DNA of 48,034 nt from Eubacteriales bacterium (lineage in GTDB: Bacteria > Bacillota > Clostridia > Oscillospirales > CAG-272): positions 1 through 48,034 of the forward strand of contig JBGVKV010000007.1 of the NCBI GenBank assembly GCA_045123975.1, written 5' to 3'. A program made the translations under genes and the position numbers. Numbering within the stretch: the stretch's first letter is position 1; every line of letters begins with the position of its first letter. Below, piece after piece: positions 1 to 48,034 of this stretch. The notes beneath the pieces are model-generated. The model saw only the letters and a list, made by a program, of their open reading frames with translations. It made no database searches and had not been told where the DNA came from.

Positions 1-84
1 TAGTTCTTTCATTTCTTTGGAGTTGGTTCTGCTATCTTCTTGCGGAATTATGTTTCCGTGCCATAGTTCTTTTATCACATTCAT
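1..84 (-). CDS. DUF6809-like small protein, N-terminal part (runs off the window edge)
   Basis: ATG at 84-82 overlaps the TnpV stop (ATGA). Reads MNVIKELWHGNIIPQEDSRTNSKEMKEL, with the ELW.GNI.P start typical of this small Firmicute mobile-element protein family. Not in the ORF track. Confidence 0.6.
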   Translation of the reverse strand, partial: MNVIKELWHGNIIPQEDSRTNSKEMKEL

Positions 85-446
85 ACGTATACCACCTCTC
101 GCAAGACGATTTCCTCGGCACTCGCCTTGATATTGTTCATCTCGGAAACCCATCGGAGCATATCGCGAGCTTTCAAATCCTCGTCAATACCTCTTTCGGC
201 GGCGAGGAAGGTAATGATATTTTCCACCATTGTTTTCGCTTCAACGTCGATCTCATACAGCCGCTGATTGAGTGTATCTTCCGAGAGAAGATTGGTATAA
301 CGACCTCTGCATTGCTCTTTGAGATAATCGAGGCGCATTCTTCCGTACTTTCCGATCTCCTTTTGTTCGGGAAGTTCAAGCAAAGGGTAATATTGCTCAC
401 CTCTGAGTTCGTAGGTAATTCCGTTCTGTTCAATGTACTTTTTCAT
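81..446 (-). CDS. tnpV: TnpV family transposon-encoded protein
   Basis: 121 aa with G..Y...G..YYP.L, IGKYGRMRLDYLKE and LKARD...WV..MNNIK..AEEIV..EVVY motifs. SD AAGGAAGG upstream. Confidence 0.85.
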   Translation of the reverse strand: MKKYIEQNGITYELRGEQYYPLLELPEQKEIGKYGRMRLDYLKEQCRGRYTNLLSEDTLNQRLYEIDVEAKTMVENIITFLAAERGIDEDLKARDMLRWVSEMNNIKASAEEIVLREVVYV

Positions 447-517
447 CTTATTGCACCTTCCTTTCCTTTGGTGCTTTAAGTGTACTATAAAGACGGAAAA
501 TCTGCAAATGTGTAAAA

Positions 518-560
518 AAGAAAAATACGAGAAACACCGAAATGTTCTCGTATTTTTCTT
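518..560. repeat. 16-bp perfect inverted repeat (hairpin or terminator downstream of apbE)
   Basis: AAGAAAAATACGAGAA (518-533) / TTCTCGTATTTTTCTT (545-560), 11-nt loop. Confidence 0.75.
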
Positions 561-637
561 CGCCTTCGCAATGCTCGTAATTCTTAATTCTTAAAAACTG
601 TCCTTAAGAGCCCGAAGCATTTGCAACAGCCTTTTTC

Positions 638-1687
638 TTATTCTTTTGTATACTTGTCAAAGCCGCTGGACTGCTGACGGCTTCCGTCGCTCATCACCCA
701 CAAGACCTCCGTATCGGGCAAGGACTCCACCAATGCCAGCCCCTCTGCGGGGGTCATACAGAACAGAGCGGTAGACAAAGCATCCCCGTCGGCGGACGTG
801 CCGCCCACCACGGACACGGACAGATACCCCTCCGCCGGCATCAGCGTATCGGGATCGATGATGTGATGATACGGCTTGCCATCCACCACATAATACCGCT
901 GATAGGATCCGCTGGTAACCAGGGACTCCCCGGCAAGGGACAGATAGGCAAAATAGGGATCCTCCGCATCCTCCCGGGGATTCTCGATGCCCACCGTCCA
1001 CGGAGTACCGTCGCCTTTCGCGCCCACGGTGCGGACGTTGCCGCCCACGTTGAGCACGTATCCCGTGATTCCCTTTTCCTCAAGGGAACGGGCGATCCTC
1101 TCCACTGCGTATCCTTTTGCCACGGCGCCCACGTCCAATCGCATCAGAGGATCGGTGAGGGTCACGGTGGACGCATCCTCGTCAATAAGGATATTATTGA
1201 TATCGGTATGCTTTGCCGCCTCAAGCAGAGCCTCCATAGGAGGAAGCTTGGCGTTCCACGGCTCGTCCGATCCCTCCGCCCGGTAATCGTGCCAGATGGA
1301 GAGAACGCTGCCCATGGCGATGTTCACCTTGCCGCCGGTCTTCTCGTACATCTCCTTGGCGTAGAGGAGCAGATCGATGATCCGCCGATCCACGGCAACG
1401 GTACGGTGTGCCCCGTTCACGAGCTCGTTGACGGTGCAAAGATTCTCCATCCCCTCATACCGATGGTAGATGGTGTACAGTTTATGATACTCACCCAGTT
1501 GGGCAAGAACGTCAGCGGCAATCGACTCAAACTCCGCCTGGCTCTCCGCATAGCCCGTAACAGTGGTCACCGTATCGAAATAATCAAAGGAATATTTTGT
1601 ATATTTGGCACTTGTCTTTTTGCAGGAGCTGAGTGCGGGAACACACAACATCACACACACTACAAAGGCAATAATACGTTTCATCAT
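638..1687 (-). CDS. apbE: FAD:protein FMN transferase (ApbE/FmnB family) lipoprotein
   Basis: Lipobox LSSC. Motifs DVGAVAKGY, LNVGGNV, TSGSYQRY, HHIIDP, DALSTALF. Confidence 0.95.
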   Translation of the reverse strand: MMKRIIAFVVCVMLCVPALSSCKKTSAKYTKYSFDYFDTVTTVTGYAESQAEFESIAADVLAQLGEYHKLYTIYHRYEGMENLCTVNELVNGAHRTVAVDRRIIDLLLYAKEMYEKTGGKVNIAMGSVLSIWHDYRAEGSDEPWNAKLPPMEALLEAAKHTDINNILIDEDASTVTLTDPLMRLDVGAVAKGYAVERIARSLEEKGITGYVLNVGGNVRTVGAKGDGTPWTVGIENPREDAEDPYFAYLSLAGESLVTSGSYQRYYVVDGKPYHHIIDPDTLMPAEGYLSVSVVGGTSADGDALSTALFCMTPAEGLALVESLPDTEVLWVMSDGSRQQSSGFDKYTKE

Positions 1688-1701
1688 ACAATTCCTGTAT
1701 C

Positions 1702-1729
1702 AAAAATGGGAGGTTGCCCTCCCATTTTT
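1702..1729. terminator. Intrinsic terminator-like hairpin between the lipoprotein gene and apbE
   Basis: AAAAATGGGAGG-ttgc-CCTCCCATTTTT, with A/T tracts on both sides. Confidence 0.75.
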
Positions 1730-1743
1730 ATTTTTTACTGAAC

Positions 1744-2742
1744 TCAGCCGATTTTGGAAGCAGCCTTTACCAGACCGTTTACCAGAATGGTGCAGCCTGC
1801 GATCTGCAGATCTGCGGTGCCGTAGTTGTTGTCAGCCATCAGGCCGGCGATCTCAGCGGCGGTCTTGCCGATGCAGGCAGCATCAAATGCGGCGGACTGC
1901 TCGAACCATTCCTTCACGGTGCCGTCACCGTTCAGATCGGTGCCGTATGCGCTCATATTGTAATTAGCGCCCTGCTCCTTCTTACCAAGAACCGTCTTGG
2001 AAAGATCGTAGGTGGAAGCGCCCTTTGCGTCGAAGGTGAACTTAACCTGTACGCACTCGTTGGATGCGGCAACAACCTTGCCATCCGCATCTACAGCAGC
2101 AGCGAAGAAGGTGGTCTCGATCTGATTCTGACCGTCCTTATCCTCGGTTGCATCCTTAATGGACTGCTCGGTATGAGTGCCCAGCTTCAGGGTGTGTGCG
2201 GCGGTTGCATCGGATGCGGCAGCATTGTTGTAAGCCTTTTCGATAGCGAGAACGAACTCATTAATCATAATGGTGCATCCGGCATTGATTACTTCCTCAG
2301 TACCCTTGTTGGCGTCAGCCACGAGAGCCTTCACCTCGTCCAGAGTCTTGCCGGCAACAACGGTCTCGAAAGCGTCAGCCTGCTCGAACCATTCCTTAAC
2401 AGCACCGCCGTAAGCTACCATATTGTAGCCGGCGCCCTGCTCGTACTTGGTCTTGAAGCCGTCGTTAGCAACAGCCTTACCGTCAGCGGTATAGGAAACG
2501 GTGATGTCTGCGGTATCCAGAACGCATGCAACGATCTTACCTGCAGCGTCAACGGTTACAGCAGCAGCGGTGATGGCAACCTTGCCCTGACCGGCGGTAT
2601 CTTCCGTTGCGGCAGATGCCTTGGAAACATTGGTGTATACACCGAGACCGAACTTGAGAGTCTCAGCCTTGCCGCAGCCGGCAAATACAAATGCGGGGAG
2701 GATCATAAGAACGCTAAGAAGTACACAAAGCAGTTTTTTCAT
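1744..2742 (-). CDS. Lipoprotein with two tandem FMN-binding-like (PplA-like) domains
   Basis: Lipobox FAGC. Internal duplication: VDA.GK.VA / K.EQGA.YNM.AYG / VKEWFEQ..AF....GKT / AGCTI each occur twice. Adjacent to apbE. Confidence 0.7.
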   Translation of the reverse strand: MKKLLCVLLSVLMILPAFVFAGCGKAETLKFGLGVYTNVSKASAATEDTAGQGKVAITAAAVTVDAAGKIVACVLDTADITVSYTADGKAVANDGFKTKYEQGAGYNMVAYGGAVKEWFEQADAFETVVAGKTLDEVKALVADANKGTEEVINAGCTIMINEFVLAIEKAYNNAAASDATAAHTLKLGTHTEQSIKDATEDKDGQNQIETTFFAAAVDADGKVVAASNECVQVKFTFDAKGASTYDLSKTVLGKKEQGANYNMSAYGTDLNGDGTVKEWFEQSAAFDAACIGKTAAEIAGLMADNNYGTADLQIAGCTILVNGLVKAASKIG

Positions 2743-2795
2743 GATAATTCTCCTAAAACCATTTAATTTATTGTATAAACTATTTGCGCGATATA

Positions 2796-2824
2796 ATCAT
2801 ACACTATCCGGAGGCATTTGTCAA
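2796..2824 (-). promoter_or_regulatory. Sigma-A promoter for the lipoprotein gene
   Basis: TTGACA-N17-TATGAT on the minus strand. Confidence 0.7.
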
Positions 2825-2832
2825 CAGAAATC

Positions 2833-3336
2833 CTATATATTTCCGCCGGGAATGCGTTTTACGGCCAAGACGCCGCAAAGTCCCACAAATACGCCGGAAA
2901 CCGTGCCGGTGACCGCCAAGACGATCAGGTAATATCCCAGCTCTGCTGTGTTCAAAAGCAGCATGGCCATAAGAATCTGTCCCACGTTGTGGAACACACC
3001 GCCGGCCACACTGACGCCTACGATGGACAGAAAATCCAACCGCCTGAGAAGAGCCATCACCAAAAGACTGAGGACGGCACCCGCCAGGCTATACACAAAG
3101 GTCATAGGATTGCCGAACAGCATAGCCACCACAGCCATACGAACGAAGGAAACGGCGGCGGCATGCCGCACACCGTATCGGTACAGCACGAAGATGATCG
3201 CAATATTGGGAAGTCCCAATTTGATACCGGGGACAGCGGTAAAGAGCGGCGGAAGCAGTACCTCCACGTAAGCAAGAATCAGCGCCACGGCAGTACACAG
3301 CCCCAGATAGGCCAACTGACGGCTCGTCTTCCTCAT
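2833..3336 (-). CDS. Gx transporter / heptaprenyl diphosphate synthase component I family membrane protein (EetB-like)
   Basis: A.AL.L.YVE.LLP....PGIKLGLPN and GVSVAGGVFHNVGQ motifs, multiple hydrophobic helices. Confidence 0.85.
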   Translation of the reverse strand: MRKTSRQLAYLGLCTAVALILAYVEVLLPPLFTAVPGIKLGLPNIAIIFVLYRYGVRHAAAVSFVRMAVVAMLFGNPMTFVYSLAGAVLSLLVMALLRRLDFLSIVGVSVAGGVFHNVGQILMAMLLLNTAELGYYLIVLAVTGTVSGVFVGLCGVLAVKRIPGGNI

Positions 3337-3349
3337 GGCAGCCCCTCCT

Positions 3350-3736
3350 TTACGCGATGATATCCGGCTCCTCGCCGTCCGTTGTGCGCACCGTGATCAC
3401 CACCCGATGGGGCAGACACACGATGCTCTCCCCTTCCCGGGAGATGGGTTTATGGGCGGCGCAGATACCGTCGGGGCACGTAGCGCTTTCCACGTAGGCG
3501 TGTCCGTCCCGGATCACGAGAAGATTTTCTTCTTCTCCTGATTCACCCGTACGGATGGCCAGCGTCAAATCCGTATGAAGCGGATAGGTGCCGTACATCT
3601 TTCCGTCCACGGTAACGGTAACGGAGTCCCCTTCCCCACGAAGGAAAAAGAAGGCCGCCCCGGCCAGGGTCACAATGAGAAGCAATACCGCAATGAATAA
3701 AACATCATTGCGGTTCTTGCGATTGAATTGGTTCAT
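3350..3736 (-). CDS. NusG domain II-containing protein (DUF1312, EetA-like)
   Basis: N-terminal TM helix. N.LVI.DG..YV.SA.CPD.IC and G.SIVCLPHRV motifs. Confidence 0.85.
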   Translation of the reverse strand: MNQFNRKNRNDVLFIAVLLLIVTLAGAAFFFLRGEGDSVTVTVDGKMYGTYPLHTDLTLAIRTGESGEEENLLVIRDGHAYVESATCPDGICAAHKPISREGESIVCLPHRVVITVRTTDGEEPDIIA

Positions 3737-4557
3737 TCCTCTGCCTCAATATTTTGAGAAGATGCGGGAGCGCACAGCGTCTTCAGGCATCCGGTAGGAC
3801 AGTTCTCCACGCAGATACCGCAGCCCGTACACTTATCATAATCGATCTGCGCCAGATTATTCACCACGGTAATAGCTTCATTCGGGCATTTGGTCACACA
3901 CTTCTTACAGCCGATACAAGCATTTGTACAAGCGCGGCGAGCGTCAGCACCCTTATCCGTGCTGTTGCACATAACGGCCACAGCCGCTTCGCGGGGAACC
4001 ATCGAAATAATCTTTTTGGGGCAGATATTCTTACAAAGACCGCAGCCGATGCAGCGGGCGGGATCCACGTGGGCAATGCCATCCTTCATACAAATGGCAT
4101 CGGTGGGACACACGTCGGCACATTCGCCAAATCCAAGACAGCCGAAACGGCAGTTCTTCGGCCCGCCGTACACCATGGCGGCGGAACGGCAATGGGCCAT
4201 ACCTACGTAATCCGCCTTCATGGAAGCGGCATCACAGTGGCCGTTGCAGTGGACGAATGCCACCACGTCCTTGGGATGCTCGATCTCAACGCCCAGAAGC
4301 TCACTCAGTGCGTGGGCGGTGTTCTCACCGCCGGGGATGCATCGGTTGGGAGCGGCCGCGCCTTTAGCCAAAGCGGCAGCGTAATCGTCACAGCCCTTAA
4401 AGCCGCAGGCGCCGCAATTGACGCCGGGCAGGCAGGCACTGATGGCCTTCAACTCGTGACTCTTCTCCACACCAAAGAAGTGGGAAATCAGTGCCAGCAG
4501 AACGCCGGCCAGCAATGCTACGGAAGCAACCACCAAAAGAGCAATCAAAATATCCAT
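3733..4557 (-). CDS. rnfB: Rnf electron transport complex subunit B
   Basis: LPGVNCGACGFKGC FeS motif and several CxxCxxCxxxCP ferredoxin motifs. Start set at MDILIAL after SD AAGGAGG. Confidence 0.95.
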   Translation of the reverse strand: MDILIALLVVASVALLAGVLLALISHFFGVEKSHELKAISACLPGVNCGACGFKGCDDYAAALAKGAAAPNRCIPGGENTAHALSELLGVEIEHPKDVVAFVHCNGHCDAASMKADYVGMAHCRSAAMVYGGPKNCRFGCLGFGECADVCPTDAICMKDGIAHVDPARCIGCGLCKNICPKKIISMVPREAAVAVMCNSTDKGADARRACTNACIGCKKCVTKCPNEAITVVNNLAQIDYDKCTGCGICVENCPTGCLKTLCAPASSQNIEAEE

Positions 4558-4570
4558 ATCGGTTACCTCC

Positions 4571-5170
4571 TTACGCGAACAGCTTATCCACGACGCCGGC
4601 AAAGCCCATGAACGCCAGGGAGATAAAGGATGCGGCGATCAGAGTCACGGCCAATCCGCGGAAGGGCTTGGGAATATTGGTTTCCTCGATGCGGGAGCGC
4701 ATACCGGAGAAAAGCACCATGGCCAGAAGGAATCCGAGGCCGCAGCCCAGGGAGCTGACCATGGACTCAAGGAATCCGTATCCGTCGGTGATGTTGTTGA
4801 TGGCTACGCCCAGAACCGCACAGTTGGTAGTGATCAGGGGCAGATACACGCCCAGGCTCTTATGAAGCGCAGGGATGAACCGCTTGAGGATCAACTCCAG
4901 CATCTGCACAAGGGAGGCAATAACCAAAATGAAGAGAATGGTCTGCATATATCCCAGATTCAGCGGATTCAGAATGAAGTGCTGGATGGGCCAGGTTGCG
5001 GCGGTGGCCAGCAGCATAACCGCGGTTACGGAAATACCCATACCGGAGGCCTGATCCAATTTTTTGGACACACCAAGGAAGGGACAGATACCGAGGAAGC
5101 GGCTGAGCACGTAGTTATTGACCAAAACGGAGGAGAGCAAAATAACGATCAGTGTCTTGAAAAGATCCAT
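4571..5170 (-). CDS. rnfA: Rnf complex subunit A
   Basis: VNNYVLSRFLGICPFLGVS and LGVYLPLITTNCAVLG. Confidence 0.95.
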   Translation of the reverse strand: MDLFKTLIVILLSSVLVNNYVLSRFLGICPFLGVSKKLDQASGMGISVTAVMLLATAATWPIQHFILNPLNLGYMQTILFILVIASLVQMLELILKRFIPALHKSLGVYLPLITTNCAVLGVAINNITDGYGFLESMVSSLGCGLGFLLAMVLFSGMRSRIEETNIPKPFRGLAVTLIAASFISLAFMGFAGVVDKLFA

Positions 5171-5859
5171 TATACTTCTTCTCCTTTCTTATGGCATGCG
5201 CCTGTATGGCAGTTTCCGGCGGAGGGACATCCCTCGCAGGAAAAATCGGTTTTGGCGGGAGCTTTTCCGCGGGTGATGGCCGCCACCAGGGCGATCAGCA
5301 ATGCGTACACCAGCATACCGCCGGGAGCCTTCACCAGGAAAGCGATCTTGAAGGATTCAAGGAAGGGGATGGGCATACCGGCAAAGGTAGCGTTGCCGAG
5401 AACCTCGCGGATCACAGCCATGGCGCAGAGGGCCAGAGTAAAGCCCAGACCCATGCCGATGCCGTCAAGGGCGGATTTGCCCACGGAATTCTTGCTGGCA
5501 AACATCTCGGCACGGCCGAGGATGATGCAGTTTACGGTGATCAGTGCCAGATACACGCCCAGCATATCGTACAGTGCGGGGAAATAAGCCTGGACGATCA
5601 TCTGAACGATGGTAACAAAGCCGGCGATGATCACGATATAGCAAGGGATACGCACGTCATCGGGGATGACCCTGCGAAGCAGGGAGATGAGCACGTTGGA
5701 GCAAAGGAGCACCACCAGTGCCGCAATACCCATACCGAAGGCCCCCACCACGTTGGTGGTGGTAGCCAGGGTGGGACAGGTGCCGAGGATCAGCACCAGC
5801 ACGGGATTTTCTCTGAGGATACCCCGAAGAAGGGTGGACAGATTTCCGTTAGTTTTCAT
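5170..5859 (-). CDS. rnfE: Rnf complex subunit E
   Basis: ENPVLVLILGTCPTLA, VRIPCYIVIIA, LITVNCIILGRAE. Cys-rich C-terminal tail. Confidence 0.95.
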   Translation of the reverse strand: MKTNGNLSTLLRGILRENPVLVLILGTCPTLATTTNVVGAFGMGIAALVVLLCSNVLISLLRRVIPDDVRIPCYIVIIAGFVTIVQMIVQAYFPALYDMLGVYLALITVNCIILGRAEMFASKNSVGKSALDGIGMGLGFTLALCAMAVIREVLGNATFAGMPIPFLESFKIAFLVKAPGGMLVYALLIALVAAITRGKAPAKTDFSCEGCPSAGNCHTGACHKKGEEV

Positions 5860-7036
5860 TACCTGCACCTCCCTCGAAAATCTTTACGGACGTAAAGGCC
5901 CGCTCGATGGCTTTCTTATAGCCGTTGGTAGTCAGAGTCGCACCGGAGATGGCGTCGATCTCGTTGTAATCCGCCTCGGTCTTGCCGACGAACTGTGAGT
6001 AGAAGGATGCATCCGCGCAGACGGAGCCGATATTGTCGGTTTCCTTCTGGGAAACGGTGAGACAGTCGATGATCTTACCGTCGGCAGTCATGGAAACGCG
6101 GATGTAAATATACTCGCCGGAGGCGGGATGATAATCGTCGCCGCCGTTGATGCCGTAGCCGGCACCGCGCATCTCCAGGATATAGTTGCCGCTGTCCGTC
6201 TTCTTAGCGGACAGGCAGGCAGAGGGCAGTCCCTCAAACTGAGTCAGATCGATATCGGTGGTGACAGTGGCATTCAGCTTCGCCATCTGGGCAGCCACGT
6301 TGGCCGCCACATCGGCGGACACATCGGTCAGCACGGCGCCGGTTTCGTCCACAGCGATAAACTGCTCGCCTACGATACAAACCGCACCCTTTCCGTTATC
6401 GGCCGTGTACACCGCATCGATTCCCTCGATAACTTCTACGATAAAGAGTTTCGTAAACTTGCCCTCGGCTGCTGCAAGCGCCGCGGACAGGTTGTCGTTG
6501 AGAATTTCCTCCTCAGTGCGCAGATCCACGGATCCGCCGCCGAGAATGGTGGCCGCGTTCAGCGCATCCTTCATGGCACCACGGTACGCGCCGGTGGTTC
6601 TGGTGGCACCGGAAACGGTATCTACCGCATCCACGCCTTCCATGTTCTTGCCGATGAAGTTCTCGCCGAAGGTCTTTTCATAGCCCAGCGTCTCCGAGGA
6701 TGCAAGGCAGGTGGTACCACTGATAGTACCGTCCGCATTCACACCGCAGAGGATCACCAGACCGGAGGAATAACCGGTGGTGCTCAGCCGGAATACGTAG
6801 CCACCGCCTGCCTCGGAGTACACCTCCGTTACGGTAGCGGGAAGCGTATAACCGCTTACGTCCATCTTTTCAAAGCCTTCGCCGTTCGGCATAACAACCT
6901 TCAGTGCGTCATTGGCGGCGGCCGCCTGATTCTTTTCGATAATGGGAGCGGTGATCGTGTTGGTTACCGCCATCAGTACAGCCATAACCGCGCAGATCAA
7001 CAAAAGTGTCAGCGTGCTTCTTACAGATTTCATCAT
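5849..7036 (-). CDS. rnfG: Rnf complex subunit G with two FMN-binding domains
   Basis: N-terminal anchor, GY.S and ET.G motifs, and two flavinylation motifs (DTVSGAT, DAISGAT). 395 aa. Confidence 0.9.
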   Translation of the reverse strand: MMKSVRSTLTLLLICAVMAVLMAVTNTITAPIIEKNQAAAANDALKVVMPNGEGFEKMDVSGYTLPATVTEVYSEAGGGYVFRLSTTGYSSGLVILCGVNADGTISGTTCLASSETLGYEKTFGENFIGKNMEGVDAVDTVSGATRTTGAYRGAMKDALNAATILGGGSVDLRTEEEILNDNLSAALAAAEGKFTKLFIVEVIEGIDAVYTADNGKGAVCIVGEQFIAVDETGAVLTDVSADVAANVAAQMAKLNATVTTDIDLTQFEGLPSACLSAKKTDSGNYILEMRGAGYGINGGDDYHPASGEYIYIRVSMTADGKIIDCLTVSQKETDNIGSVCADASFYSQFVGKTEADYNEIDAISGATLTTNGYKKAIERAFTSVKIFEGGAGNEN

Positions 7037-7968
7037 GCTTTCTTACCTCCCACACCGAGAACTTTATGCTTGGTCCAACGATCGATGTACGGATTCAGAA
7101 TGTTCATAAGGAGAATCGCAAAGGATACACCCTCGGGATACACACCCCAGTAACGGATCAAAACGGTCAGCGCGCCCGCGCCGAGACCGAAGACGATCTT
7201 ACCGAAGGCGGTGGAAGGAGACGTTACGTAGTCGGTAGCCATAAAGATAGCACCAATGAGAAGTCCGCCCGACAGAATCATCCGCAAAGCCATCATAGCG
7301 TCCATTCCCTCCATGAAGAAGGAAAGCAGGAACACGCATCCCACAAAGCTGACGGGAATGTGCCAGGTGATGACGCGGCGGATCAGAAGATACACAAATC
7401 CGATCAAAAGCGCAATGCCGCAGGTTTCACCAATGGCACCGCCGCGCAAGCCGAGAAGCAGATCCGTCACGGAATATGTACCGATGCTCTCGGGGGCGGA
7501 CAGGGGCGTAGCACTTGACGCGGTATCCACAACGGTGGGGAACGCGGGCATAGCCAAAGAGCCGAAGGCCACCAGCATAAACACGCGTGCAGTAATGGCG
7601 GGGTTCACCAGGTTGCATCCGATACCGCCGAAGAGGCACTTGACAACCACAATAGCGAACAGCGATCCCACCACGCACTGCCACAGGGGCACGTTGGCGG
7701 GCAGATTGAGTCCGAGAAGAAGACCGGTGACAGCCGCGCTCAGATCGGTGACTGTCAGATCCTTCTTGGTGATAAGATTGAAAAACAATTCAAATCCCAC
7801 GCAGGAAGCGGTACAAATGGCCAGAACCAGAAGGGCACGCAGCCCGAAGATCACAGTGCCGGCCACCGCGGCGGGAGCCAAAGCGATCAGCACGTCCCGC
7901 ATAATGCCTGCGGTAGAGCGTCCGCCGTGGATGTGGGGAGAAACGGCAATCTTCAATGTATTATTCAT
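7033..7968 (-). CDS. rnfD: Rnf complex subunit D
   Basis: SPHIH, DLSAAVTGLLL, FGGIG.N.VNPA, SSATPL, GAIFMATDYVTSP, YPEGVSFAILLMN. ATG at 7968 overlaps the rnfC stop. Confidence 0.95.
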   Translation of the reverse strand: MNNTLKIAVSPHIHGGRSTAGIMRDVLIALAPAAVAGTVIFGLRALLVLAICTASCVGFELFFNLITKKDLTVTDLSAAVTGLLLGLNLPANVPLWQCVVGSLFAIVVVKCLFGGIGCNLVNPAITARVFMLVAFGSLAMPAFPTVVDTASSATPLSAPESIGTYSVTDLLLGLRGGAIGETCGIALLIGFVYLLIRRVITWHIPVSFVGCVFLLSFFMEGMDAMMALRMILSGGLLIGAIFMATDYVTSPSTAFGKIVFGLGAGALTVLIRYWGVYPEGVSFAILLMNILNPYIDRWTKHKVLGVGGKKA

Positions 7969-9287
7969 TTTTTTGCGTCCTCCTTGGCTTTTTCTTCCCG
8001 CAAAAGAATCTTCGCCATACGGTTGGTCTGTACCAACGGACGGTTTGCGGGGCAAACGTAGCTGCAGCATCCGCATTCCATACAAGCGGTAACGTGAAGC
8101 GCCGTCAGCTGCTCCATATCCCGACGGTCATACGCCTTCAGAATCTCGGCAGGCGCCAGGCCGAAGGGGCAGGTGTTGGTACAGGAGCCACAGCGAATGC
8201 AGGCAGTGGTTTTGGGAAGCTTTGCTTCCTTGGCTGTCAATGCCAGAACGGCATTGGTGTTTTTCAAAATGGGCGCATCCACGTCGGGCACGGTAATACC
8301 CATCATCGGTCCGCCATAGATTACCTTGGCAGGCTCTTCCGTCAAGCCGCCGCAGAACTCAAACACTTTGGAAATCGGCGTACCAACGGGCACAATGACG
8401 TTCTGGGGATTCTTTACGGCGCCGCCGTCTACGGTCACGCATTTTTCTATCAGGGGCATACCGGTTTTCAGATAAGCGCCGATAGCCGCTACGGTAGTGC
8501 AGTTGATAACGATGCATCCCACGTCGATGGGCAGCTGGCCCATGGGTACCGCTTTGCCCGTCGTGTGGTAGATCAGCACCTTCTCACCGCCCTGCGGATA
8601 CATAGCAGGCAGTATCTTCACATCCACCTTGCATCCCTGGCACACGTCCGTCATCAGCTTCATCATAGAAGCAATGGCCTTGGGCTTATTGGATTCGATA
8701 CCGATGATGATGTGCTTGATGCCCAGATGAGTCTTCATCGCCTCCAGGGCATACTCCATATCCTCCCGGCGATCGGTCATCGTCACCGTATCGCTGGTCA
8801 CATAAGGCTCACATTCCGCACCGTTGATGATCAGGTGCTCAATGCGTGCAGGATCCACATTCAGCTTCACGTGAGCCGGGAAACCGGCACCGCCCAAGCC
8901 TACCACGCCGCTGTCGCGGACCGCCGCGATAAAGCTGTCACGGGAATCCACAACGGGAGGGCAAATCGCCTCGTCCGGCGTCATCTGCCCGTCGGACTCG
9001 ATCACCACCGCCTGGGTGGTATTACCGCCGGCCAGAAGAAAATCGTGGATTTTCACAACCTTACCGGACACGCTGGAGTAAACGGGTGCGGATACAAAAC
9101 CGCCGCTCTCGCCGATCTTGGTACCCACGCGGACAAGATCGCCGACTTGTACCAGGACAGTGGCGGGAGCACCGATGTGCATAGACATAGGGATGGTCAC
9201 CGTCGCCGGCGGCTCCATATGGGCAACAGGCGTATTCTGGGTGTTTTTTCTATGGGGCACATGTACCCCGCGAAGAGAAAAAGCCAT
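7965..9287 (-). CDS. rnfC: Rnf complex subunit C
   Basis: HIGAP, GVVGLGGAGFP, INGAECEPY, YPQGGEK, GGPMMG, CIRCGSC...CP and CMECGCC...CP. Confidence 0.96.
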   Translation of the reverse strand: MAFSLRGVHVPHRKNTQNTPVAHMEPPATVTIPMSMHIGAPATVLVQVGDLVRVGTKIGESGGFVSAPVYSSVSGKVVKIHDFLLAGGNTTQAVVIESDGQMTPDEAICPPVVDSRDSFIAAVRDSGVVGLGGAGFPAHVKLNVDPARIEHLIINGAECEPYVTSDTVTMTDRREDMEYALEAMKTHLGIKHIIIGIESNKPKAIASMMKLMTDVCQGCKVDVKILPAMYPQGGEKVLIYHTTGKAVPMGQLPIDVGCIVINCTTVAAIGAYLKTGMPLIEKCVTVDGGAVKNPQNVIVPVGTPISKVFEFCGGLTEEPAKVIYGGPMMGITVPDVDAPILKNTNAVLALTAKEAKLPKTTACIRCGSCTNTCPFGLAPAEILKAYDRRDMEQLTALHVTACMECGCCSYVCPANRPLVQTNRMAKILLREEKAKEDAKK

Positions 9288-9425
9288 GTTGTTTTACCTT
9301 TCCTATAGTATAAATGTAAGTGTTACAAACAGAAAAATCAGACTTAACGAGGAAATATCGCAAGTCTTGCCATTGTATGCAATTTTGACATATCGGACAA
9401 ACGCGCCCGATATTTCGCCAATATA

Positions 9426-9454
9426 TTTATACAACAATTTCGGCCGTTTGTCAA
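9426..9454 (-). promoter_or_regulatory. Sigma-A promoter of the rnf operon
   Basis: TTGACA-N17-TATAAA on the minus strand. Confidence 0.7.
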
Positions 9455-9570
9455 TGGGTTTGTGATTAGTAACAGTTATTAACATAAAACAATTTTGTGT
9501 ATATTTCGCCGCTCTGGATACCGCCGCCTGCACTGTATCACAAAGGAAAAAAAGAAACCCGCGCACACCC

Positions 9571-9599
9571 TTGACAGACCGCCGTTTTTGCGATACACT
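9571..9599 (+). promoter_or_regulatory. Sigma-A promoter for the HAD hydrolase gene
   Basis: TTGACA-N17-TACACT. Confidence 0.6.
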
Positions 9600-9644
9600 C
9601 AATATATAATTGTAAAGAAATCACAGATGAACCGAGGTAATCCT

Positions 9645-10520
9645 ATGGCAAAGATTCCCTTTTCCGATACGGTGAAATTCGATTCCAAAACCACCTTGTT
9701 CGTGACGGATCTGGACGGGACTCTCCTGACGCCCGACGCTACCCTGCCGGACGGTGCCGTGGATGCGGTATGGGATCTGCACCGCCGGGGCATTCGCCTC
9801 ACCTATGCCACCGCACGCACCATCCGCTCCGCAGCGTTCATACTGGAAGGACTCCCCTTCCCCGCACCGATAGCACTGATGAACGGAGTGCTGATGCGGG
9901 ATATGAACGAAGGCCGGTACGTGGACAGCAATCTGCTCACCCCGGATACGGCAGACCGGATCCTTGCCATCGGCGGCGAGCCCTTCGTATACACGCTCAC
10001 ACCCGAGGGTGAGTTGTTCACCGCATACCATCGGATTGCCAACGAGCATATGGAGGATTTCCTCCGTGAACGGGTGGATAAATACGCCAAGCCCTTCCGG
10101 CAATTGGAGGATTTCCATACGCTGATTGAAGAAAAACAGCGGATTATTTACTTCTGCTATCTGGACACGGAGGAGCATCTGCGCCCTATCCACGACGCCA
10201 TTGTCTCCCTGCGGGATCCGTCGGGGGAATATGGCACCAAATGTGCCTTTTACCCCGATCACTACCGTCCCGGCCTATGGTATCTGGAGGTGTTTGCCCC
10301 CACCGCATCCAAGGGCACGGTGATCCGCCGCCTGCGGGAGATGACGGGCGCCCGCACCGTCATCTGCTTCGGAGACAACGGCAACGATCTTCCCATGTTT
10401 GCCGAGTCCGATTACGCATTCGCGGTGGAGTGCGCCGCCGATTCCGTCAAGGAAGCCGCCGACGGAATCATCCCCGGCGGGATGGGCGTGATTGAGTTTA
10501 TACGGAAACACACAATATAA
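9645..10520 (+). CDS. Cof-type HAD-IIB family hydrolase
   Basis: DLDGTLL, ATAR, ASKG, FGDNGNDLPMF. Start moved to MAKIP after SD GAGG. Confidence 0.92.
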   Translation: MAKIPFSDTVKFDSKTTLFVTDLDGTLLTPDATLPDGAVDAVWDLHRRGIRLTYATARTIRSAAFILEGLPFPAPIALMNGVLMRDMNEGRYVDSNLLTPDTADRILAIGGEPFVYTLTPEGELFTAYHRIANEHMEDFLRERVDKYAKPFRQLEDFHTLIEEKQRIIYFCYLDTEEHLRPIHDAIVSLRDPSGEYGTKCAFYPDHYRPGLWYLEVFAPTASKGTVIRRLREMTGARTVICFGDNGNDLPMFAESDYAFAVECAADSVKEAADGIIPGGMGVIEFIRKHTI

Positions 10521-10559
10521 ACCTACCCCGGTATTACTTGTTTTCAGGAGGGCTCTGCC

Positions 10560-12206
10560 ATGCTTCTCGAAAAAGCCAAGAATCCCGCTTTCTGGGAGAA
10601 AGTCCGCACATCTTCTGCCTATCGGTCACTCGTTGACGAGCTGCTCTCCCTGTGGGAAAAAGATTGCACCGATGTATTCCCCGCCGGCAAGTACAGTGAG
10701 TACGTTCTCTTCAATCAAACAGGAAGCCGTGCGGAATACGAGGCGTTCTACTTCCGTCGGCGGCGGGCTATGAACACATCCGCCCTTCTTTCGCTGATTT
10801 ATCCGGATAACGATACGTATTTCACCATGCTGTGCGACGTGATCTGGGTCATTCTCGACGAATACAGCTGGGTTTTGCCCGCTCACATCCATAACTTCCG
10901 GGACTGCTCCACCAAGTTCATCGATCTTTTTGCCGCCGAAACAGGCTTCACCCTGTCGGAAATCGACTATTTGCTGGAAGACCGTTTGCCCTCATTGATC
11001 CGCAGCCGCATCCGTGCGGAAATTGATCGCCGCATTATTTCCGTATATACCGGACCGCAGGAGTTCTGGTGGGAGAAAAGCCGAGGCAACTGGGCCGCCG
11101 TGTGCGCGGGCTGCGTGGGCATTACCTTCCTCTATCAACGTCCGGATCTGTTTGAGAGCATACAGGAAAGAATAGACAAAACGCTGCGCACATTCCTCAC
11201 CGGATTCTACGAAGACGGTATCTGCCAGGAAGGATTCCATTACTGGCACTACGGATTCGGACACTACCTGTGCTTTGCCGATCTGATACGGCAGTTCAGC
11301 GATGGAAAGATAGATTATCTTGCGGAACCGAAAATCCAAACCATTGCCCAGTATCCGCAGCGCATGTTTATGGACGGCGACACCATCGTCAGCTTTTCCG
11401 ATTCCCATATGAAAAGCTCCTGGCACATCGGCTTACTCCATTATCTGAAAAAAGAGTTCCCCGACCACATCCATCTTCCGCCCCAGGCATTCAGCTACAG
11501 CAATGATTCCTGTGGCCGCTGGGGATTGCACCTGCGCGCATTCCTGTGGTTCGATGAGACACTGCCATGCGAGGACACGCAAAATTACGGCACAGATTAT
11601 TCCTCCGTATCCCAATGGCTGATCAAAAAGACTCCGCTCTACAGTTTTGCCGCCAAGGGCGGACATAACGATGAGCCCCACAATCACAACGATATCGGCA
11701 GTTTCATTCTCACGAAAAACGGCGAGCAGATTCTCTGCGATCCCGGTACCGGAACGTATTGCCGGGAGTATTTCAGCGACGGCCGGTATACGTTTTTCCG
11801 CACCTCCTCCCGCGGACACAGCGTCCCCATTATCAACGGGCAGTATCAAAAGGAAGGACGGACACATGAAGCCTCCGCATCGTTTTCGGAGGATGTGTTC
11901 ACTTTGGAAATGCACCGTGCCTACGATATTCCCGCCCTGCGCGGTCTGACACGATCCTTTTCCTTCACCGAAGCCACCGTCACACTGCGTGACGATTTCT
12001 CCTTCGATGGACGGGCACTGCCTGTGGTGGAGCGATTTGTTTCCCGCTATCCTGTCGAAATAACGCCTGAGGGCGTCCTCACCTGCGGGTTGCTGTTGTC
12101 CGCAGATGCAAGTGCCGTGGTCACACAAACGGAAGGACTGTACTGCATAGACTACGCCTTGGAGCCCAATGCCACCGGCTTTACCCTGACCGTGCAGATC
12201 GGATAA
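10560..12206 (+). CDS. Heparinase II/III-like protein (no signal peptide)
   Basis: IDLFAAET, NWAAVC, DG.C.EG..YW.YG, KGGHNDEPHNHNDIGSF, D.G...Y, HSVPIING. Confidence 0.8.
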   Translation: MLLEKAKNPAFWEKVRTSSAYRSLVDELLSLWEKDCTDVFPAGKYSEYVLFNQTGSRAEYEAFYFRRRRAMNTSALLSLIYPDNDTYFTMLCDVIWVILDEYSWVLPAHIHNFRDCSTKFIDLFAAETGFTLSEIDYLLEDRLPSLIRSRIRAEIDRRIISVYTGPQEFWWEKSRGNWAAVCAGCVGITFLYQRPDLFESIQERIDKTLRTFLTGFYEDGICQEGFHYWHYGFGHYLCFADLIRQFSDGKIDYLAEPKIQTIAQYPQRMFMDGDTIVSFSDSHMKSSWHIGLLHYLKKEFPDHIHLPPQAFSYSNDSCGRWGLHLRAFLWFDETLPCEDTQNYGTDYSSVSQWLIKKTPLYSFAAKGGHNDEPHNHNDIGSFILTKNGEQILCDPGTGTYCREYFSDGRYTFFRTSSRGHSVPIINGQYQKEGRTHEASASFSEDVFTLEMHRAYDIPALRGLTRSFSFTEATVTLRDDFSFDGRALPVVERFVSRYPVEITPEGVLTCGLLLSADASAVVTQTEGLYCIDYALEPNATGFTLTVQIG

Positions 12207-12233
12207 CCGGAGCACAGCCAAAACAATACAATA

Positions 12234-12265
12234 AAAGAAAGACCGCCCAAAGGCGGTCTTTCTTT
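12234..12265. terminator. Bidirectional intrinsic terminator
   Basis: AAAGAAAGACCGCC-caaa-GGCGGTCTTTCTTT between convergent genes. Confidence 0.85.
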
Positions 12266-12274
12266 GCGCTGTAA

Positions 12275-12952
12275 TCATTCCACGCCGTACACCGTGAGGG
12301 AATCCTCTTCCCTGCGATAAACGGCAAGGAATACTTCTTTTGCATCGTAATATTTCTGCTCCGTGAGCCGTTTTGTAAGCCAGGCCTCATCCCGCCCCAT
12401 ACGGCGAAGATTCTCACCCAAAATCCGCCCGTCCATAATCACCTCCGTGCCGATGTGGGACGGCGGTGGGCACAGCTTCAGATCCCCCGGCGTAGCGGGC
12501 CGCTTATCGCTGACGGGCAAAACGGACAACTTCCCGTTGTGCTCAAAAATGGCAGTCTGGATCTCCGACAGATCGAAATAACCGGCCTCCCGGCAAAGGA
12601 GCAGAAATTCCGACAGATCCAATTTGGCTTTTTTCAGATTTTCCCGGTACAACTTGCCGTTGTCCATCAAAATCGTGGGCGTGCCGTTGATGTATTTGCG
12701 ACTTCGGGGGAATTTGTGGGTCAAAAGGCTGAGCAAAACGGACACGAAGCCGTAGATCACCAGTGCCGTCAGGGATTGCCAGGGAGATTCCAGATCCGTG
12801 GCCATTTCCGCCGCGATGGAACCGATGGTGATGCCGCTGATATAATCGAAAAAGTCCAGCTGGGCCACCTGCTTGTGCCCCATCAGTTTTGTAATGCAGA
12901 ACAGCGCTATGACCGAAAATACCGACGTGAAAACGATTTGGAGAAAATCCAT
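12275..12952 (-). CDS. DUF421 (YetF-like) membrane protein
   Basis: KLMG.KQVAQL.FFDYI.GITIGSIAA, G.PTIL..NGK...ENL, AIFE.NGKLSVL. Start at MDFL after GGAGG. Confidence 0.9.
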   Translation of the reverse strand: MDFLQIVFTSVFSVIALFCITKLMGHKQVAQLDFFDYISGITIGSIAAEMATDLESPWQSLTALVIYGFVSVLLSLLTHKFPRSRKYINGTPTILMDNGKLYRENLKKAKLDLSEFLLLCREAGYFDLSEIQTAIFEHNGKLSVLPVSDKRPATPGDLKLCPPPSHIGTEVIMDGRILGENLRRMGRDEAWLTKRLTEQKYYDAKEVFLAVYRREEDSLTVYGVE

Positions 12953-13053
12953 CCATGCCTCCGTTTTTGTCATAGTGTGCCCGGATGCGGGATATGTATG
13001 TGAGGAAAAGAACCGCAATGAGTAAGGCGTTGGGGTGAGAAGAGGATATGGAA

Positions 13054-13077
13054 AGGGCTGACCTCGCGGTCAGCCCT
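13054..13077 (-). terminator. Hairpin downstream of the methyltransferase
   Basis: AGGGCTGACC-tcgc-GGTCAGCCCT, short U tract on the minus strand. Confidence 0.6.
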
Positions 13078-13089
13078 AATTATGTTCTA

Positions 13090-13111
13090 TTCGATAAATT
13101 GGAATTTGACA
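13090..13111. repeat. Left arm of 22-bp inverted repeat flanking the methyltransferase
   Basis: TTCGATAAATTGGAATTTGACA. Its reverse complement matches 13776-13797 at 20/22 positions. Confidence 0.85.
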
Positions 13112-13112
13112 G

Positions 13113-13763
13113 TTATTTAACTGCCTTAATGGTGTATGTTGCTCCCCAATTATTCAACACCTCTTCCGCTGCAAAGCCCGCTTCAACAAGAGCTTCAATC
13201 TCGTGCTTCACAGTAAGCGGTGTATCATAATGGTAAAACTCGTTATTGGTAATACCTTGTTCTGTTTTCAGAGCTATCAAATTGTTTCGGTGCATCCGTT
13301 CCTCATCATCAGATAAGGAAAAATAATCCGTGAGTATAAAATATCCATTATCCTTTAATGCGATATGCAATTTAGAATAAAGCCCGACCTTTTCTTCTTT
13401 TGTAAAATGATGCAAGCTTTCTACCGATACAGCGGCATCAAACACATTTTCACCAAGCGGCACATCAAAATATGAGCCAAGAATCAAGGTTATATCCTTG
13501 CCAACGAATTTTCGTTGAAGCTCGGTTAGCATTCCTTCAGAAAGGTCTATTCCCGTAACCCTTGCCGAAGGATTAAACTTATAATATTCTTGCAGTTCCA
13601 ACCCTGTACCGCAACCCAAATCAAGTATGTGACAGTTTTCAGCGGTCGGTAATTGCTTTGCCGTAAAGGGATAGAACTCGCTTGCACATTCGATGTCAGT
13701 CAGCATATGCTCATCGTATCCGCTAAGTCTTGCCTCAAAGAAATCACTCATTTTTTCAAGCAT
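13113..13763 (-). CDS. Class I SAM-dependent methyltransferase
   Basis: ILDLGCGTG, VTGIDLS..ML, FDAAVSV.SLHH. Start MLEKM after SD AAGGAGG. More AT-rich than its neighbours. Confidence 0.9.
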   Translation of the reverse strand: MLEKMSDFFEARLSGYDEHMLTDIECASEFYPFTAKQLPTAENCHILDLGCGTGLELQEYYKFNPSARVTGIDLSEGMLTELQRKFVGKDITLILGSYFDVPLGENVFDAAVSVESLHHFTKEEKVGLYSKLHIALKDNGYFILTDYFSLSDDEERMHRNNLIALKTEQGITNNEFYHYDTPLTVKHEIEALVEAGFAAEEVLNNWGATYTIKAVK

Positions 13764-13775
13764 ACATAACCTCCT

Positions 13776-13797
13776 TGTCAAATTCTTATTTATCGAA
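13776..13797. repeat. Right arm of 22-bp inverted repeat flanking the methyltransferase
   Basis: TGTCAAATTCTTATTTATCGAA, directly abutting the SD. Confidence 0.85.
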
Positions 13798-13815
13798 CTG
13801 ATTAATTACAAAATA

Positions 13816-13843
13816 AAGACCGCAATTCGTGAGAACTGCGGCC
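13816..13843 (-). terminator. Terminator downstream of tRNA-Ser
   Basis: Minus strand GGCCGCAGTTC-tcac-GAATTGCGGTC followed by TTTATTTT. Confidence 0.65.
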
Positions 13844-13848
13844 GTTTT

Positions 13849-13937
13849 TGGCGCAGAGAGAGGGATTCGAACCCTCGTGAGCTTTCGCCCAAACTGATTT
13901 CGAGTCAGCCCCGTTATGACCACTTCGATATCTCTGC
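13849..13937 (-). tRNA. tRNA-Ser(CGA)
   Basis: GCAGAGA/TCTCTGC acceptor stem, G discriminator and encoded CCA. Anticodon arm CTGA-CT-CGA-AA-TCAG, long variable arm, GGTTCGAATCC T-loop. Confidence 0.95.
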
Positions 13938-13969
13938 ATACTATTTCATTATGGATCACGCTATGGGGT

Positions 13970-13998
13970 AGTATACCACATCGGGCGCGCAAATGCAA
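13970..13998 (-). promoter_or_regulatory. Promoter for tRNA-Ser
   Basis: TTGCAT-N17-TATACT with extended -10 TG. Confidence 0.6.
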
Positions 13999-14034
13999 GG
14001 GGATGGCACAACATTCCAGAAAAAAGAGGCGGAA

Positions 14035-14493
14035 TTATTCCGCCTCATCAGGATCTGCTTTCAATCCCTGCAATTCTTTCATGAAGGTTTCCACATCCTT
14101 GAACTCGCGGTATACGGATGCAAAGCGCACATAGGCCACCGCATCCCGCTTTTTCAGCTTTTCCATGGCCAACTCACCGATCTCACGGGAGGGAATCTCC
14201 CGGCGGAGGGAATTCATAATCTCCACCTCGATCTCGGCGGCGATAGCTTCCGCGTCCACGGGACGCTTCTGGCAGGCCTTCATCAGACCGCCCAGGATCT
14301 TATTCTTATCAAAATACTCCTTTGTACCGTCTTTTTTGACGATAACCGGCTGGAATGCCTCGATGATCTCATAAGTAGTGAACCGCTTCTGACACTTCAG
14401 ACACTCGCGGCGGCGGCGGATGCTGTCGCTCTCTTCAACCGGACGGGAATCGATTACTTTACTGTCTGTGTAGCCGCACATGGGACATCTCAT
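14035..14493 (-). CDS. nrdR: Transcriptional repressor NrdR
   Basis: MRCPMCG...SKVIDSR...IRRRREC..C.KRFTTYE, ATP-cone, VAYVRFASVYREF. Confidence 0.97.
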   Translation of the reverse strand: MRCPMCGYTDSKVIDSRPVEESDSIRRRRECLKCQKRFTTYEIIEAFQPVIVKKDGTKEYFDKNKILGGLMKACQKRPVDAEAIAAEIEVEIMNSLRREIPSREIGELAMEKLKKRDAVAYVRFASVYREFKDVETFMKELQGLKADPDEAE

Positions 14494-14541
14494 AAGGCAA
14501 ACTCCTTTGCTCATCTGCATCGAGGGATTCTGTTGTTCCGT

Positions 14542-14570
14542 ATTATATCACAATTTGGCGTTTTTGTCAA
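14542..14570 (-). promoter_or_regulatory. Consensus sigma-A promoter for nrdR
   Basis: TTGACA-N17-TATAAT with extended -10 TG. Confidence 0.85.
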
Positions 14571-14676
14571 TGCGTTGCGGATTTCTCAAAAAAAAATCTA
14601 CATATTGTGTTTTTTGAGGGAACATTTATCTTTCCCCTTTCGTCCAACACACAAAAGTACACTTGGAGGTATCCGC

Positions 14677-16284
14677 ATGAAACATATCATCGCTGTATTG
14701 CTCGCGCTTCTGCTGAGTGCATCCCTGGCCGCCTGCCACCCGGATGTACCGGACGCGCCGGTTGTGACCGATCCCACGGCAACCGATCCGCCCACGTCGG
14801 AGAATACGGAACAGACGGATCCGCCCGCCACAGACGTTCCCTACCTACCGATTGATCCTGCACCCGGTTTTTCCGCTTTGGAAAAATTGGAAACTTCTTA
14901 CCGTTGGGAAGCCGCCATTCTCAAGGGCTCACCCATTGGCGGAGACGTAACTCTGTACGTGCTGGATATCGGATTGACCTATTACGCGGTTCACCAGCCC
15001 GCCGATGCGGAAAGCGCAGACTGTTACCGAGGCACGCTGGACCTGCCGGAGGGATATACGGACGGCCGTATCGTTTCCGTAGGACCCGGTGCCGGCAGCG
15101 GAGAGATCGTAATGATGGTAGTGGCAGAAAAGGATGGCTCGCTTGCGGCGCTGGACTACCTGTGTCTTACGGATTCCATGGGTCTTTTCGTTGTAACGCC
15201 CCGTGAGAATATTCCCGACGTGCCCCTGGCGCGGCTGATTCAAGTGATGGAGAATCCGGGCAATCTGTCCGTGCACACGGTAAAAATCCCGGTAAAGAAC
15301 ACAAATACCCGAGTAAGGGACTTCCAATTTAATGATCGGTACCGGATTTACGTAACGTCGGAAGTGGTGCAGAACGATGCCAGCGGATACCTTGTGCACA
15401 CAGACGACTTGTTTATCGTGGATTTGTCCATTGGCGAAATCGTGCATCGGGCAAAGCTGGATATAGACGAAGATCCACTCGAGCTGATCTACACCGACGA
15501 CGGATGTGTGCTTATGAAGCGGATGCCCAAAGAAAACGGTGCATACTACGAAACCACCGCCTGCTACAAGATCACCGAGGTGGACGGCGTATTTACCGTA
15601 ACTCCCGTGGAATGGGAAGCATTTCCCTCTGCCGAATCTATCCACCGCTCCCCCAATGGCACGTACGCCGTTTATCAAACCATGGAAGACGGATGGGGCA
15701 ACGGCGGTATTGATGTGAAGTACCGAGACGGATCGGTACGGCGGATTCTCACCAACGTGATGCTGGGTGACTCCCCCGATTGCAAAGCGAAAAGCATTGG
15801 GGACGTGGTGGGCTACACGCCTCTCGGATTTTTGGATGACACCCATTTTGCCTATTACATAGGCGGTTGGGAATGTGTTTGGGGCTACGGAATCTACGAT
15901 TTGGAAACCGGAATCTCCACGGAATACCGGGACGGATACCGTGCACTGACAGTAAGCAACGGCGTTTTGTTTATACAGGCCAAGACCGACTACGACGATC
16001 GATATCCTGTGCTTCCCGGGGATATTTACAAAGTACACGCAGACGGAAAAAGAGAGAAAATGCCCCTGCCCGGTATTTCCTCTGCCGGCTCCAAGTGGCT
16101 CCGCTATGAATCGGAAACCGTGGGAGAAACGAAGCGCCTGGAAAAGAGCACAGTAACGATTCTCTCCTCCGATATGGTAACGGAGCTAGCAAAGATGGAA
16201 ATGGTCCGCCCGCTGCACAAGGGTTACCCGGATTATTACTTCTATGAGAACAACATCGTCTTTATCCAACCGGCAATCGAGTAA
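14677..16284 (+). CDS. Hypothetical lipoprotein (535 aa)
   Basis: SD GGAGG, MKHIIAVLLALLLSASLAAC lipobox, T/D/P-rich linker, beta-rich body. Confidence 0.8.
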   Translation: MKHIIAVLLALLLSASLAACHPDVPDAPVVTDPTATDPPTSENTEQTDPPATDVPYLPIDPAPGFSALEKLETSYRWEAAILKGSPIGGDVTLYVLDIGLTYYAVHQPADAESADCYRGTLDLPEGYTDGRIVSVGPGAGSGEIVMMVVAEKDGSLAALDYLCLTDSMGLFVVTPRENIPDVPLARLIQVMENPGNLSVHTVKIPVKNTNTRVRDFQFNDRYRIYVTSEVVQNDASGYLVHTDDLFIVDLSIGEIVHRAKLDIDEDPLELIYTDDGCVLMKRMPKENGAYYETTACYKITEVDGVFTVTPVEWEAFPSAESIHRSPNGTYAVYQTMEDGWGNGGIDVKYRDGSVRRILTNVMLGDSPDCKAKSIGDVVGYTPLGFLDDTHFAYYIGGWECVWGYGIYDLETGISTEYRDGYRALTVSNGVLFIQAKTDYDDRYPVLPGDIYKVHADGKREKMPLPGISSAGSKWLRYESETVGETKRLEKSTVTILSSDMVTELAKMEMVRPLHKGYPDYYFYENNIVFIQPAIE

Positions 16285-16288
16285 AAAG

Positions 16289-16312
16289 AAACCGCAGGGT
16301 ATCCTGCGGTTT
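16289..16312. terminator. Bidirectional terminator
   Basis: AAACCGCAGG-gtat-CCTGCGGTTT between convergent genes. Confidence 0.85.
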
Positions 16313-16318
16313 TTCTTA

Positions 16319-17386
16319 TTACGGCACCAGCCGTACCTCCAGCCGGACGGGATTGTGGTCGGAATGGGTGAAGTCCAGATGCACGGTCTCCACCTCTGTC
16401 AATTCCACGTTGGGGGACAGAATGAATCCGTCAATCACATACAGCTGGCAGTCCTCACAGTAGGGCTGATCCAAAAGACGGCAGGTGGGTTTTGTTTCGT
16501 CAAAGGCATACTGCCATCCCTCAGGAAGTGATTCTTCCGTCAGCAGACCGGGCATCCACTTTTCCGGTTCCCGGATGGGATAGGTATCGAGAGTACCCGG
16601 GAAGGACTGATTGAAATCGCCGCCGGCGATGACGTAGTTCCCTTTCGCGTACTCTTGTTGCATCAGTTCCAGCAGCTGCTTGGTCTGGGCGATGCGCCCT
16701 TCCCCGCTTTCATAGGCCTCCAGATGGAGATTGATCAGTACCAATTCCCGATCGCTTCCCTCCACCGCCATGCGGGTCACAAGCAGACACCGCTTGATGT
16801 TGGCTGCGCGCACCGGCCATGTGAAGGGACAGGGCAAGCTGACACGGTCCGCCTCCTCCTTAATGGAATGTGGTGTAACGGTGGCAAGGCCGCCCTCGAT
16901 CCGTCCCATGGGCGGCAGAGGAATTGGCACGAAGGGACATTTATAATTATAGGCAAACGCCGAATCTCCGGCAACGGCTTCTGTCAGACGGGCAAACTGA
17001 TCCATTCCCTCGGTGCGGGCGGAGTTCACGTCCACCTCCTGGATCAACCAGGCATCGGCGGGGTGCTGTCCCATGAATTCCTGAATACCCGCCATATTCT
17101 TTTCCACAATTTCCCGGCTGGGCGGGTTCACCATCGTGCCGCCATCCATAAAGAAGTCCGACTCCTCACCAAGACCGGCATAGCCCATATTCCAGGTGTA
17201 TACGGTCACAGTGCTGCCCACGGCATTTTCCTCCCCCCGGCGGATGATCCGATCCGCCGCCTGCACGGGTGCCGGCTTATACTCCGTAATGCTCAAATAG
17301 GCAATCAATCCTGCCAGTGCGAGCACCACAGCGCCCGCAACCGCCGCCACGGTAATTCCCGTGATTTTCAAAATCCGTTTTGTCAT
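16319..17386 (-). CDS. Membrane-anchored endonuclease/exonuclease/phosphatase family protein
   Basis: N-terminal TM helix. TWNMGY, IQEVD, NLHLEAY, GGDFN, IDGF, SDHNPV. Confidence 0.9.
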   Translation of the reverse strand: MTKRILKITGITVAAVAGAVVLALAGLIAYLSITEYKPAPVQAADRIIRRGEENAVGSTVTVYTWNMGYAGLGEESDFFMDGGTMVNPPSREIVEKNMAGIQEFMGQHPADAWLIQEVDVNSARTEGMDQFARLTEAVAGDSAFAYNYKCPFVPIPLPPMGRIEGGLATVTPHSIKEEADRVSLPCPFTWPVRAANIKRCLLVTRMAVEGSDRELVLINLHLEAYESGEGRIAQTKQLLELMQQEYAKGNYVIAGGDFNQSFPGTLDTYPIREPEKWMPGLLTEESLPEGWQYAFDETKPTCRLLDQPYCEDCQLYVIDGFILSPNVELTEVETVHLDFTHSDHNPVRLEVRLVP

Positions 17387-17440
17387 GGTATTGCCTTCCT
17401 TTCCCAAAATATCATTTTCCGCAAATGCCAAACGTATCCG

Positions 17441-19453
17441 TCAGGATGCACTCCCGCAGTAATAGTCAAAGAGCCACTGATTTCGCATCTTCAGCCAGTT
17501 TTTCAAATACGCAATTTCCCCCTCGTAGGTGCCGTCCACCGGCTTGTGCTCGTAAAGGTTATATGCTTTTTTGATACTCCACAGGGTATAGTTCCGCTCA
17601 ATATCCTCGCGGCATTCCATGAGCAGGCCATCGATTTTGTTCCCACCCAGATCGTTGTCCTCATACAGATTGACGATCACCGGCTGTAATTCTCGGTACA
17701 GATTGCTGACAAGCTGCGTGAACTCCTCGTACCGGAACAGATACTGATTGAAAAGGCTGACGCAATACAGTCCCTCGTAGGACTGGCCGGAGCCGCCCAC
17801 GTTATTGTATGCCTGGTAATAAGAGAAGGAGCAGTTGCCCGAACTCAAGTCAAAGTCCCAGACGGGGCCCTCGTACAGCTTATTGTCCTTCACGTAAAAA
17901 CGGGTGCTGCTGACGGAATAATCCACGTTTTTGAACAGCTCTTCCACAATATAGCACCGGGCGAAGGACTCCACGTCTATGTATTCCGTAACCTTACCGT
18001 AATCCCCCGACAAAAGGGCGTTTTCCGCATCGCTCATAAAGCTTTTCAGCCACGCGCGCTGCTCCTGCGTGGGCGGATCCGGTTCGTTGTATCCCAGAAC
18101 GATCTTCAATACGGGTGTCGTCAGTGTATAGGGATTGGAATATCCCGCATAGGGCTCCAGCTCCATCAGATACTCGTTATCTTCCGTATCAATATCCACC
18201 TGGGTAGAGCTTACGTCCACCGGCTCGCAGATCTGGTACAGCCCCCGGTATTCCCCGTTGAAATACACCTCGGCAAAGCAGGAATTCGACGTATACGTTA
18301 GCCCGGCATCCCGGGCAAAACTATAGGCAAGTGTGTTGCGCAACTGGGTCTTGTCGTACAGATTGGCAAGCAGATTCCACTTCTTCCCCTTGCCCAACCC
18401 CAAAAGCTCCACCTTGGAGTCAAATTTGATGTTATACGGCGTCTTTTCGCCGCCGGAGGTGGAATGCCCCCGGATCTTGATGGTGGATTCCGTATCGTAA
18501 ACGTCGTCGTATACGCCGCTGGGATCGTGCACGGTGATCACGCAGGAAACGTAGGAGCTGCGCTTCAGGGTATTCTCCGTGGTTATGTACACCTGCGGAA
18601 GCGATGACTCCGACAAAGGCGGCTCGGTCTGCCCCAGAGGGATTACGCGGATCCGCCGATCCCCGAAGGGATTTTCATATGCATCTCCCACCACACCGGA
18701 AAGAGAATCGGTGACGTACGATACCAACGCCTCCCGATTGGTCACGGCACTCTTCTCTGCCCGGGCATTGTCTCCCAGTATACTCGCAACCGTATGGGAA
18801 AAGGACTCACTGAAAGTGACCGTATACGTGGTCTCCGCCTGAAGCGGAGCACCGCCGATCTGCACGTCTTTCACACGGCGCTCACCGGATATTCCGGCAA
18901 AATTTCCCGCCTCGTCCGTTTCGGCTATGGGATTCCGGTTCATATCCAGCACAAGAGAGATCCCGCTCAGATGCAAATACTCGGAACTTCCTCGGGGCAA
19001 ATGCTGATAGTCAGCCTCCAGACAGTCCAGAATCTCCGCACCGGTAGCGTGGACGGTGATCAGATTGCACTCCACAGGAAGGGTGGCAAACACGTCCGCC
19101 ACGGTAATATCCCCACAGGAGATGCTGTCCCCGATTTCCCCCGCGCACACGATGGCCGCGTCTGAGAGAGCGGCACTGCGGTACGCATCGGCACACAAAT
19201 GCCCAAGATTGGTCTGTGCCGCAGAGAAAATGTATTTTTGAGTTTTTGGATCGTGGGTGATCAGATCGTATTCGCTCTTACCGATCACCGCGTCGTAATC
19301 GATAACCGGAGGGATCGCCTCTTCTGTCACGCTGTCCGAATCATCTGTTATATCCTGCGCGTTATCCACAGGGACGCCTGCCTGACGGAAGCATCCGCAA
19401 AGCAGGCAGGAAACTGTCAGAAAAAACAGCAAAACAGCCCATGCTCTTTTCAA
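17441..19453 (-). CDS. Lipoprotein: 5'-nucleotidase C-terminal-like domain fused to a CotH kinase domain
   Basis: Lipobox LCGC. TNLG.L.ADA...GDIT..DV...LP...TG.EI...LE (5'-NT C-domain), then KIRG.ST, YNIKF, KW.LLAN..D...LRN, Y.GLY...E, GPVWDFDLS.GN (CotH). TTG start after GGAGGTG. Confidence 0.85.
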   Translation of the reverse strand: MKRAWAVLLFFLTVSCLLCGCFRQAGVPVDNAQDITDDSDSVTEEAIPPVIDYDAVIGKSEYDLITHDPKTQKYIFSAAQTNLGHLCADAYRSAALSDAAIVCAGEIGDSISCGDITVADVFATLPVECNLITVHATGAEILDCLEADYQHLPRGSSEYLHLSGISLVLDMNRNPIAETDEAGNFAGISGERRVKDVQIGGAPLQAETTYTVTFSESFSHTVASILGDNARAEKSAVTNREALVSYVTDSLSGVVGDAYENPFGDRRIRVIPLGQTEPPLSESSLPQVYITTENTLKRSSYVSCVITVHDPSGVYDDVYDTESTIKIRGHSTSGGEKTPYNIKFDSKVELLGLGKGKKWNLLANLYDKTQLRNTLAYSFARDAGLTYTSNSCFAEVYFNGEYRGLYQICEPVDVSSTQVDIDTEDNEYLMELEPYAGYSNPYTLTTPVLKIVLGYNEPDPPTQEQRAWLKSFMSDAENALLSGDYGKVTEYIDVESFARCYIVEELFKNVDYSVSSTRFYVKDNKLYEGPVWDFDLSSGNCSFSYYQAYNNVGGSGQSYEGLYCVSLFNQYLFRYEEFTQLVSNLYRELQPVIVNLYEDNDLGGNKIDGLLMECREDIERNYTLWSIKKAYNLYEHKPVDGTYEGEIAYLKNWLKMRNQWLFDYYCGSAS

Positions 19454-19499
19454 GAAAATCACCTCCGGACGACAGATTCCGCTAAGGAAATATATTACA

Positions 19500-19528
19500 A
19501 TTGTACACTTTTTCCCCTATACTGTCAA
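19500..19528 (-). promoter_or_regulatory. Sigma-A promoter for the CotH-EEP pair
   Basis: TTGACA-N17-TACAAT. Confidence 0.7.
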
Positions 19529-19564
19529 GGGAACCCACCGGCAAAGCGGGCCAGGACATTGGAA

Positions 19565-19602
19565 AAAACACCAAAAGAGCCGCCGGGCTCTTTTGGTGTT
19601 TT
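19565..19602. terminator. Terminator at the end of the pel / c-di-GMP operon
   Basis: AAAACACCAAAAGAGCC-gccg-GGCTCTTTTGGTGTTTT, 17-bp stem. Confidence 0.85.
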
Positions 19603-19629
19603 GGGTTTTCCAAACGTCGCAAGCACACT

Positions 19630-21186
19630 TCAGTTTCGAACAAGCTTCATGCTTTCTTTGTTCATGTACATGGCCTGATCTGCCTTGGCAAATACATCCG
19701 TGTATACACGGTCAATATCCGCGCTGAACACAGCCACACCTCTGGCAATGGATACCGATACGTTCTCGTCATGGACGGTTACGTAATCATCGGAAAATGT
19801 GGAATCCATCCGCTCAATGAGAGCACGGTGTCGCTCTAAATCCTTACCTCTCAGGATCACGACAAATTCATCTCCGCCGATACGATATGTGGAGCTTGTC
19901 TTAAATGTGTCCGTCAGGATCTTTGCCGTATGGATAATCAATTCGTTTCCTACATCATGACCGTATGTATCATTTGTCTTCTTCAAATTATTAATATCGG
20001 CAACAAGCACACCAAATTCCGGATTGCTGAGATTTATCTCCTTGTCCAGTGCCTCAATCACCTCCGTATAGGCGGTACTGTTCTTGATGCCAGTCAGGGA
20101 ATCTCTGTACGCGAGCGCATTGATATACGTGGAATATTCGCGAATCTTATCATATGTATCGCTCAGTACCCGGGAAAGAATTCCCACCTCATCCTTCGAA
20201 TCCACAATAAGGTCTACATCCTGTACACCGGATGAAATCGTGGCAGCCGCCGCTGTCAGCTGTTTCAGCGGGGTAACGATCTTGTGCGTTACCCAGAACG
20301 TGTACAATAGCGCCAGCGTAAATACGATCAAAAAGGCAGTAATTATATTGGTAAGCATGGGACGTATGCCCTTCTGGATATCCCTGTAAGCTGCACGAAG
20401 TTCCAGGTTCATCCCGTTTTTCAGGGGCGCGGTTGCTTCCGCATACTCTTCATCAATCGAGGTGTTCTCGGAGGGATTATAGCAAATATTCTTGTCACCG
20501 CTGAGAAGAATCGCGTGACCGGAATCGTACACCGTAATGTCATTTACCAGACCAAGCAGATAGTTAAAATCCATATTGAAGCCAAGGAATCCCACGAAAG
20601 TGTTGTCCTTATACAACGGCGCCAAACAGGATACAACCGTATCGTCGGGGGCAAAGGTACTCTTACGGGGCTGCAGCCACATGTTGCCGGATCCGACAAC
20701 ATCAAATCCGCATTCCTGAATAAACTTCGCGTTGAAAAGATCCAGCGTAGCGAATTCCTCTTTCGTCAGCTCGTACACGCCGTTGTCCTTAAATTTCGAG
20801 TAAAATCCGGTCGTAACGCCGCCCGTTACCTCCGGCGAGAAGCAGAGGTAGTATGCGGTGGTTCCGGCGGTATTCAAAGCCACCTCGTCGAACAGATAGC
20901 GTACATTCAACATGTACTCGTTGAGATAGTCCTCGTCTTTCAGCGCCTCTGCGCTGCGAAGCATATGCTTGGCATAATGCTCCATAATATTCGCAGACTG
21001 AATAAAGTCGTTCAGCATATCATTGATCTGCGCGGCTTCCTTCTGAGATACGTTATTCAGTATTCGATCTGCGTCTGTGTGCATAATTTCGTGTGTTACT
21101 GTAACCGCAATTGTTGTAACCAGTGCTGTAATGACCAAAAGCGCAGCAATTACAACCAGCAGTATTTTGCTCTGGATTGTTCTCAT
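19630..21186 (-). CDS. Membrane sensor diguanylate cyclase (Cache-like, HAMP, GGDEF)
   Basis: Two TM helices, HAMP (PLKQL...DEVG.L), DSLTG..N, DINNLK.TND.YGH..G, YRIGGDEF, AD.AMY..K. Confidence 0.93.
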   Translation of the reverse strand: MRTIQSKILLVVIAALLVITALVTTIAVTVTHEIMHTDADRILNNVSQKEAAQINDMLNDFIQSANIMEHYAKHMLRSAEALKDEDYLNEYMLNVRYLFDEVALNTAGTTAYYLCFSPEVTGGVTTGFYSKFKDNGVYELTKEEFATLDLFNAKFIQECGFDVVGSGNMWLQPRKSTFAPDDTVVSCLAPLYKDNTFVGFLGFNMDFNYLLGLVNDITVYDSGHAILLSGDKNICYNPSENTSIDEEYAEATAPLKNGMNLELRAAYRDIQKGIRPMLTNIITAFLIVFTLALLYTFWVTHKIVTPLKQLTAAAATISSGVQDVDLIVDSKDEVGILSRVLSDTYDKIREYSTYINALAYRDSLTGIKNSTAYTEVIEALDKEINLSNPEFGVLVADINNLKKTNDTYGHDVGNELIIHTAKILTDTFKTSSTYRIGGDEFVVILRGKDLERHRALIERMDSTFSDDYVTVHDENVSVSIARGVAVFSADIDRVYTDVFAKADQAMYMNKESMKLVRN

Positions 21187-21226
21187 TATATATGCTCCTG
21201 AATGTCCTTGCTTTTATTGTATTGTC

Positions 21227-23317
21227 TCAGACCGTATCCACTCCGGCAAGGAGTCGATGATATCCCTCGAGTACGATTTTTCCGTGATCGTCCCGGACGC
21301 GTATTCCGCTGCTGCGGACACCGACTTCTCCCAGCGTGGGATGGTTCCACCGATATTCAAGCTGTAACGCTTTTCCACAGCGGATCATCTTTCGGACAGC
21401 TCGGCGGACATAGGAAACATCGTCCGGACAAATCCGGCTGTACCAGTAATCGTAGCACTCCTTCGGTGACAATTCCCGGGTCAATCCGAGCACTCGCTCC
21501 ATAACCTCGTCCGCGTACATTTCAAAATAATATTTTTTCATATCCATGCGAACGATCCACAAGCCAACGTCATTTTCATGCAGAATATTTTTGGGATCAA
21601 AGTGAATACCGCCGTGCTGCTCTTTATACCGATATATATTCTCCAGAGCTTCCAGCCTCGTTCTGTACGCATCGGATGAATTTTGCATATATTTCTGCTC
21701 AATATCCTCCACGGTGCAAGGACGGTCAAACAGATATCCCTGATAGTAATCCGGCTGCAGGGGCTCGAGAACAGACAGTTCCCTTGCTGTCTCCATACCC
21801 TCACAGCAGGCAGTTATAGCATTGTTCTTTGCAAATTCAATCACGTTGCTGATGAGGCGGTAATTGTAAGAGTTCTTTTCAATTTCCGATACAAAGCTGC
21901 GGTCGATTTTAATCTCATTGACATCAAGCTGTTTCAAATATCCAAGGCTGGAATAACCCGTTCCGAAATCGTCAATGGCGAATCGGACACCGTAGGATTT
22001 GATGTACTTGATAATGTCGTAATAATGATGATTCTGATTCAGCTGAACCGATTCGGTCAGCTCCACCGTAAGAGCATCTCCCGGAAGCTGCACCGCTTTA
22101 AGCGCATCCACAATCTTTTCTCCGATCCGGTGATCCTCAAACTGTACGGAGGAAAAATTGACCGCCACATGAAGATCGGGAATACTTTTCCGCCATTTCT
22201 TACACTGGGTAAGAGCTGTGGAGAGCACCCACATACCGACGGGATCGATCAATCCGGTCTGCTCAAGCAGAGGAATAAACTCATCGGGGAAGACTCGGCC
22301 TCTGGCCTTGGAATTGTACCGCAGCAACGCTTCCACGCCGTAAAGCTCGTAGCTTCCGCTCCGGATCTGAGGCTGATAATACACCTCAAATCCCACGAAA
22401 TCATTCTGTATGCTTTTCTTAATATCTTCAAGAAGGATCTGCTCGTTTATTCTTTTTGCGATCTCCTCCGAGGAGAAGAACACAACGCCACCGCCCACAT
22501 TCCGCATCGCATTCTGCAAGGTGATATTGGCGGAATCCATAAGCTGGGCTGCATCAATAAAAACGCTGTTGTCAATGGGAACAACGCCCGCGAAAACAGA
22601 ACATTTTTCCATCATCTCACCGCAGATCCGGCCGTAAATTTCCTCTGCTGTTCCGTTATCGCAGTCACTTATAATGAGTGCGAAATCATTGTTGTCCACG
22701 TGATAGGACTCTTCAATGCAGGGGATGTCTTCCAGAATGTTGGCCATCTCACAGAGCAGTTGGTTTCCGAAGATTCTGCCGTGGCTCAAATTGATATCCG
22801 AAAGGGTGGGAATGCCCAACAGCATCAGCCAGCCTTTGCCGGACGCAAGCCTGTTTTTCAAATCCTCACGAAGCTTGGTCTTATTCCAAAGTCCGGTGAC
22901 AGGATTGAAAAGATGGCGCAGCGCCTCCTCGGACAAGCGGCCGATCATCACATACGGGGCACCGTTTTCATCGTGCAATACCTTTCCGCGGGAATTGACC
23001 CAAACAGTTTTGCCACCCACATTGATCATACGGAAATCTATATTGTGGGAGTCTTTTTCTCCCCGGCAAATCTTTTCCACATCCGCGACAAGGGCAGTCC
23101 GGTCTGCCGGGTGCACAATGGACAGAATCTCCTCGAATTTTCTTGTCTCACTCTCCGAGTTGCCCATTTTGAATACATCATAGATATTTTCAAAAAACTG
23201 AAGCTGGTTGTTTGGAATATCATACATATACAAAAAGTCATCCGTTGTCTGATTGATCGCTTCCAAATACCTTTTGATGGCGGAAAAATCTTTTACCGCA
23301 TCCAATAATTTATCCAT
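21227..23317 (-). CDS. PAS - degenerate GGDEF - EAL - PAS c-di-GMP phosphodiesterase
   Basis: VHPAD PAS motif. GGDEF site degenerate (HVDNNDF). YQPQ, EALLR, ELTES, DDFGTGYSS, KIDRSF, EGME and QGY are intact. Confidence 0.9.
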   Translation of the reverse strand: MDKLLDAVKDFSAIKRYLEAINQTTDDFLYMYDIPNNQLQFFENIYDVFKMGNSESETRKFEEILSIVHPADRTALVADVEKICRGEKDSHNIDFRMINVGGKTVWVNSRGKVLHDENGAPYVMIGRLSEEALRHLFNPVTGLWNKTKLREDLKNRLASGKGWLMLLGIPTLSDINLSHGRIFGNQLLCEMANILEDIPCIEESYHVDNNDFALIISDCDNGTAEEIYGRICGEMMEKCSVFAGVVPIDNSVFIDAAQLMDSANITLQNAMRNVGGGVVFFSSEEIAKRINEQILLEDIKKSIQNDFVGFEVYYQPQIRSGSYELYGVEALLRYNSKARGRVFPDEFIPLLEQTGLIDPVGMWVLSTALTQCKKWRKSIPDLHVAVNFSSVQFEDHRIGEKIVDALKAVQLPGDALTVELTESVQLNQNHHYYDIIKYIKSYGVRFAIDDFGTGYSSLGYLKQLDVNEIKIDRSFVSEIEKNSYNYRLISNVIEFAKNNAITACCEGMETARELSVLEPLQPDYYQGYLFDRPCTVEDIEQKYMQNSSDAYRTRLEALENIYRYKEQHGGIHFDPKNILHENDVGLWIVRMDMKKYYFEMYADEVMERVLGLTRELSPKECYDYWYSRICPDDVSYVRRAVRKMIRCGKALQLEYRWNHPTLGEVGVRSSGIRVRDDHGKIVLEGYHRLLAGVDTV

Positions 23318-23981
23318 GATACTCTCCGTTGTACTGAATCAGCGTGGAATCTTCCACACCGTCAATGGCACGTATTTTTTCCATGAAAAATGTATCGTTG
23401 TTCTTACAGAAGACCTCAATGGCCATTTCGGTCTTTTCTTTGCGCAGAGTCTTGGATTTAATGAAATACCGGATCTTACCCAGGGTACGGATAACGTTGT
23501 CCCCGGCCTCATCGCCCGTATAGTGCACCACCAGGATATAGATTCTTCCCTTCTGCTGCTTGTGATAGAACAGAACCACCATCACCGTCATCACCACGGC
23601 GGCAACGACCACCAGGACGTACATACCGGCACCGGCGGTAATACCGGTTGTGATGGCCCAGAAAAGATACAGAAGGTCCAGAGGATCTTTAATAGCGGTA
23701 CGGAACCGAACGATGGACAAAGCGCCGACCATACCCAGCGATATCACGATGTTGGTACTGATAGCCAGCGTAACCATAGCGGTAAGTACCGTCATACCCA
23801 CAAGGGTAACCGCAAAGCTGCGGGAATAAATGACACCCGTATAGAATTTCCGGTAAACAAAATAGATAACCGCACCCATGATCAATGCCGTAAGAAGGCC
23901 CAGCGCGGCGTTGGTGATACTGACACCGTCAAACACACCGGATTCAAGGATGGATTTTTTAATCAAGTCCTGTACACTCAT
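23310..23981 (-). CDS. DUF4956 domain membrane protein
   Basis: Y..FY.GVIYSRSF, ISLGMVGALSIVRFRTAIKDP.D..YLFWAI..GI..GAG. Confidence 0.9.
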   Translation of the reverse strand: MSVQDLIKKSILESGVFDGVSITNAALGLLTALIMGAVIYFVYRKFYTGVIYSRSFAVTLVGMTVLTAMVTLAISTNIVISLGMVGALSIVRFRTAIKDPLDLLYLFWAITTGITAGAGMYVLVVVAAVVMTVMVVLFYHKQQKGRIYILVVHYTGDEAGDNVIRTLGKIRYFIKSKTLRKEKTEMAIEVFCKNNDTFFMEKIRAIDGVEDSTLIQYNGEYHG

Positions 23982-23995
23982 ACTCTTTCTCCCTA

Positions 23996-24718
23996 TCAGT
24001 TCTCATACCAGTATTTGAAGCTGTTCATATATTCCGTTTTTTCATAACAGAGGACGTACTTGGATACGGCGGTAAACTCGGATGCTCTGTCCGGCAGCAA
24101 ATCACGGACGAAGCGAGGCAAAAACTCCGTATATTTTACCTCCATTACGCACTTGCCCGGTTCAAGCACGGGCAATGCCGGAAGCGTATCGTCAAATATG
24201 TCGAAGCTGCCCACCGCAGCGCGCACATCCATATCGAAGGTGATGCGTACCGTTCCCGCATCCAGAATCCACGGCTCGCGGTCGTAGTCAACGATCGTAC
24301 GGGGGCGAAGCACATTGCTGACGCACTCCACGTAAAATTCCCGGCAAAGCGGCTGATTGCTGTGCAGCAAAAATTCGTAATCCCCGTCCAGGATTTTGTA
24401 AACCTCGTCTCTTGTCAAGGAGGCGGATTCTTTGAAAATATAACTGCCGAATTTCTTTTTTCGCTCCAGCTTAATGCTCTTGTCCGAGCAGTTGTAGATG
24501 CGGATGCGATACTTTTTTCGCTCAAGCACGCCCGCATCCTTTTCCTCGTACGCGGTATGGAAATAATCGTCAAAATACAGACTGCGGAGCATATATCCGC
24601 CGTTTTGCGCATGCTTGTCCAAGGTGAGAAGCGGAGGAAGTCTTCGACAAATATACTCCTTCTGCGCCGTATCGATCAGGTACTTCCACTCATGTCTGTA
24701 CTTCTCATTTTTCGACAT
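23996..24718 (-). CDS. VTC (polyphosphate polymerase, CYTH-like) domain protein
   Basis: YRHEWKY, RSLYFD, RKKYRIRIY, KLERK.K, VDYDRE, VRITFD, MEVKY, SKY. Confidence 0.9.
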   Translation of the reverse strand: MSKNEKYRHEWKYLIDTAQKEYICRRLPPLLTLDKHAQNGGYMLRSLYFDDYFHTAYEEKDAGVLERKKYRIRIYNCSDKSIKLERKKKFGSYIFKESASLTRDEVYKILDGDYEFLLHSNQPLCREFYVECVSNVLRPRTIVDYDREPWILDAGTVRITFDMDVRAAVGSFDIFDDTLPALPVLEPGKCVMEVKYTEFLPRFVRDLLPDRASEFTAVSKYVLCYEKTEYMNSFKYWYEN

Positions 24719-26468
24719 AAATATCCTCCACGATCTGTCCGTTTTCATCAACGTAGAAGCATTTTGTGCCGTAGACCTTGCCTTTGTTCGTTATATAACA
24801 GTCAAAGGCAGTCTGGGTTTCACCGCCGGCATCCGTGGCAATCACGCGCATGAAGTACTGGCCTGCCTCAGGCAGCTGGAACTCCGTTGTGGGAATCCGC
24901 AGCCCGGTCTTTTTCACGATTGGATTCGAAAAGGTATACTCATCTGCCAGTTCAAAGGAATACGTCACCGTCTCCGCATCAAACGTATAGGCGGTATCCC
25001 ACTGCACGCTGACAGTTTGTTCTTTGGCCTCGGGAACACCGATATAAAACGGCATGGGCTTTTCGTAGGACTGCTTGTAAACAGCATAATTGTTCTTCAC
25101 TTCCTCCACCAGAGAAGAAGCGACATAATCGTACTGTGCCGAAGTCAACGGTACGTGCTTTTTGTCAGGGCCGGAATACACGTAGGGCTTTAACAGTGCG
25201 GAATAGGTTTCCGCATAGGCTTCCAGCCGTCCATCCGTCAATTTTGCGTAAAGTGCATCTACCGCTTCCGACAATGCGTTACGGTAAAGCTCGGTCTGCA
25301 GACATCTTTGGAAAAGTACGTTTCCCCAGTAGTTGCTGACACCCCGCTCCCACTCGGCGTAATCACTTCTGCTGTGCAGAATATGCTCCGCTTCTTTGAA
25401 GGAGCCGTCCAGATCCCATGGTAATATATACCACCGCTCACTGTTGAGAGGACTGTATATGTAGAAGTTTCGGTTCTGCGTATCCACGTTTCCGATAAGC
25501 AGCTGAAACGCCATCCAATACGCCATATTTTCAACGTCAAAATTCTCTGCCAATATGGTTTCCATCGGAATGGAATAATCGTTGATCCTCTCCAACAGGC
25601 GTATCAGCTTCGTATGGTCGTCATCGCCCTTCACCTCAAGGATTTTCTCAAATGCCGTCAGATTGTAAGCGGGATCGTCCTTGAGAAGGACGGTATCTTC
25701 GTAGCGATAAAACTCGCAAAGGTTTATTTTGTACAGATGTCCCTTCTTGTCCAGTCCATGCCGCTCAAGGGCTGTCTTGTTCAGCTGCTCCACCTGCGTA
25801 TAGATACCGTAGTCCTCGAATTTGGCATCGGGACCGGCCGTTGTATCCTTCACGTACAGGCGGACGAACGTGGTGCGCAGACTCATCAGCTCATCGATCT
25901 CGGAAAGGAGATCGAAGCCCAGCTTATTGCGGAAGCGAAGTCCGTCGGTCTGATGCTTGTTCAGCGCGATGGTCTGCTGACCACGCCAATCGCCCTTGTT
26001 GTCCTTGATGCTGATCTTATAATTTTTCTGGGAATTCTTACTGGACGTCTGACCGCGAATCTGCACGGTACAGTTGGGAGCCACCTGGCCGTAGCCAAGC
26101 TCCCCCGGGATGAGGCCGTTTTCGTCCCCTACCTGGATGAGGCCGGCTACCTTATAACGCTCCACTCCCATCTCTTCATAATCGTACACCGAATAGGTAT
26201 TGATTTCTTCCCAGGTGTGATCGGTATTCTCCGCGGAATTGCCCATGGAAACCGTAAGATACATCGTTACGATCTCCGTGTTGTCCTGATTTTCATAAAT
26301 CAGATTCTTATCACGGATATGGATACTCTCCCCTGTCTGTATATCGTCTTTTTCAATGATTGTGCCAAGATTGCTGTTTATCGCAGGCTCAATCACATCG
26401 CTGCATCCACCAAGGCAAAGCGCAAAGAGAATGCCTGCACATATAAGAGTGACGGATTTCCTTATCAT
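24705..26468 (-). CDS. CotH kinase family lipoprotein
   Basis: Lipobox LGGC. IRGQTS, KNYKI, LNK...D....RNKL, YGIYTQVE, LYK, N.D....NFY.Y, LPWDLD. Confidence 0.88.
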   Translation of the reverse strand: MIRKSVTLICAGILFALCLGGCSDVIEPAINSNLGTIIEKDDIQTGESIHIRDKNLIYENQDNTEIVTMYLTVSMGNSAENTDHTWEEINTYSVYDYEEMGVERYKVAGLIQVGDENGLIPGELGYGQVAPNCTVQIRGQTSSKNSQKNYKISIKDNKGDWRGQQTIALNKHQTDGLRFRNKLGFDLLSEIDELMSLRTTFVRLYVKDTTAGPDAKFEDYGIYTQVEQLNKTALERHGLDKKGHLYKINLCEFYRYEDTVLLKDDPAYNLTAFEKILEVKGDDDHTKLIRLLERINDYSIPMETILAENFDVENMAYWMAFQLLIGNVDTQNRNFYIYSPLNSERWYILPWDLDGSFKEAEHILHSRSDYAEWERGVSNYWGNVLFQRCLQTELYRNALSEAVDALYAKLTDGRLEAYAETYSALLKPYVYSGPDKKHVPLTSAQYDYVASSLVEEVKNNYAVYKQSYEKPMPFYIGVPEAKEQTVSVQWDTAYTFDAETVTYSFELADEYTFSNPIVKKTGLRIPTTEFQLPEAGQYFMRVIATDAGGETQTAFDCYITNKGKVYGTKCFYVDENGQIVEDIYVEK

Positions 26469-27922
26469 TTTTTATGTCCCTCCAGTGTGTCTTCCAAAAA
26501 CTCGCCAAGTCTTGTAAATATACCCGATCGGTCCTCGCTTACAAGAGGCTGTACGGACAAAATATAGTAGGGCAAACGTTTCAGAAAGTAATTCAAACGA
26601 ATAACGGCTGCCGTGGCGAATACCAGCGCGGCCAGCAAAAAACCAAATCCGTAGTAGAGATTGGGAAAGAACAGGGAGACAACCGTAAATGACAACGATG
26701 TCACGGCAAATATCCCACTGGTTACAAAGGCACCCGCATAATCCGTGAGATAAAGCTGTATGAGAAACAGCATATTGCCGATAGCGTAAATGCCGTAGCC
26801 GACACAAAGCGTGCGGAAATATCCGCGCATAATCTCATTAAAGCCAAGCGGCAGCAGTTCCAATACGTATCCACCCAGAGCGATCACCACAGCTGTAAAC
26901 AGAAGCTGCTTCAGTGCCGTATAAAACAGCTCCGTCTTCAGCGTGCCGATCATTTCCTTCTCGGCTTGCTTTATGTTGTCGATGGTACCTTTGTCGTTGT
27001 AAAGACTGTAATGGTTGCGGTATTTGGGATAAAAATTCACCTCTACCGACACAACGAAATTCACCGTGGTCATAAGAGCCGTCATAAAGGCAAGTAGGGC
27101 AGGCACGTCATACCAAGGCGCACTGTAAAACAATCCGTGTACCCGCACGCCGATATCCGAGAACCACATAATTACGATATGGGAAAACATTCCGATATTC
27201 ATAAAGAGTCCGGAAAGGGCCAAAGGCCAAAAGCAATCCACCCATTTCAGGAAAGAAAAGGCACCCAGCGATGTATGGGGGAAATAGCGGTGCAGCAGAA
27301 TCACGTCCCACACAAGCATAACACCGTATCCCAGCGTCACCGCGAACAGCATGGCTTCCACGACGGGCAAACCCAGCCACAAAAGCAACGCCCCCATCAG
27401 CAGGCTTACCGCAACGGATGTAAGAAATGAGAGGAAGATTCCCTTATAGTCCTTGATTGCCGACAGAAAACCCATCGCATTCCACACGATGACAAGCTCA
27501 TTGAAAAGTATAAAGCACAGTATTCCCTGAGCAGGCGTCGCACCGGAAAAGCCAAGGAAAACGCCGTACAAAACGCTTCCGATGGCCATCATCAAAACCG
27601 TCGATCCCCAGAACGCGGGAAGTACCGCCCCTTTCTTTTCCTCAAACAGCATATCGGCCACGAATCTTGTGACCACCATGGAAAAGAAAGACGTCACCGA
27701 AACGGAGGCAAGCAGCGTGTAGGTGATCATGCAAACAAGCACTTCCCGTGTATGAAGATCGGTCTTCGCAATCCCGCAAAGCGTGGTAATACCAAGCAGC
27801 AGCAAAACGCCCAGAAGCATAGGTCCCGTGCAAATGACTGCCGCATATCCGTACGCCTTGGCGGAGTTCAAGACACCTTTTTTGGCAAATAACTTTTTCA
27901 ATTCGAAACCGATCCCGGCCAT
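26465..27922 (-). CDS. pelG: Pel exopolysaccharide transporter PelG
   Basis: MAGIGFELKKLF start, GPM.LG, TRFVAD.LF, YDVP, VEVNFYPKY. About 12 TM helices. Confidence 0.95.
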   Translation of the reverse strand: MAGIGFELKKLFAKKGVLNSAKAYGYAAVICTGPMLLGVLLLLGITTLCGIAKTDLHTREVLVCMITYTLLASVSVTSFFSMVVTRFVADMLFEEKKGAVLPAFWGSTVLMMAIGSVLYGVFLGFSGATPAQGILCFILFNELVIVWNAMGFLSAIKDYKGIFLSFLTSVAVSLLMGALLLWLGLPVVEAMLFAVTLGYGVMLVWDVILLHRYFPHTSLGAFSFLKWVDCFWPLALSGLFMNIGMFSHIVIMWFSDIGVRVHGLFYSAPWYDVPALLAFMTALMTTVNFVVSVEVNFYPKYRNHYSLYNDKGTIDNIKQAEKEMIGTLKTELFYTALKQLLFTAVVIALGGYVLELLPLGFNEIMRGYFRTLCVGYGIYAIGNMLFLIQLYLTDYAGAFVTSGIFAVTSLSFTVVSLFFPNLYYGFGFLLAALVFATAAVIRLNYFLKRLPYYILSVQPLVSEDRSGIFTRLGEFLEDTLEGHKK

Positions 27923-29328
27923 TCGTTTTCCACCTCTTTATAGAGATCCCTGTATTTGGTGAGCATTATATTGTAGCGAAAATGCTCGTACGCGCGTTTT
28001 TGTCCGATTTCGCCCATCTTCAGGCGCAATTCTCTGGATTCACACAAAAGCTCCATAGCATCCGCCAGCTTTTCACGCTGCATGGGCGGCGCAAAATACC
28101 CGGCCTTTCCCAGCGCATCGCCGGGCTTTCCGTTGAGAAGTTCACTGCAGCATCCCACGTCCGTCGTCACCGCAGGACGCCTTGCCGCAAAAGATTCAAG
28201 CACGGACAGCGGCTGCCCCTCGGAAATGCTTGTCAGAAGCGTAAAGTCCAGTTTTTCAAAATACTCAATGATGTTCACACGTCCTGTGAAGATGATCTTA
28301 TCCTCCAGATTCAGCTGTTTAACAAGCGCATAACATTCCTCGGCATATTCCGGATCGTCCACACCACCCATGATATGGAGACGCACGTTATCTTTTCTGG
28401 CACACAGCTCAAAAAAGGCGTAGATCATCGTTTTGATATCCTTGATCGGTGCCAGACGGACAACCGCACCGATATCCACCATACCGTCATCCTCTTTCAG
28501 CGGTATATCGCACAGCCGCTCGTAGCTGATACCGTTTTCTATGACTCTGCATTTGGATGCGTCGCATCCCATATCGATCTGTGTATGCATAGCCCTTGTA
28601 AACAGCGAGGTGACGCGAAACGCCCTCTTGTAGGTCAAGTCGGAGAGCATATAGAAGAAATCAATCCAGTGGGGCTTGAACGCTCTCGCTACCCACTTGG
28701 CACGGATGATCTCCTCTTCTCTTTCTCTTGTATAAATGCCGTGCTCCGTGAGAAGCATGGGCTTTTTCTTAATATAAGCCGCCATGGACGCAAGCAGTCC
28801 GCCATATCCCGTACAGATAGCATGATAGCAGTCCGCATCCGGTATCTTCGATCCCAACAGGTAAAGCACCGGCAAAAGGCGGGATCGCACGGAATGGAAT
28901 GTGTCGGAAAAAGCGATAAACGGGAAATCCTTTCGGCAGGTTTCCGTCAGGATCTCAAGAAAGCTTTCGCTTTTGAGATAGGCCATCGGATTGATCCGCT
29001 TCACCTGGTACATCTCAAAAAGAAGATCCCAATCCGGCTTATCCGAGGAAACGAGTCGGCGAAGAGCCTCCTTTTCCTTTTCGGTAAAGCTGTGGTTAAA
29101 GATGCCGGAATCCTTCACGCGCAAAGCATCGTCCAGAAACACCTGCTCCACCTGGACCACATTTTCCGGCAGAGTATAGACAAACTTATCCCTGTCCTCT
29201 GCCTTGGCACCGATTACCCAAAGCACAAATTCATGCTCAGGCATCTCGGTTATATATTGATGCATCCAAGTGGAAACGCCGCCGTTGACGTACGGATAAC
29301 AGCCTTCCAAAACCAAACAGATCCTCAC
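27898..29328 (-). CDS. pelF: GT4 glycosyltransferase PelF
   Basis: EG.YPYV.GGVS.W, HAICTGYGG, LTEHGIYTRER, PIKDIKTMI, TSISEGQPL..LE, TDVG. Confidence 0.95.
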   Translation of the reverse strand: MRICLVLEGCYPYVNGGVSTWMHQYITEMPEHEFVLWVIGAKAEDRDKFVYTLPENVVQVEQVFLDDALRVKDSGIFNHSFTEKEKEALRRLVSSDKPDWDLLFEMYQVKRINPMAYLKSESFLEILTETCRKDFPFIAFSDTFHSVRSRLLPVLYLLGSKIPDADCYHAICTGYGGLLASMAAYIKKKPMLLTEHGIYTREREEEIIRAKWVARAFKPHWIDFFYMLSDLTYKRAFRVTSLFTRAMHTQIDMGCDASKCRVIENGISYERLCDIPLKEDDGMVDIGAVVRLAPIKDIKTMIYAFFELCARKDNVRLHIMGGVDDPEYAEECYALVKQLNLEDKIIFTGRVNIIEYFEKLDFTLLTSISEGQPLSVLESFAARRPAVTTDVGCCSELLNGKPGDALGKAGYFAPPMQREKLADAMELLCESRELRLKMGEIGQKRAYEHFRYNIMLTKYRDLYKEVENEWPGSVSN

Positions 29329-29337
29329 GATATACTC

Positions 29338-31197
29338 CTATTTCAATGTAATGTCAACCACGTTCTCCGTCGCCGAAAGCAAATACAGTCCGCCCGTCAG
29401 GTGCACAAGCGTTCCGCCCTGCACGTCGCCGGGCACTTTTTCATTAAAACGCACGAGAAGCTGTGCCTCATCGTAAAAATTATCAATCGTTATTCTCACA
29501 ACGTCCTCGTCCACCGCAGTGTGCGGCGCGACAGCAACGTATCTCTGCACAGCGGCAGAGGCTTCCGAACCGGTCATATTCCGAAGTCCGGACGCAGAGG
29601 AATACAGCCATGTCAGATAGCCGTCAAAGCGGCGCTTCATTTCCGTCCAGCCAAGCTCCGCACCGCGCTCAGGGTCCAAAGCATCGTCGGGGTGCGTAAA
29701 GTGGGAATTGACAAAATGCATATTCAGCTCCGAAACGGAGGCAATATTCAAAAAGTCATCCATAATGAAACCGTACACAATACGGGGCTCGTCAACGACG
29801 CCGTTTTTGTTCACGTCGAATTCCTGCATACAGCCGAAGCCCAACTCCTCATCGGCGGCATCATCAAAGTAAATGCCGGAGATGGTTTTTATATGGGGAT
29901 ACTCCTCCAGCAAGAACGCCCGTCCCTCCTCAGACAACAGATTGGACGGCGGAACGTACAAGGAAAACTCGGTGTCGGAGAAAAGAGACTCACACAGTGC
30001 CACAAGCTCGTCAAACGCGGCTTTCATGGCTGCTTCGGACTTCCAGGTTTTGTAGTCGTAGTTTTCGTTATACTTTCGGTTGCCCAGCACAAGCGGCTGA
30101 TGGTTGTAGCCGTGATAGCCAAGCTCGCCGCCCTTTCGGAGAATCATATTACCGAAATTCAGAAACGTACCGGTGTCGGGCAGCGCATCGGTGGTTCCGT
30201 CCACGGAATCGTCATAGGACTCGATGGCAAGACCGGTATATTTCAGCCCGAATTTGTCGGCGAAGTTCATCATATCCGGCCACCAGATGTTGATGTAGAA
30301 ATCCCGGATCGTCGTATGATAATCCCGCTGGATGTACTCGCTGTTTCCGCTGGGAATCTGGGACGGGAAATCATCCAGATAGAAGGTAGAGGCGTTAATG
30401 ACGGGATAGACGCACACATCGGCAAGAAGGCTGTAGGAAGCCGCATAAAAGCCTCGCACCGATTTATCGTATATACCGATATTATCAATGACGAACACGC
30501 CTTCTCCGTAATCGGCACGCCATACAAGCGGCACACCGTCCTCGGTATTGGCAGTTGCGTAAACCGTTGTGGTTTCCTTGGCAAGCACTGCCGTTCTCGC
30601 TGATTCAAAGGGATCCGGTATGGCAAAAGCCCGACCGCCGCCGATCATAAAACCGTCATGCAGATATATACTCTCCACCGTATAGTAACTCGGCGCAAGC
30701 GCATCGATACCGATCATTTGCGCAATTGCGGAAGAATGCGCATTGGTTTCCAAGGTCAATGGAAACCACGCAGCTCCGCCATCATGCACCCATTCACAAA
30801 GAGTCATCACCTCGTCTCCCATAGGAGCAAGGTCGGTGAGCAAAACAATAACCTCCGAAAACGCGTCAAAGGCAGGCATTTTTTCCGTAGCAAGATCCCT
30901 TACCGTATACCCAACCTTCATATCATCCAGAATCACGCAGAACTGCGCGTAGGCAATATTGGAGGACTCGTCCCGGCTGTCTCGCAAAAGGAGCGCCCTT
31001 TCGGGAAGAGTGGCACATACTTCCTCTTTTGTAAAAATACTCTCCCGGGGCAGCATCTCCAGCCCTCTTTCATAACGGTTCGTGCGGATACCGCTCAATT
31101 CTACGAACAGTATGAAGGCAATAACCGTAAACACAAGCAAAATAACAAGGATTCCCTTAAAACTGAATTTACGGAACCGATGTATCAGTTCGCCCAA
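29338..31197 (-). CDS. DUF2194 protein (Gram-positive PelA deacetylase-like)
   Basis: N-terminal TM helix. FYLDDFP, WWPDM, GELGYHGYNHQPL, YVPPSN.LS, SHF.HPDD.LD..RG. Lies between pelE-like and pelF genes. Confidence 0.85.
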   Translation of the reverse strand: MGELIHRFRKFSFKGILVILLVFTVIAFILFVELSGIRTNRYERGLEMLPRESIFTKEEVCATLPERALLLRDSRDESSNIAYAQFCVILDDMKVGYTVRDLATEKMPAFDAFSEVIVLLTDLAPMGDEVMTLCEWVHDGGAAWFPLTLETNAHSSAIAQMIGIDALAPSYYTVESIYLHDGFMIGGGRAFAIPDPFESARTAVLAKETTTVYATANTEDGVPLVWRADYGEGVFVIDNIGIYDKSVRGFYAASYSLLADVCVYPVINASTFYLDDFPSQIPSGNSEYIQRDYHTTIRDFYINIWWPDMMNFADKFGLKYTGLAIESYDDSVDGTTDALPDTGTFLNFGNMILRKGGELGYHGYNHQPLVLGNRKYNENYDYKTWKSEAAMKAAFDELVALCESLFSDTEFSLYVPPSNLLSEEGRAFLLEEYPHIKTISGIYFDDAADEELGFGCMQEFDVNKNGVVDEPRIVYGFIMDDFLNIASVSELNMHFVNSHFTHPDDALDPERGAELGWTEMKRRFDGYLTWLYSSASGLRNMTGSEASAAVQRYVAVAPHTAVDEDVVRITIDNFYDEAQLLVRFNEKVPGDVQGGTLVHLTGGLYLLSATENVVDITLK

Positions 31198-32063
31198 AAC
31201 GCAATCGCCTCCTTTGTTTTCGACGACAAGTACACGTGGCTGTTTTCTGTCTGAGTGATGAATTCCCGGATCTCCTCACCCTTGCGCACAGAGGCAAGAT
31301 ACTGAAGGCGTAAAAGAATATATTCTTCCGAGTCCGGCCATTTTTCACCCATAACCCCGATAACTTCACCGGCGTCATCAAAATTTTTCCGTTTCAGCTC
31401 GTTTTCCGCAAGGCGTGCATAATCCTCGATATTGTCACATGCCTGGATTTTGTCGCGCATCAGCTGAGAAAACAGCTGCCGATTCATAACCTCCACCTGT
31501 CCCTGCATCAAATTCTGGGACAGACAGCTCCACAGAAAGTCGCAATACTCTGCAAGGACTTCCCTGTTATCCGGATCGGCGGCATGAGCCGCCTCCAATT
31601 TCTGGAGCATGTAATCGTTTTCCTTGGATAATTCCACCATGGCAGTAACGGCATAGTGAACAACCTCTGTATCCTCGTTGTTTCCCGCTTTCTGCAGAAA
31701 CTCCACGTAATCGCCCGGATTGTCGTTCAGTACGTCCATAATGAGCGAGCGCCGCTCTCTTGCAGAATTGATAAGGAGAGCCTCTTCAATAGGCACGGTC
31801 ATATCCGTCCTCTTGTCATCCACCGTTACACTACGGTACAACTCCGATTCAAGCTTCAGCTTTTCCACGCCTATCTCCGCACAATCCTCGGGGTTGAACC
31901 CGAGTCGGAAATGCAGAACCAGCACGATCAGCACGCCCCAGAACGGAAGAAGCAGTGCAACAAAAAACATATATTTATGTACCGAAAGAACTCGGAACAA
32001 GATTCCGACAAGCACAAGCAGACATACAAATATATGTACTGCCGCAAGTATCAGGTAGATCAT
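31185..32063 (-). CDS. PelE-like protein
   Basis: Two N-terminal TM helices, VPIEEAL, N.DTEVVHYA, helical TPR-like C-terminus. Position in the pel cluster. Confidence 0.75.
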   Translation of the reverse strand: MIYLILAAVHIFVCLLVLVGILFRVLSVHKYMFFVALLLPFWGVLIVLVLHFRLGFNPEDCAEIGVEKLKLESELYRSVTVDDKRTDMTVPIEEALLINSARERRSLIMDVLNDNPGDYVEFLQKAGNNEDTEVVHYAVTAMVELSKENDYMLQKLEAAHAADPDNREVLAEYCDFLWSCLSQNLMQGQVEVMNRQLFSQLMRDKIQACDNIEDYARLAENELKRKNFDDAGEVIGVMGEKWPDSEEYILLRLQYLASVRKGEEIREFITQTENSHVYLSSKTKEAIAFWAN

Positions 32064-32075
32064 AATTTGCCTTTC

Positions 32076-34862
32076 TTATTTCAGTACGGTAGCAGTGATG
32101 TCCAATCCTTCAAATCGAGGCAGTATAAATTCCAGGTCTTTCTCCGTTGCCTGTGAAAGAATGAGCCGCAGTTTTCCCTCGGCTGTAATGCCGAGAATAT
32201 CGGTAATACGGATTTTTCCGGCAAGCATGACGTCCGCTTCTTCCATGGTATGCCCTCTCAAATCGAACTCCATCAGTATGTAGGAGGACACCTTTTTCTC
32301 AGCAAGCGCGGCAAAATTCCTTGCACATTCTTCAAAGTACTCCGTGTTCATAATGCGGGTATTGCCGATATACTGCTTCTCCGTCAAAGCGGTACTGTAA
32401 TCATACGCCCGGAGCAGCGACATCTGCACCAGATCCCGCAGAATCTTGAACAGATTCACATAATAAAGGGATCTCTGGTCTATGTTCGCGTGCCACAGAA
32501 AAATCATCATTACCAGTTCATTGCCCCGATATACACCGGCAGCATACATGGGATATTCCCCGCTCAGGGAGGTGTTTTTCCATATTCCCCCTTCCTTCAG
32601 CTGCTCAACGACCGGTGCGTACGCATCCATGGAAACGGATCGGGAAGCGATATCAAGAAGGTCTCTCGAGGCAACTTCCAAACGGCCAAAGGGTGTGCCC
32701 GGCTTTACGGAATATACGGTAATGCTTTTATTTTCAAGGATTTCCTCGAAGGTTTCAATGATCCGCAAATACAGCTGCTGGGGTGCAACGGTGTTCAGCC
32801 TTCTCGTAATATCAAAGACTTTGCCAAAGCTGTCTTTGGAGGAAATAATCTGCTTTTTCAGTTCTTTTTTATCCCGCAGTGTATCTTCGTGGATCTCACT
32901 GGTAAAAATCAGTTTGTTTTCCAGAAGTTTATTCTGCTCTTCCAGATATCTGCCGCGATCCTCTTTTTTCAGATTCACGTAGCCGCACAGTCCTCCCACC
33001 AAAAAGAAGAACACGAAAGCGAGCCAGTTGGTAGGCTCATAAAAGATCGTAAGCGGATCGGTACCCGCCATAACACGGGCGATAAAGTAAGAAACACTGC
33101 TGAGTGCGGCCGACGCAATACCGAAGGAGAGACCGTACAGCGTTGCCATAATCACGATGAATATGATACGGAAATCCACGATGGAGAAAATAACCGCGGA
33201 ATCCGTAATGTACATAAAGAATTCGGACAGCAAGAACAGCAGAACGAGTTCAACCGTCTTCAAAAACAGGGAATGAGCGGCTGCCCATTCCTTCAGTTTA
33301 TCAAGGAACGTGACTTTTCTCTCCTGCTTTGTGCTCAGATACAGCGCATACTGGTCCCGCAGATCCTCAAGAATGGATATTTTCGCAAACCATCCGTATT
33401 CGCTTCGCAGCGCGGTATTGACGGCGTTCAGGGATCCGGAAGAATGGGTTTCCGTAAATTCCGTTTTGGCATACTCCGCCAACTCGGTAAGTCTTTCCGC
33501 CAAATCGGCAAACGTGATGTGGAATTCATCTCCCACACTTAAAATACCGCTGCCGCCCTTCCAGTTATCCACAATACGGGCTATCAGATCCGACAGATCT
33601 CCCAGAGAAAGGAAATGCATTTTGGATGTGGAAGCTTCCGGAATCCGTACGGTTTTCTTATTGTACAGATCTTCGAAAACACCGTAAAGAAAATCCTTTT
33701 TATATGTACCGGAATACAGATAGGGTATCTGCACCGTTTTGATATCCAGCCCGTGTTTTTTCGAGTAAAGCTCGCACAGTTTCTCACTCGCTGATGCCAA
33801 TATGGATTTATCGGTCTTTTCCTGCAGCGATGAATCGATGGAGGACAGATACAGAATCTTGACCTTCTTTTGCAGTTCCGAGGCGTATTTCAGAACCTCG
33901 CTCAACTCCTCCGCGTCATTCTGCACCGCAGAACGGAAACGCAGCCCGGCGGAAAAGTACACAATCAGATCAAATCCGTAAGTTTCCAGAATAGCCTTCA
34001 CCGACGGCTTGCGTACACGGAACAACTTGATCTTATCCGCACTGCCAAGCTCCGTGTTGCCAACCACCATAACCTTGCTCTGCGGGAACGTGGTTTCCAC
34101 AAACTCTTTGGTAATATACTCCGTGTTGCCGATCAGCAAAACCCGCTTCAGGCGAATGCTTGTATATTCTTCGACGATGCTTCTGTTTTTCAGCACGTTC
34201 TCGCGGAACGCCACCAGGGAACGATGATTGACCACGCGCATAAGGCACTCAACCAGCACTTCGTCAAACATACCGCACATTCCGCTTGCAATCATCTGCA
34301 GCGCAACGTCCTGAGAAAAAGCGTCCTTATAAGCACGGGAGCTTGTCAGCGCATCGTAGGAGTCCGCAAGTGCCACAACCTGTGCCCAAAGCGGGATCTC
34401 CTCTCCCCGCAGTCCATCGGGATAGCCCGTACCGTCGACTCTCTCGTGGTGATATCTGGCGATTTGCGCTGCATATTCGACAATCTTCCCGTCCACATCA
34501 CCCGGCCGTGCATCGCGAATGATCTTTTCACCGAAGGCGGAGTGTTTTTTTACAATATCGTATTCCAAAGGAGACAAAGTCCCCGGATAGTTCAGAATGC
34601 TTTGCGGAATCTGCATTTTACCGATATCGTGAAGTGACGAAGCAACGGCTATGGCCTCAATATCCGTCTCAGAAAGGCCGCTGTCCGATTTGTACGTGCA
34701 CCACTCGCGCAAAATAAGCTCTGTAAGAATCCTTACGTGGTAAATGTGATAGCCGCTTTCGCCATTCAGAACCGGAGCAATTGCACTCTCTTCAACATAT
34801 TCAATTTTCAATCCGGTCAGCGCATCTTCTATGTAATATACCAAAATCGGACTACCGCGCAT
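32076..34862 (-). CDS. HD-GYP phosphodiesterase fused to Gram-positive-type PelD (degenerate SDR, TM, GAF, degenerate GGDEF)
   Basis: LHDIGK, HHERVDGTGYPDGL, ADSYDALTS.RAYK, then an SDR-like region (RVLLIG...ILYLSS), a TM bundle, QIISSKDSFGKV, a GAF-like region and a C-terminal R-I-T-D (RxxD). SD AAGGAG. Confidence 0.85.
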   Translation of the reverse strand: MRGSPILVYYIEDALTGLKIEYVEESAIAPVLNGESGYHIYHVRILTELILREWCTYKSDSGLSETDIEAIAVASSLHDIGKMQIPQSILNYPGTLSPLEYDIVKKHSAFGEKIIRDARPGDVDGKIVEYAAQIARYHHERVDGTGYPDGLRGEEIPLWAQVVALADSYDALTSSRAYKDAFSQDVALQMIASGMCGMFDEVLVECLMRVVNHRSLVAFRENVLKNRSIVEEYTSIRLKRVLLIGNTEYITKEFVETTFPQSKVMVVGNTELGSADKIKLFRVRKPSVKAILETYGFDLIVYFSAGLRFRSAVQNDAEELSEVLKYASELQKKVKILYLSSIDSSLQEKTDKSILASASEKLCELYSKKHGLDIKTVQIPYLYSGTYKKDFLYGVFEDLYNKKTVRIPEASTSKMHFLSLGDLSDLIARIVDNWKGGSGILSVGDEFHITFADLAERLTELAEYAKTEFTETHSSGSLNAVNTALRSEYGWFAKISILEDLRDQYALYLSTKQERKVTFLDKLKEWAAAHSLFLKTVELVLLFLLSEFFMYITDSAVIFSIVDFRIIFIVIMATLYGLSFGIASAALSSVSYFIARVMAGTDPLTIFYEPTNWLAFVFFFLVGGLCGYVNLKKEDRGRYLEEQNKLLENKLIFTSEIHEDTLRDKKELKKQIISSKDSFGKVFDITRRLNTVAPQQLYLRIIETFEEILENKSITVYSVKPGTPFGRLEVASRDLLDIASRSVSMDAYAPVVEQLKEGGIWKNTSLSGEYPMYAAGVYRGNELVMMIFLWHANIDQRSLYYVNLFKILRDLVQMSLLRAYDYSTALTEKQYIGNTRIMNTEYFEECARNFAALAEKKVSSYILMEFDLRGHTMEEADVMLAGKIRITDILGITAEGKLRLILSQATEKDLEFILPRFEGLDITATVLK

Positions 34863-34940
34863 GTTGCTATCTCCTTGCTGAAATCATTGCAAATCGTTGT
34901 AATTGTATGTTTTGTAAAAATGTATACCAATCCAAGATAT

Positions 34941-34969
34941 ATTGTACACCCAAAAGCAAAAAAAGTCTA
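34941..34969 (-). promoter_or_regulatory. Putative sigma-A promoter of the pel operon
   Basis: TAGACT-N17-TACAAT. Confidence 0.5.
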
Positions 34970-35060
34970 CATTAATATCGATAAAAAGCATATAAATTCC
35001 TATATATTTCCTACGGATTTTCCCGTCGGACTGTCCGCCCCCTTTCTATGGCTGAAAAAG

Positions 35061-35087
35061 CAAAAAAGAGCCTGTCGGCTCTTTTTG
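35061..35087. terminator. Intrinsic terminator
   Basis: AAAAAGAGCC-tgtc-GGCTCTTTTT. Confidence 0.75.
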
Positions 35088-35222
35088 TTATTTGGTTACG
35101 TCAGACCAAAAAGATGCAGATAAATTCCATCTGAATTTTCAAATCTGCAAATTGAACCAAAAAATCAACGCCGCAGGCTGTTTCTCTCCCGCCTCTTTGA
35201 TCAAGTCGGCTCTTCCAAAATT

Positions 35223-36512
35223 TTAATCAATCTGATTCCGATTCTGTTTGATATTTTTCAGAAGCCTCTCGCTAATCGTCACCCACTGATAGACATACCC
35301 CTCAGACGGAGTTTCTATCAAAATCTCTCCCGTGTCCTTGTATTCCGCAGGAAGATAGGAAATATGACTGTCCCCCCAATCCCATCCAACCGGCACATCG
35401 CCGTCAAAGGTCTGATATGCCCACATCAAACGGACTGGGCTTTTGCTTTGATTAATCCACATATCCGCTGCGCTTCGCAATGTATTCCCGGAACTGAAGC
35501 AGAAGCCGCTCTGATGGAATTCGCTGAGCAGATTGACAATATCGAAAACATAATATGCCGTTCCATCGTACAAATAATTGATGAAATGACCACCGCCTTC
35601 GCCTTCTACAAAGGTCATACCCAACATTCCAACAACATTATAGTCATCCTGAAGCAGATAGGAGGTCAAGCCTGAGCTGGCACCGCAATTTCCTTTGTTC
35701 ACCGCAAAGGTCACCCAAGGGGCGTAGTTGTAGTGCCAATAGATATTTCCACCGCCAATACTGCTATCATACGTTGACAGATCTCCGCTATTCCCTTCAA
35801 ATCCGGAAAGAGCGTAGTAGTACAGGCAGTCCCCCAGCGTCTTGCATGCTGCGGCAACTGTGTCGATGTCCTTACCAACCAGCTGCTCAAACTCTTCTTT
35901 GTTCATGGTAGGCGCCATAGAAGCAGGAATATCATAACTGCTCCAGTTAGCCTGCAGCTGACTCCATGCATACTGGACACGTTCTGTGCGTTGCGCGTCC
36001 TTCAGCTCCTTAATTCGTTCATCGGAAATACGATACCACTCCTCCACATCGGGCGAGACACGGAAAAAGTTGCCGTCCATATCAATGCGCAGTGTTTTTT
36101 CGCCGGCGTTTACAGCCAACAAATGATACATTATGAGATGGCTGTCATCCCGCATATCGGCGCGATGGGGAGGCAGCTTTGACCAATCATCCGCGTGGCC
36201 TTTTACTACCATTTCGTCAAACCCGAACACCGCATTTTCCCGTTGCGAATGCTGCGAAGGGTTCATAATCCGGTAACCGTTTTCAGTAGGAAACAACAAG
36301 CTGTGGTGAACGTTACAGTCCGATTCTCTTCGTACGGTTGCAGCAAGATACTTGATTGTCGGATAATCGTCCGCAAGGAACCATCCCGTTAGGGCTGTAT
36401 AGGTGTCAGGCGCAGTCGCTTCCCGGCGATGAAGGTCAAGCAAAAACTCCACATTCACTTCGAAACCGGAGCTGATACAGTTATAGAAATGTTGTTCAAA
36501 TTGATCCAGGTA
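35223..36512 (-). pseudogene. 5'-truncated transglutaminase-like / cysteine-protease-fold protein
   Basis: GNCGASS...GHFINY..D...YYVFD (Cys-His-Asp order). The frame stays open upstream of the GTG at 36458 (YLDQFEQHFYNCISSGFE) up to TAA at 36515-36513, with no ATG, SD or signal peptide. Confidence 0.55.
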
Positions 36513-36547
36513 TTACCGCACTTCACGGTGCGCTAATGTAAATAAAT

Positions 36548-36700
36548 TGTACGGATCGAAAAGTTGTAAACTGAATAGATCAAGGAAATTCGGTACGAAT
36601 CCGAAACAACCCCCATTTCCGTGTTTGAGTTGTAAGCTCATAAGTCGGAAACCTGTCCGTACATAAAAAGTGAACACATCCTTGGAGAGGAGCGTGTGTT
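36548..36700 (+). ncRNA. Cobalamin riboswitch
   Basis: Closing helix TGTACGGA (36548-55) / TCCGTACA (36656-63). AAGGAAA-TTCGG-tacgaat-CCGAA-ACAACCCCC core, B12-box-like AAGTCGGAAACCTG, and a downstream TCCT-tggag-AGGA hairpin as candidate kissing loop. Upstream of ECF and DUF4430 genes. Confidence 0.85.
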
Positions 36701-36752
36701 CGGAGGCCGCCATACTTGGCGGTACTTTTCCGGCACGCTCTTTTTTGTTTTT
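36690..36752 (+). terminator. Riboswitch expression-platform terminator
   Basis: GAGCGTGT..CGGAG-GCCGCCA-tact-TGGCGGT..TTCCG-GCACGCTC followed by TTTTTTGTTTTT. Competes with GAACAC/GTGTTC pairing. Confidence 0.65.
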
Positions 36753-36834
36753 GCCGGATATTCAGGAAGGAGAAAAAACGCTCTTCTCACTTTAGCATCC
36801 CCAAAAACAAATGAAAAAAGAAAGGAATTGTGTT

Positions 36835-39782
36835 ATGAAAAACGCAATACGAATGACCACAAAAGTGGTTGCAATGCTGATTGCGATTTTGATGGTCGCA
36901 TCTATGCTTCCGTTGTAGCTCTTGCAAGTGAACCGACAGATACAACTGAGTACGTGTATCTCTCCATTAGCTTCGACAAAAATTACATCAATGACAAAAA
37001 CGGATCCCCTATGGTATTCGTTCCCGTGGCTCTTTCGGATATTGCCGCTGTTGACCTTACGGAATACGGTCTTGAGAATATGCTCTACGATGCCGACGGC
37101 GACGGTAAATATGAGATCACCGCGCTCCAGCTTCTTATTTACGCTCACGAGGAGCTGTACGGCGGCGATTGGGGAGACGTAAACTTCGATGCGCTCCCCG
37201 GAAGCTCTTACTTCAAGGGCGGTATATTTGGCTTTACCGAAAATCTTGTGTACTTCCTCAACGGTGATTTCCCCGTGGACGAATCCCAATACAGCGATTA
37301 TATGACGGTTGGTGCAACCTCCGACCGCATTGTTCTGGAAGCGGGTGATTTCCTTGACGTTGCCAGTTTTGAATGCTTTAGCTTCCTTTGGGACCAGCTC
37401 GGCGGCTTCCATTTGTTTGCCGACGAGAACGGCAACTACGTTCGCGATTATACAACAAAAGCGGGCGAAGCTCTTTCCGTTAAGCTGAAGCACTCCTTCT
37501 GCAATCTGATGTTCGGTGAGTCTTGGGTAAAGGATGCTACCGATTTTGAAATCTTCTACGGCTCGGTTTACGGTGAAGCGCTCGGCACGGTGACCACCGA
37601 TGAGGAGGGTAACGCTGAGATCACCTTCGATGCAGCAGGTACATACTACGTTTGGAGTGAGGGCGGCATCGGCTCGGATGACGGAACGCACACGGCTTGC
37701 GATCATTATTCATTGACAGGTGAGCCTTGCGTTGTTTCCTCTCCCGCTTACGCAAGAGTAACGGTTACGGGTGAGCCTGAGCCCGAACCTGAGCCTGATC
37801 CTGAACCGGAACAGACTCGTCAGCCTCAGAATGTCAGCGCTGTGCTGAATGCGACTATGGCTCAGCTGGCTACAACGGTTACCGCACCTTCCTTCGGCAC
37901 GAACGCAGGTGAATGGACGGTATCCAGCCTTGCGCGCGGCGGATATTTTGCAAAGGACAACGCTTACTTCACCGATTACTACAACCGCATCGTAGCAACC
38001 GTCAATGAAATTGCGGCAGAGGTAGACATGAACGGTGCGCTTGACAAGAACAAGTCCACCGAAAACTCCCGTCTGATCGTGGCGCTCTCTGCCATCGGCA
38101 AGGATGCAAGAGCAGTTGGTGATTGGAACTTGGTCGAGGCTTACAGCGCAAACGGCTTGGGCTGGGTCAAAAAGCAGGGTATGAACGGCACGATCTGGAC
38201 GTTGATCGCGTTGGATTCGGGCAACTATGAAACCTCCGATCCCACCATCCGTCAGCAGTGTGTGGATTCCATTTTGGAGGCTCGCCACAATGATGGCGGT
38301 TGGTCTTTGGTAACGGCAAAGTCACAGCCCTCCAACGTGGATATTACCTGCATGACCTTGACTGCACTTTATCCTTATCGCGATCAGGAAGCAGTTGCTA
38401 CCGCTTGCGCGGAAGCGATCGAATGGCTTTCCGCGTCCCAGCTTGCAAGCGGTGGATTCCCTTACGGACAGGGTGAAACCTCTGAAAGCTGCGCATGGGC
38501 AATCGTAGCACTTACCACTTGGGGCATCAATCCCGATACCGATACTCGCTTTATTAAGAACGGTAAGTCCCCGGTTGATAACCTTCTTACCTACTATGTA
38601 GAGGCAGACCGTATGTTTGCACACGCGGGCACAGAATCCAATGCTATGGCGACCGATCAGGCAACTTACGCGCTTGTTGCATACGACCGCTTCATAAACG
38701 GTGAAAAGGCACTCTACGATTATAGTGACGTAACCTTTGAGGCTGTAACTCCCAATGAAAATCCTACCACTCCCGAAACTCCCGACAAACCCGATACTCC
38801 CGTAACTCCTCCCACCACCGAAGGTGTTGGTGCGACTCTCGGACTTCCCGAGAAGGTGGAAAACGTGCCCGGCACAACCTTTAACGTGGTAATCAGCGTG
38901 AACAGTTGGGATAACGATGGCGCGTATAAGCTCCTTGATATGATCGTCAACGTCCCCGAAGGACTTACCGTAAAGAGCGTGGTCGTAAGCAACCGCCTTG
39001 TAGGTGGCACTCTCAGCTATAATCTGAGTGGCGGCAAGCTCCGCATCGTTTACTTTGATGCAAACTCCAATAACGATCTTACCGTGAACGGCGAAAGCTT
39101 CCCGCTGGAGCTTCTCACGATCACGTTCACCGTGGGAGATGTGGAAGCGGATGACATTTTGGCAATTTCGGTAACCGACATGAACCTCAAGCTCACCTCC
39201 GATCCCACCGATGAAAACTCCAAGGTTGAAATTGACACCGAGGATGCAACCGGTAATGTCACCGTAGTGGAAGGAAGAACCTTCAGTGCAGGTGTTCTTT
39301 ACGAGGGTGACGGCGTAGATCTGATCCCTGCCGATAAGAAGGCGGTTGTTGTGACTGTTACCGATCTTGAAGGCGCAAAGAAACTCACCTATAACGACGG
39401 AACAAATACCGCCTTATTCAAGTACAATGCAGAGATCTCCGCAAAGCTCGGCGTTACCGCATACGTAGCACTTGTGGATGCGGACATTGCAACCGAAAAC
39501 TTTGAAAATGCCGACTACTTCACCATCGAAGAAGCAGATGCCGACAGCATTACCTTCGGTGACATCAACGGCGACGGCGTTACAAATGCGCAGGATGCTC
39601 TCGCAGCTGTGGATATGTGGCTCCGCAAGGGCGACGAGCCTACCGGTGACGATATTCTTTCTGCAAACGTAAACGGCGACGGTCGAATTGATACCTACGA
39701 TGCGCTTGCTATCGTAGAGGCCTTTGTTTATGATGACCGTCAGTATGCAATCGTAACCAAAGCAACGACAATTTTTGATTAA
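36835..39782 (+). CDS. Secreted multidomain protein: DUF4430-like N-domain, Ig-like domain, prenyltransferase/squalene-oxidase-repeat alpha/alpha barrel, cohesin-like domain, C-terminal dockerin. Frameshifted at about 36911.
   Basis: SD AAAGGA and ATG at 36835 give the signal peptide MKNAIRMTTKVVAMLIAILMVASMLP, which continues in the -1 frame as VVALA-SEP. Barrel motifs NG.IWTLIALDS, DGGWSL, DIT.M.L.AL.PY, Q..SGGF, SES.AWAIVAL...GI, NAMATDQA.YAL. Dockerin GDINGDGVTNAQDAL...ANVNGDGRIDTYDAL. Confidence 0.8.
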
Positions 39783-39798
39783 GTAAATCCTACAATAC

Positions 39799-39830
39799 GG
39801 TGGGCGGGAGTTGCCTTCTGCCCACCTTTT
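39799..39830 (+). terminator. Internal terminator-like hairpin after the dockerin gene
   Basis: GGTGGGCGGGAG-ttgc-CTTCTGCCCACC-TTTT. Confidence 0.65.
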
Positions 39831-39851
39831 CTGTAAAGAAGGAGAAAAACT

Positions 39852-40472
39852 ATGACAGAGTGGCTGAAACGAAATAAAAAACTATGCTTCATCGTCGGAG
39901 GCGCGGTACTTGTATGCGCCGTCCTTCTTTGCATTTTTCTGATTCCGAAAGACGGTGGAGAACAAGTGGGTGACACACCCACCTTAACGGTGGAAACACC
40001 GCAAAAATTAAGTATATCCGGCACGGATACCTTCGTGCTTGACGTGACGATTTCTTCCTTTGGCGATGCGATCTATCCTGCCGCAAGCATGAGCATTGCA
40101 TTTGATGCCTCCCGCCTGAAATTCCTCGGCGTGGAAGAAGGAAACGTATTTATTAAAAGTGACAATTCCTCGGGGCAGACGCTTCCCGAGTGGAACTATA
40201 ACACCGCCGCTTGCAACGAATCGGGAAAGATCAACGTGATGTATCTCGATATGACGGGTGGCAAAAACGCCTTTTCGAAAGAATTACTCGCAGAAGACAA
40301 CAACGTCGTGCTTCGTCTGAAATTCCGTCTGCGTGGCAGTGTTCGCGCGGGTGACGTTTGCGACCTAATTGTTGAGGATGCCGTATTCGCCGCTTCGAAC
40401 GAAACGCAGAGCCTTGCAATGACAACGAATACATTAACCATTAAAAACGGAAAAATCGTGATAGGAGAATGA
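39852..40472 (+). CDS. Membrane-anchored cohesin-like domain protein
   Basis: Basic N-terminus and a TM helix, then F.LDVTI...AASMSIAFDASRLKF.GVEEG...GKINVMYLD...VLRLKFRL...IKNGKIVI, a cohesin-type beta-strand pattern. Confidence 0.7.
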   Translation: MTEWLKRNKKLCFIVGGAVLVCAVLLCIFLIPKDGGEQVGDTPTLTVETPQKLSISGTDTFVLDVTISSFGDAIYPAASMSIAFDASRLKFLGVEEGNVFIKSDNSSGQTLPEWNYNTAACNESGKINVMYLDMTGGKNAFSKELLAEDNNVVLRLKFRLRGSVRAGDVCDLIVEDAVFAASNETQSLAMTTNTLTIKNGKIVIGE

Positions 40473-41515
40473 AAATGAAACGCTTAATACCCATTTTAAT
40501 CATATTTTCGCTTCTTCTGTCGCTTTGCGCCTGTAATGGCAACTACGCCAAGGTTGACCTTAAAAAGCCCGTTTCCATTCCTGAGGACGGCATCATCGAA
40601 AAAGAAATGCTTTCGCAGATCAAGGACGAAAATGCGATCGCTAACTTTACCGGCAAATCGGGAGAACTCAACTACGAATGGACGATCTTCGGAAGTGACA
40701 TCACCGAGGTGCGTGACGTAAACCTTTCGGTTTCGCTTGAAAAGGTAGAGGACGGCATCAAGGTCGTTTTCAGTGACAATTCCGATTTTGGATTTCCTGC
40801 ACTACTTTCCATCCATCTGAATGAGAAATGGACAGCACTCGGCGCGACTGCATATAAGGAGGATACCGCTGTTTTCTCGGTGTCCATTACTGGAAGCAAA
40901 ACGAGTATCCTCAACATTTCGTTCAATAAAGGCGTGGGAGAATGTGTCATTCGACCGAATGAAAATAAGGACACGTCGAGCGATACGAACCGCCCAAACT
41001 CCGACGGAAGTGCCATTGATCAGGACAAATATCTGACCGATCCCGTACCCGAGGGCAAGCCCCTGCCCGTTGAACCCGAAAATCAAGAGATCAACAAGGG
41101 CAAGGCGTACACTTGCACCTTCTCCATCGAATGCTCGACCATCCTCAACAATCTTGAAAATCTTGATCCCGATAAGCTGGAGCTTGTGCCGTCGGACGGT
41201 GTGATCCTGCCACCCACAACAGTGACCTTCTACGAGGGCGAGTCGGTGTTTGACGTGATCCAGCGAGTATGCAAGGAATATAATATCCATCTTGAATTTT
41301 CGTGGACGCCCATCTATAACAGCGCGTATATCGAGGGCATCCATAACCTATACGAATTTGACTGCGGTGCGCTTTCGGGTTGGATGTACCGTGTGAACGG
41401 TTGGTATCCAAACTACGGATGCTCCCGCTATCAGCTTGCCGACGGCGAGGTGGTTGAGTGGAGATATACCTGCAACGACCTCGGAAAAGACATTGGCTGT
41501 GATTGGATGGGATGA
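40469..41515 (+). CDS. DUF4430 (transcobalamin-like beta domain) lipoprotein
   Basis: Lipobox LCAC. C-terminal GESVFDV, YIEGIHNLYEFDCG..SGWMYRVNG.YPNYGC..Y.L.DG..VEWRYT. Confidence 0.9.
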   Translation: MKMKRLIPILIIFSLLLSLCACNGNYAKVDLKKPVSIPEDGIIEKEMLSQIKDENAIANFTGKSGELNYEWTIFGSDITEVRDVNLSVSLEKVEDGIKVVFSDNSDFGFPALLSIHLNEKWTALGATAYKEDTAVFSVSITGSKTSILNISFNKGVGECVIRPNENKDTSSDTNRPNSDGSAIDQDKYLTDPVPEGKPLPVEPENQEINKGKAYTCTFSIECSTILNNLENLDPDKLELVPSDGVILPPTTVTFYEGESVFDVIQRVCKEYNIHLEFSWTPIYNSAYIEGIHNLYEFDCGALSGWMYRVNGWYPNYGCSRYQLADGEVVEWRYTCNDLGKDIGCDWMG

Positions 41516-42405
41516 TGAAGGATAGCTTTTACAATTACCATCCCACCGTATATCTTTTGTATTTTACGTTGGTGATCACATTTTCGATGCTATTCACGCA
41601 CCCCGTGGCGCAGATCATCGCGCTTGTGTGCGCCATTACTTATGCGGTAAGCGTTGAGGGCAAAAAGGCGGTCGGATTTCTTCTGAAATTCTGCTTGCCG
41701 ATGGTATTGCTCACCGCATTCATCAACCCAGCTTTCAGCCATGAGGGCGTGACCATTTTGTACTATTTCAGTAGCGGAAACCCTTTAACACTTGAAAGCA
41801 TTCTTTACGGTGTGGGAGCAGGCGTCTTGCTTGTGACGGTGCTTTTGTGGTTCTCCGCGTTTTCGCGCGTGATGACCTCGGACAAGTTCATTTATCTGTT
41901 TGGCAGAGTAATTCCCGCACTTTCTCTTGTGCTGAGTATGTCGCTCCGCTTCGTGCCCAAGTTCAAAAAGCAGACCGAGATCGTGGTAGAGGCGCAGAGG
42001 TGCATCGGACGGGATATTTCCACGGGAAGCTTGTGGAAGCGCTTCAAGACCGCCGTCCTCATTCTTTCCATTATGATCACGTGGGCGCTGGAAAACGCCA
42101 TTGAAACGGCTGACAGTATGAAAAGCCGAGGCTATGGGCTGAAAGGCAGAACCGCGTTCTCCATCTACCGTATGGATGACCGCGACAAATATTCTCTGAT
42201 TTGGCTCGGCTTTTGCGGATTGTTTCTTACGGTCGGCGTGATGCTCTCAGCGTTTGGCTTCCGCTATTTTCCAAGCATTCGCTATGCCGCATTTGATATG
42301 ACGACCATACCGTTTTATACAGTTTATTTCGGACTTTGCATCACACCCGTTGTACTAAACTTTACGGAGGAGAGAAAATGGAAAACTATATATTCAAAAC
42401 TCTGA
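41512..42405 (+). CDS. ECF transporter T component (CbrV-like)
   Basis: HP...LYF, LRFVP, AQRCIG and ADSMKSRGYG coupling-helix motifs. Confidence 0.92.
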   Translation: MMKDSFYNYHPTVYLLYFTLVITFSMLFTHPVAQIIALVCAITYAVSVEGKKAVGFLLKFCLPMVLLTAFINPAFSHEGVTILYYFSSGNPLTLESILYGVGAGVLLVTVLLWFSAFSRVMTSDKFIYLFGRVIPALSLVLSMSLRFVPKFKKQTEIVVEAQRCIGRDISTGSLWKRFKTAVLILSIMITWALENAIETADSMKSRGYGLKGRTAFSIYRMDDRDKYSLIWLGFCGLFLTVGVMLSAFGFRYFPSIRYAAFDMTTIPFYTVYFGLCITPVVLNFTEERKWKTIYSKL

Positions 42406-45023
42406 ACTTTTCCTATCCCGAGTGCGAAGAAAAAGCCTTGGATTCTGTCTCCTTCTCGGTCAAGGAGGGTGAATTTCTGATCCTCTGCGGACCGTCGGGT
42501 TGCGGCAAATCCACTCTCCTGCGCCACCTCAAAACCTGCCTTACCCCTCACGGCAGATGGGAGGGAGAGATACTGTACGGTGGCGTATCTCTTGACAAGG
42601 TCGATGACCGAACGCAATCGCAGGAGATCGGCTTCGTCATGCAATCCCCGGAAAATCAAGTGGTGACCGACAAGGTGTGGCACGAGCTTGCCTTTGGTCT
42701 TGAGAGCCTTGGCTACGATACCCCAACCATTCGCCGCCGTGTGGCAGAGGTTGCCGCTTTCTTCGGTATTGAAAATTGGTTCTATAAAGACGTGACCGAG
42801 CTTTCGGGCGGTCAAAAACAGTTGCTTTCTCTTGCCTCTGTGATGGCGATGAACCCGAAGATATTGGTTCTTGACGAGCCGACCTCTCAGCTCGATCCTA
42901 TTGCCGCCTCCGACTTTTTGGCGCTTCTCGGCAAGATCAACCGCGAGCTTGGTATCACGGTCATCCTCACCGAGCATCGCCTGGAGGAAGCATTCCCGTT
43001 TGCCACGCGAGTCATCGTGATGGAAAAAGGACGCATTATTTGCGACGATGCTCCCGAAAAGGTGGGGCTTGCCCTTCGCGATCGGGATAGCGGAATGTTC
43101 CTTGCTATGCCCACAGCTATGCGCGTATGGGCAGGTGTGAAAACCGATCTGCCTTGTCCCTTGACCGTTCGTGACGGCAGTGAATTTCTGACGGCTCGCA
43201 ATCGTGAAATGCCCATCAAAGCCCTTACAGAAAAAGAAATCCACACCTACGGCGATGAGATCGCCATCAGTGCGGACGAGCTTTGGTTTCGATATGAGAA
43301 GGACTTGCCAGACGTGGTCAAGGGTTGCTCGCTCACCTTGCACAAGGGCGAGTTTTACGCCATTCTCGGCGGAAACGGTGCGGGAAAGACCACCACGCTC
43401 AAGTTGATCTCGGGCTTGAAAACACCCTATCGCGGAAGTGTGACCGTCAACGGCCGCATGGGCTTTTTGCCGCAAAATCCGCAATCTCTCTTTGTCAAGC
43501 GCACCGTGCGAGAGGATCTTTACGAGGTTCTGCGCGGTGAGAAATACGGCAAAGAGGAAAAGGACGAGCAGGTCGCCCGCGTGGTAAAGCTCTGTGAACT
43601 GACCGCCTTCCTAGATCGCCACCCCTACGATATTTCGGGCGGTGAGCAGCAGCGCACCGCGCTGGCCAAGGTGCTTTTGACCGCACCCGACGTTCTGCTC
43701 CTGGACGAGCCAACCAAGGGCTTTGATGCGGAGTTCAAGGTCAGCTTTGCCGCAATCCTCTGCAAGCTGACCGCGCAGGGCGTGACCATTCTGATGGTCA
43801 GCCACGACGTGACCTTCTGTGCCGAGTATGCCCACCGATGCGGAATGTTCTTTGACGGACACATCGTAGCCGAGGGTACGCCCGCCGAGTTCTTCTCGGG
43901 GAATAGCTTTTACACCACTCCCGCCAACCGTATGGCAAGGCATCTGATCCCCAAAGCCGTGACGGTTGCTGACGTCATCAGCGCTTGTGGTGGTCGCGTA
44001 GAGGAAGCCGAGGATCCCGACGAGGAGATCGTTCCTTTGCCGAAGCCCGCACCGAGAAGCGTCAACTATAAACCTAAGGCACTTCCCGTATGGAGAAAGC
44101 TGATCGCACTCGCATCTGCTCTTGTGGCTCTTGGGGTATTCCTATATGCCACCTCAATTACCGACCTTTCTGCGATCATCAATTCGTCGGGTATCACGGC
44201 AGAGGGCAAAGAGCAATTATTCCTGTACTTGATTCTGTTTGCCTCTATGTCGATATTCGTTGCCGCCATCGGTCGCAGAAGCGAACCGCCCCTTGTGGTG
44301 CAAACGCCCAAGGAAAAGCGTAATTTGAGTAAGCGAACCATCGTGGCATCGGTGGCGATCCTCTTGCTTATACCGCTGACTATCTTTGCCGGCATCTTCT
44401 ATCTTGAAGATCGCCACTATAATTTGGTTGCGGTTTTGGTACTGCTTGAATGTATGCTGCCGTTTCTGCTCGTGTTTGAGGGAAGAAAGCCCAAGGCGCG
44501 CGAGCTTGTCACCATTGCCGTACTATGCGCCATCGGCATCGCAGGACGTGGACTGTTCTTTATGCTTCCGCAGTTCAAACCGGTACTCGCACTCACCATC
44601 ATCGCAGGCGTTGCCTTTGGTGGCGAGGTCGGATTTTTGGTAGGAGCAATGACCATGCTGACCTCCAATATGATCTTCGGCCAAGGACCGTGGACACCGT
44701 GGCAGATGTTCGCCATGGGCATCATCGGCTTCCTCGCGGGTGTGCTGTTCAAAAAAGGCTGGCTCCGCCGCACGAGAGCATCTCTTGCCGTGTTCGGCGC
44801 ATTTACCGCCGTCATCATTTACGGCGGCATCATGAATCCCGCCGCCGCTATGATGATGTCAAGCGAAACCCTCAAATGGGAAACCATCCTCGCGTGCTAC
44901 GTAACGGGACTCCCCATGGATCTCATCCATGGCTTCGGCACGGTCATTTTCCTTATGATCGCCGCAGAACCGATGCTCGAAAAGATGGATCGGATTAAGG
45001 TGAAGTATGGGATTGCCGATTAA
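42378..45023 (+). CDS. ECF transporter: duplicated ATPase fused to a C-terminal S component (CbrU-CbrT-like)
   Basis: GPSGCGKST / LSGGQ / DEPT / EH and GGNGAGKTT / ISGGE / DEPT / SH. C-terminal ARELV.IAVL.A, PQFKPV, GFLVG, SNMIFGQGPWTPWQM, D..H. SD GGAGG. Confidence 0.9.
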   Translation: MENYIFKTLNFSYPECEEKALDSVSFSVKEGEFLILCGPSGCGKSTLLRHLKTCLTPHGRWEGEILYGGVSLDKVDDRTQSQEIGFVMQSPENQVVTDKVWHELAFGLESLGYDTPTIRRRVAEVAAFFGIENWFYKDVTELSGGQKQLLSLASVMAMNPKILVLDEPTSQLDPIAASDFLALLGKINRELGITVILTEHRLEEAFPFATRVIVMEKGRIICDDAPEKVGLALRDRDSGMFLAMPTAMRVWAGVKTDLPCPLTVRDGSEFLTARNREMPIKALTEKEIHTYGDEIAISADELWFRYEKDLPDVVKGCSLTLHKGEFYAILGGNGAGKTTTLKLISGLKTPYRGSVTVNGRMGFLPQNPQSLFVKRTVREDLYEVLRGEKYGKEEKDEQVARVVKLCELTAFLDRHPYDISGGEQQRTALAKVLLTAPDVLLLDEPTKGFDAEFKVSFAAILCKLTAQGVTILMVSHDVTFCAEYAHRCGMFFDGHIVAEGTPAEFFSGNSFYTTPANRMARHLIPKAVTVADVISACGGRVEEAEDPDEEIVPLPKPAPRSVNYKPKALPVWRKLIALASALVALGVFLYATSITDLSAIINSSGITAEGKEQLFLYLILFASMSIFVAAIGRRSEPPLVVQTPKEKRNLSKRTIVASVAILLLIPLTIFAGIFYLEDRHYNLVAVLVLLECMLPFLLVFEGRKPKARELVTIAVLCAIGIAGRGLFFMLPQFKPVLALTIIAGVAFGGEVGFLVGAMTMLTSNMIFGQGPWTPWQMFAMGIIGFLAGVLFKKGWLRRTRASLAVFGAFTAVIIYGGIMNPAAAMMMSSETLKWETILACYVTGLPMDLIHGFGTVIFLMIAAEPMLEKMDRIKVKYGIAD

Positions 45024-45025
45024 CG

Positions 45026-45064
45026 AAAAAGCGCCTTACGCCCAAGTGGCGCAAGACGCTTTTT
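45026..45064. terminator. Bidirectional terminator
   Basis: AAAAAGCGCCTTACGCC-caagt-GGCGCAAGACGCTTTTT (imperfect) between convergent genes. Confidence 0.7.
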
Positions 45065-45068
45065 CTGA

Positions 45069-45656
45069 TTATCCCTCGTAGCAGAACAAAATTCTAACCA
45101 AATTGTAAATCGGTCGCTTGATGTTCAAGGGGTGATCAAAGCCGATCTCGTAAAGGAAGGACGTTACCTCGCGGTTCTCCTTCGTATTCCAAACGCGCTT
45201 TACCGAAACATCCTCAAATTCGCATTTTTCGGAATCGGCAACGTATGCAAGGCTCTTGTTGAGCTTGGTGATTACGGCATCCTTCTCATAGTTCTTCAAG
45301 GACACTACAACGATACGTGTACGCTTGTTCTTGGCTTTTATTGCGCCGATAAGCGTGCGACAGCCTTCCTCAAACGCGGCTTCGTTACCGTCAAAGCCTT
45401 GCACATCTGCTTCACCGATATGTAAAAGCACGGTTTCGGGGCAAAGCTCTTTGACACACTCGTCATATACCTTTGCCGTATCGGTTGCCGAAAGTCCTGC
45501 AATACTGCGGTTATAGATATGATCGCTCAACGCAAACGCCTGCTTTAATTCTCCGAGGGGAAGATTTACGTCCTCAGCTCCGCCGAAGATCACAATTCCG
45601 TCGGACTCTGCAAGCTGATTTAAGGATTTGTATTTTGCAATTTCAGCTTCAAACAT
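45069..45656 (-). CDS. SGNH/GDSL-fold protein, probably catalytically degenerate
   Basis: IVIFGGA (block I without Ser), IYNRSIAG (block II), P.TVLLHIGEAD (block III-like). Confidence 0.65.
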   Translation of the reverse strand: MFEAEIAKYKSLNQLAESDGIVIFGGAEDVNLPLGELKQAFALSDHIYNRSIAGLSATDTAKVYDECVKELCPETVLLHIGEADVQGFDGNEAAFEEGCRTLIGAIKAKNKRTRIVVVSLKNYEKDAVITKLNKSLAYVADSEKCEFEDVSVKRVWNTKENREVTSFLYEIGFDHPLNIKRPIYNLVRILFCYEG

Positions 45657-45670
45657 GATTCTGTGCCTCC

Positions 45671-45955
45671 TTACGCTTTGTTCGCTTTTCTGTCAAGCGT
45701 AACGTTTCGGAAGTAAACCAAGAGGTTCAGTGAAACGATAGCAAGGTTGATCAGGTACGCTACCAACACATAGTTGATGTTGCCAAGCGCGATCTTTGCC
45801 GAAATACCGGCGATGTAACCCGTAATGATCAGAAGGATAAACGGAAGGCTTGTGCTTTTTGAGGTTCTTGCCTTATATGCCTTGATCAAATTCATAGGCC
45901 AAGAAAAGCCAAAGCATACAAGCATAATTGTTTCAAGAATAGGTGCGAGCTCCAT
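45671..45955 (-). CDS. Small 3-TM PQ-loop / SemiSWEET-like membrane protein
   Basis: 94 aa with three hydrophobic helices, CFG.SWP.N..K..K.RT.K..S. Confidence 0.7.
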   Translation of the reverse strand: MELAPILETIMLVCFGFSWPMNLIKAYKARTSKSTSLPFILLIITGYIAGISAKIALGNINYVLVAYLINLAIVSLNLLVYFRNVTLDRKANKA

Positions 45956-46137
45956 AATAAAATCTCCTTTGTGATGTTTGGTGCTATCAGCATATCACTC
46001 ATGAGAGAACAAATCAATTTTAGCAAAATAAGCAACATATCTTTTTGTAATTTCTCATTTATTTTACTTTCAAAAGCTATTTTAGAAAGTAAAATTATGA
46101 TAAAATATAGGCAAGAATAAAGATGGGGGAAAGGTGC

Positions 46138-47760
46138 ATGAAAAGAAAAAAAGGGATCGTCAGCAATTCGATCCATCAAATACAAAGAAAAATATTTACA
46201 ACACAGCTGATCCTTATCATACTGCTTGCCGTGGTGCTTGGTGTCACAGGTGTTTTAATAAACGTTCATTTTGAAACGCAAAAGCGCGACCGTAATCTGC
46301 AAAACATTTCTCAAACCATCGCCGCCTCGCCCTTACTCGACGATATTACAAACGGAGAGAATAGCGAATACCTTACCGAGTATTTCGATTCGCTTCAAAA
46401 ATCTCTTGGGGATATTGACGTCATTTCCATTGTAAGCGCCGAGAACGTGAGATTGTATCACTCCAACCACGCTCTGATCGGCACGGTATACGACGGCACG
46501 ATTCCGACCTTTGATAATACCGATTTTTATACCGAGGACAACAGCGGCCCGTCGGGAAAGCAACGACGCGCCTATGCCGCCATCTACGACGAGGACGGTA
46601 ACTACGTTGGCTTTGTTATTTCGGTTATGCTGCAAGAAAGCATCAAAAAAGAAACGCTCCCGACGGTATTGATATTTGCACTCATTACCGTGGTTGCCGT
46701 TTTGATGGAGGTCATAATTTCAGCGGAGCTTTCGGAAAACATCAAAAAGAAGCTCCACGGCTATGAGCCGGACGTATTCTCTGCGATGTATCAGGTCAGA
46801 GTTAATATTCTCGAATCACTTGCCGAGGGCGTCATCGCCATTGACAAGGAGCGTACCGTGCAATTCATCAACAGCTCTGCGGTTAAAATGCTTGGTTGCA
46901 AGGAGTCCTACGGAGAGCAAGGCGTTGTTGGAAAACCGCTGGAAGCCGTCTGTGATCCTACCGTGTTTGAGTCAACTCTCTTGGTTGGAGAAAAGGAGTT
47001 CGGTGCACACGATGCAAGACTGCAAAACACCAATCTCATCATAGACCGCATTCCCATTACCAAGAACGGAGAGATCATCGGCGCTGTCGGCATTCTTCAT
47101 AATCGTGAGGAATATATCAAGCTGATGGAGGATCTTGCGGGTACGCGGTATCTTGTGGACTCTATGAGAGCCAACAACCACGACTTTACCAACAAGCTCC
47201 ACGTCATACTCGGTCTTTTGCAAATGGAAATGTACGAGGAAGCCGCGTCCTATATTGAGAACATCACCATTGTGCAAAGAGAAACCATAAGCAAGATTAT
47301 GTCTGCAGTTAAAGAGCCTGCCGTTGCCGCCCTGCTGATCGGCAAAACGGCAAGAGCCTCCGAGCTGAACGTGAAATTCATTTTACAGGAGGGCTCGGTA
47401 TTCTCGAAAAGCGATTATCCGATACCGACAGAAACACTTGTCACCGTCATCGGCAATCTAATTGACAATGCCTTTGAGGCCATGAATGAAGCAAATACCG
47501 ACCTTGAAACGCCGAAAGAATTGCTTTTCGGAATTTACTCAAAGCCAAATGCGCTTTTAATCACCGCAAACGATACGGGCATTGGCATCAAGGATGAAAA
47601 CAAGAAGCAGGTATTTGAAAACGGATACTCTACCAAAGGAAAAGGCAGAGGCACGGGGCTTTATCAGGTCAAGCGCTTGGTGGAAAATCTTGGAGGAGAG
47701 ATTTTGCTTGACTCGCAGTACGGAACGGGAACCTCTGTTACCGTGACGTTTGATCAATAA
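46138..47760 (+). CDS. CitA/DcuS-family sensor histidine kinase
   Basis: Two TM helices with a sensor domain (RLYH...LIG), G.EP, PAS, RANNHDFTNKLHVILGL, GNLIDNA, D.G.GI, GYSTKG.GRGTGL. Confidence 0.93.
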   Translation: MKRKKGIVSNSIHQIQRKIFTTQLILIILLAVVLGVTGVLINVHFETQKRDRNLQNISQTIAASPLLDDITNGENSEYLTEYFDSLQKSLGDIDVISIVSAENVRLYHSNHALIGTVYDGTIPTFDNTDFYTEDNSGPSGKQRRAYAAIYDEDGNYVGFVISVMLQESIKKETLPTVLIFALITVVAVLMEVIISAELSENIKKKLHGYEPDVFSAMYQVRVNILESLAEGVIAIDKERTVQFINSSAVKMLGCKESYGEQGVVGKPLEAVCDPTVFESTLLVGEKEFGAHDARLQNTNLIIDRIPITKNGEIIGAVGILHNREEYIKLMEDLAGTRYLVDSMRANNHDFTNKLHVILGLLQMEMYEEAASYIENITIVQRETISKIMSAVKEPAVAALLIGKTARASELNVKFILQEGSVFSKSDYPIPTETLVTVIGNLIDNAFEAMNEANTDLETPKELLFGIYSKPNALLITANDTGIGIKDENKKQVFENGYSTKGKGRGTGLYQVKRLVENLGGEILLDSQYGTGTSVTVTFDQ

Positions 47761-47773
47761 AGGAGGTGTGGAT

Positions 47774-48034
47774 ATGCAATATAAGGTTTTGATCGTCGAG
47801 GATGATCCGATGGTATCTATGATTAACGAGCAATATGTGAATCGCAACAAAGCCTTTGTGGTCGTGGGAAAATGCAAGGACGGCAAGGGTGCACTTGACT
47901 TCCTTGAAAAAAATGAAGTTGACCTGATAGTTCTTGATGTGTTTATGCCATTGATGGATGGCTTTGAAACGTTGCGCCAAATACGAAAAAACAAGAAATC
48001 GGTTGATATTATTATGGTAACGGCAGCCAATGAC
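47774..48034 (+). CDS. CitB/DcuR-family response regulator (partial, runs off the window)
   Basis: SD AGGAGG. MQYKVLIVEDDPMV...DLIVLDVFMP..DG...IIMVTAAND. Confidence 0.92.
   Translation, partial: MQYKVLIVEDDPMVSMINEQYVNRNKAFVVVGKCKDGKGALDFLEKNEVDLIVLDVFMPLMDGFETLRQIRKNKKSVDIIMVTAAND

Follow-up and report, generated by a model that had tools for sequence, protein, structure and literature searches.

A riboswitch-led clostridial operon encoding a CbrT-type ECF importer and a candidate dockerin-tethered, transcobalamin-like B12-capture protein

The window, a stretch of 48,034 nucleotides from contig JBGVKV010000007.1 of an Eubacteriales bacterium, contains between positions 36536 and 45064 an entire operon of five co-oriented plus-strand genes 3' of a Cobalamin riboswitch (Table 1). 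We consider it probable, though well short of certain, that this operon combines a CbrT-type importer with a secreted, transcobalamin-like corrinoid clamp, which is held on the cell by the binding of its dockerin to the cohesin of gene 2. An earlier note on this DNA had described a riboswitch heading five co-oriented genes with no glycoside hydrolase among them: the RF00174 match and the domain matches bear out the former, and profile scans of the five genes recovered no glycoside hydrolase family. The set also stays together in the neighborhood survey that the note had proposed, with the five-gene order being retained in 23 of 25 related loci with sufficient downstream DNA and in all 5 additional genomes, which excludes a chance arrangement.

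Riboswitch, leader and operon boundaries

The aptamer is a short variant that departs from the consensus; its score of 31.5 bits exactly equals the gathering threshold of RF00174 and is hence borderline, and a gathering-threshold scan of the whole window did not recover it. Relatives score between 41 and 97 bits, and the leader is 76-89% identical in loci L001, L002, L003, L006 and L020. The riboswitch lies directly 5' of gene 1 in 19 of the 20 loci holding the gene 1 start and the leader (14 by Rfam matches of 46-97 bits and 5 as short-variant leaders found by BLAST), the sole miss being L036, whose leader has no riboswitch; it also precedes the operon in 5 of 5 further genomes. The claim of a B12 riboswitch is thus upheld by a match at threshold that is stronger in relatives, and sequence evidence supports regulation of the operon by B12. 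The aptamer ends 160 nt 5' of the gene 1 ATG. The predicted attenuator that follows it is retained in all six aligned leaders, and in staged folds its 5' arm can alternatively pair with 36672-36680; the region 36640-36845 folds at -67.7 kcal/mol (z -4.46). An anti-terminator pairing between aptamer and terminator (36600/36699) is absent from the minimum-energy folds, and no sigma-70 promoter match was found 5' of the riboswitch. A 1028-aa ORF with a GTG at 36696 was rejected as the true start of gene 1, as it begins within the leader and shows no hydrophobic stretch (1.45).

The hairpin between genes 1 and 2 is likely, from its sequence, to be an internal terminator or an mRNA stabilizer: 17 of 22 relatives have an intergenic fold of -16.8 kcal/mol or better, and the consensus fold is weak (-1.45 kcal/mol), a result of misregister in the alignment. 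The stem at the operon end likely serves as a bidirectional terminator shared with the convergent gene.

Table 1. Features of the operon, in coordinates of the window
Feature	Position	Strand	Evidence or remark
Cobalamin riboswitch aptamer, short variant, 139 nt	36536..36674	+	RF00174 31.5 bits, E 2.6e-6
Predicted attenuator: terminator hairpin and U6 tail	36690..36746	+	folds, 6/6 aligned leaders
Gene 1: signal peptide, beta-grasp (SLBB), beta-sandwich, alpha/alpha toroid, cohesin-like, X, dockerin; frameshifted	36835..39782	+	
Gene 1 signal-peptide frame	36835..36918	+	ends at premature TAG 36916-36918
Divergent transcobalamin-beta/DUF4430-like beta-grasp (SLBB) domain	36945..37391	+	predicted model, pTM 0.85
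All-beta spacer domain, predicted Ig-like	37440..37775	+	secondary structure of model
(alpha/alpha)6 toroid, squalene-cyclase/prenyltransferase/transcobalamin-alpha type	37815..38744	+	structural matches of predicted model
Internal cohesin-like domain	38823..39272	+	PF00963 22 bits, E 1.6e-4, below cut-off 24.1
Mostly-beta X module, always ahead of dockerin	39273..39548	+	model, alignments
Dockerin, two calcium-loop repeats, asymmetric (NAQD/TYD)	39549..39764	+	PF00404 (Dockerin_1) 34.3 bits, cut-off 22.9
12-bp GC-rich hairpin between genes 1 and 2	39799..39826	+	
Gene 2: single cohesin, 206 aa, uncleaved-looking N-terminal membrane helix	39852..40472	+	PF00963 30.5 bits
Gene 3: predicted lipoprotein, N-terminal beta domain and DUF4430 (41237-41470)	40469..41515	+	PF14478 59.3 bits
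Gene 4: EcfT/CbiQ-type transmembrane component	41512..42405	+	PF02361 28.4 bits
Gene 5: ECF ATPase-ATPase-S fusion, 881 aa	42378..45023	+	TIGR04520 329.8 bits, cut-off 315
A-run/hairpin/T-run at operon end	45026..45064	.	sequence reading; minus-strand stem flagged

The gene 1 protein, its tether and its alleles

The barrel, cohesin-like domain and dockerin listed for gene 1 in the earlier note were all recovered, but it had missed an N-terminal beta-grasp domain. This domain has no Pfam match, and hhalign detected no relation to the DUF4430 of gene 3 (0.6%); its identity was settled by a fold search. The top five of 48,161 chains matched by its predicted model are haptocorrin, RUMGNA_00854, two transcobalamins and intrinsic factor, all of the transcobalamin-beta clade, with Z-scores of 7.5-8.3 (values around 8 being borderline) and MoaD lower at 6.5; the top Foldseek match is 3u7z (E 0.13). 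In relatives L034, L039 and L040 a Pfam-positive DUF4430 replaces it at the same position. The presence of this SLBB domain suggests that gene 1 encodes a permuted beta+alpha transcobalamin-like protein, and not a bare barrel. The spacer that follows shows a weak DUF4198 match in 7 of 19 homologues, and the toroid a weak match to a prenyltransferase-toroid profile. The toroid model aligns across the entire transcobalamin alpha domain, with Z-scores of 17.6-18.6 for alpha domains of that family and 23.5 for squalene-hopene cyclase, and epimerases and glycoside hydrolases match it as highly as transcobalamin does; PF01122 gave no match. The beta domain and the toroid are the most conserved modules of the protein (80-81%, versus 52-72% for the others). 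A single-chain model of the whole protein (pTM 0.42) does not fix the packing of the domains, and complement/alpha-2-macroglobulin rows in the whole-protein Foldseek search, with rmsd above 20, were taken as a coincidence of toroid and beta-sandwich. With beta and alpha transcobalamin folds predicted in one chain, the models support a B12-capture role for gene 1 beyond the case originally made for it.

The dockerin is present in 19 of 19 gene 1 homologues. The internal cohesin passes the PF00963 cut-off in homologues P0147, P0160 and P0226 and is related to the anchored cohesin by hhalign (E 1.4e-4, 52%); it is the least conserved module of gene 1 (52%), whereas the mean column identity of the anchored cohesin is 75%. 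That gene 2 encodes a membrane-anchored cohesin, as had been claimed, is supported by its PF00963 match and N-terminal hydrophobic stretch (3.04 over 17 residues); it has no significant sequence match among the solved cohesins in PDB (best E 0.76). Tail and anchored cohesin adjoin in 34 of 40 loci, the misses being five contig ends and one deletion, and are retained together in L030 although the cargo differs. The tether is a portable one-cohesin anchor plus a cohesin-X-dockerin tail that also bears other cargo: 25 of 70 long homologues carry unrelated cargo on the tail, and cohesin and dockerin share one chain in 56 of the 70 long tail-bearing proteins. Further, in P0047 an SLH and in P0073 a sortase-type tail stands where the dockerin would be on the same toroid and DUF4430, which argues that the tail is an anchor. 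From gene order, the co-travel of tail and anchor in L030 and knowledge of the family, we infer that the gene 1 dockerin likely pairs with the gene 2 cohesin. A comparable tail and cell-anchored cohesin are found in 3kcp and 4fl4 (Foldseek E ~2e-7), which we take to be the cohesin-X-dockerin C-terminus of a cellulosome scaffoldin bound to its anchoring cohesin. Unlike the scaffoldin, however, the system described here has one cohesin per chain and is B12-regulated, it lacks glycoside hydrolases, and a membrane helix takes the place of the SLH or sortase anchor. Hence, "cellulosome-like", as the operon had been called, is too strong for a single-cohesin anchor with a portable tail of varied cargo; no multi-cohesin scaffoldin is present, as genes 1 and 2 have one cohesin each. 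The host genome has three cohesin matches, each on a different protein, and four dockerin proteins besides gene 1.

In L021 and L056, through two independent events, the beta domain has been split from the toroid, remains beside it and has acquired its own new dockerin, hinting at a two-tier assembly; these splits are a natural experiment for such an assembly. A search of metagenomes gave no further split forms in three short useful loci, with six weak dockerin-only loci being left out.

In this assembly a one-base deletion in a C run (36910-36911) places the signal peptide out of frame with the rest of gene 1. This allele occurs in 4 of 7 cattle-gut/gut runs (X1, X3, X4 and X12), and the intact allele, with an extra C after 36909, in the other 3 (X2, X9 and X10). 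An assembly error is unlikely, because X3 and X4, which come from other studies, share the identical allele. A hydrophobic stretch lies at the N-terminus of each of the 99 full-length homologues; the claim that gene 1 is secreted would hold for the relatives and the intact allele, but not for this assembly. In the strain sequenced here gene 1 is likely silent, with the lipoprotein and the ECF genes remaining as the working core. The host genome (89.9% complete) encodes a B12-binding methionine synthase-like protein and a second riboswitch-led pair (DUF4430 and S-component-like) without a tether; neither CobS nor a BtuF-type protein was found in it.

The importer, a proposed capture route and its alternatives

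The remaining genes match what had been claimed for them, namely a DUF4430 lipoprotein, an EcfT and an ATPase-ATPase-S fusion. Gene 3 has a cysteine (Cys22) after its hydrophobic stretch; PDB sequence searches with the lipoprotein and with its alignment gave nothing significant, and the best match of its N-terminal domain in the ESM Atlas (0.87) is to an unnamed protein. Gene 4 starts within the end of gene 3 (ATGA), and gene 5 contains two sets of Walker A, signature and Walker B motifs. Its S component (44490-45020) is CbrT-like, the only significant PDB match being 6fnp (169 residues, E 3.1e-7), for which import of cobalamin and cobinamide is proven (PMC5997447). With the T component, both ATPases and the S component all in the operon, as in dedicated (group I) ECF systems, the sequences support the earlier assignment of a CbrT-type importer, here a dedicated one formed by genes 4 and 5.

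The route that we favor would run as follows. B12 shortage would let the attenuator be read through, and from the hairpin 3' of gene 1 we infer a stoichiometry in which the capture protein outnumbers both anchor and transporter. The intact gene 1 product would be secreted and likely clamp a corrinoid between its beta-grasp domain and toroid, as in transcobalamin, while its C-terminal dockerin likely binds the membrane-anchored gene 2 cohesin, keeping it on the cell. The captured corrinoid would then be handed on, probably by the DUF4430 lipoprotein, to the S component of the fusion, with EcfT and the two ATPases carrying out its import. The internal cohesin likely serves as an adaptor that takes up a second subunit with a dockerin of its own. 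More speculatively, and with rather less chance of being right, gut Clostridia may possess a two-tier "cobalosome", in which a membrane cohesin holds the X-dockerin toroid protein, whose own cohesin recruits a dockerin-bearing beta subunit or further copies of itself; the resulting transcobalamin-like clamp would feed the CbrT importer, and the one-base allele would silence capture in part of the population.

The frameshift in 4 of 7 runs, the loss of gene 1 in L007 and the second, untethered pair show that the tethered protein is not essential. Together with the unrelated cargo on many tails, they also favor the alternative that corrinoids are taken up by the lipoprotein and S component alone, with genes 1 and 2 being a dispensable, B12-regulated surface display (for adhesion, storage or as a decoy) that hands nothing over directly. 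We regard this as unlikely, since in all 5 further genomes and in 23 of the 25 loci that are informative genes 1 and 2 accompany the ECF genes, the cargo is transcobalamin-like, and L007 has also lost most of the ECF genes. The toroid might instead be an enzyme or stripping factor, for instance one that frees corrinoids from carriers or alters them prior to import, and not half of a clamp; structurally it matches cyclases, epimerases and hydrolases best, it has many invariant polar residues, and toroid-only forms occur naturally. However, the toroid lacks DxDD, the protonation motif of class II terpene cyclases (DxDD[TS] is found in 0 of 120 toroid homologues), no glycoside hydrolase family matches it, and a transcobalamin-beta domain is fused or adjacent and is kept alongside in the split forms, making an enzymatic role quite improbable.

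Cohesin and dockerin in the same chain, the relatedness of the two cohesins and the surplus of gene 1 product that the intergenic hairpin would yield could also mean that gene 1 molecules additionally bind one another, dockerin to internal cohesin, and form chains of capture protein that start at the anchor; the low conservation of the internal cohesin relative to the anchored one, and the different dockerin of the split forms, a possible partner for it, make us give such chains little credence. Least probable to us is a system that binds heme or some other tetrapyrrole, as Lactobacillus sakei lsa1836-1840, the nearest system studied in cells, might suggest: the latter has the same alpha, beta and ECF parts list, and its deletion reduced heme uptake (10.1101/864751). 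The available text of that study, however, contains neither a cobalamin test nor mention of a riboswitch, and among the operons studied here 24 of the 25 informative loci have a cobalamin riboswitch, while the S component matches CbrT.

Relation to known systems and significance

The favored arrangement, capture at the surface coupled to ECF import, has precedents, and the earlier note's statement that no characterized system of this type is known stands only for the tether. The capture-plus-ECF core was predicted by Burroughs et al. in 2007 (PMC1796856), who proposed bacterial surface proteins with transcobalamin-like SLBB and alpha/alpha toroid domains as B12 scavengers, and it has been studied genetically, for heme (10.1101/864751). 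As far as the available text of PMC1796856 describes them, the former systems share with ours: 1) the SLBB-toroid fusion (there in either order), Ig spacers and a signal peptide; 2) a second SLBB paralogue, a CbiO-like ATPase and a CbiQ-like gene in the operon; and 3) hosts lacking B12 synthesis. The tethers described there are Gram-positive anchor motifs and sugar-binding domains, in contrast to the dedicated cohesin-dockerin pair found here ("dockerin" and "cohesin" have 0 occurrences in its main text), and our SLBB domain is, unlike those proteins, too divergent for Pfam. The five L. sakei genes encode, in the available account (10.1101/864751), an S component, an ATPase pair, a T component and extracellular transcobalamin-beta-like and alpha-like proteins, i.e. 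the same classes of parts, a likeness in gene content; there alpha and beta are on separate proteins and here in one chain, and that account describes no cohesin or dockerin and measures heme uptake. ECF-CbrT of Lactobacillus delbrueckii (6FNP) has a homologous S component and likewise an ECF T component and ATPases, but, by the available part of PMC5997447, shares its module among S components, whereas the module of this operon is dedicated, carries both ATPases on one chain with the S component and is encoded together with surface binders. Both folds of the animal carriers transcobalamin, haptocorrin and intrinsic factor (2bb6, 4kkj, 2pmv) are predicted here, but in reversed order (beta first) with a spacer between them, at 7-16% identity and with PF01122 unmatched. 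Our limited search of the published literature found no cohesin-dockerin tether for B12 capture (PMC6487960 does not mention B12) and no binding test for bacterial transcobalamin-like proteins; the tether thus appears to be the new part.

For Gram-positive gut anaerobes the operon offers a riboswitch-marked, single-chain beta+alpha candidate for extracellular B12 capture, cattle-gut populations naturally hold gene 1 in an on form (intact) and an off form (frameshifted), and the divergent cohesin-X-dockerin pair is a portable surface-display tag beyond polysaccharide degradation. If the favored reading is true, cohesin-dockerin biology would reach vitamin scavenging, which would be relevant both to competition for corrinoids in the ruminant gut and to a bacterial origin of the B12 carriers of animals, and the pair may supply an orthogonal cohesin-dockerin module for designer scaffolds.

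Operon content and the probable cobalamin importer

The cobalamin riboswitch that the earlier note had placed at the head of the operon scores 31.5 bits (E 2.6e-6), exactly the Rfam gathering value, and was not picked up in a whole-window Rfam scan; 3' of it lies a strong hairpin followed by a U6 tract (folding z -4.46). Five plus-strand genes follow, with genes 2-5 abutting or overlapping. Searches with Pfam and NCBIfam recovered the gene set proposed in that note: Dockerin_1 and a weak prenyltransferase toroid match in gene 1, Cohesin in the membrane-anchored gene-2 protein, DUF4430 in gene 3, CbiQ (EcfT) in gene 4, and two ABC domains with an S component in gene 5 (ECF ATPase in NCBIfam). 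The internal cohesin of gene 1 reaches 22 bits here against a cut-off of 24.1 and is above it in three homologues. As previously noted, no glycoside hydrolase family was matched in the operon's genes by Pfam/NCBIfam, and we judge that the system is not a cellulosome, so that its description as cellulosome-like is not retained.

Of the 20 listed related loci whose sequence covers the leader, 19 have a riboswitch ahead of gene 1, the exception being L036. Outside these 20, L008 (605 nt upstream) gave no match, and L024 and L029 were left out of the scan. A short variant of about 140 nt occurs in the window, L001, L002, L003, L006 and L020, and the other loci have a 200-220 nt form. As the short variant accompanies differing gene-1 subtypes, it suggests leader swapping.

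The S component has CbrT (6fnp) as its sole significant match among solved structures (E 3.1e-7), in agreement with the proposed CbrT-type importer; PMC5997447 demonstrates import of cobalamin and cobinamide by CbrT. The operon is very probably a B12-regulated corrinoid importer. The genome (89.9% complete) encodes two B12-binding-domain proteins above cut-off, one of them read as methionine synthase, and gave no match to CobS or BtuF-type proteins. The lipoprotein and S-component-like protein under its second cobalamin riboswitch may use the ECF module encoded in the window operon as well.

Coordinates of features in the window, elsewhere in the same genome and in related loci (L-numbers)
Sequence	Position (strand)	Feature
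Window	13852-13937 (-)	tRNA gene, 54 bits
Window	32076-34862 (-)	928-aa fusion: HD-GYP-like, epimerase-like middle, membrane sensor-like region
Window	35223-36458 (-)	411-aa ORF divergent from operon; no Pfam/NCBIfam match
Window	36536-36674 (+)	cobalamin riboswitch
Window	36835 (+)	gene-1 ATG; good ribosome site, signal peptide encoded, stop at codon 28
Window	after 36909	site of one extra C in runs X2, X9, X10
Genome, C3	3322-9769 (-)	three adjoining secreted repeat proteins, each with C-terminal dockerin; no cohesin beside
Genome, C54 (L049)	4228-5433 (-)	second cobalamin riboswitch, 59.7 bits, heading 131-aa DUF4430 lipoprotein and 177-aa S-component-like membrane protein without Pfam match
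Genome, C104	2493-2927 (+)	third DUF4430 lipoprotein, stand-alone, 144 aa; no riboswitch match nearby
Genome, C134 (L041, L046)	25976-33145	1842-aa secreted dockerin protein, then 538-aa cohesin + SLH protein
L001	5642-5776, 6810-6940	two cobalamin riboswitch matches 5' of operon, ~1.1 kb apart
L007	9500-11683	decayed copy: gene 1 absent, cohesin gene without membrane helix
L011	5062-6399	broken or truncated frame
L030	4345-6800	adjoining tail and anchored cohesin
L036	7215-9985	broken or truncated frame
L060	11028-11738 (-)	two cobalamin riboswitch matches in tandem, operon downstream

Predicted transcobalamin-type folds in gene 1

The alpha/alpha barrel, cohesin-like domain and dockerin previously recognized in gene 1 are all present, but a predicted N-terminal transcobalamin-beta-like domain had been overlooked. 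The mature product is modelled as six modules (pLDDT 87, pTM 0.42). The first of these, which has no Pfam match, gives a pTM of 0.85 when modelled alone, and its top structural match among 48,161 chains is haptocorrin beta (Z 8.3, rmsd 2.7, 96 aligned), followed by RUMGNA_00854 (Z 8.1), bovine and human transcobalamin beta (8.0 and 7.7) and intrinsic factor (7.5), with MoaD trailing this group (6.5). Foldseek also ranks the haptocorrin/transcobalamin-beta group first, with weak E-values, and a Pfam-positive DUF4430 domain occupies the same position in L034, L039 and L040. The toroid aligns with transcobalamin-family alpha domains across the full length of the latter (Z 17.6-18.6); as epimerases and hydrolases tie with these and the best match, squalene-hopene cyclase, scores higher (Z 23.5), it is not identifiable by fold alone. 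The DxDD motif is absent from the toroid in all 120 homologues. Measured against 78 homologues, the beta domain and the toroid are the most conserved modules (mean identity 80-81%) and the internal cohesin the least (52%). The models predict that gene 1 carries both transcobalamin folds, beta and alpha, and its product probably binds a corrinoid between the beta domain and the toroid.

The putative cohesin-dockerin tether and split forms of gene 1

The X-dockerin tail terminates 70 long representative proteins, counted without proteins below 440 aa and four repeat proteins, and 56 of the 70 have the internal cohesin. The cargo of the 70 is a toroid in 41, DUF4430 only in 4 more, and other domains in 25, including DUF2961, phosphoesterases, CHAP and lectin domains. 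Since proteins combining the toroid with DUF4430 also exist in SLH-domain and sortase-type-tail versions, the gene-1 C-terminus appears to be an exchangeable anchor. The tail and the anchored cohesin form a putative cognate pair, for which the best evidence is their joint presence in L030, where the N-terminal cargo is unrelated, ECF genes are absent and no riboswitch was matched. The X-dockerin is quite likely to bind the gene-2 cohesin. The C134 proteins would constitute another cohesin-dockerin anchoring pair of the genome, distinct from that of the operon; because the gene-2 cohesin profile does not match their SLH-cohesin, the pairs look private. A GC-rich hairpin lies 3' of gene 1 in the window, as it does in 17 of 22 relatives; in cellulolytic clostridia, according to PMC9045158, such stem-loops raise binding-protein over transporter transcripts.

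Two genes take the place of gene 1 in L021 and L056, encoding signal-beta-spacer-dockerin and then signal-toroid-cohesin-X-dockerin. The added dockerins (40.6 bits and 19.2 bits, the latter below cut-off, E 0.0014) show no mutual alignment and the two loci, whose beta domains are 48% identical, group with different fused relatives, which indicates that the split occurred twice, the beta part apparently acquiring a dockerin each time. The simplest reading is that the split beta protein would dock on the internal cohesin, restoring the clamp; the alternative is a housekeeping cohesin as its partner. The internal cohesin is retained in the fused forms too.

Spread, a frameshift allele and relation to predicted systems

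A survey of GTDB with the gene-2 cohesin recovered at least 40 loci, nearly all from gut MAGs of several clostridial families, and bore out conservation of the set. Among the 40 listed, a dockerin-tailed gene lies immediately 5' in 34 (absences: five contig ends and the L007 deletion) and DUF4430 immediately 3' in 34 (exceptions: five contig ends and L030); T and ATPase genes are present in 23 of the 25 with at least 2.4 kb downstream. The complete set with riboswitch was found in five more genomes, which may overlap the 40 loci. The set occurs in 4/150 genomes of the family and 2/400 of the order, with no close match in 399 genomes at class level, and this rare, patchy occurrence suggests horizontal spread. 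In L007 the lipoprotein gene runs into the S-component end, and a riboswitch-like motif was seen upstream by eye only.

Gene 1 is continuous in relatives, and its predicted secretion holds for them (an N-terminal hydrophobic stretch in 99/99 full-length homologues) but not for the window, where the frame is broken. In seven public gut sequencing runs, compared as contigs such that within-sample allele mixtures are invisible, the window allele is found in four (X1, X3, X4, X12) and the extra-C form in three. X1 and X12 are possible sources of the assembly; because the allele recurs in X3 and X4, from two other studies, the break is a real allele common to several samples. This strain likely makes only genes 2-5. 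L011, L031, L032, L036 and L038 likewise have broken or truncated frames, affecting gene 1, the gene for the lipoprotein or that for the ATPase-S protein; assembly errors are possible in these loci.

PMC1796856 describes SLBB-toroid fusions in either order as predicted B12 scavengers, with paralogous SLBB genes and CbiO/CbiQ as neighbours, and 10.1101/864751 reports lowered heme uptake upon deletion of a five-gene alpha/beta/ECF operon. The earlier note knew of no characterized system of this type; that stands for the tether among the papers searched, but SLBB-toroid/ECF-type capture had been predicted already. A full-text search, with most subscription papers outside its coverage, returned no paper combining cohesin and dockerin with a cobalamin riboswitch, or with vitamin B12 and a riboswitch, and none combining dockerin with transcobalamin. 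The whole proposed chain from capture to import, hand-over included, is on balance the favoured course. The operon is a real and coherent variant of the predicted B12-capture system, to which this analysis adds a hidden beta domain, a portable tail, two independent splits and a frameshift polymorphism; its novelty lies in the proposed tethering by a private cohesin-dockerin pair.
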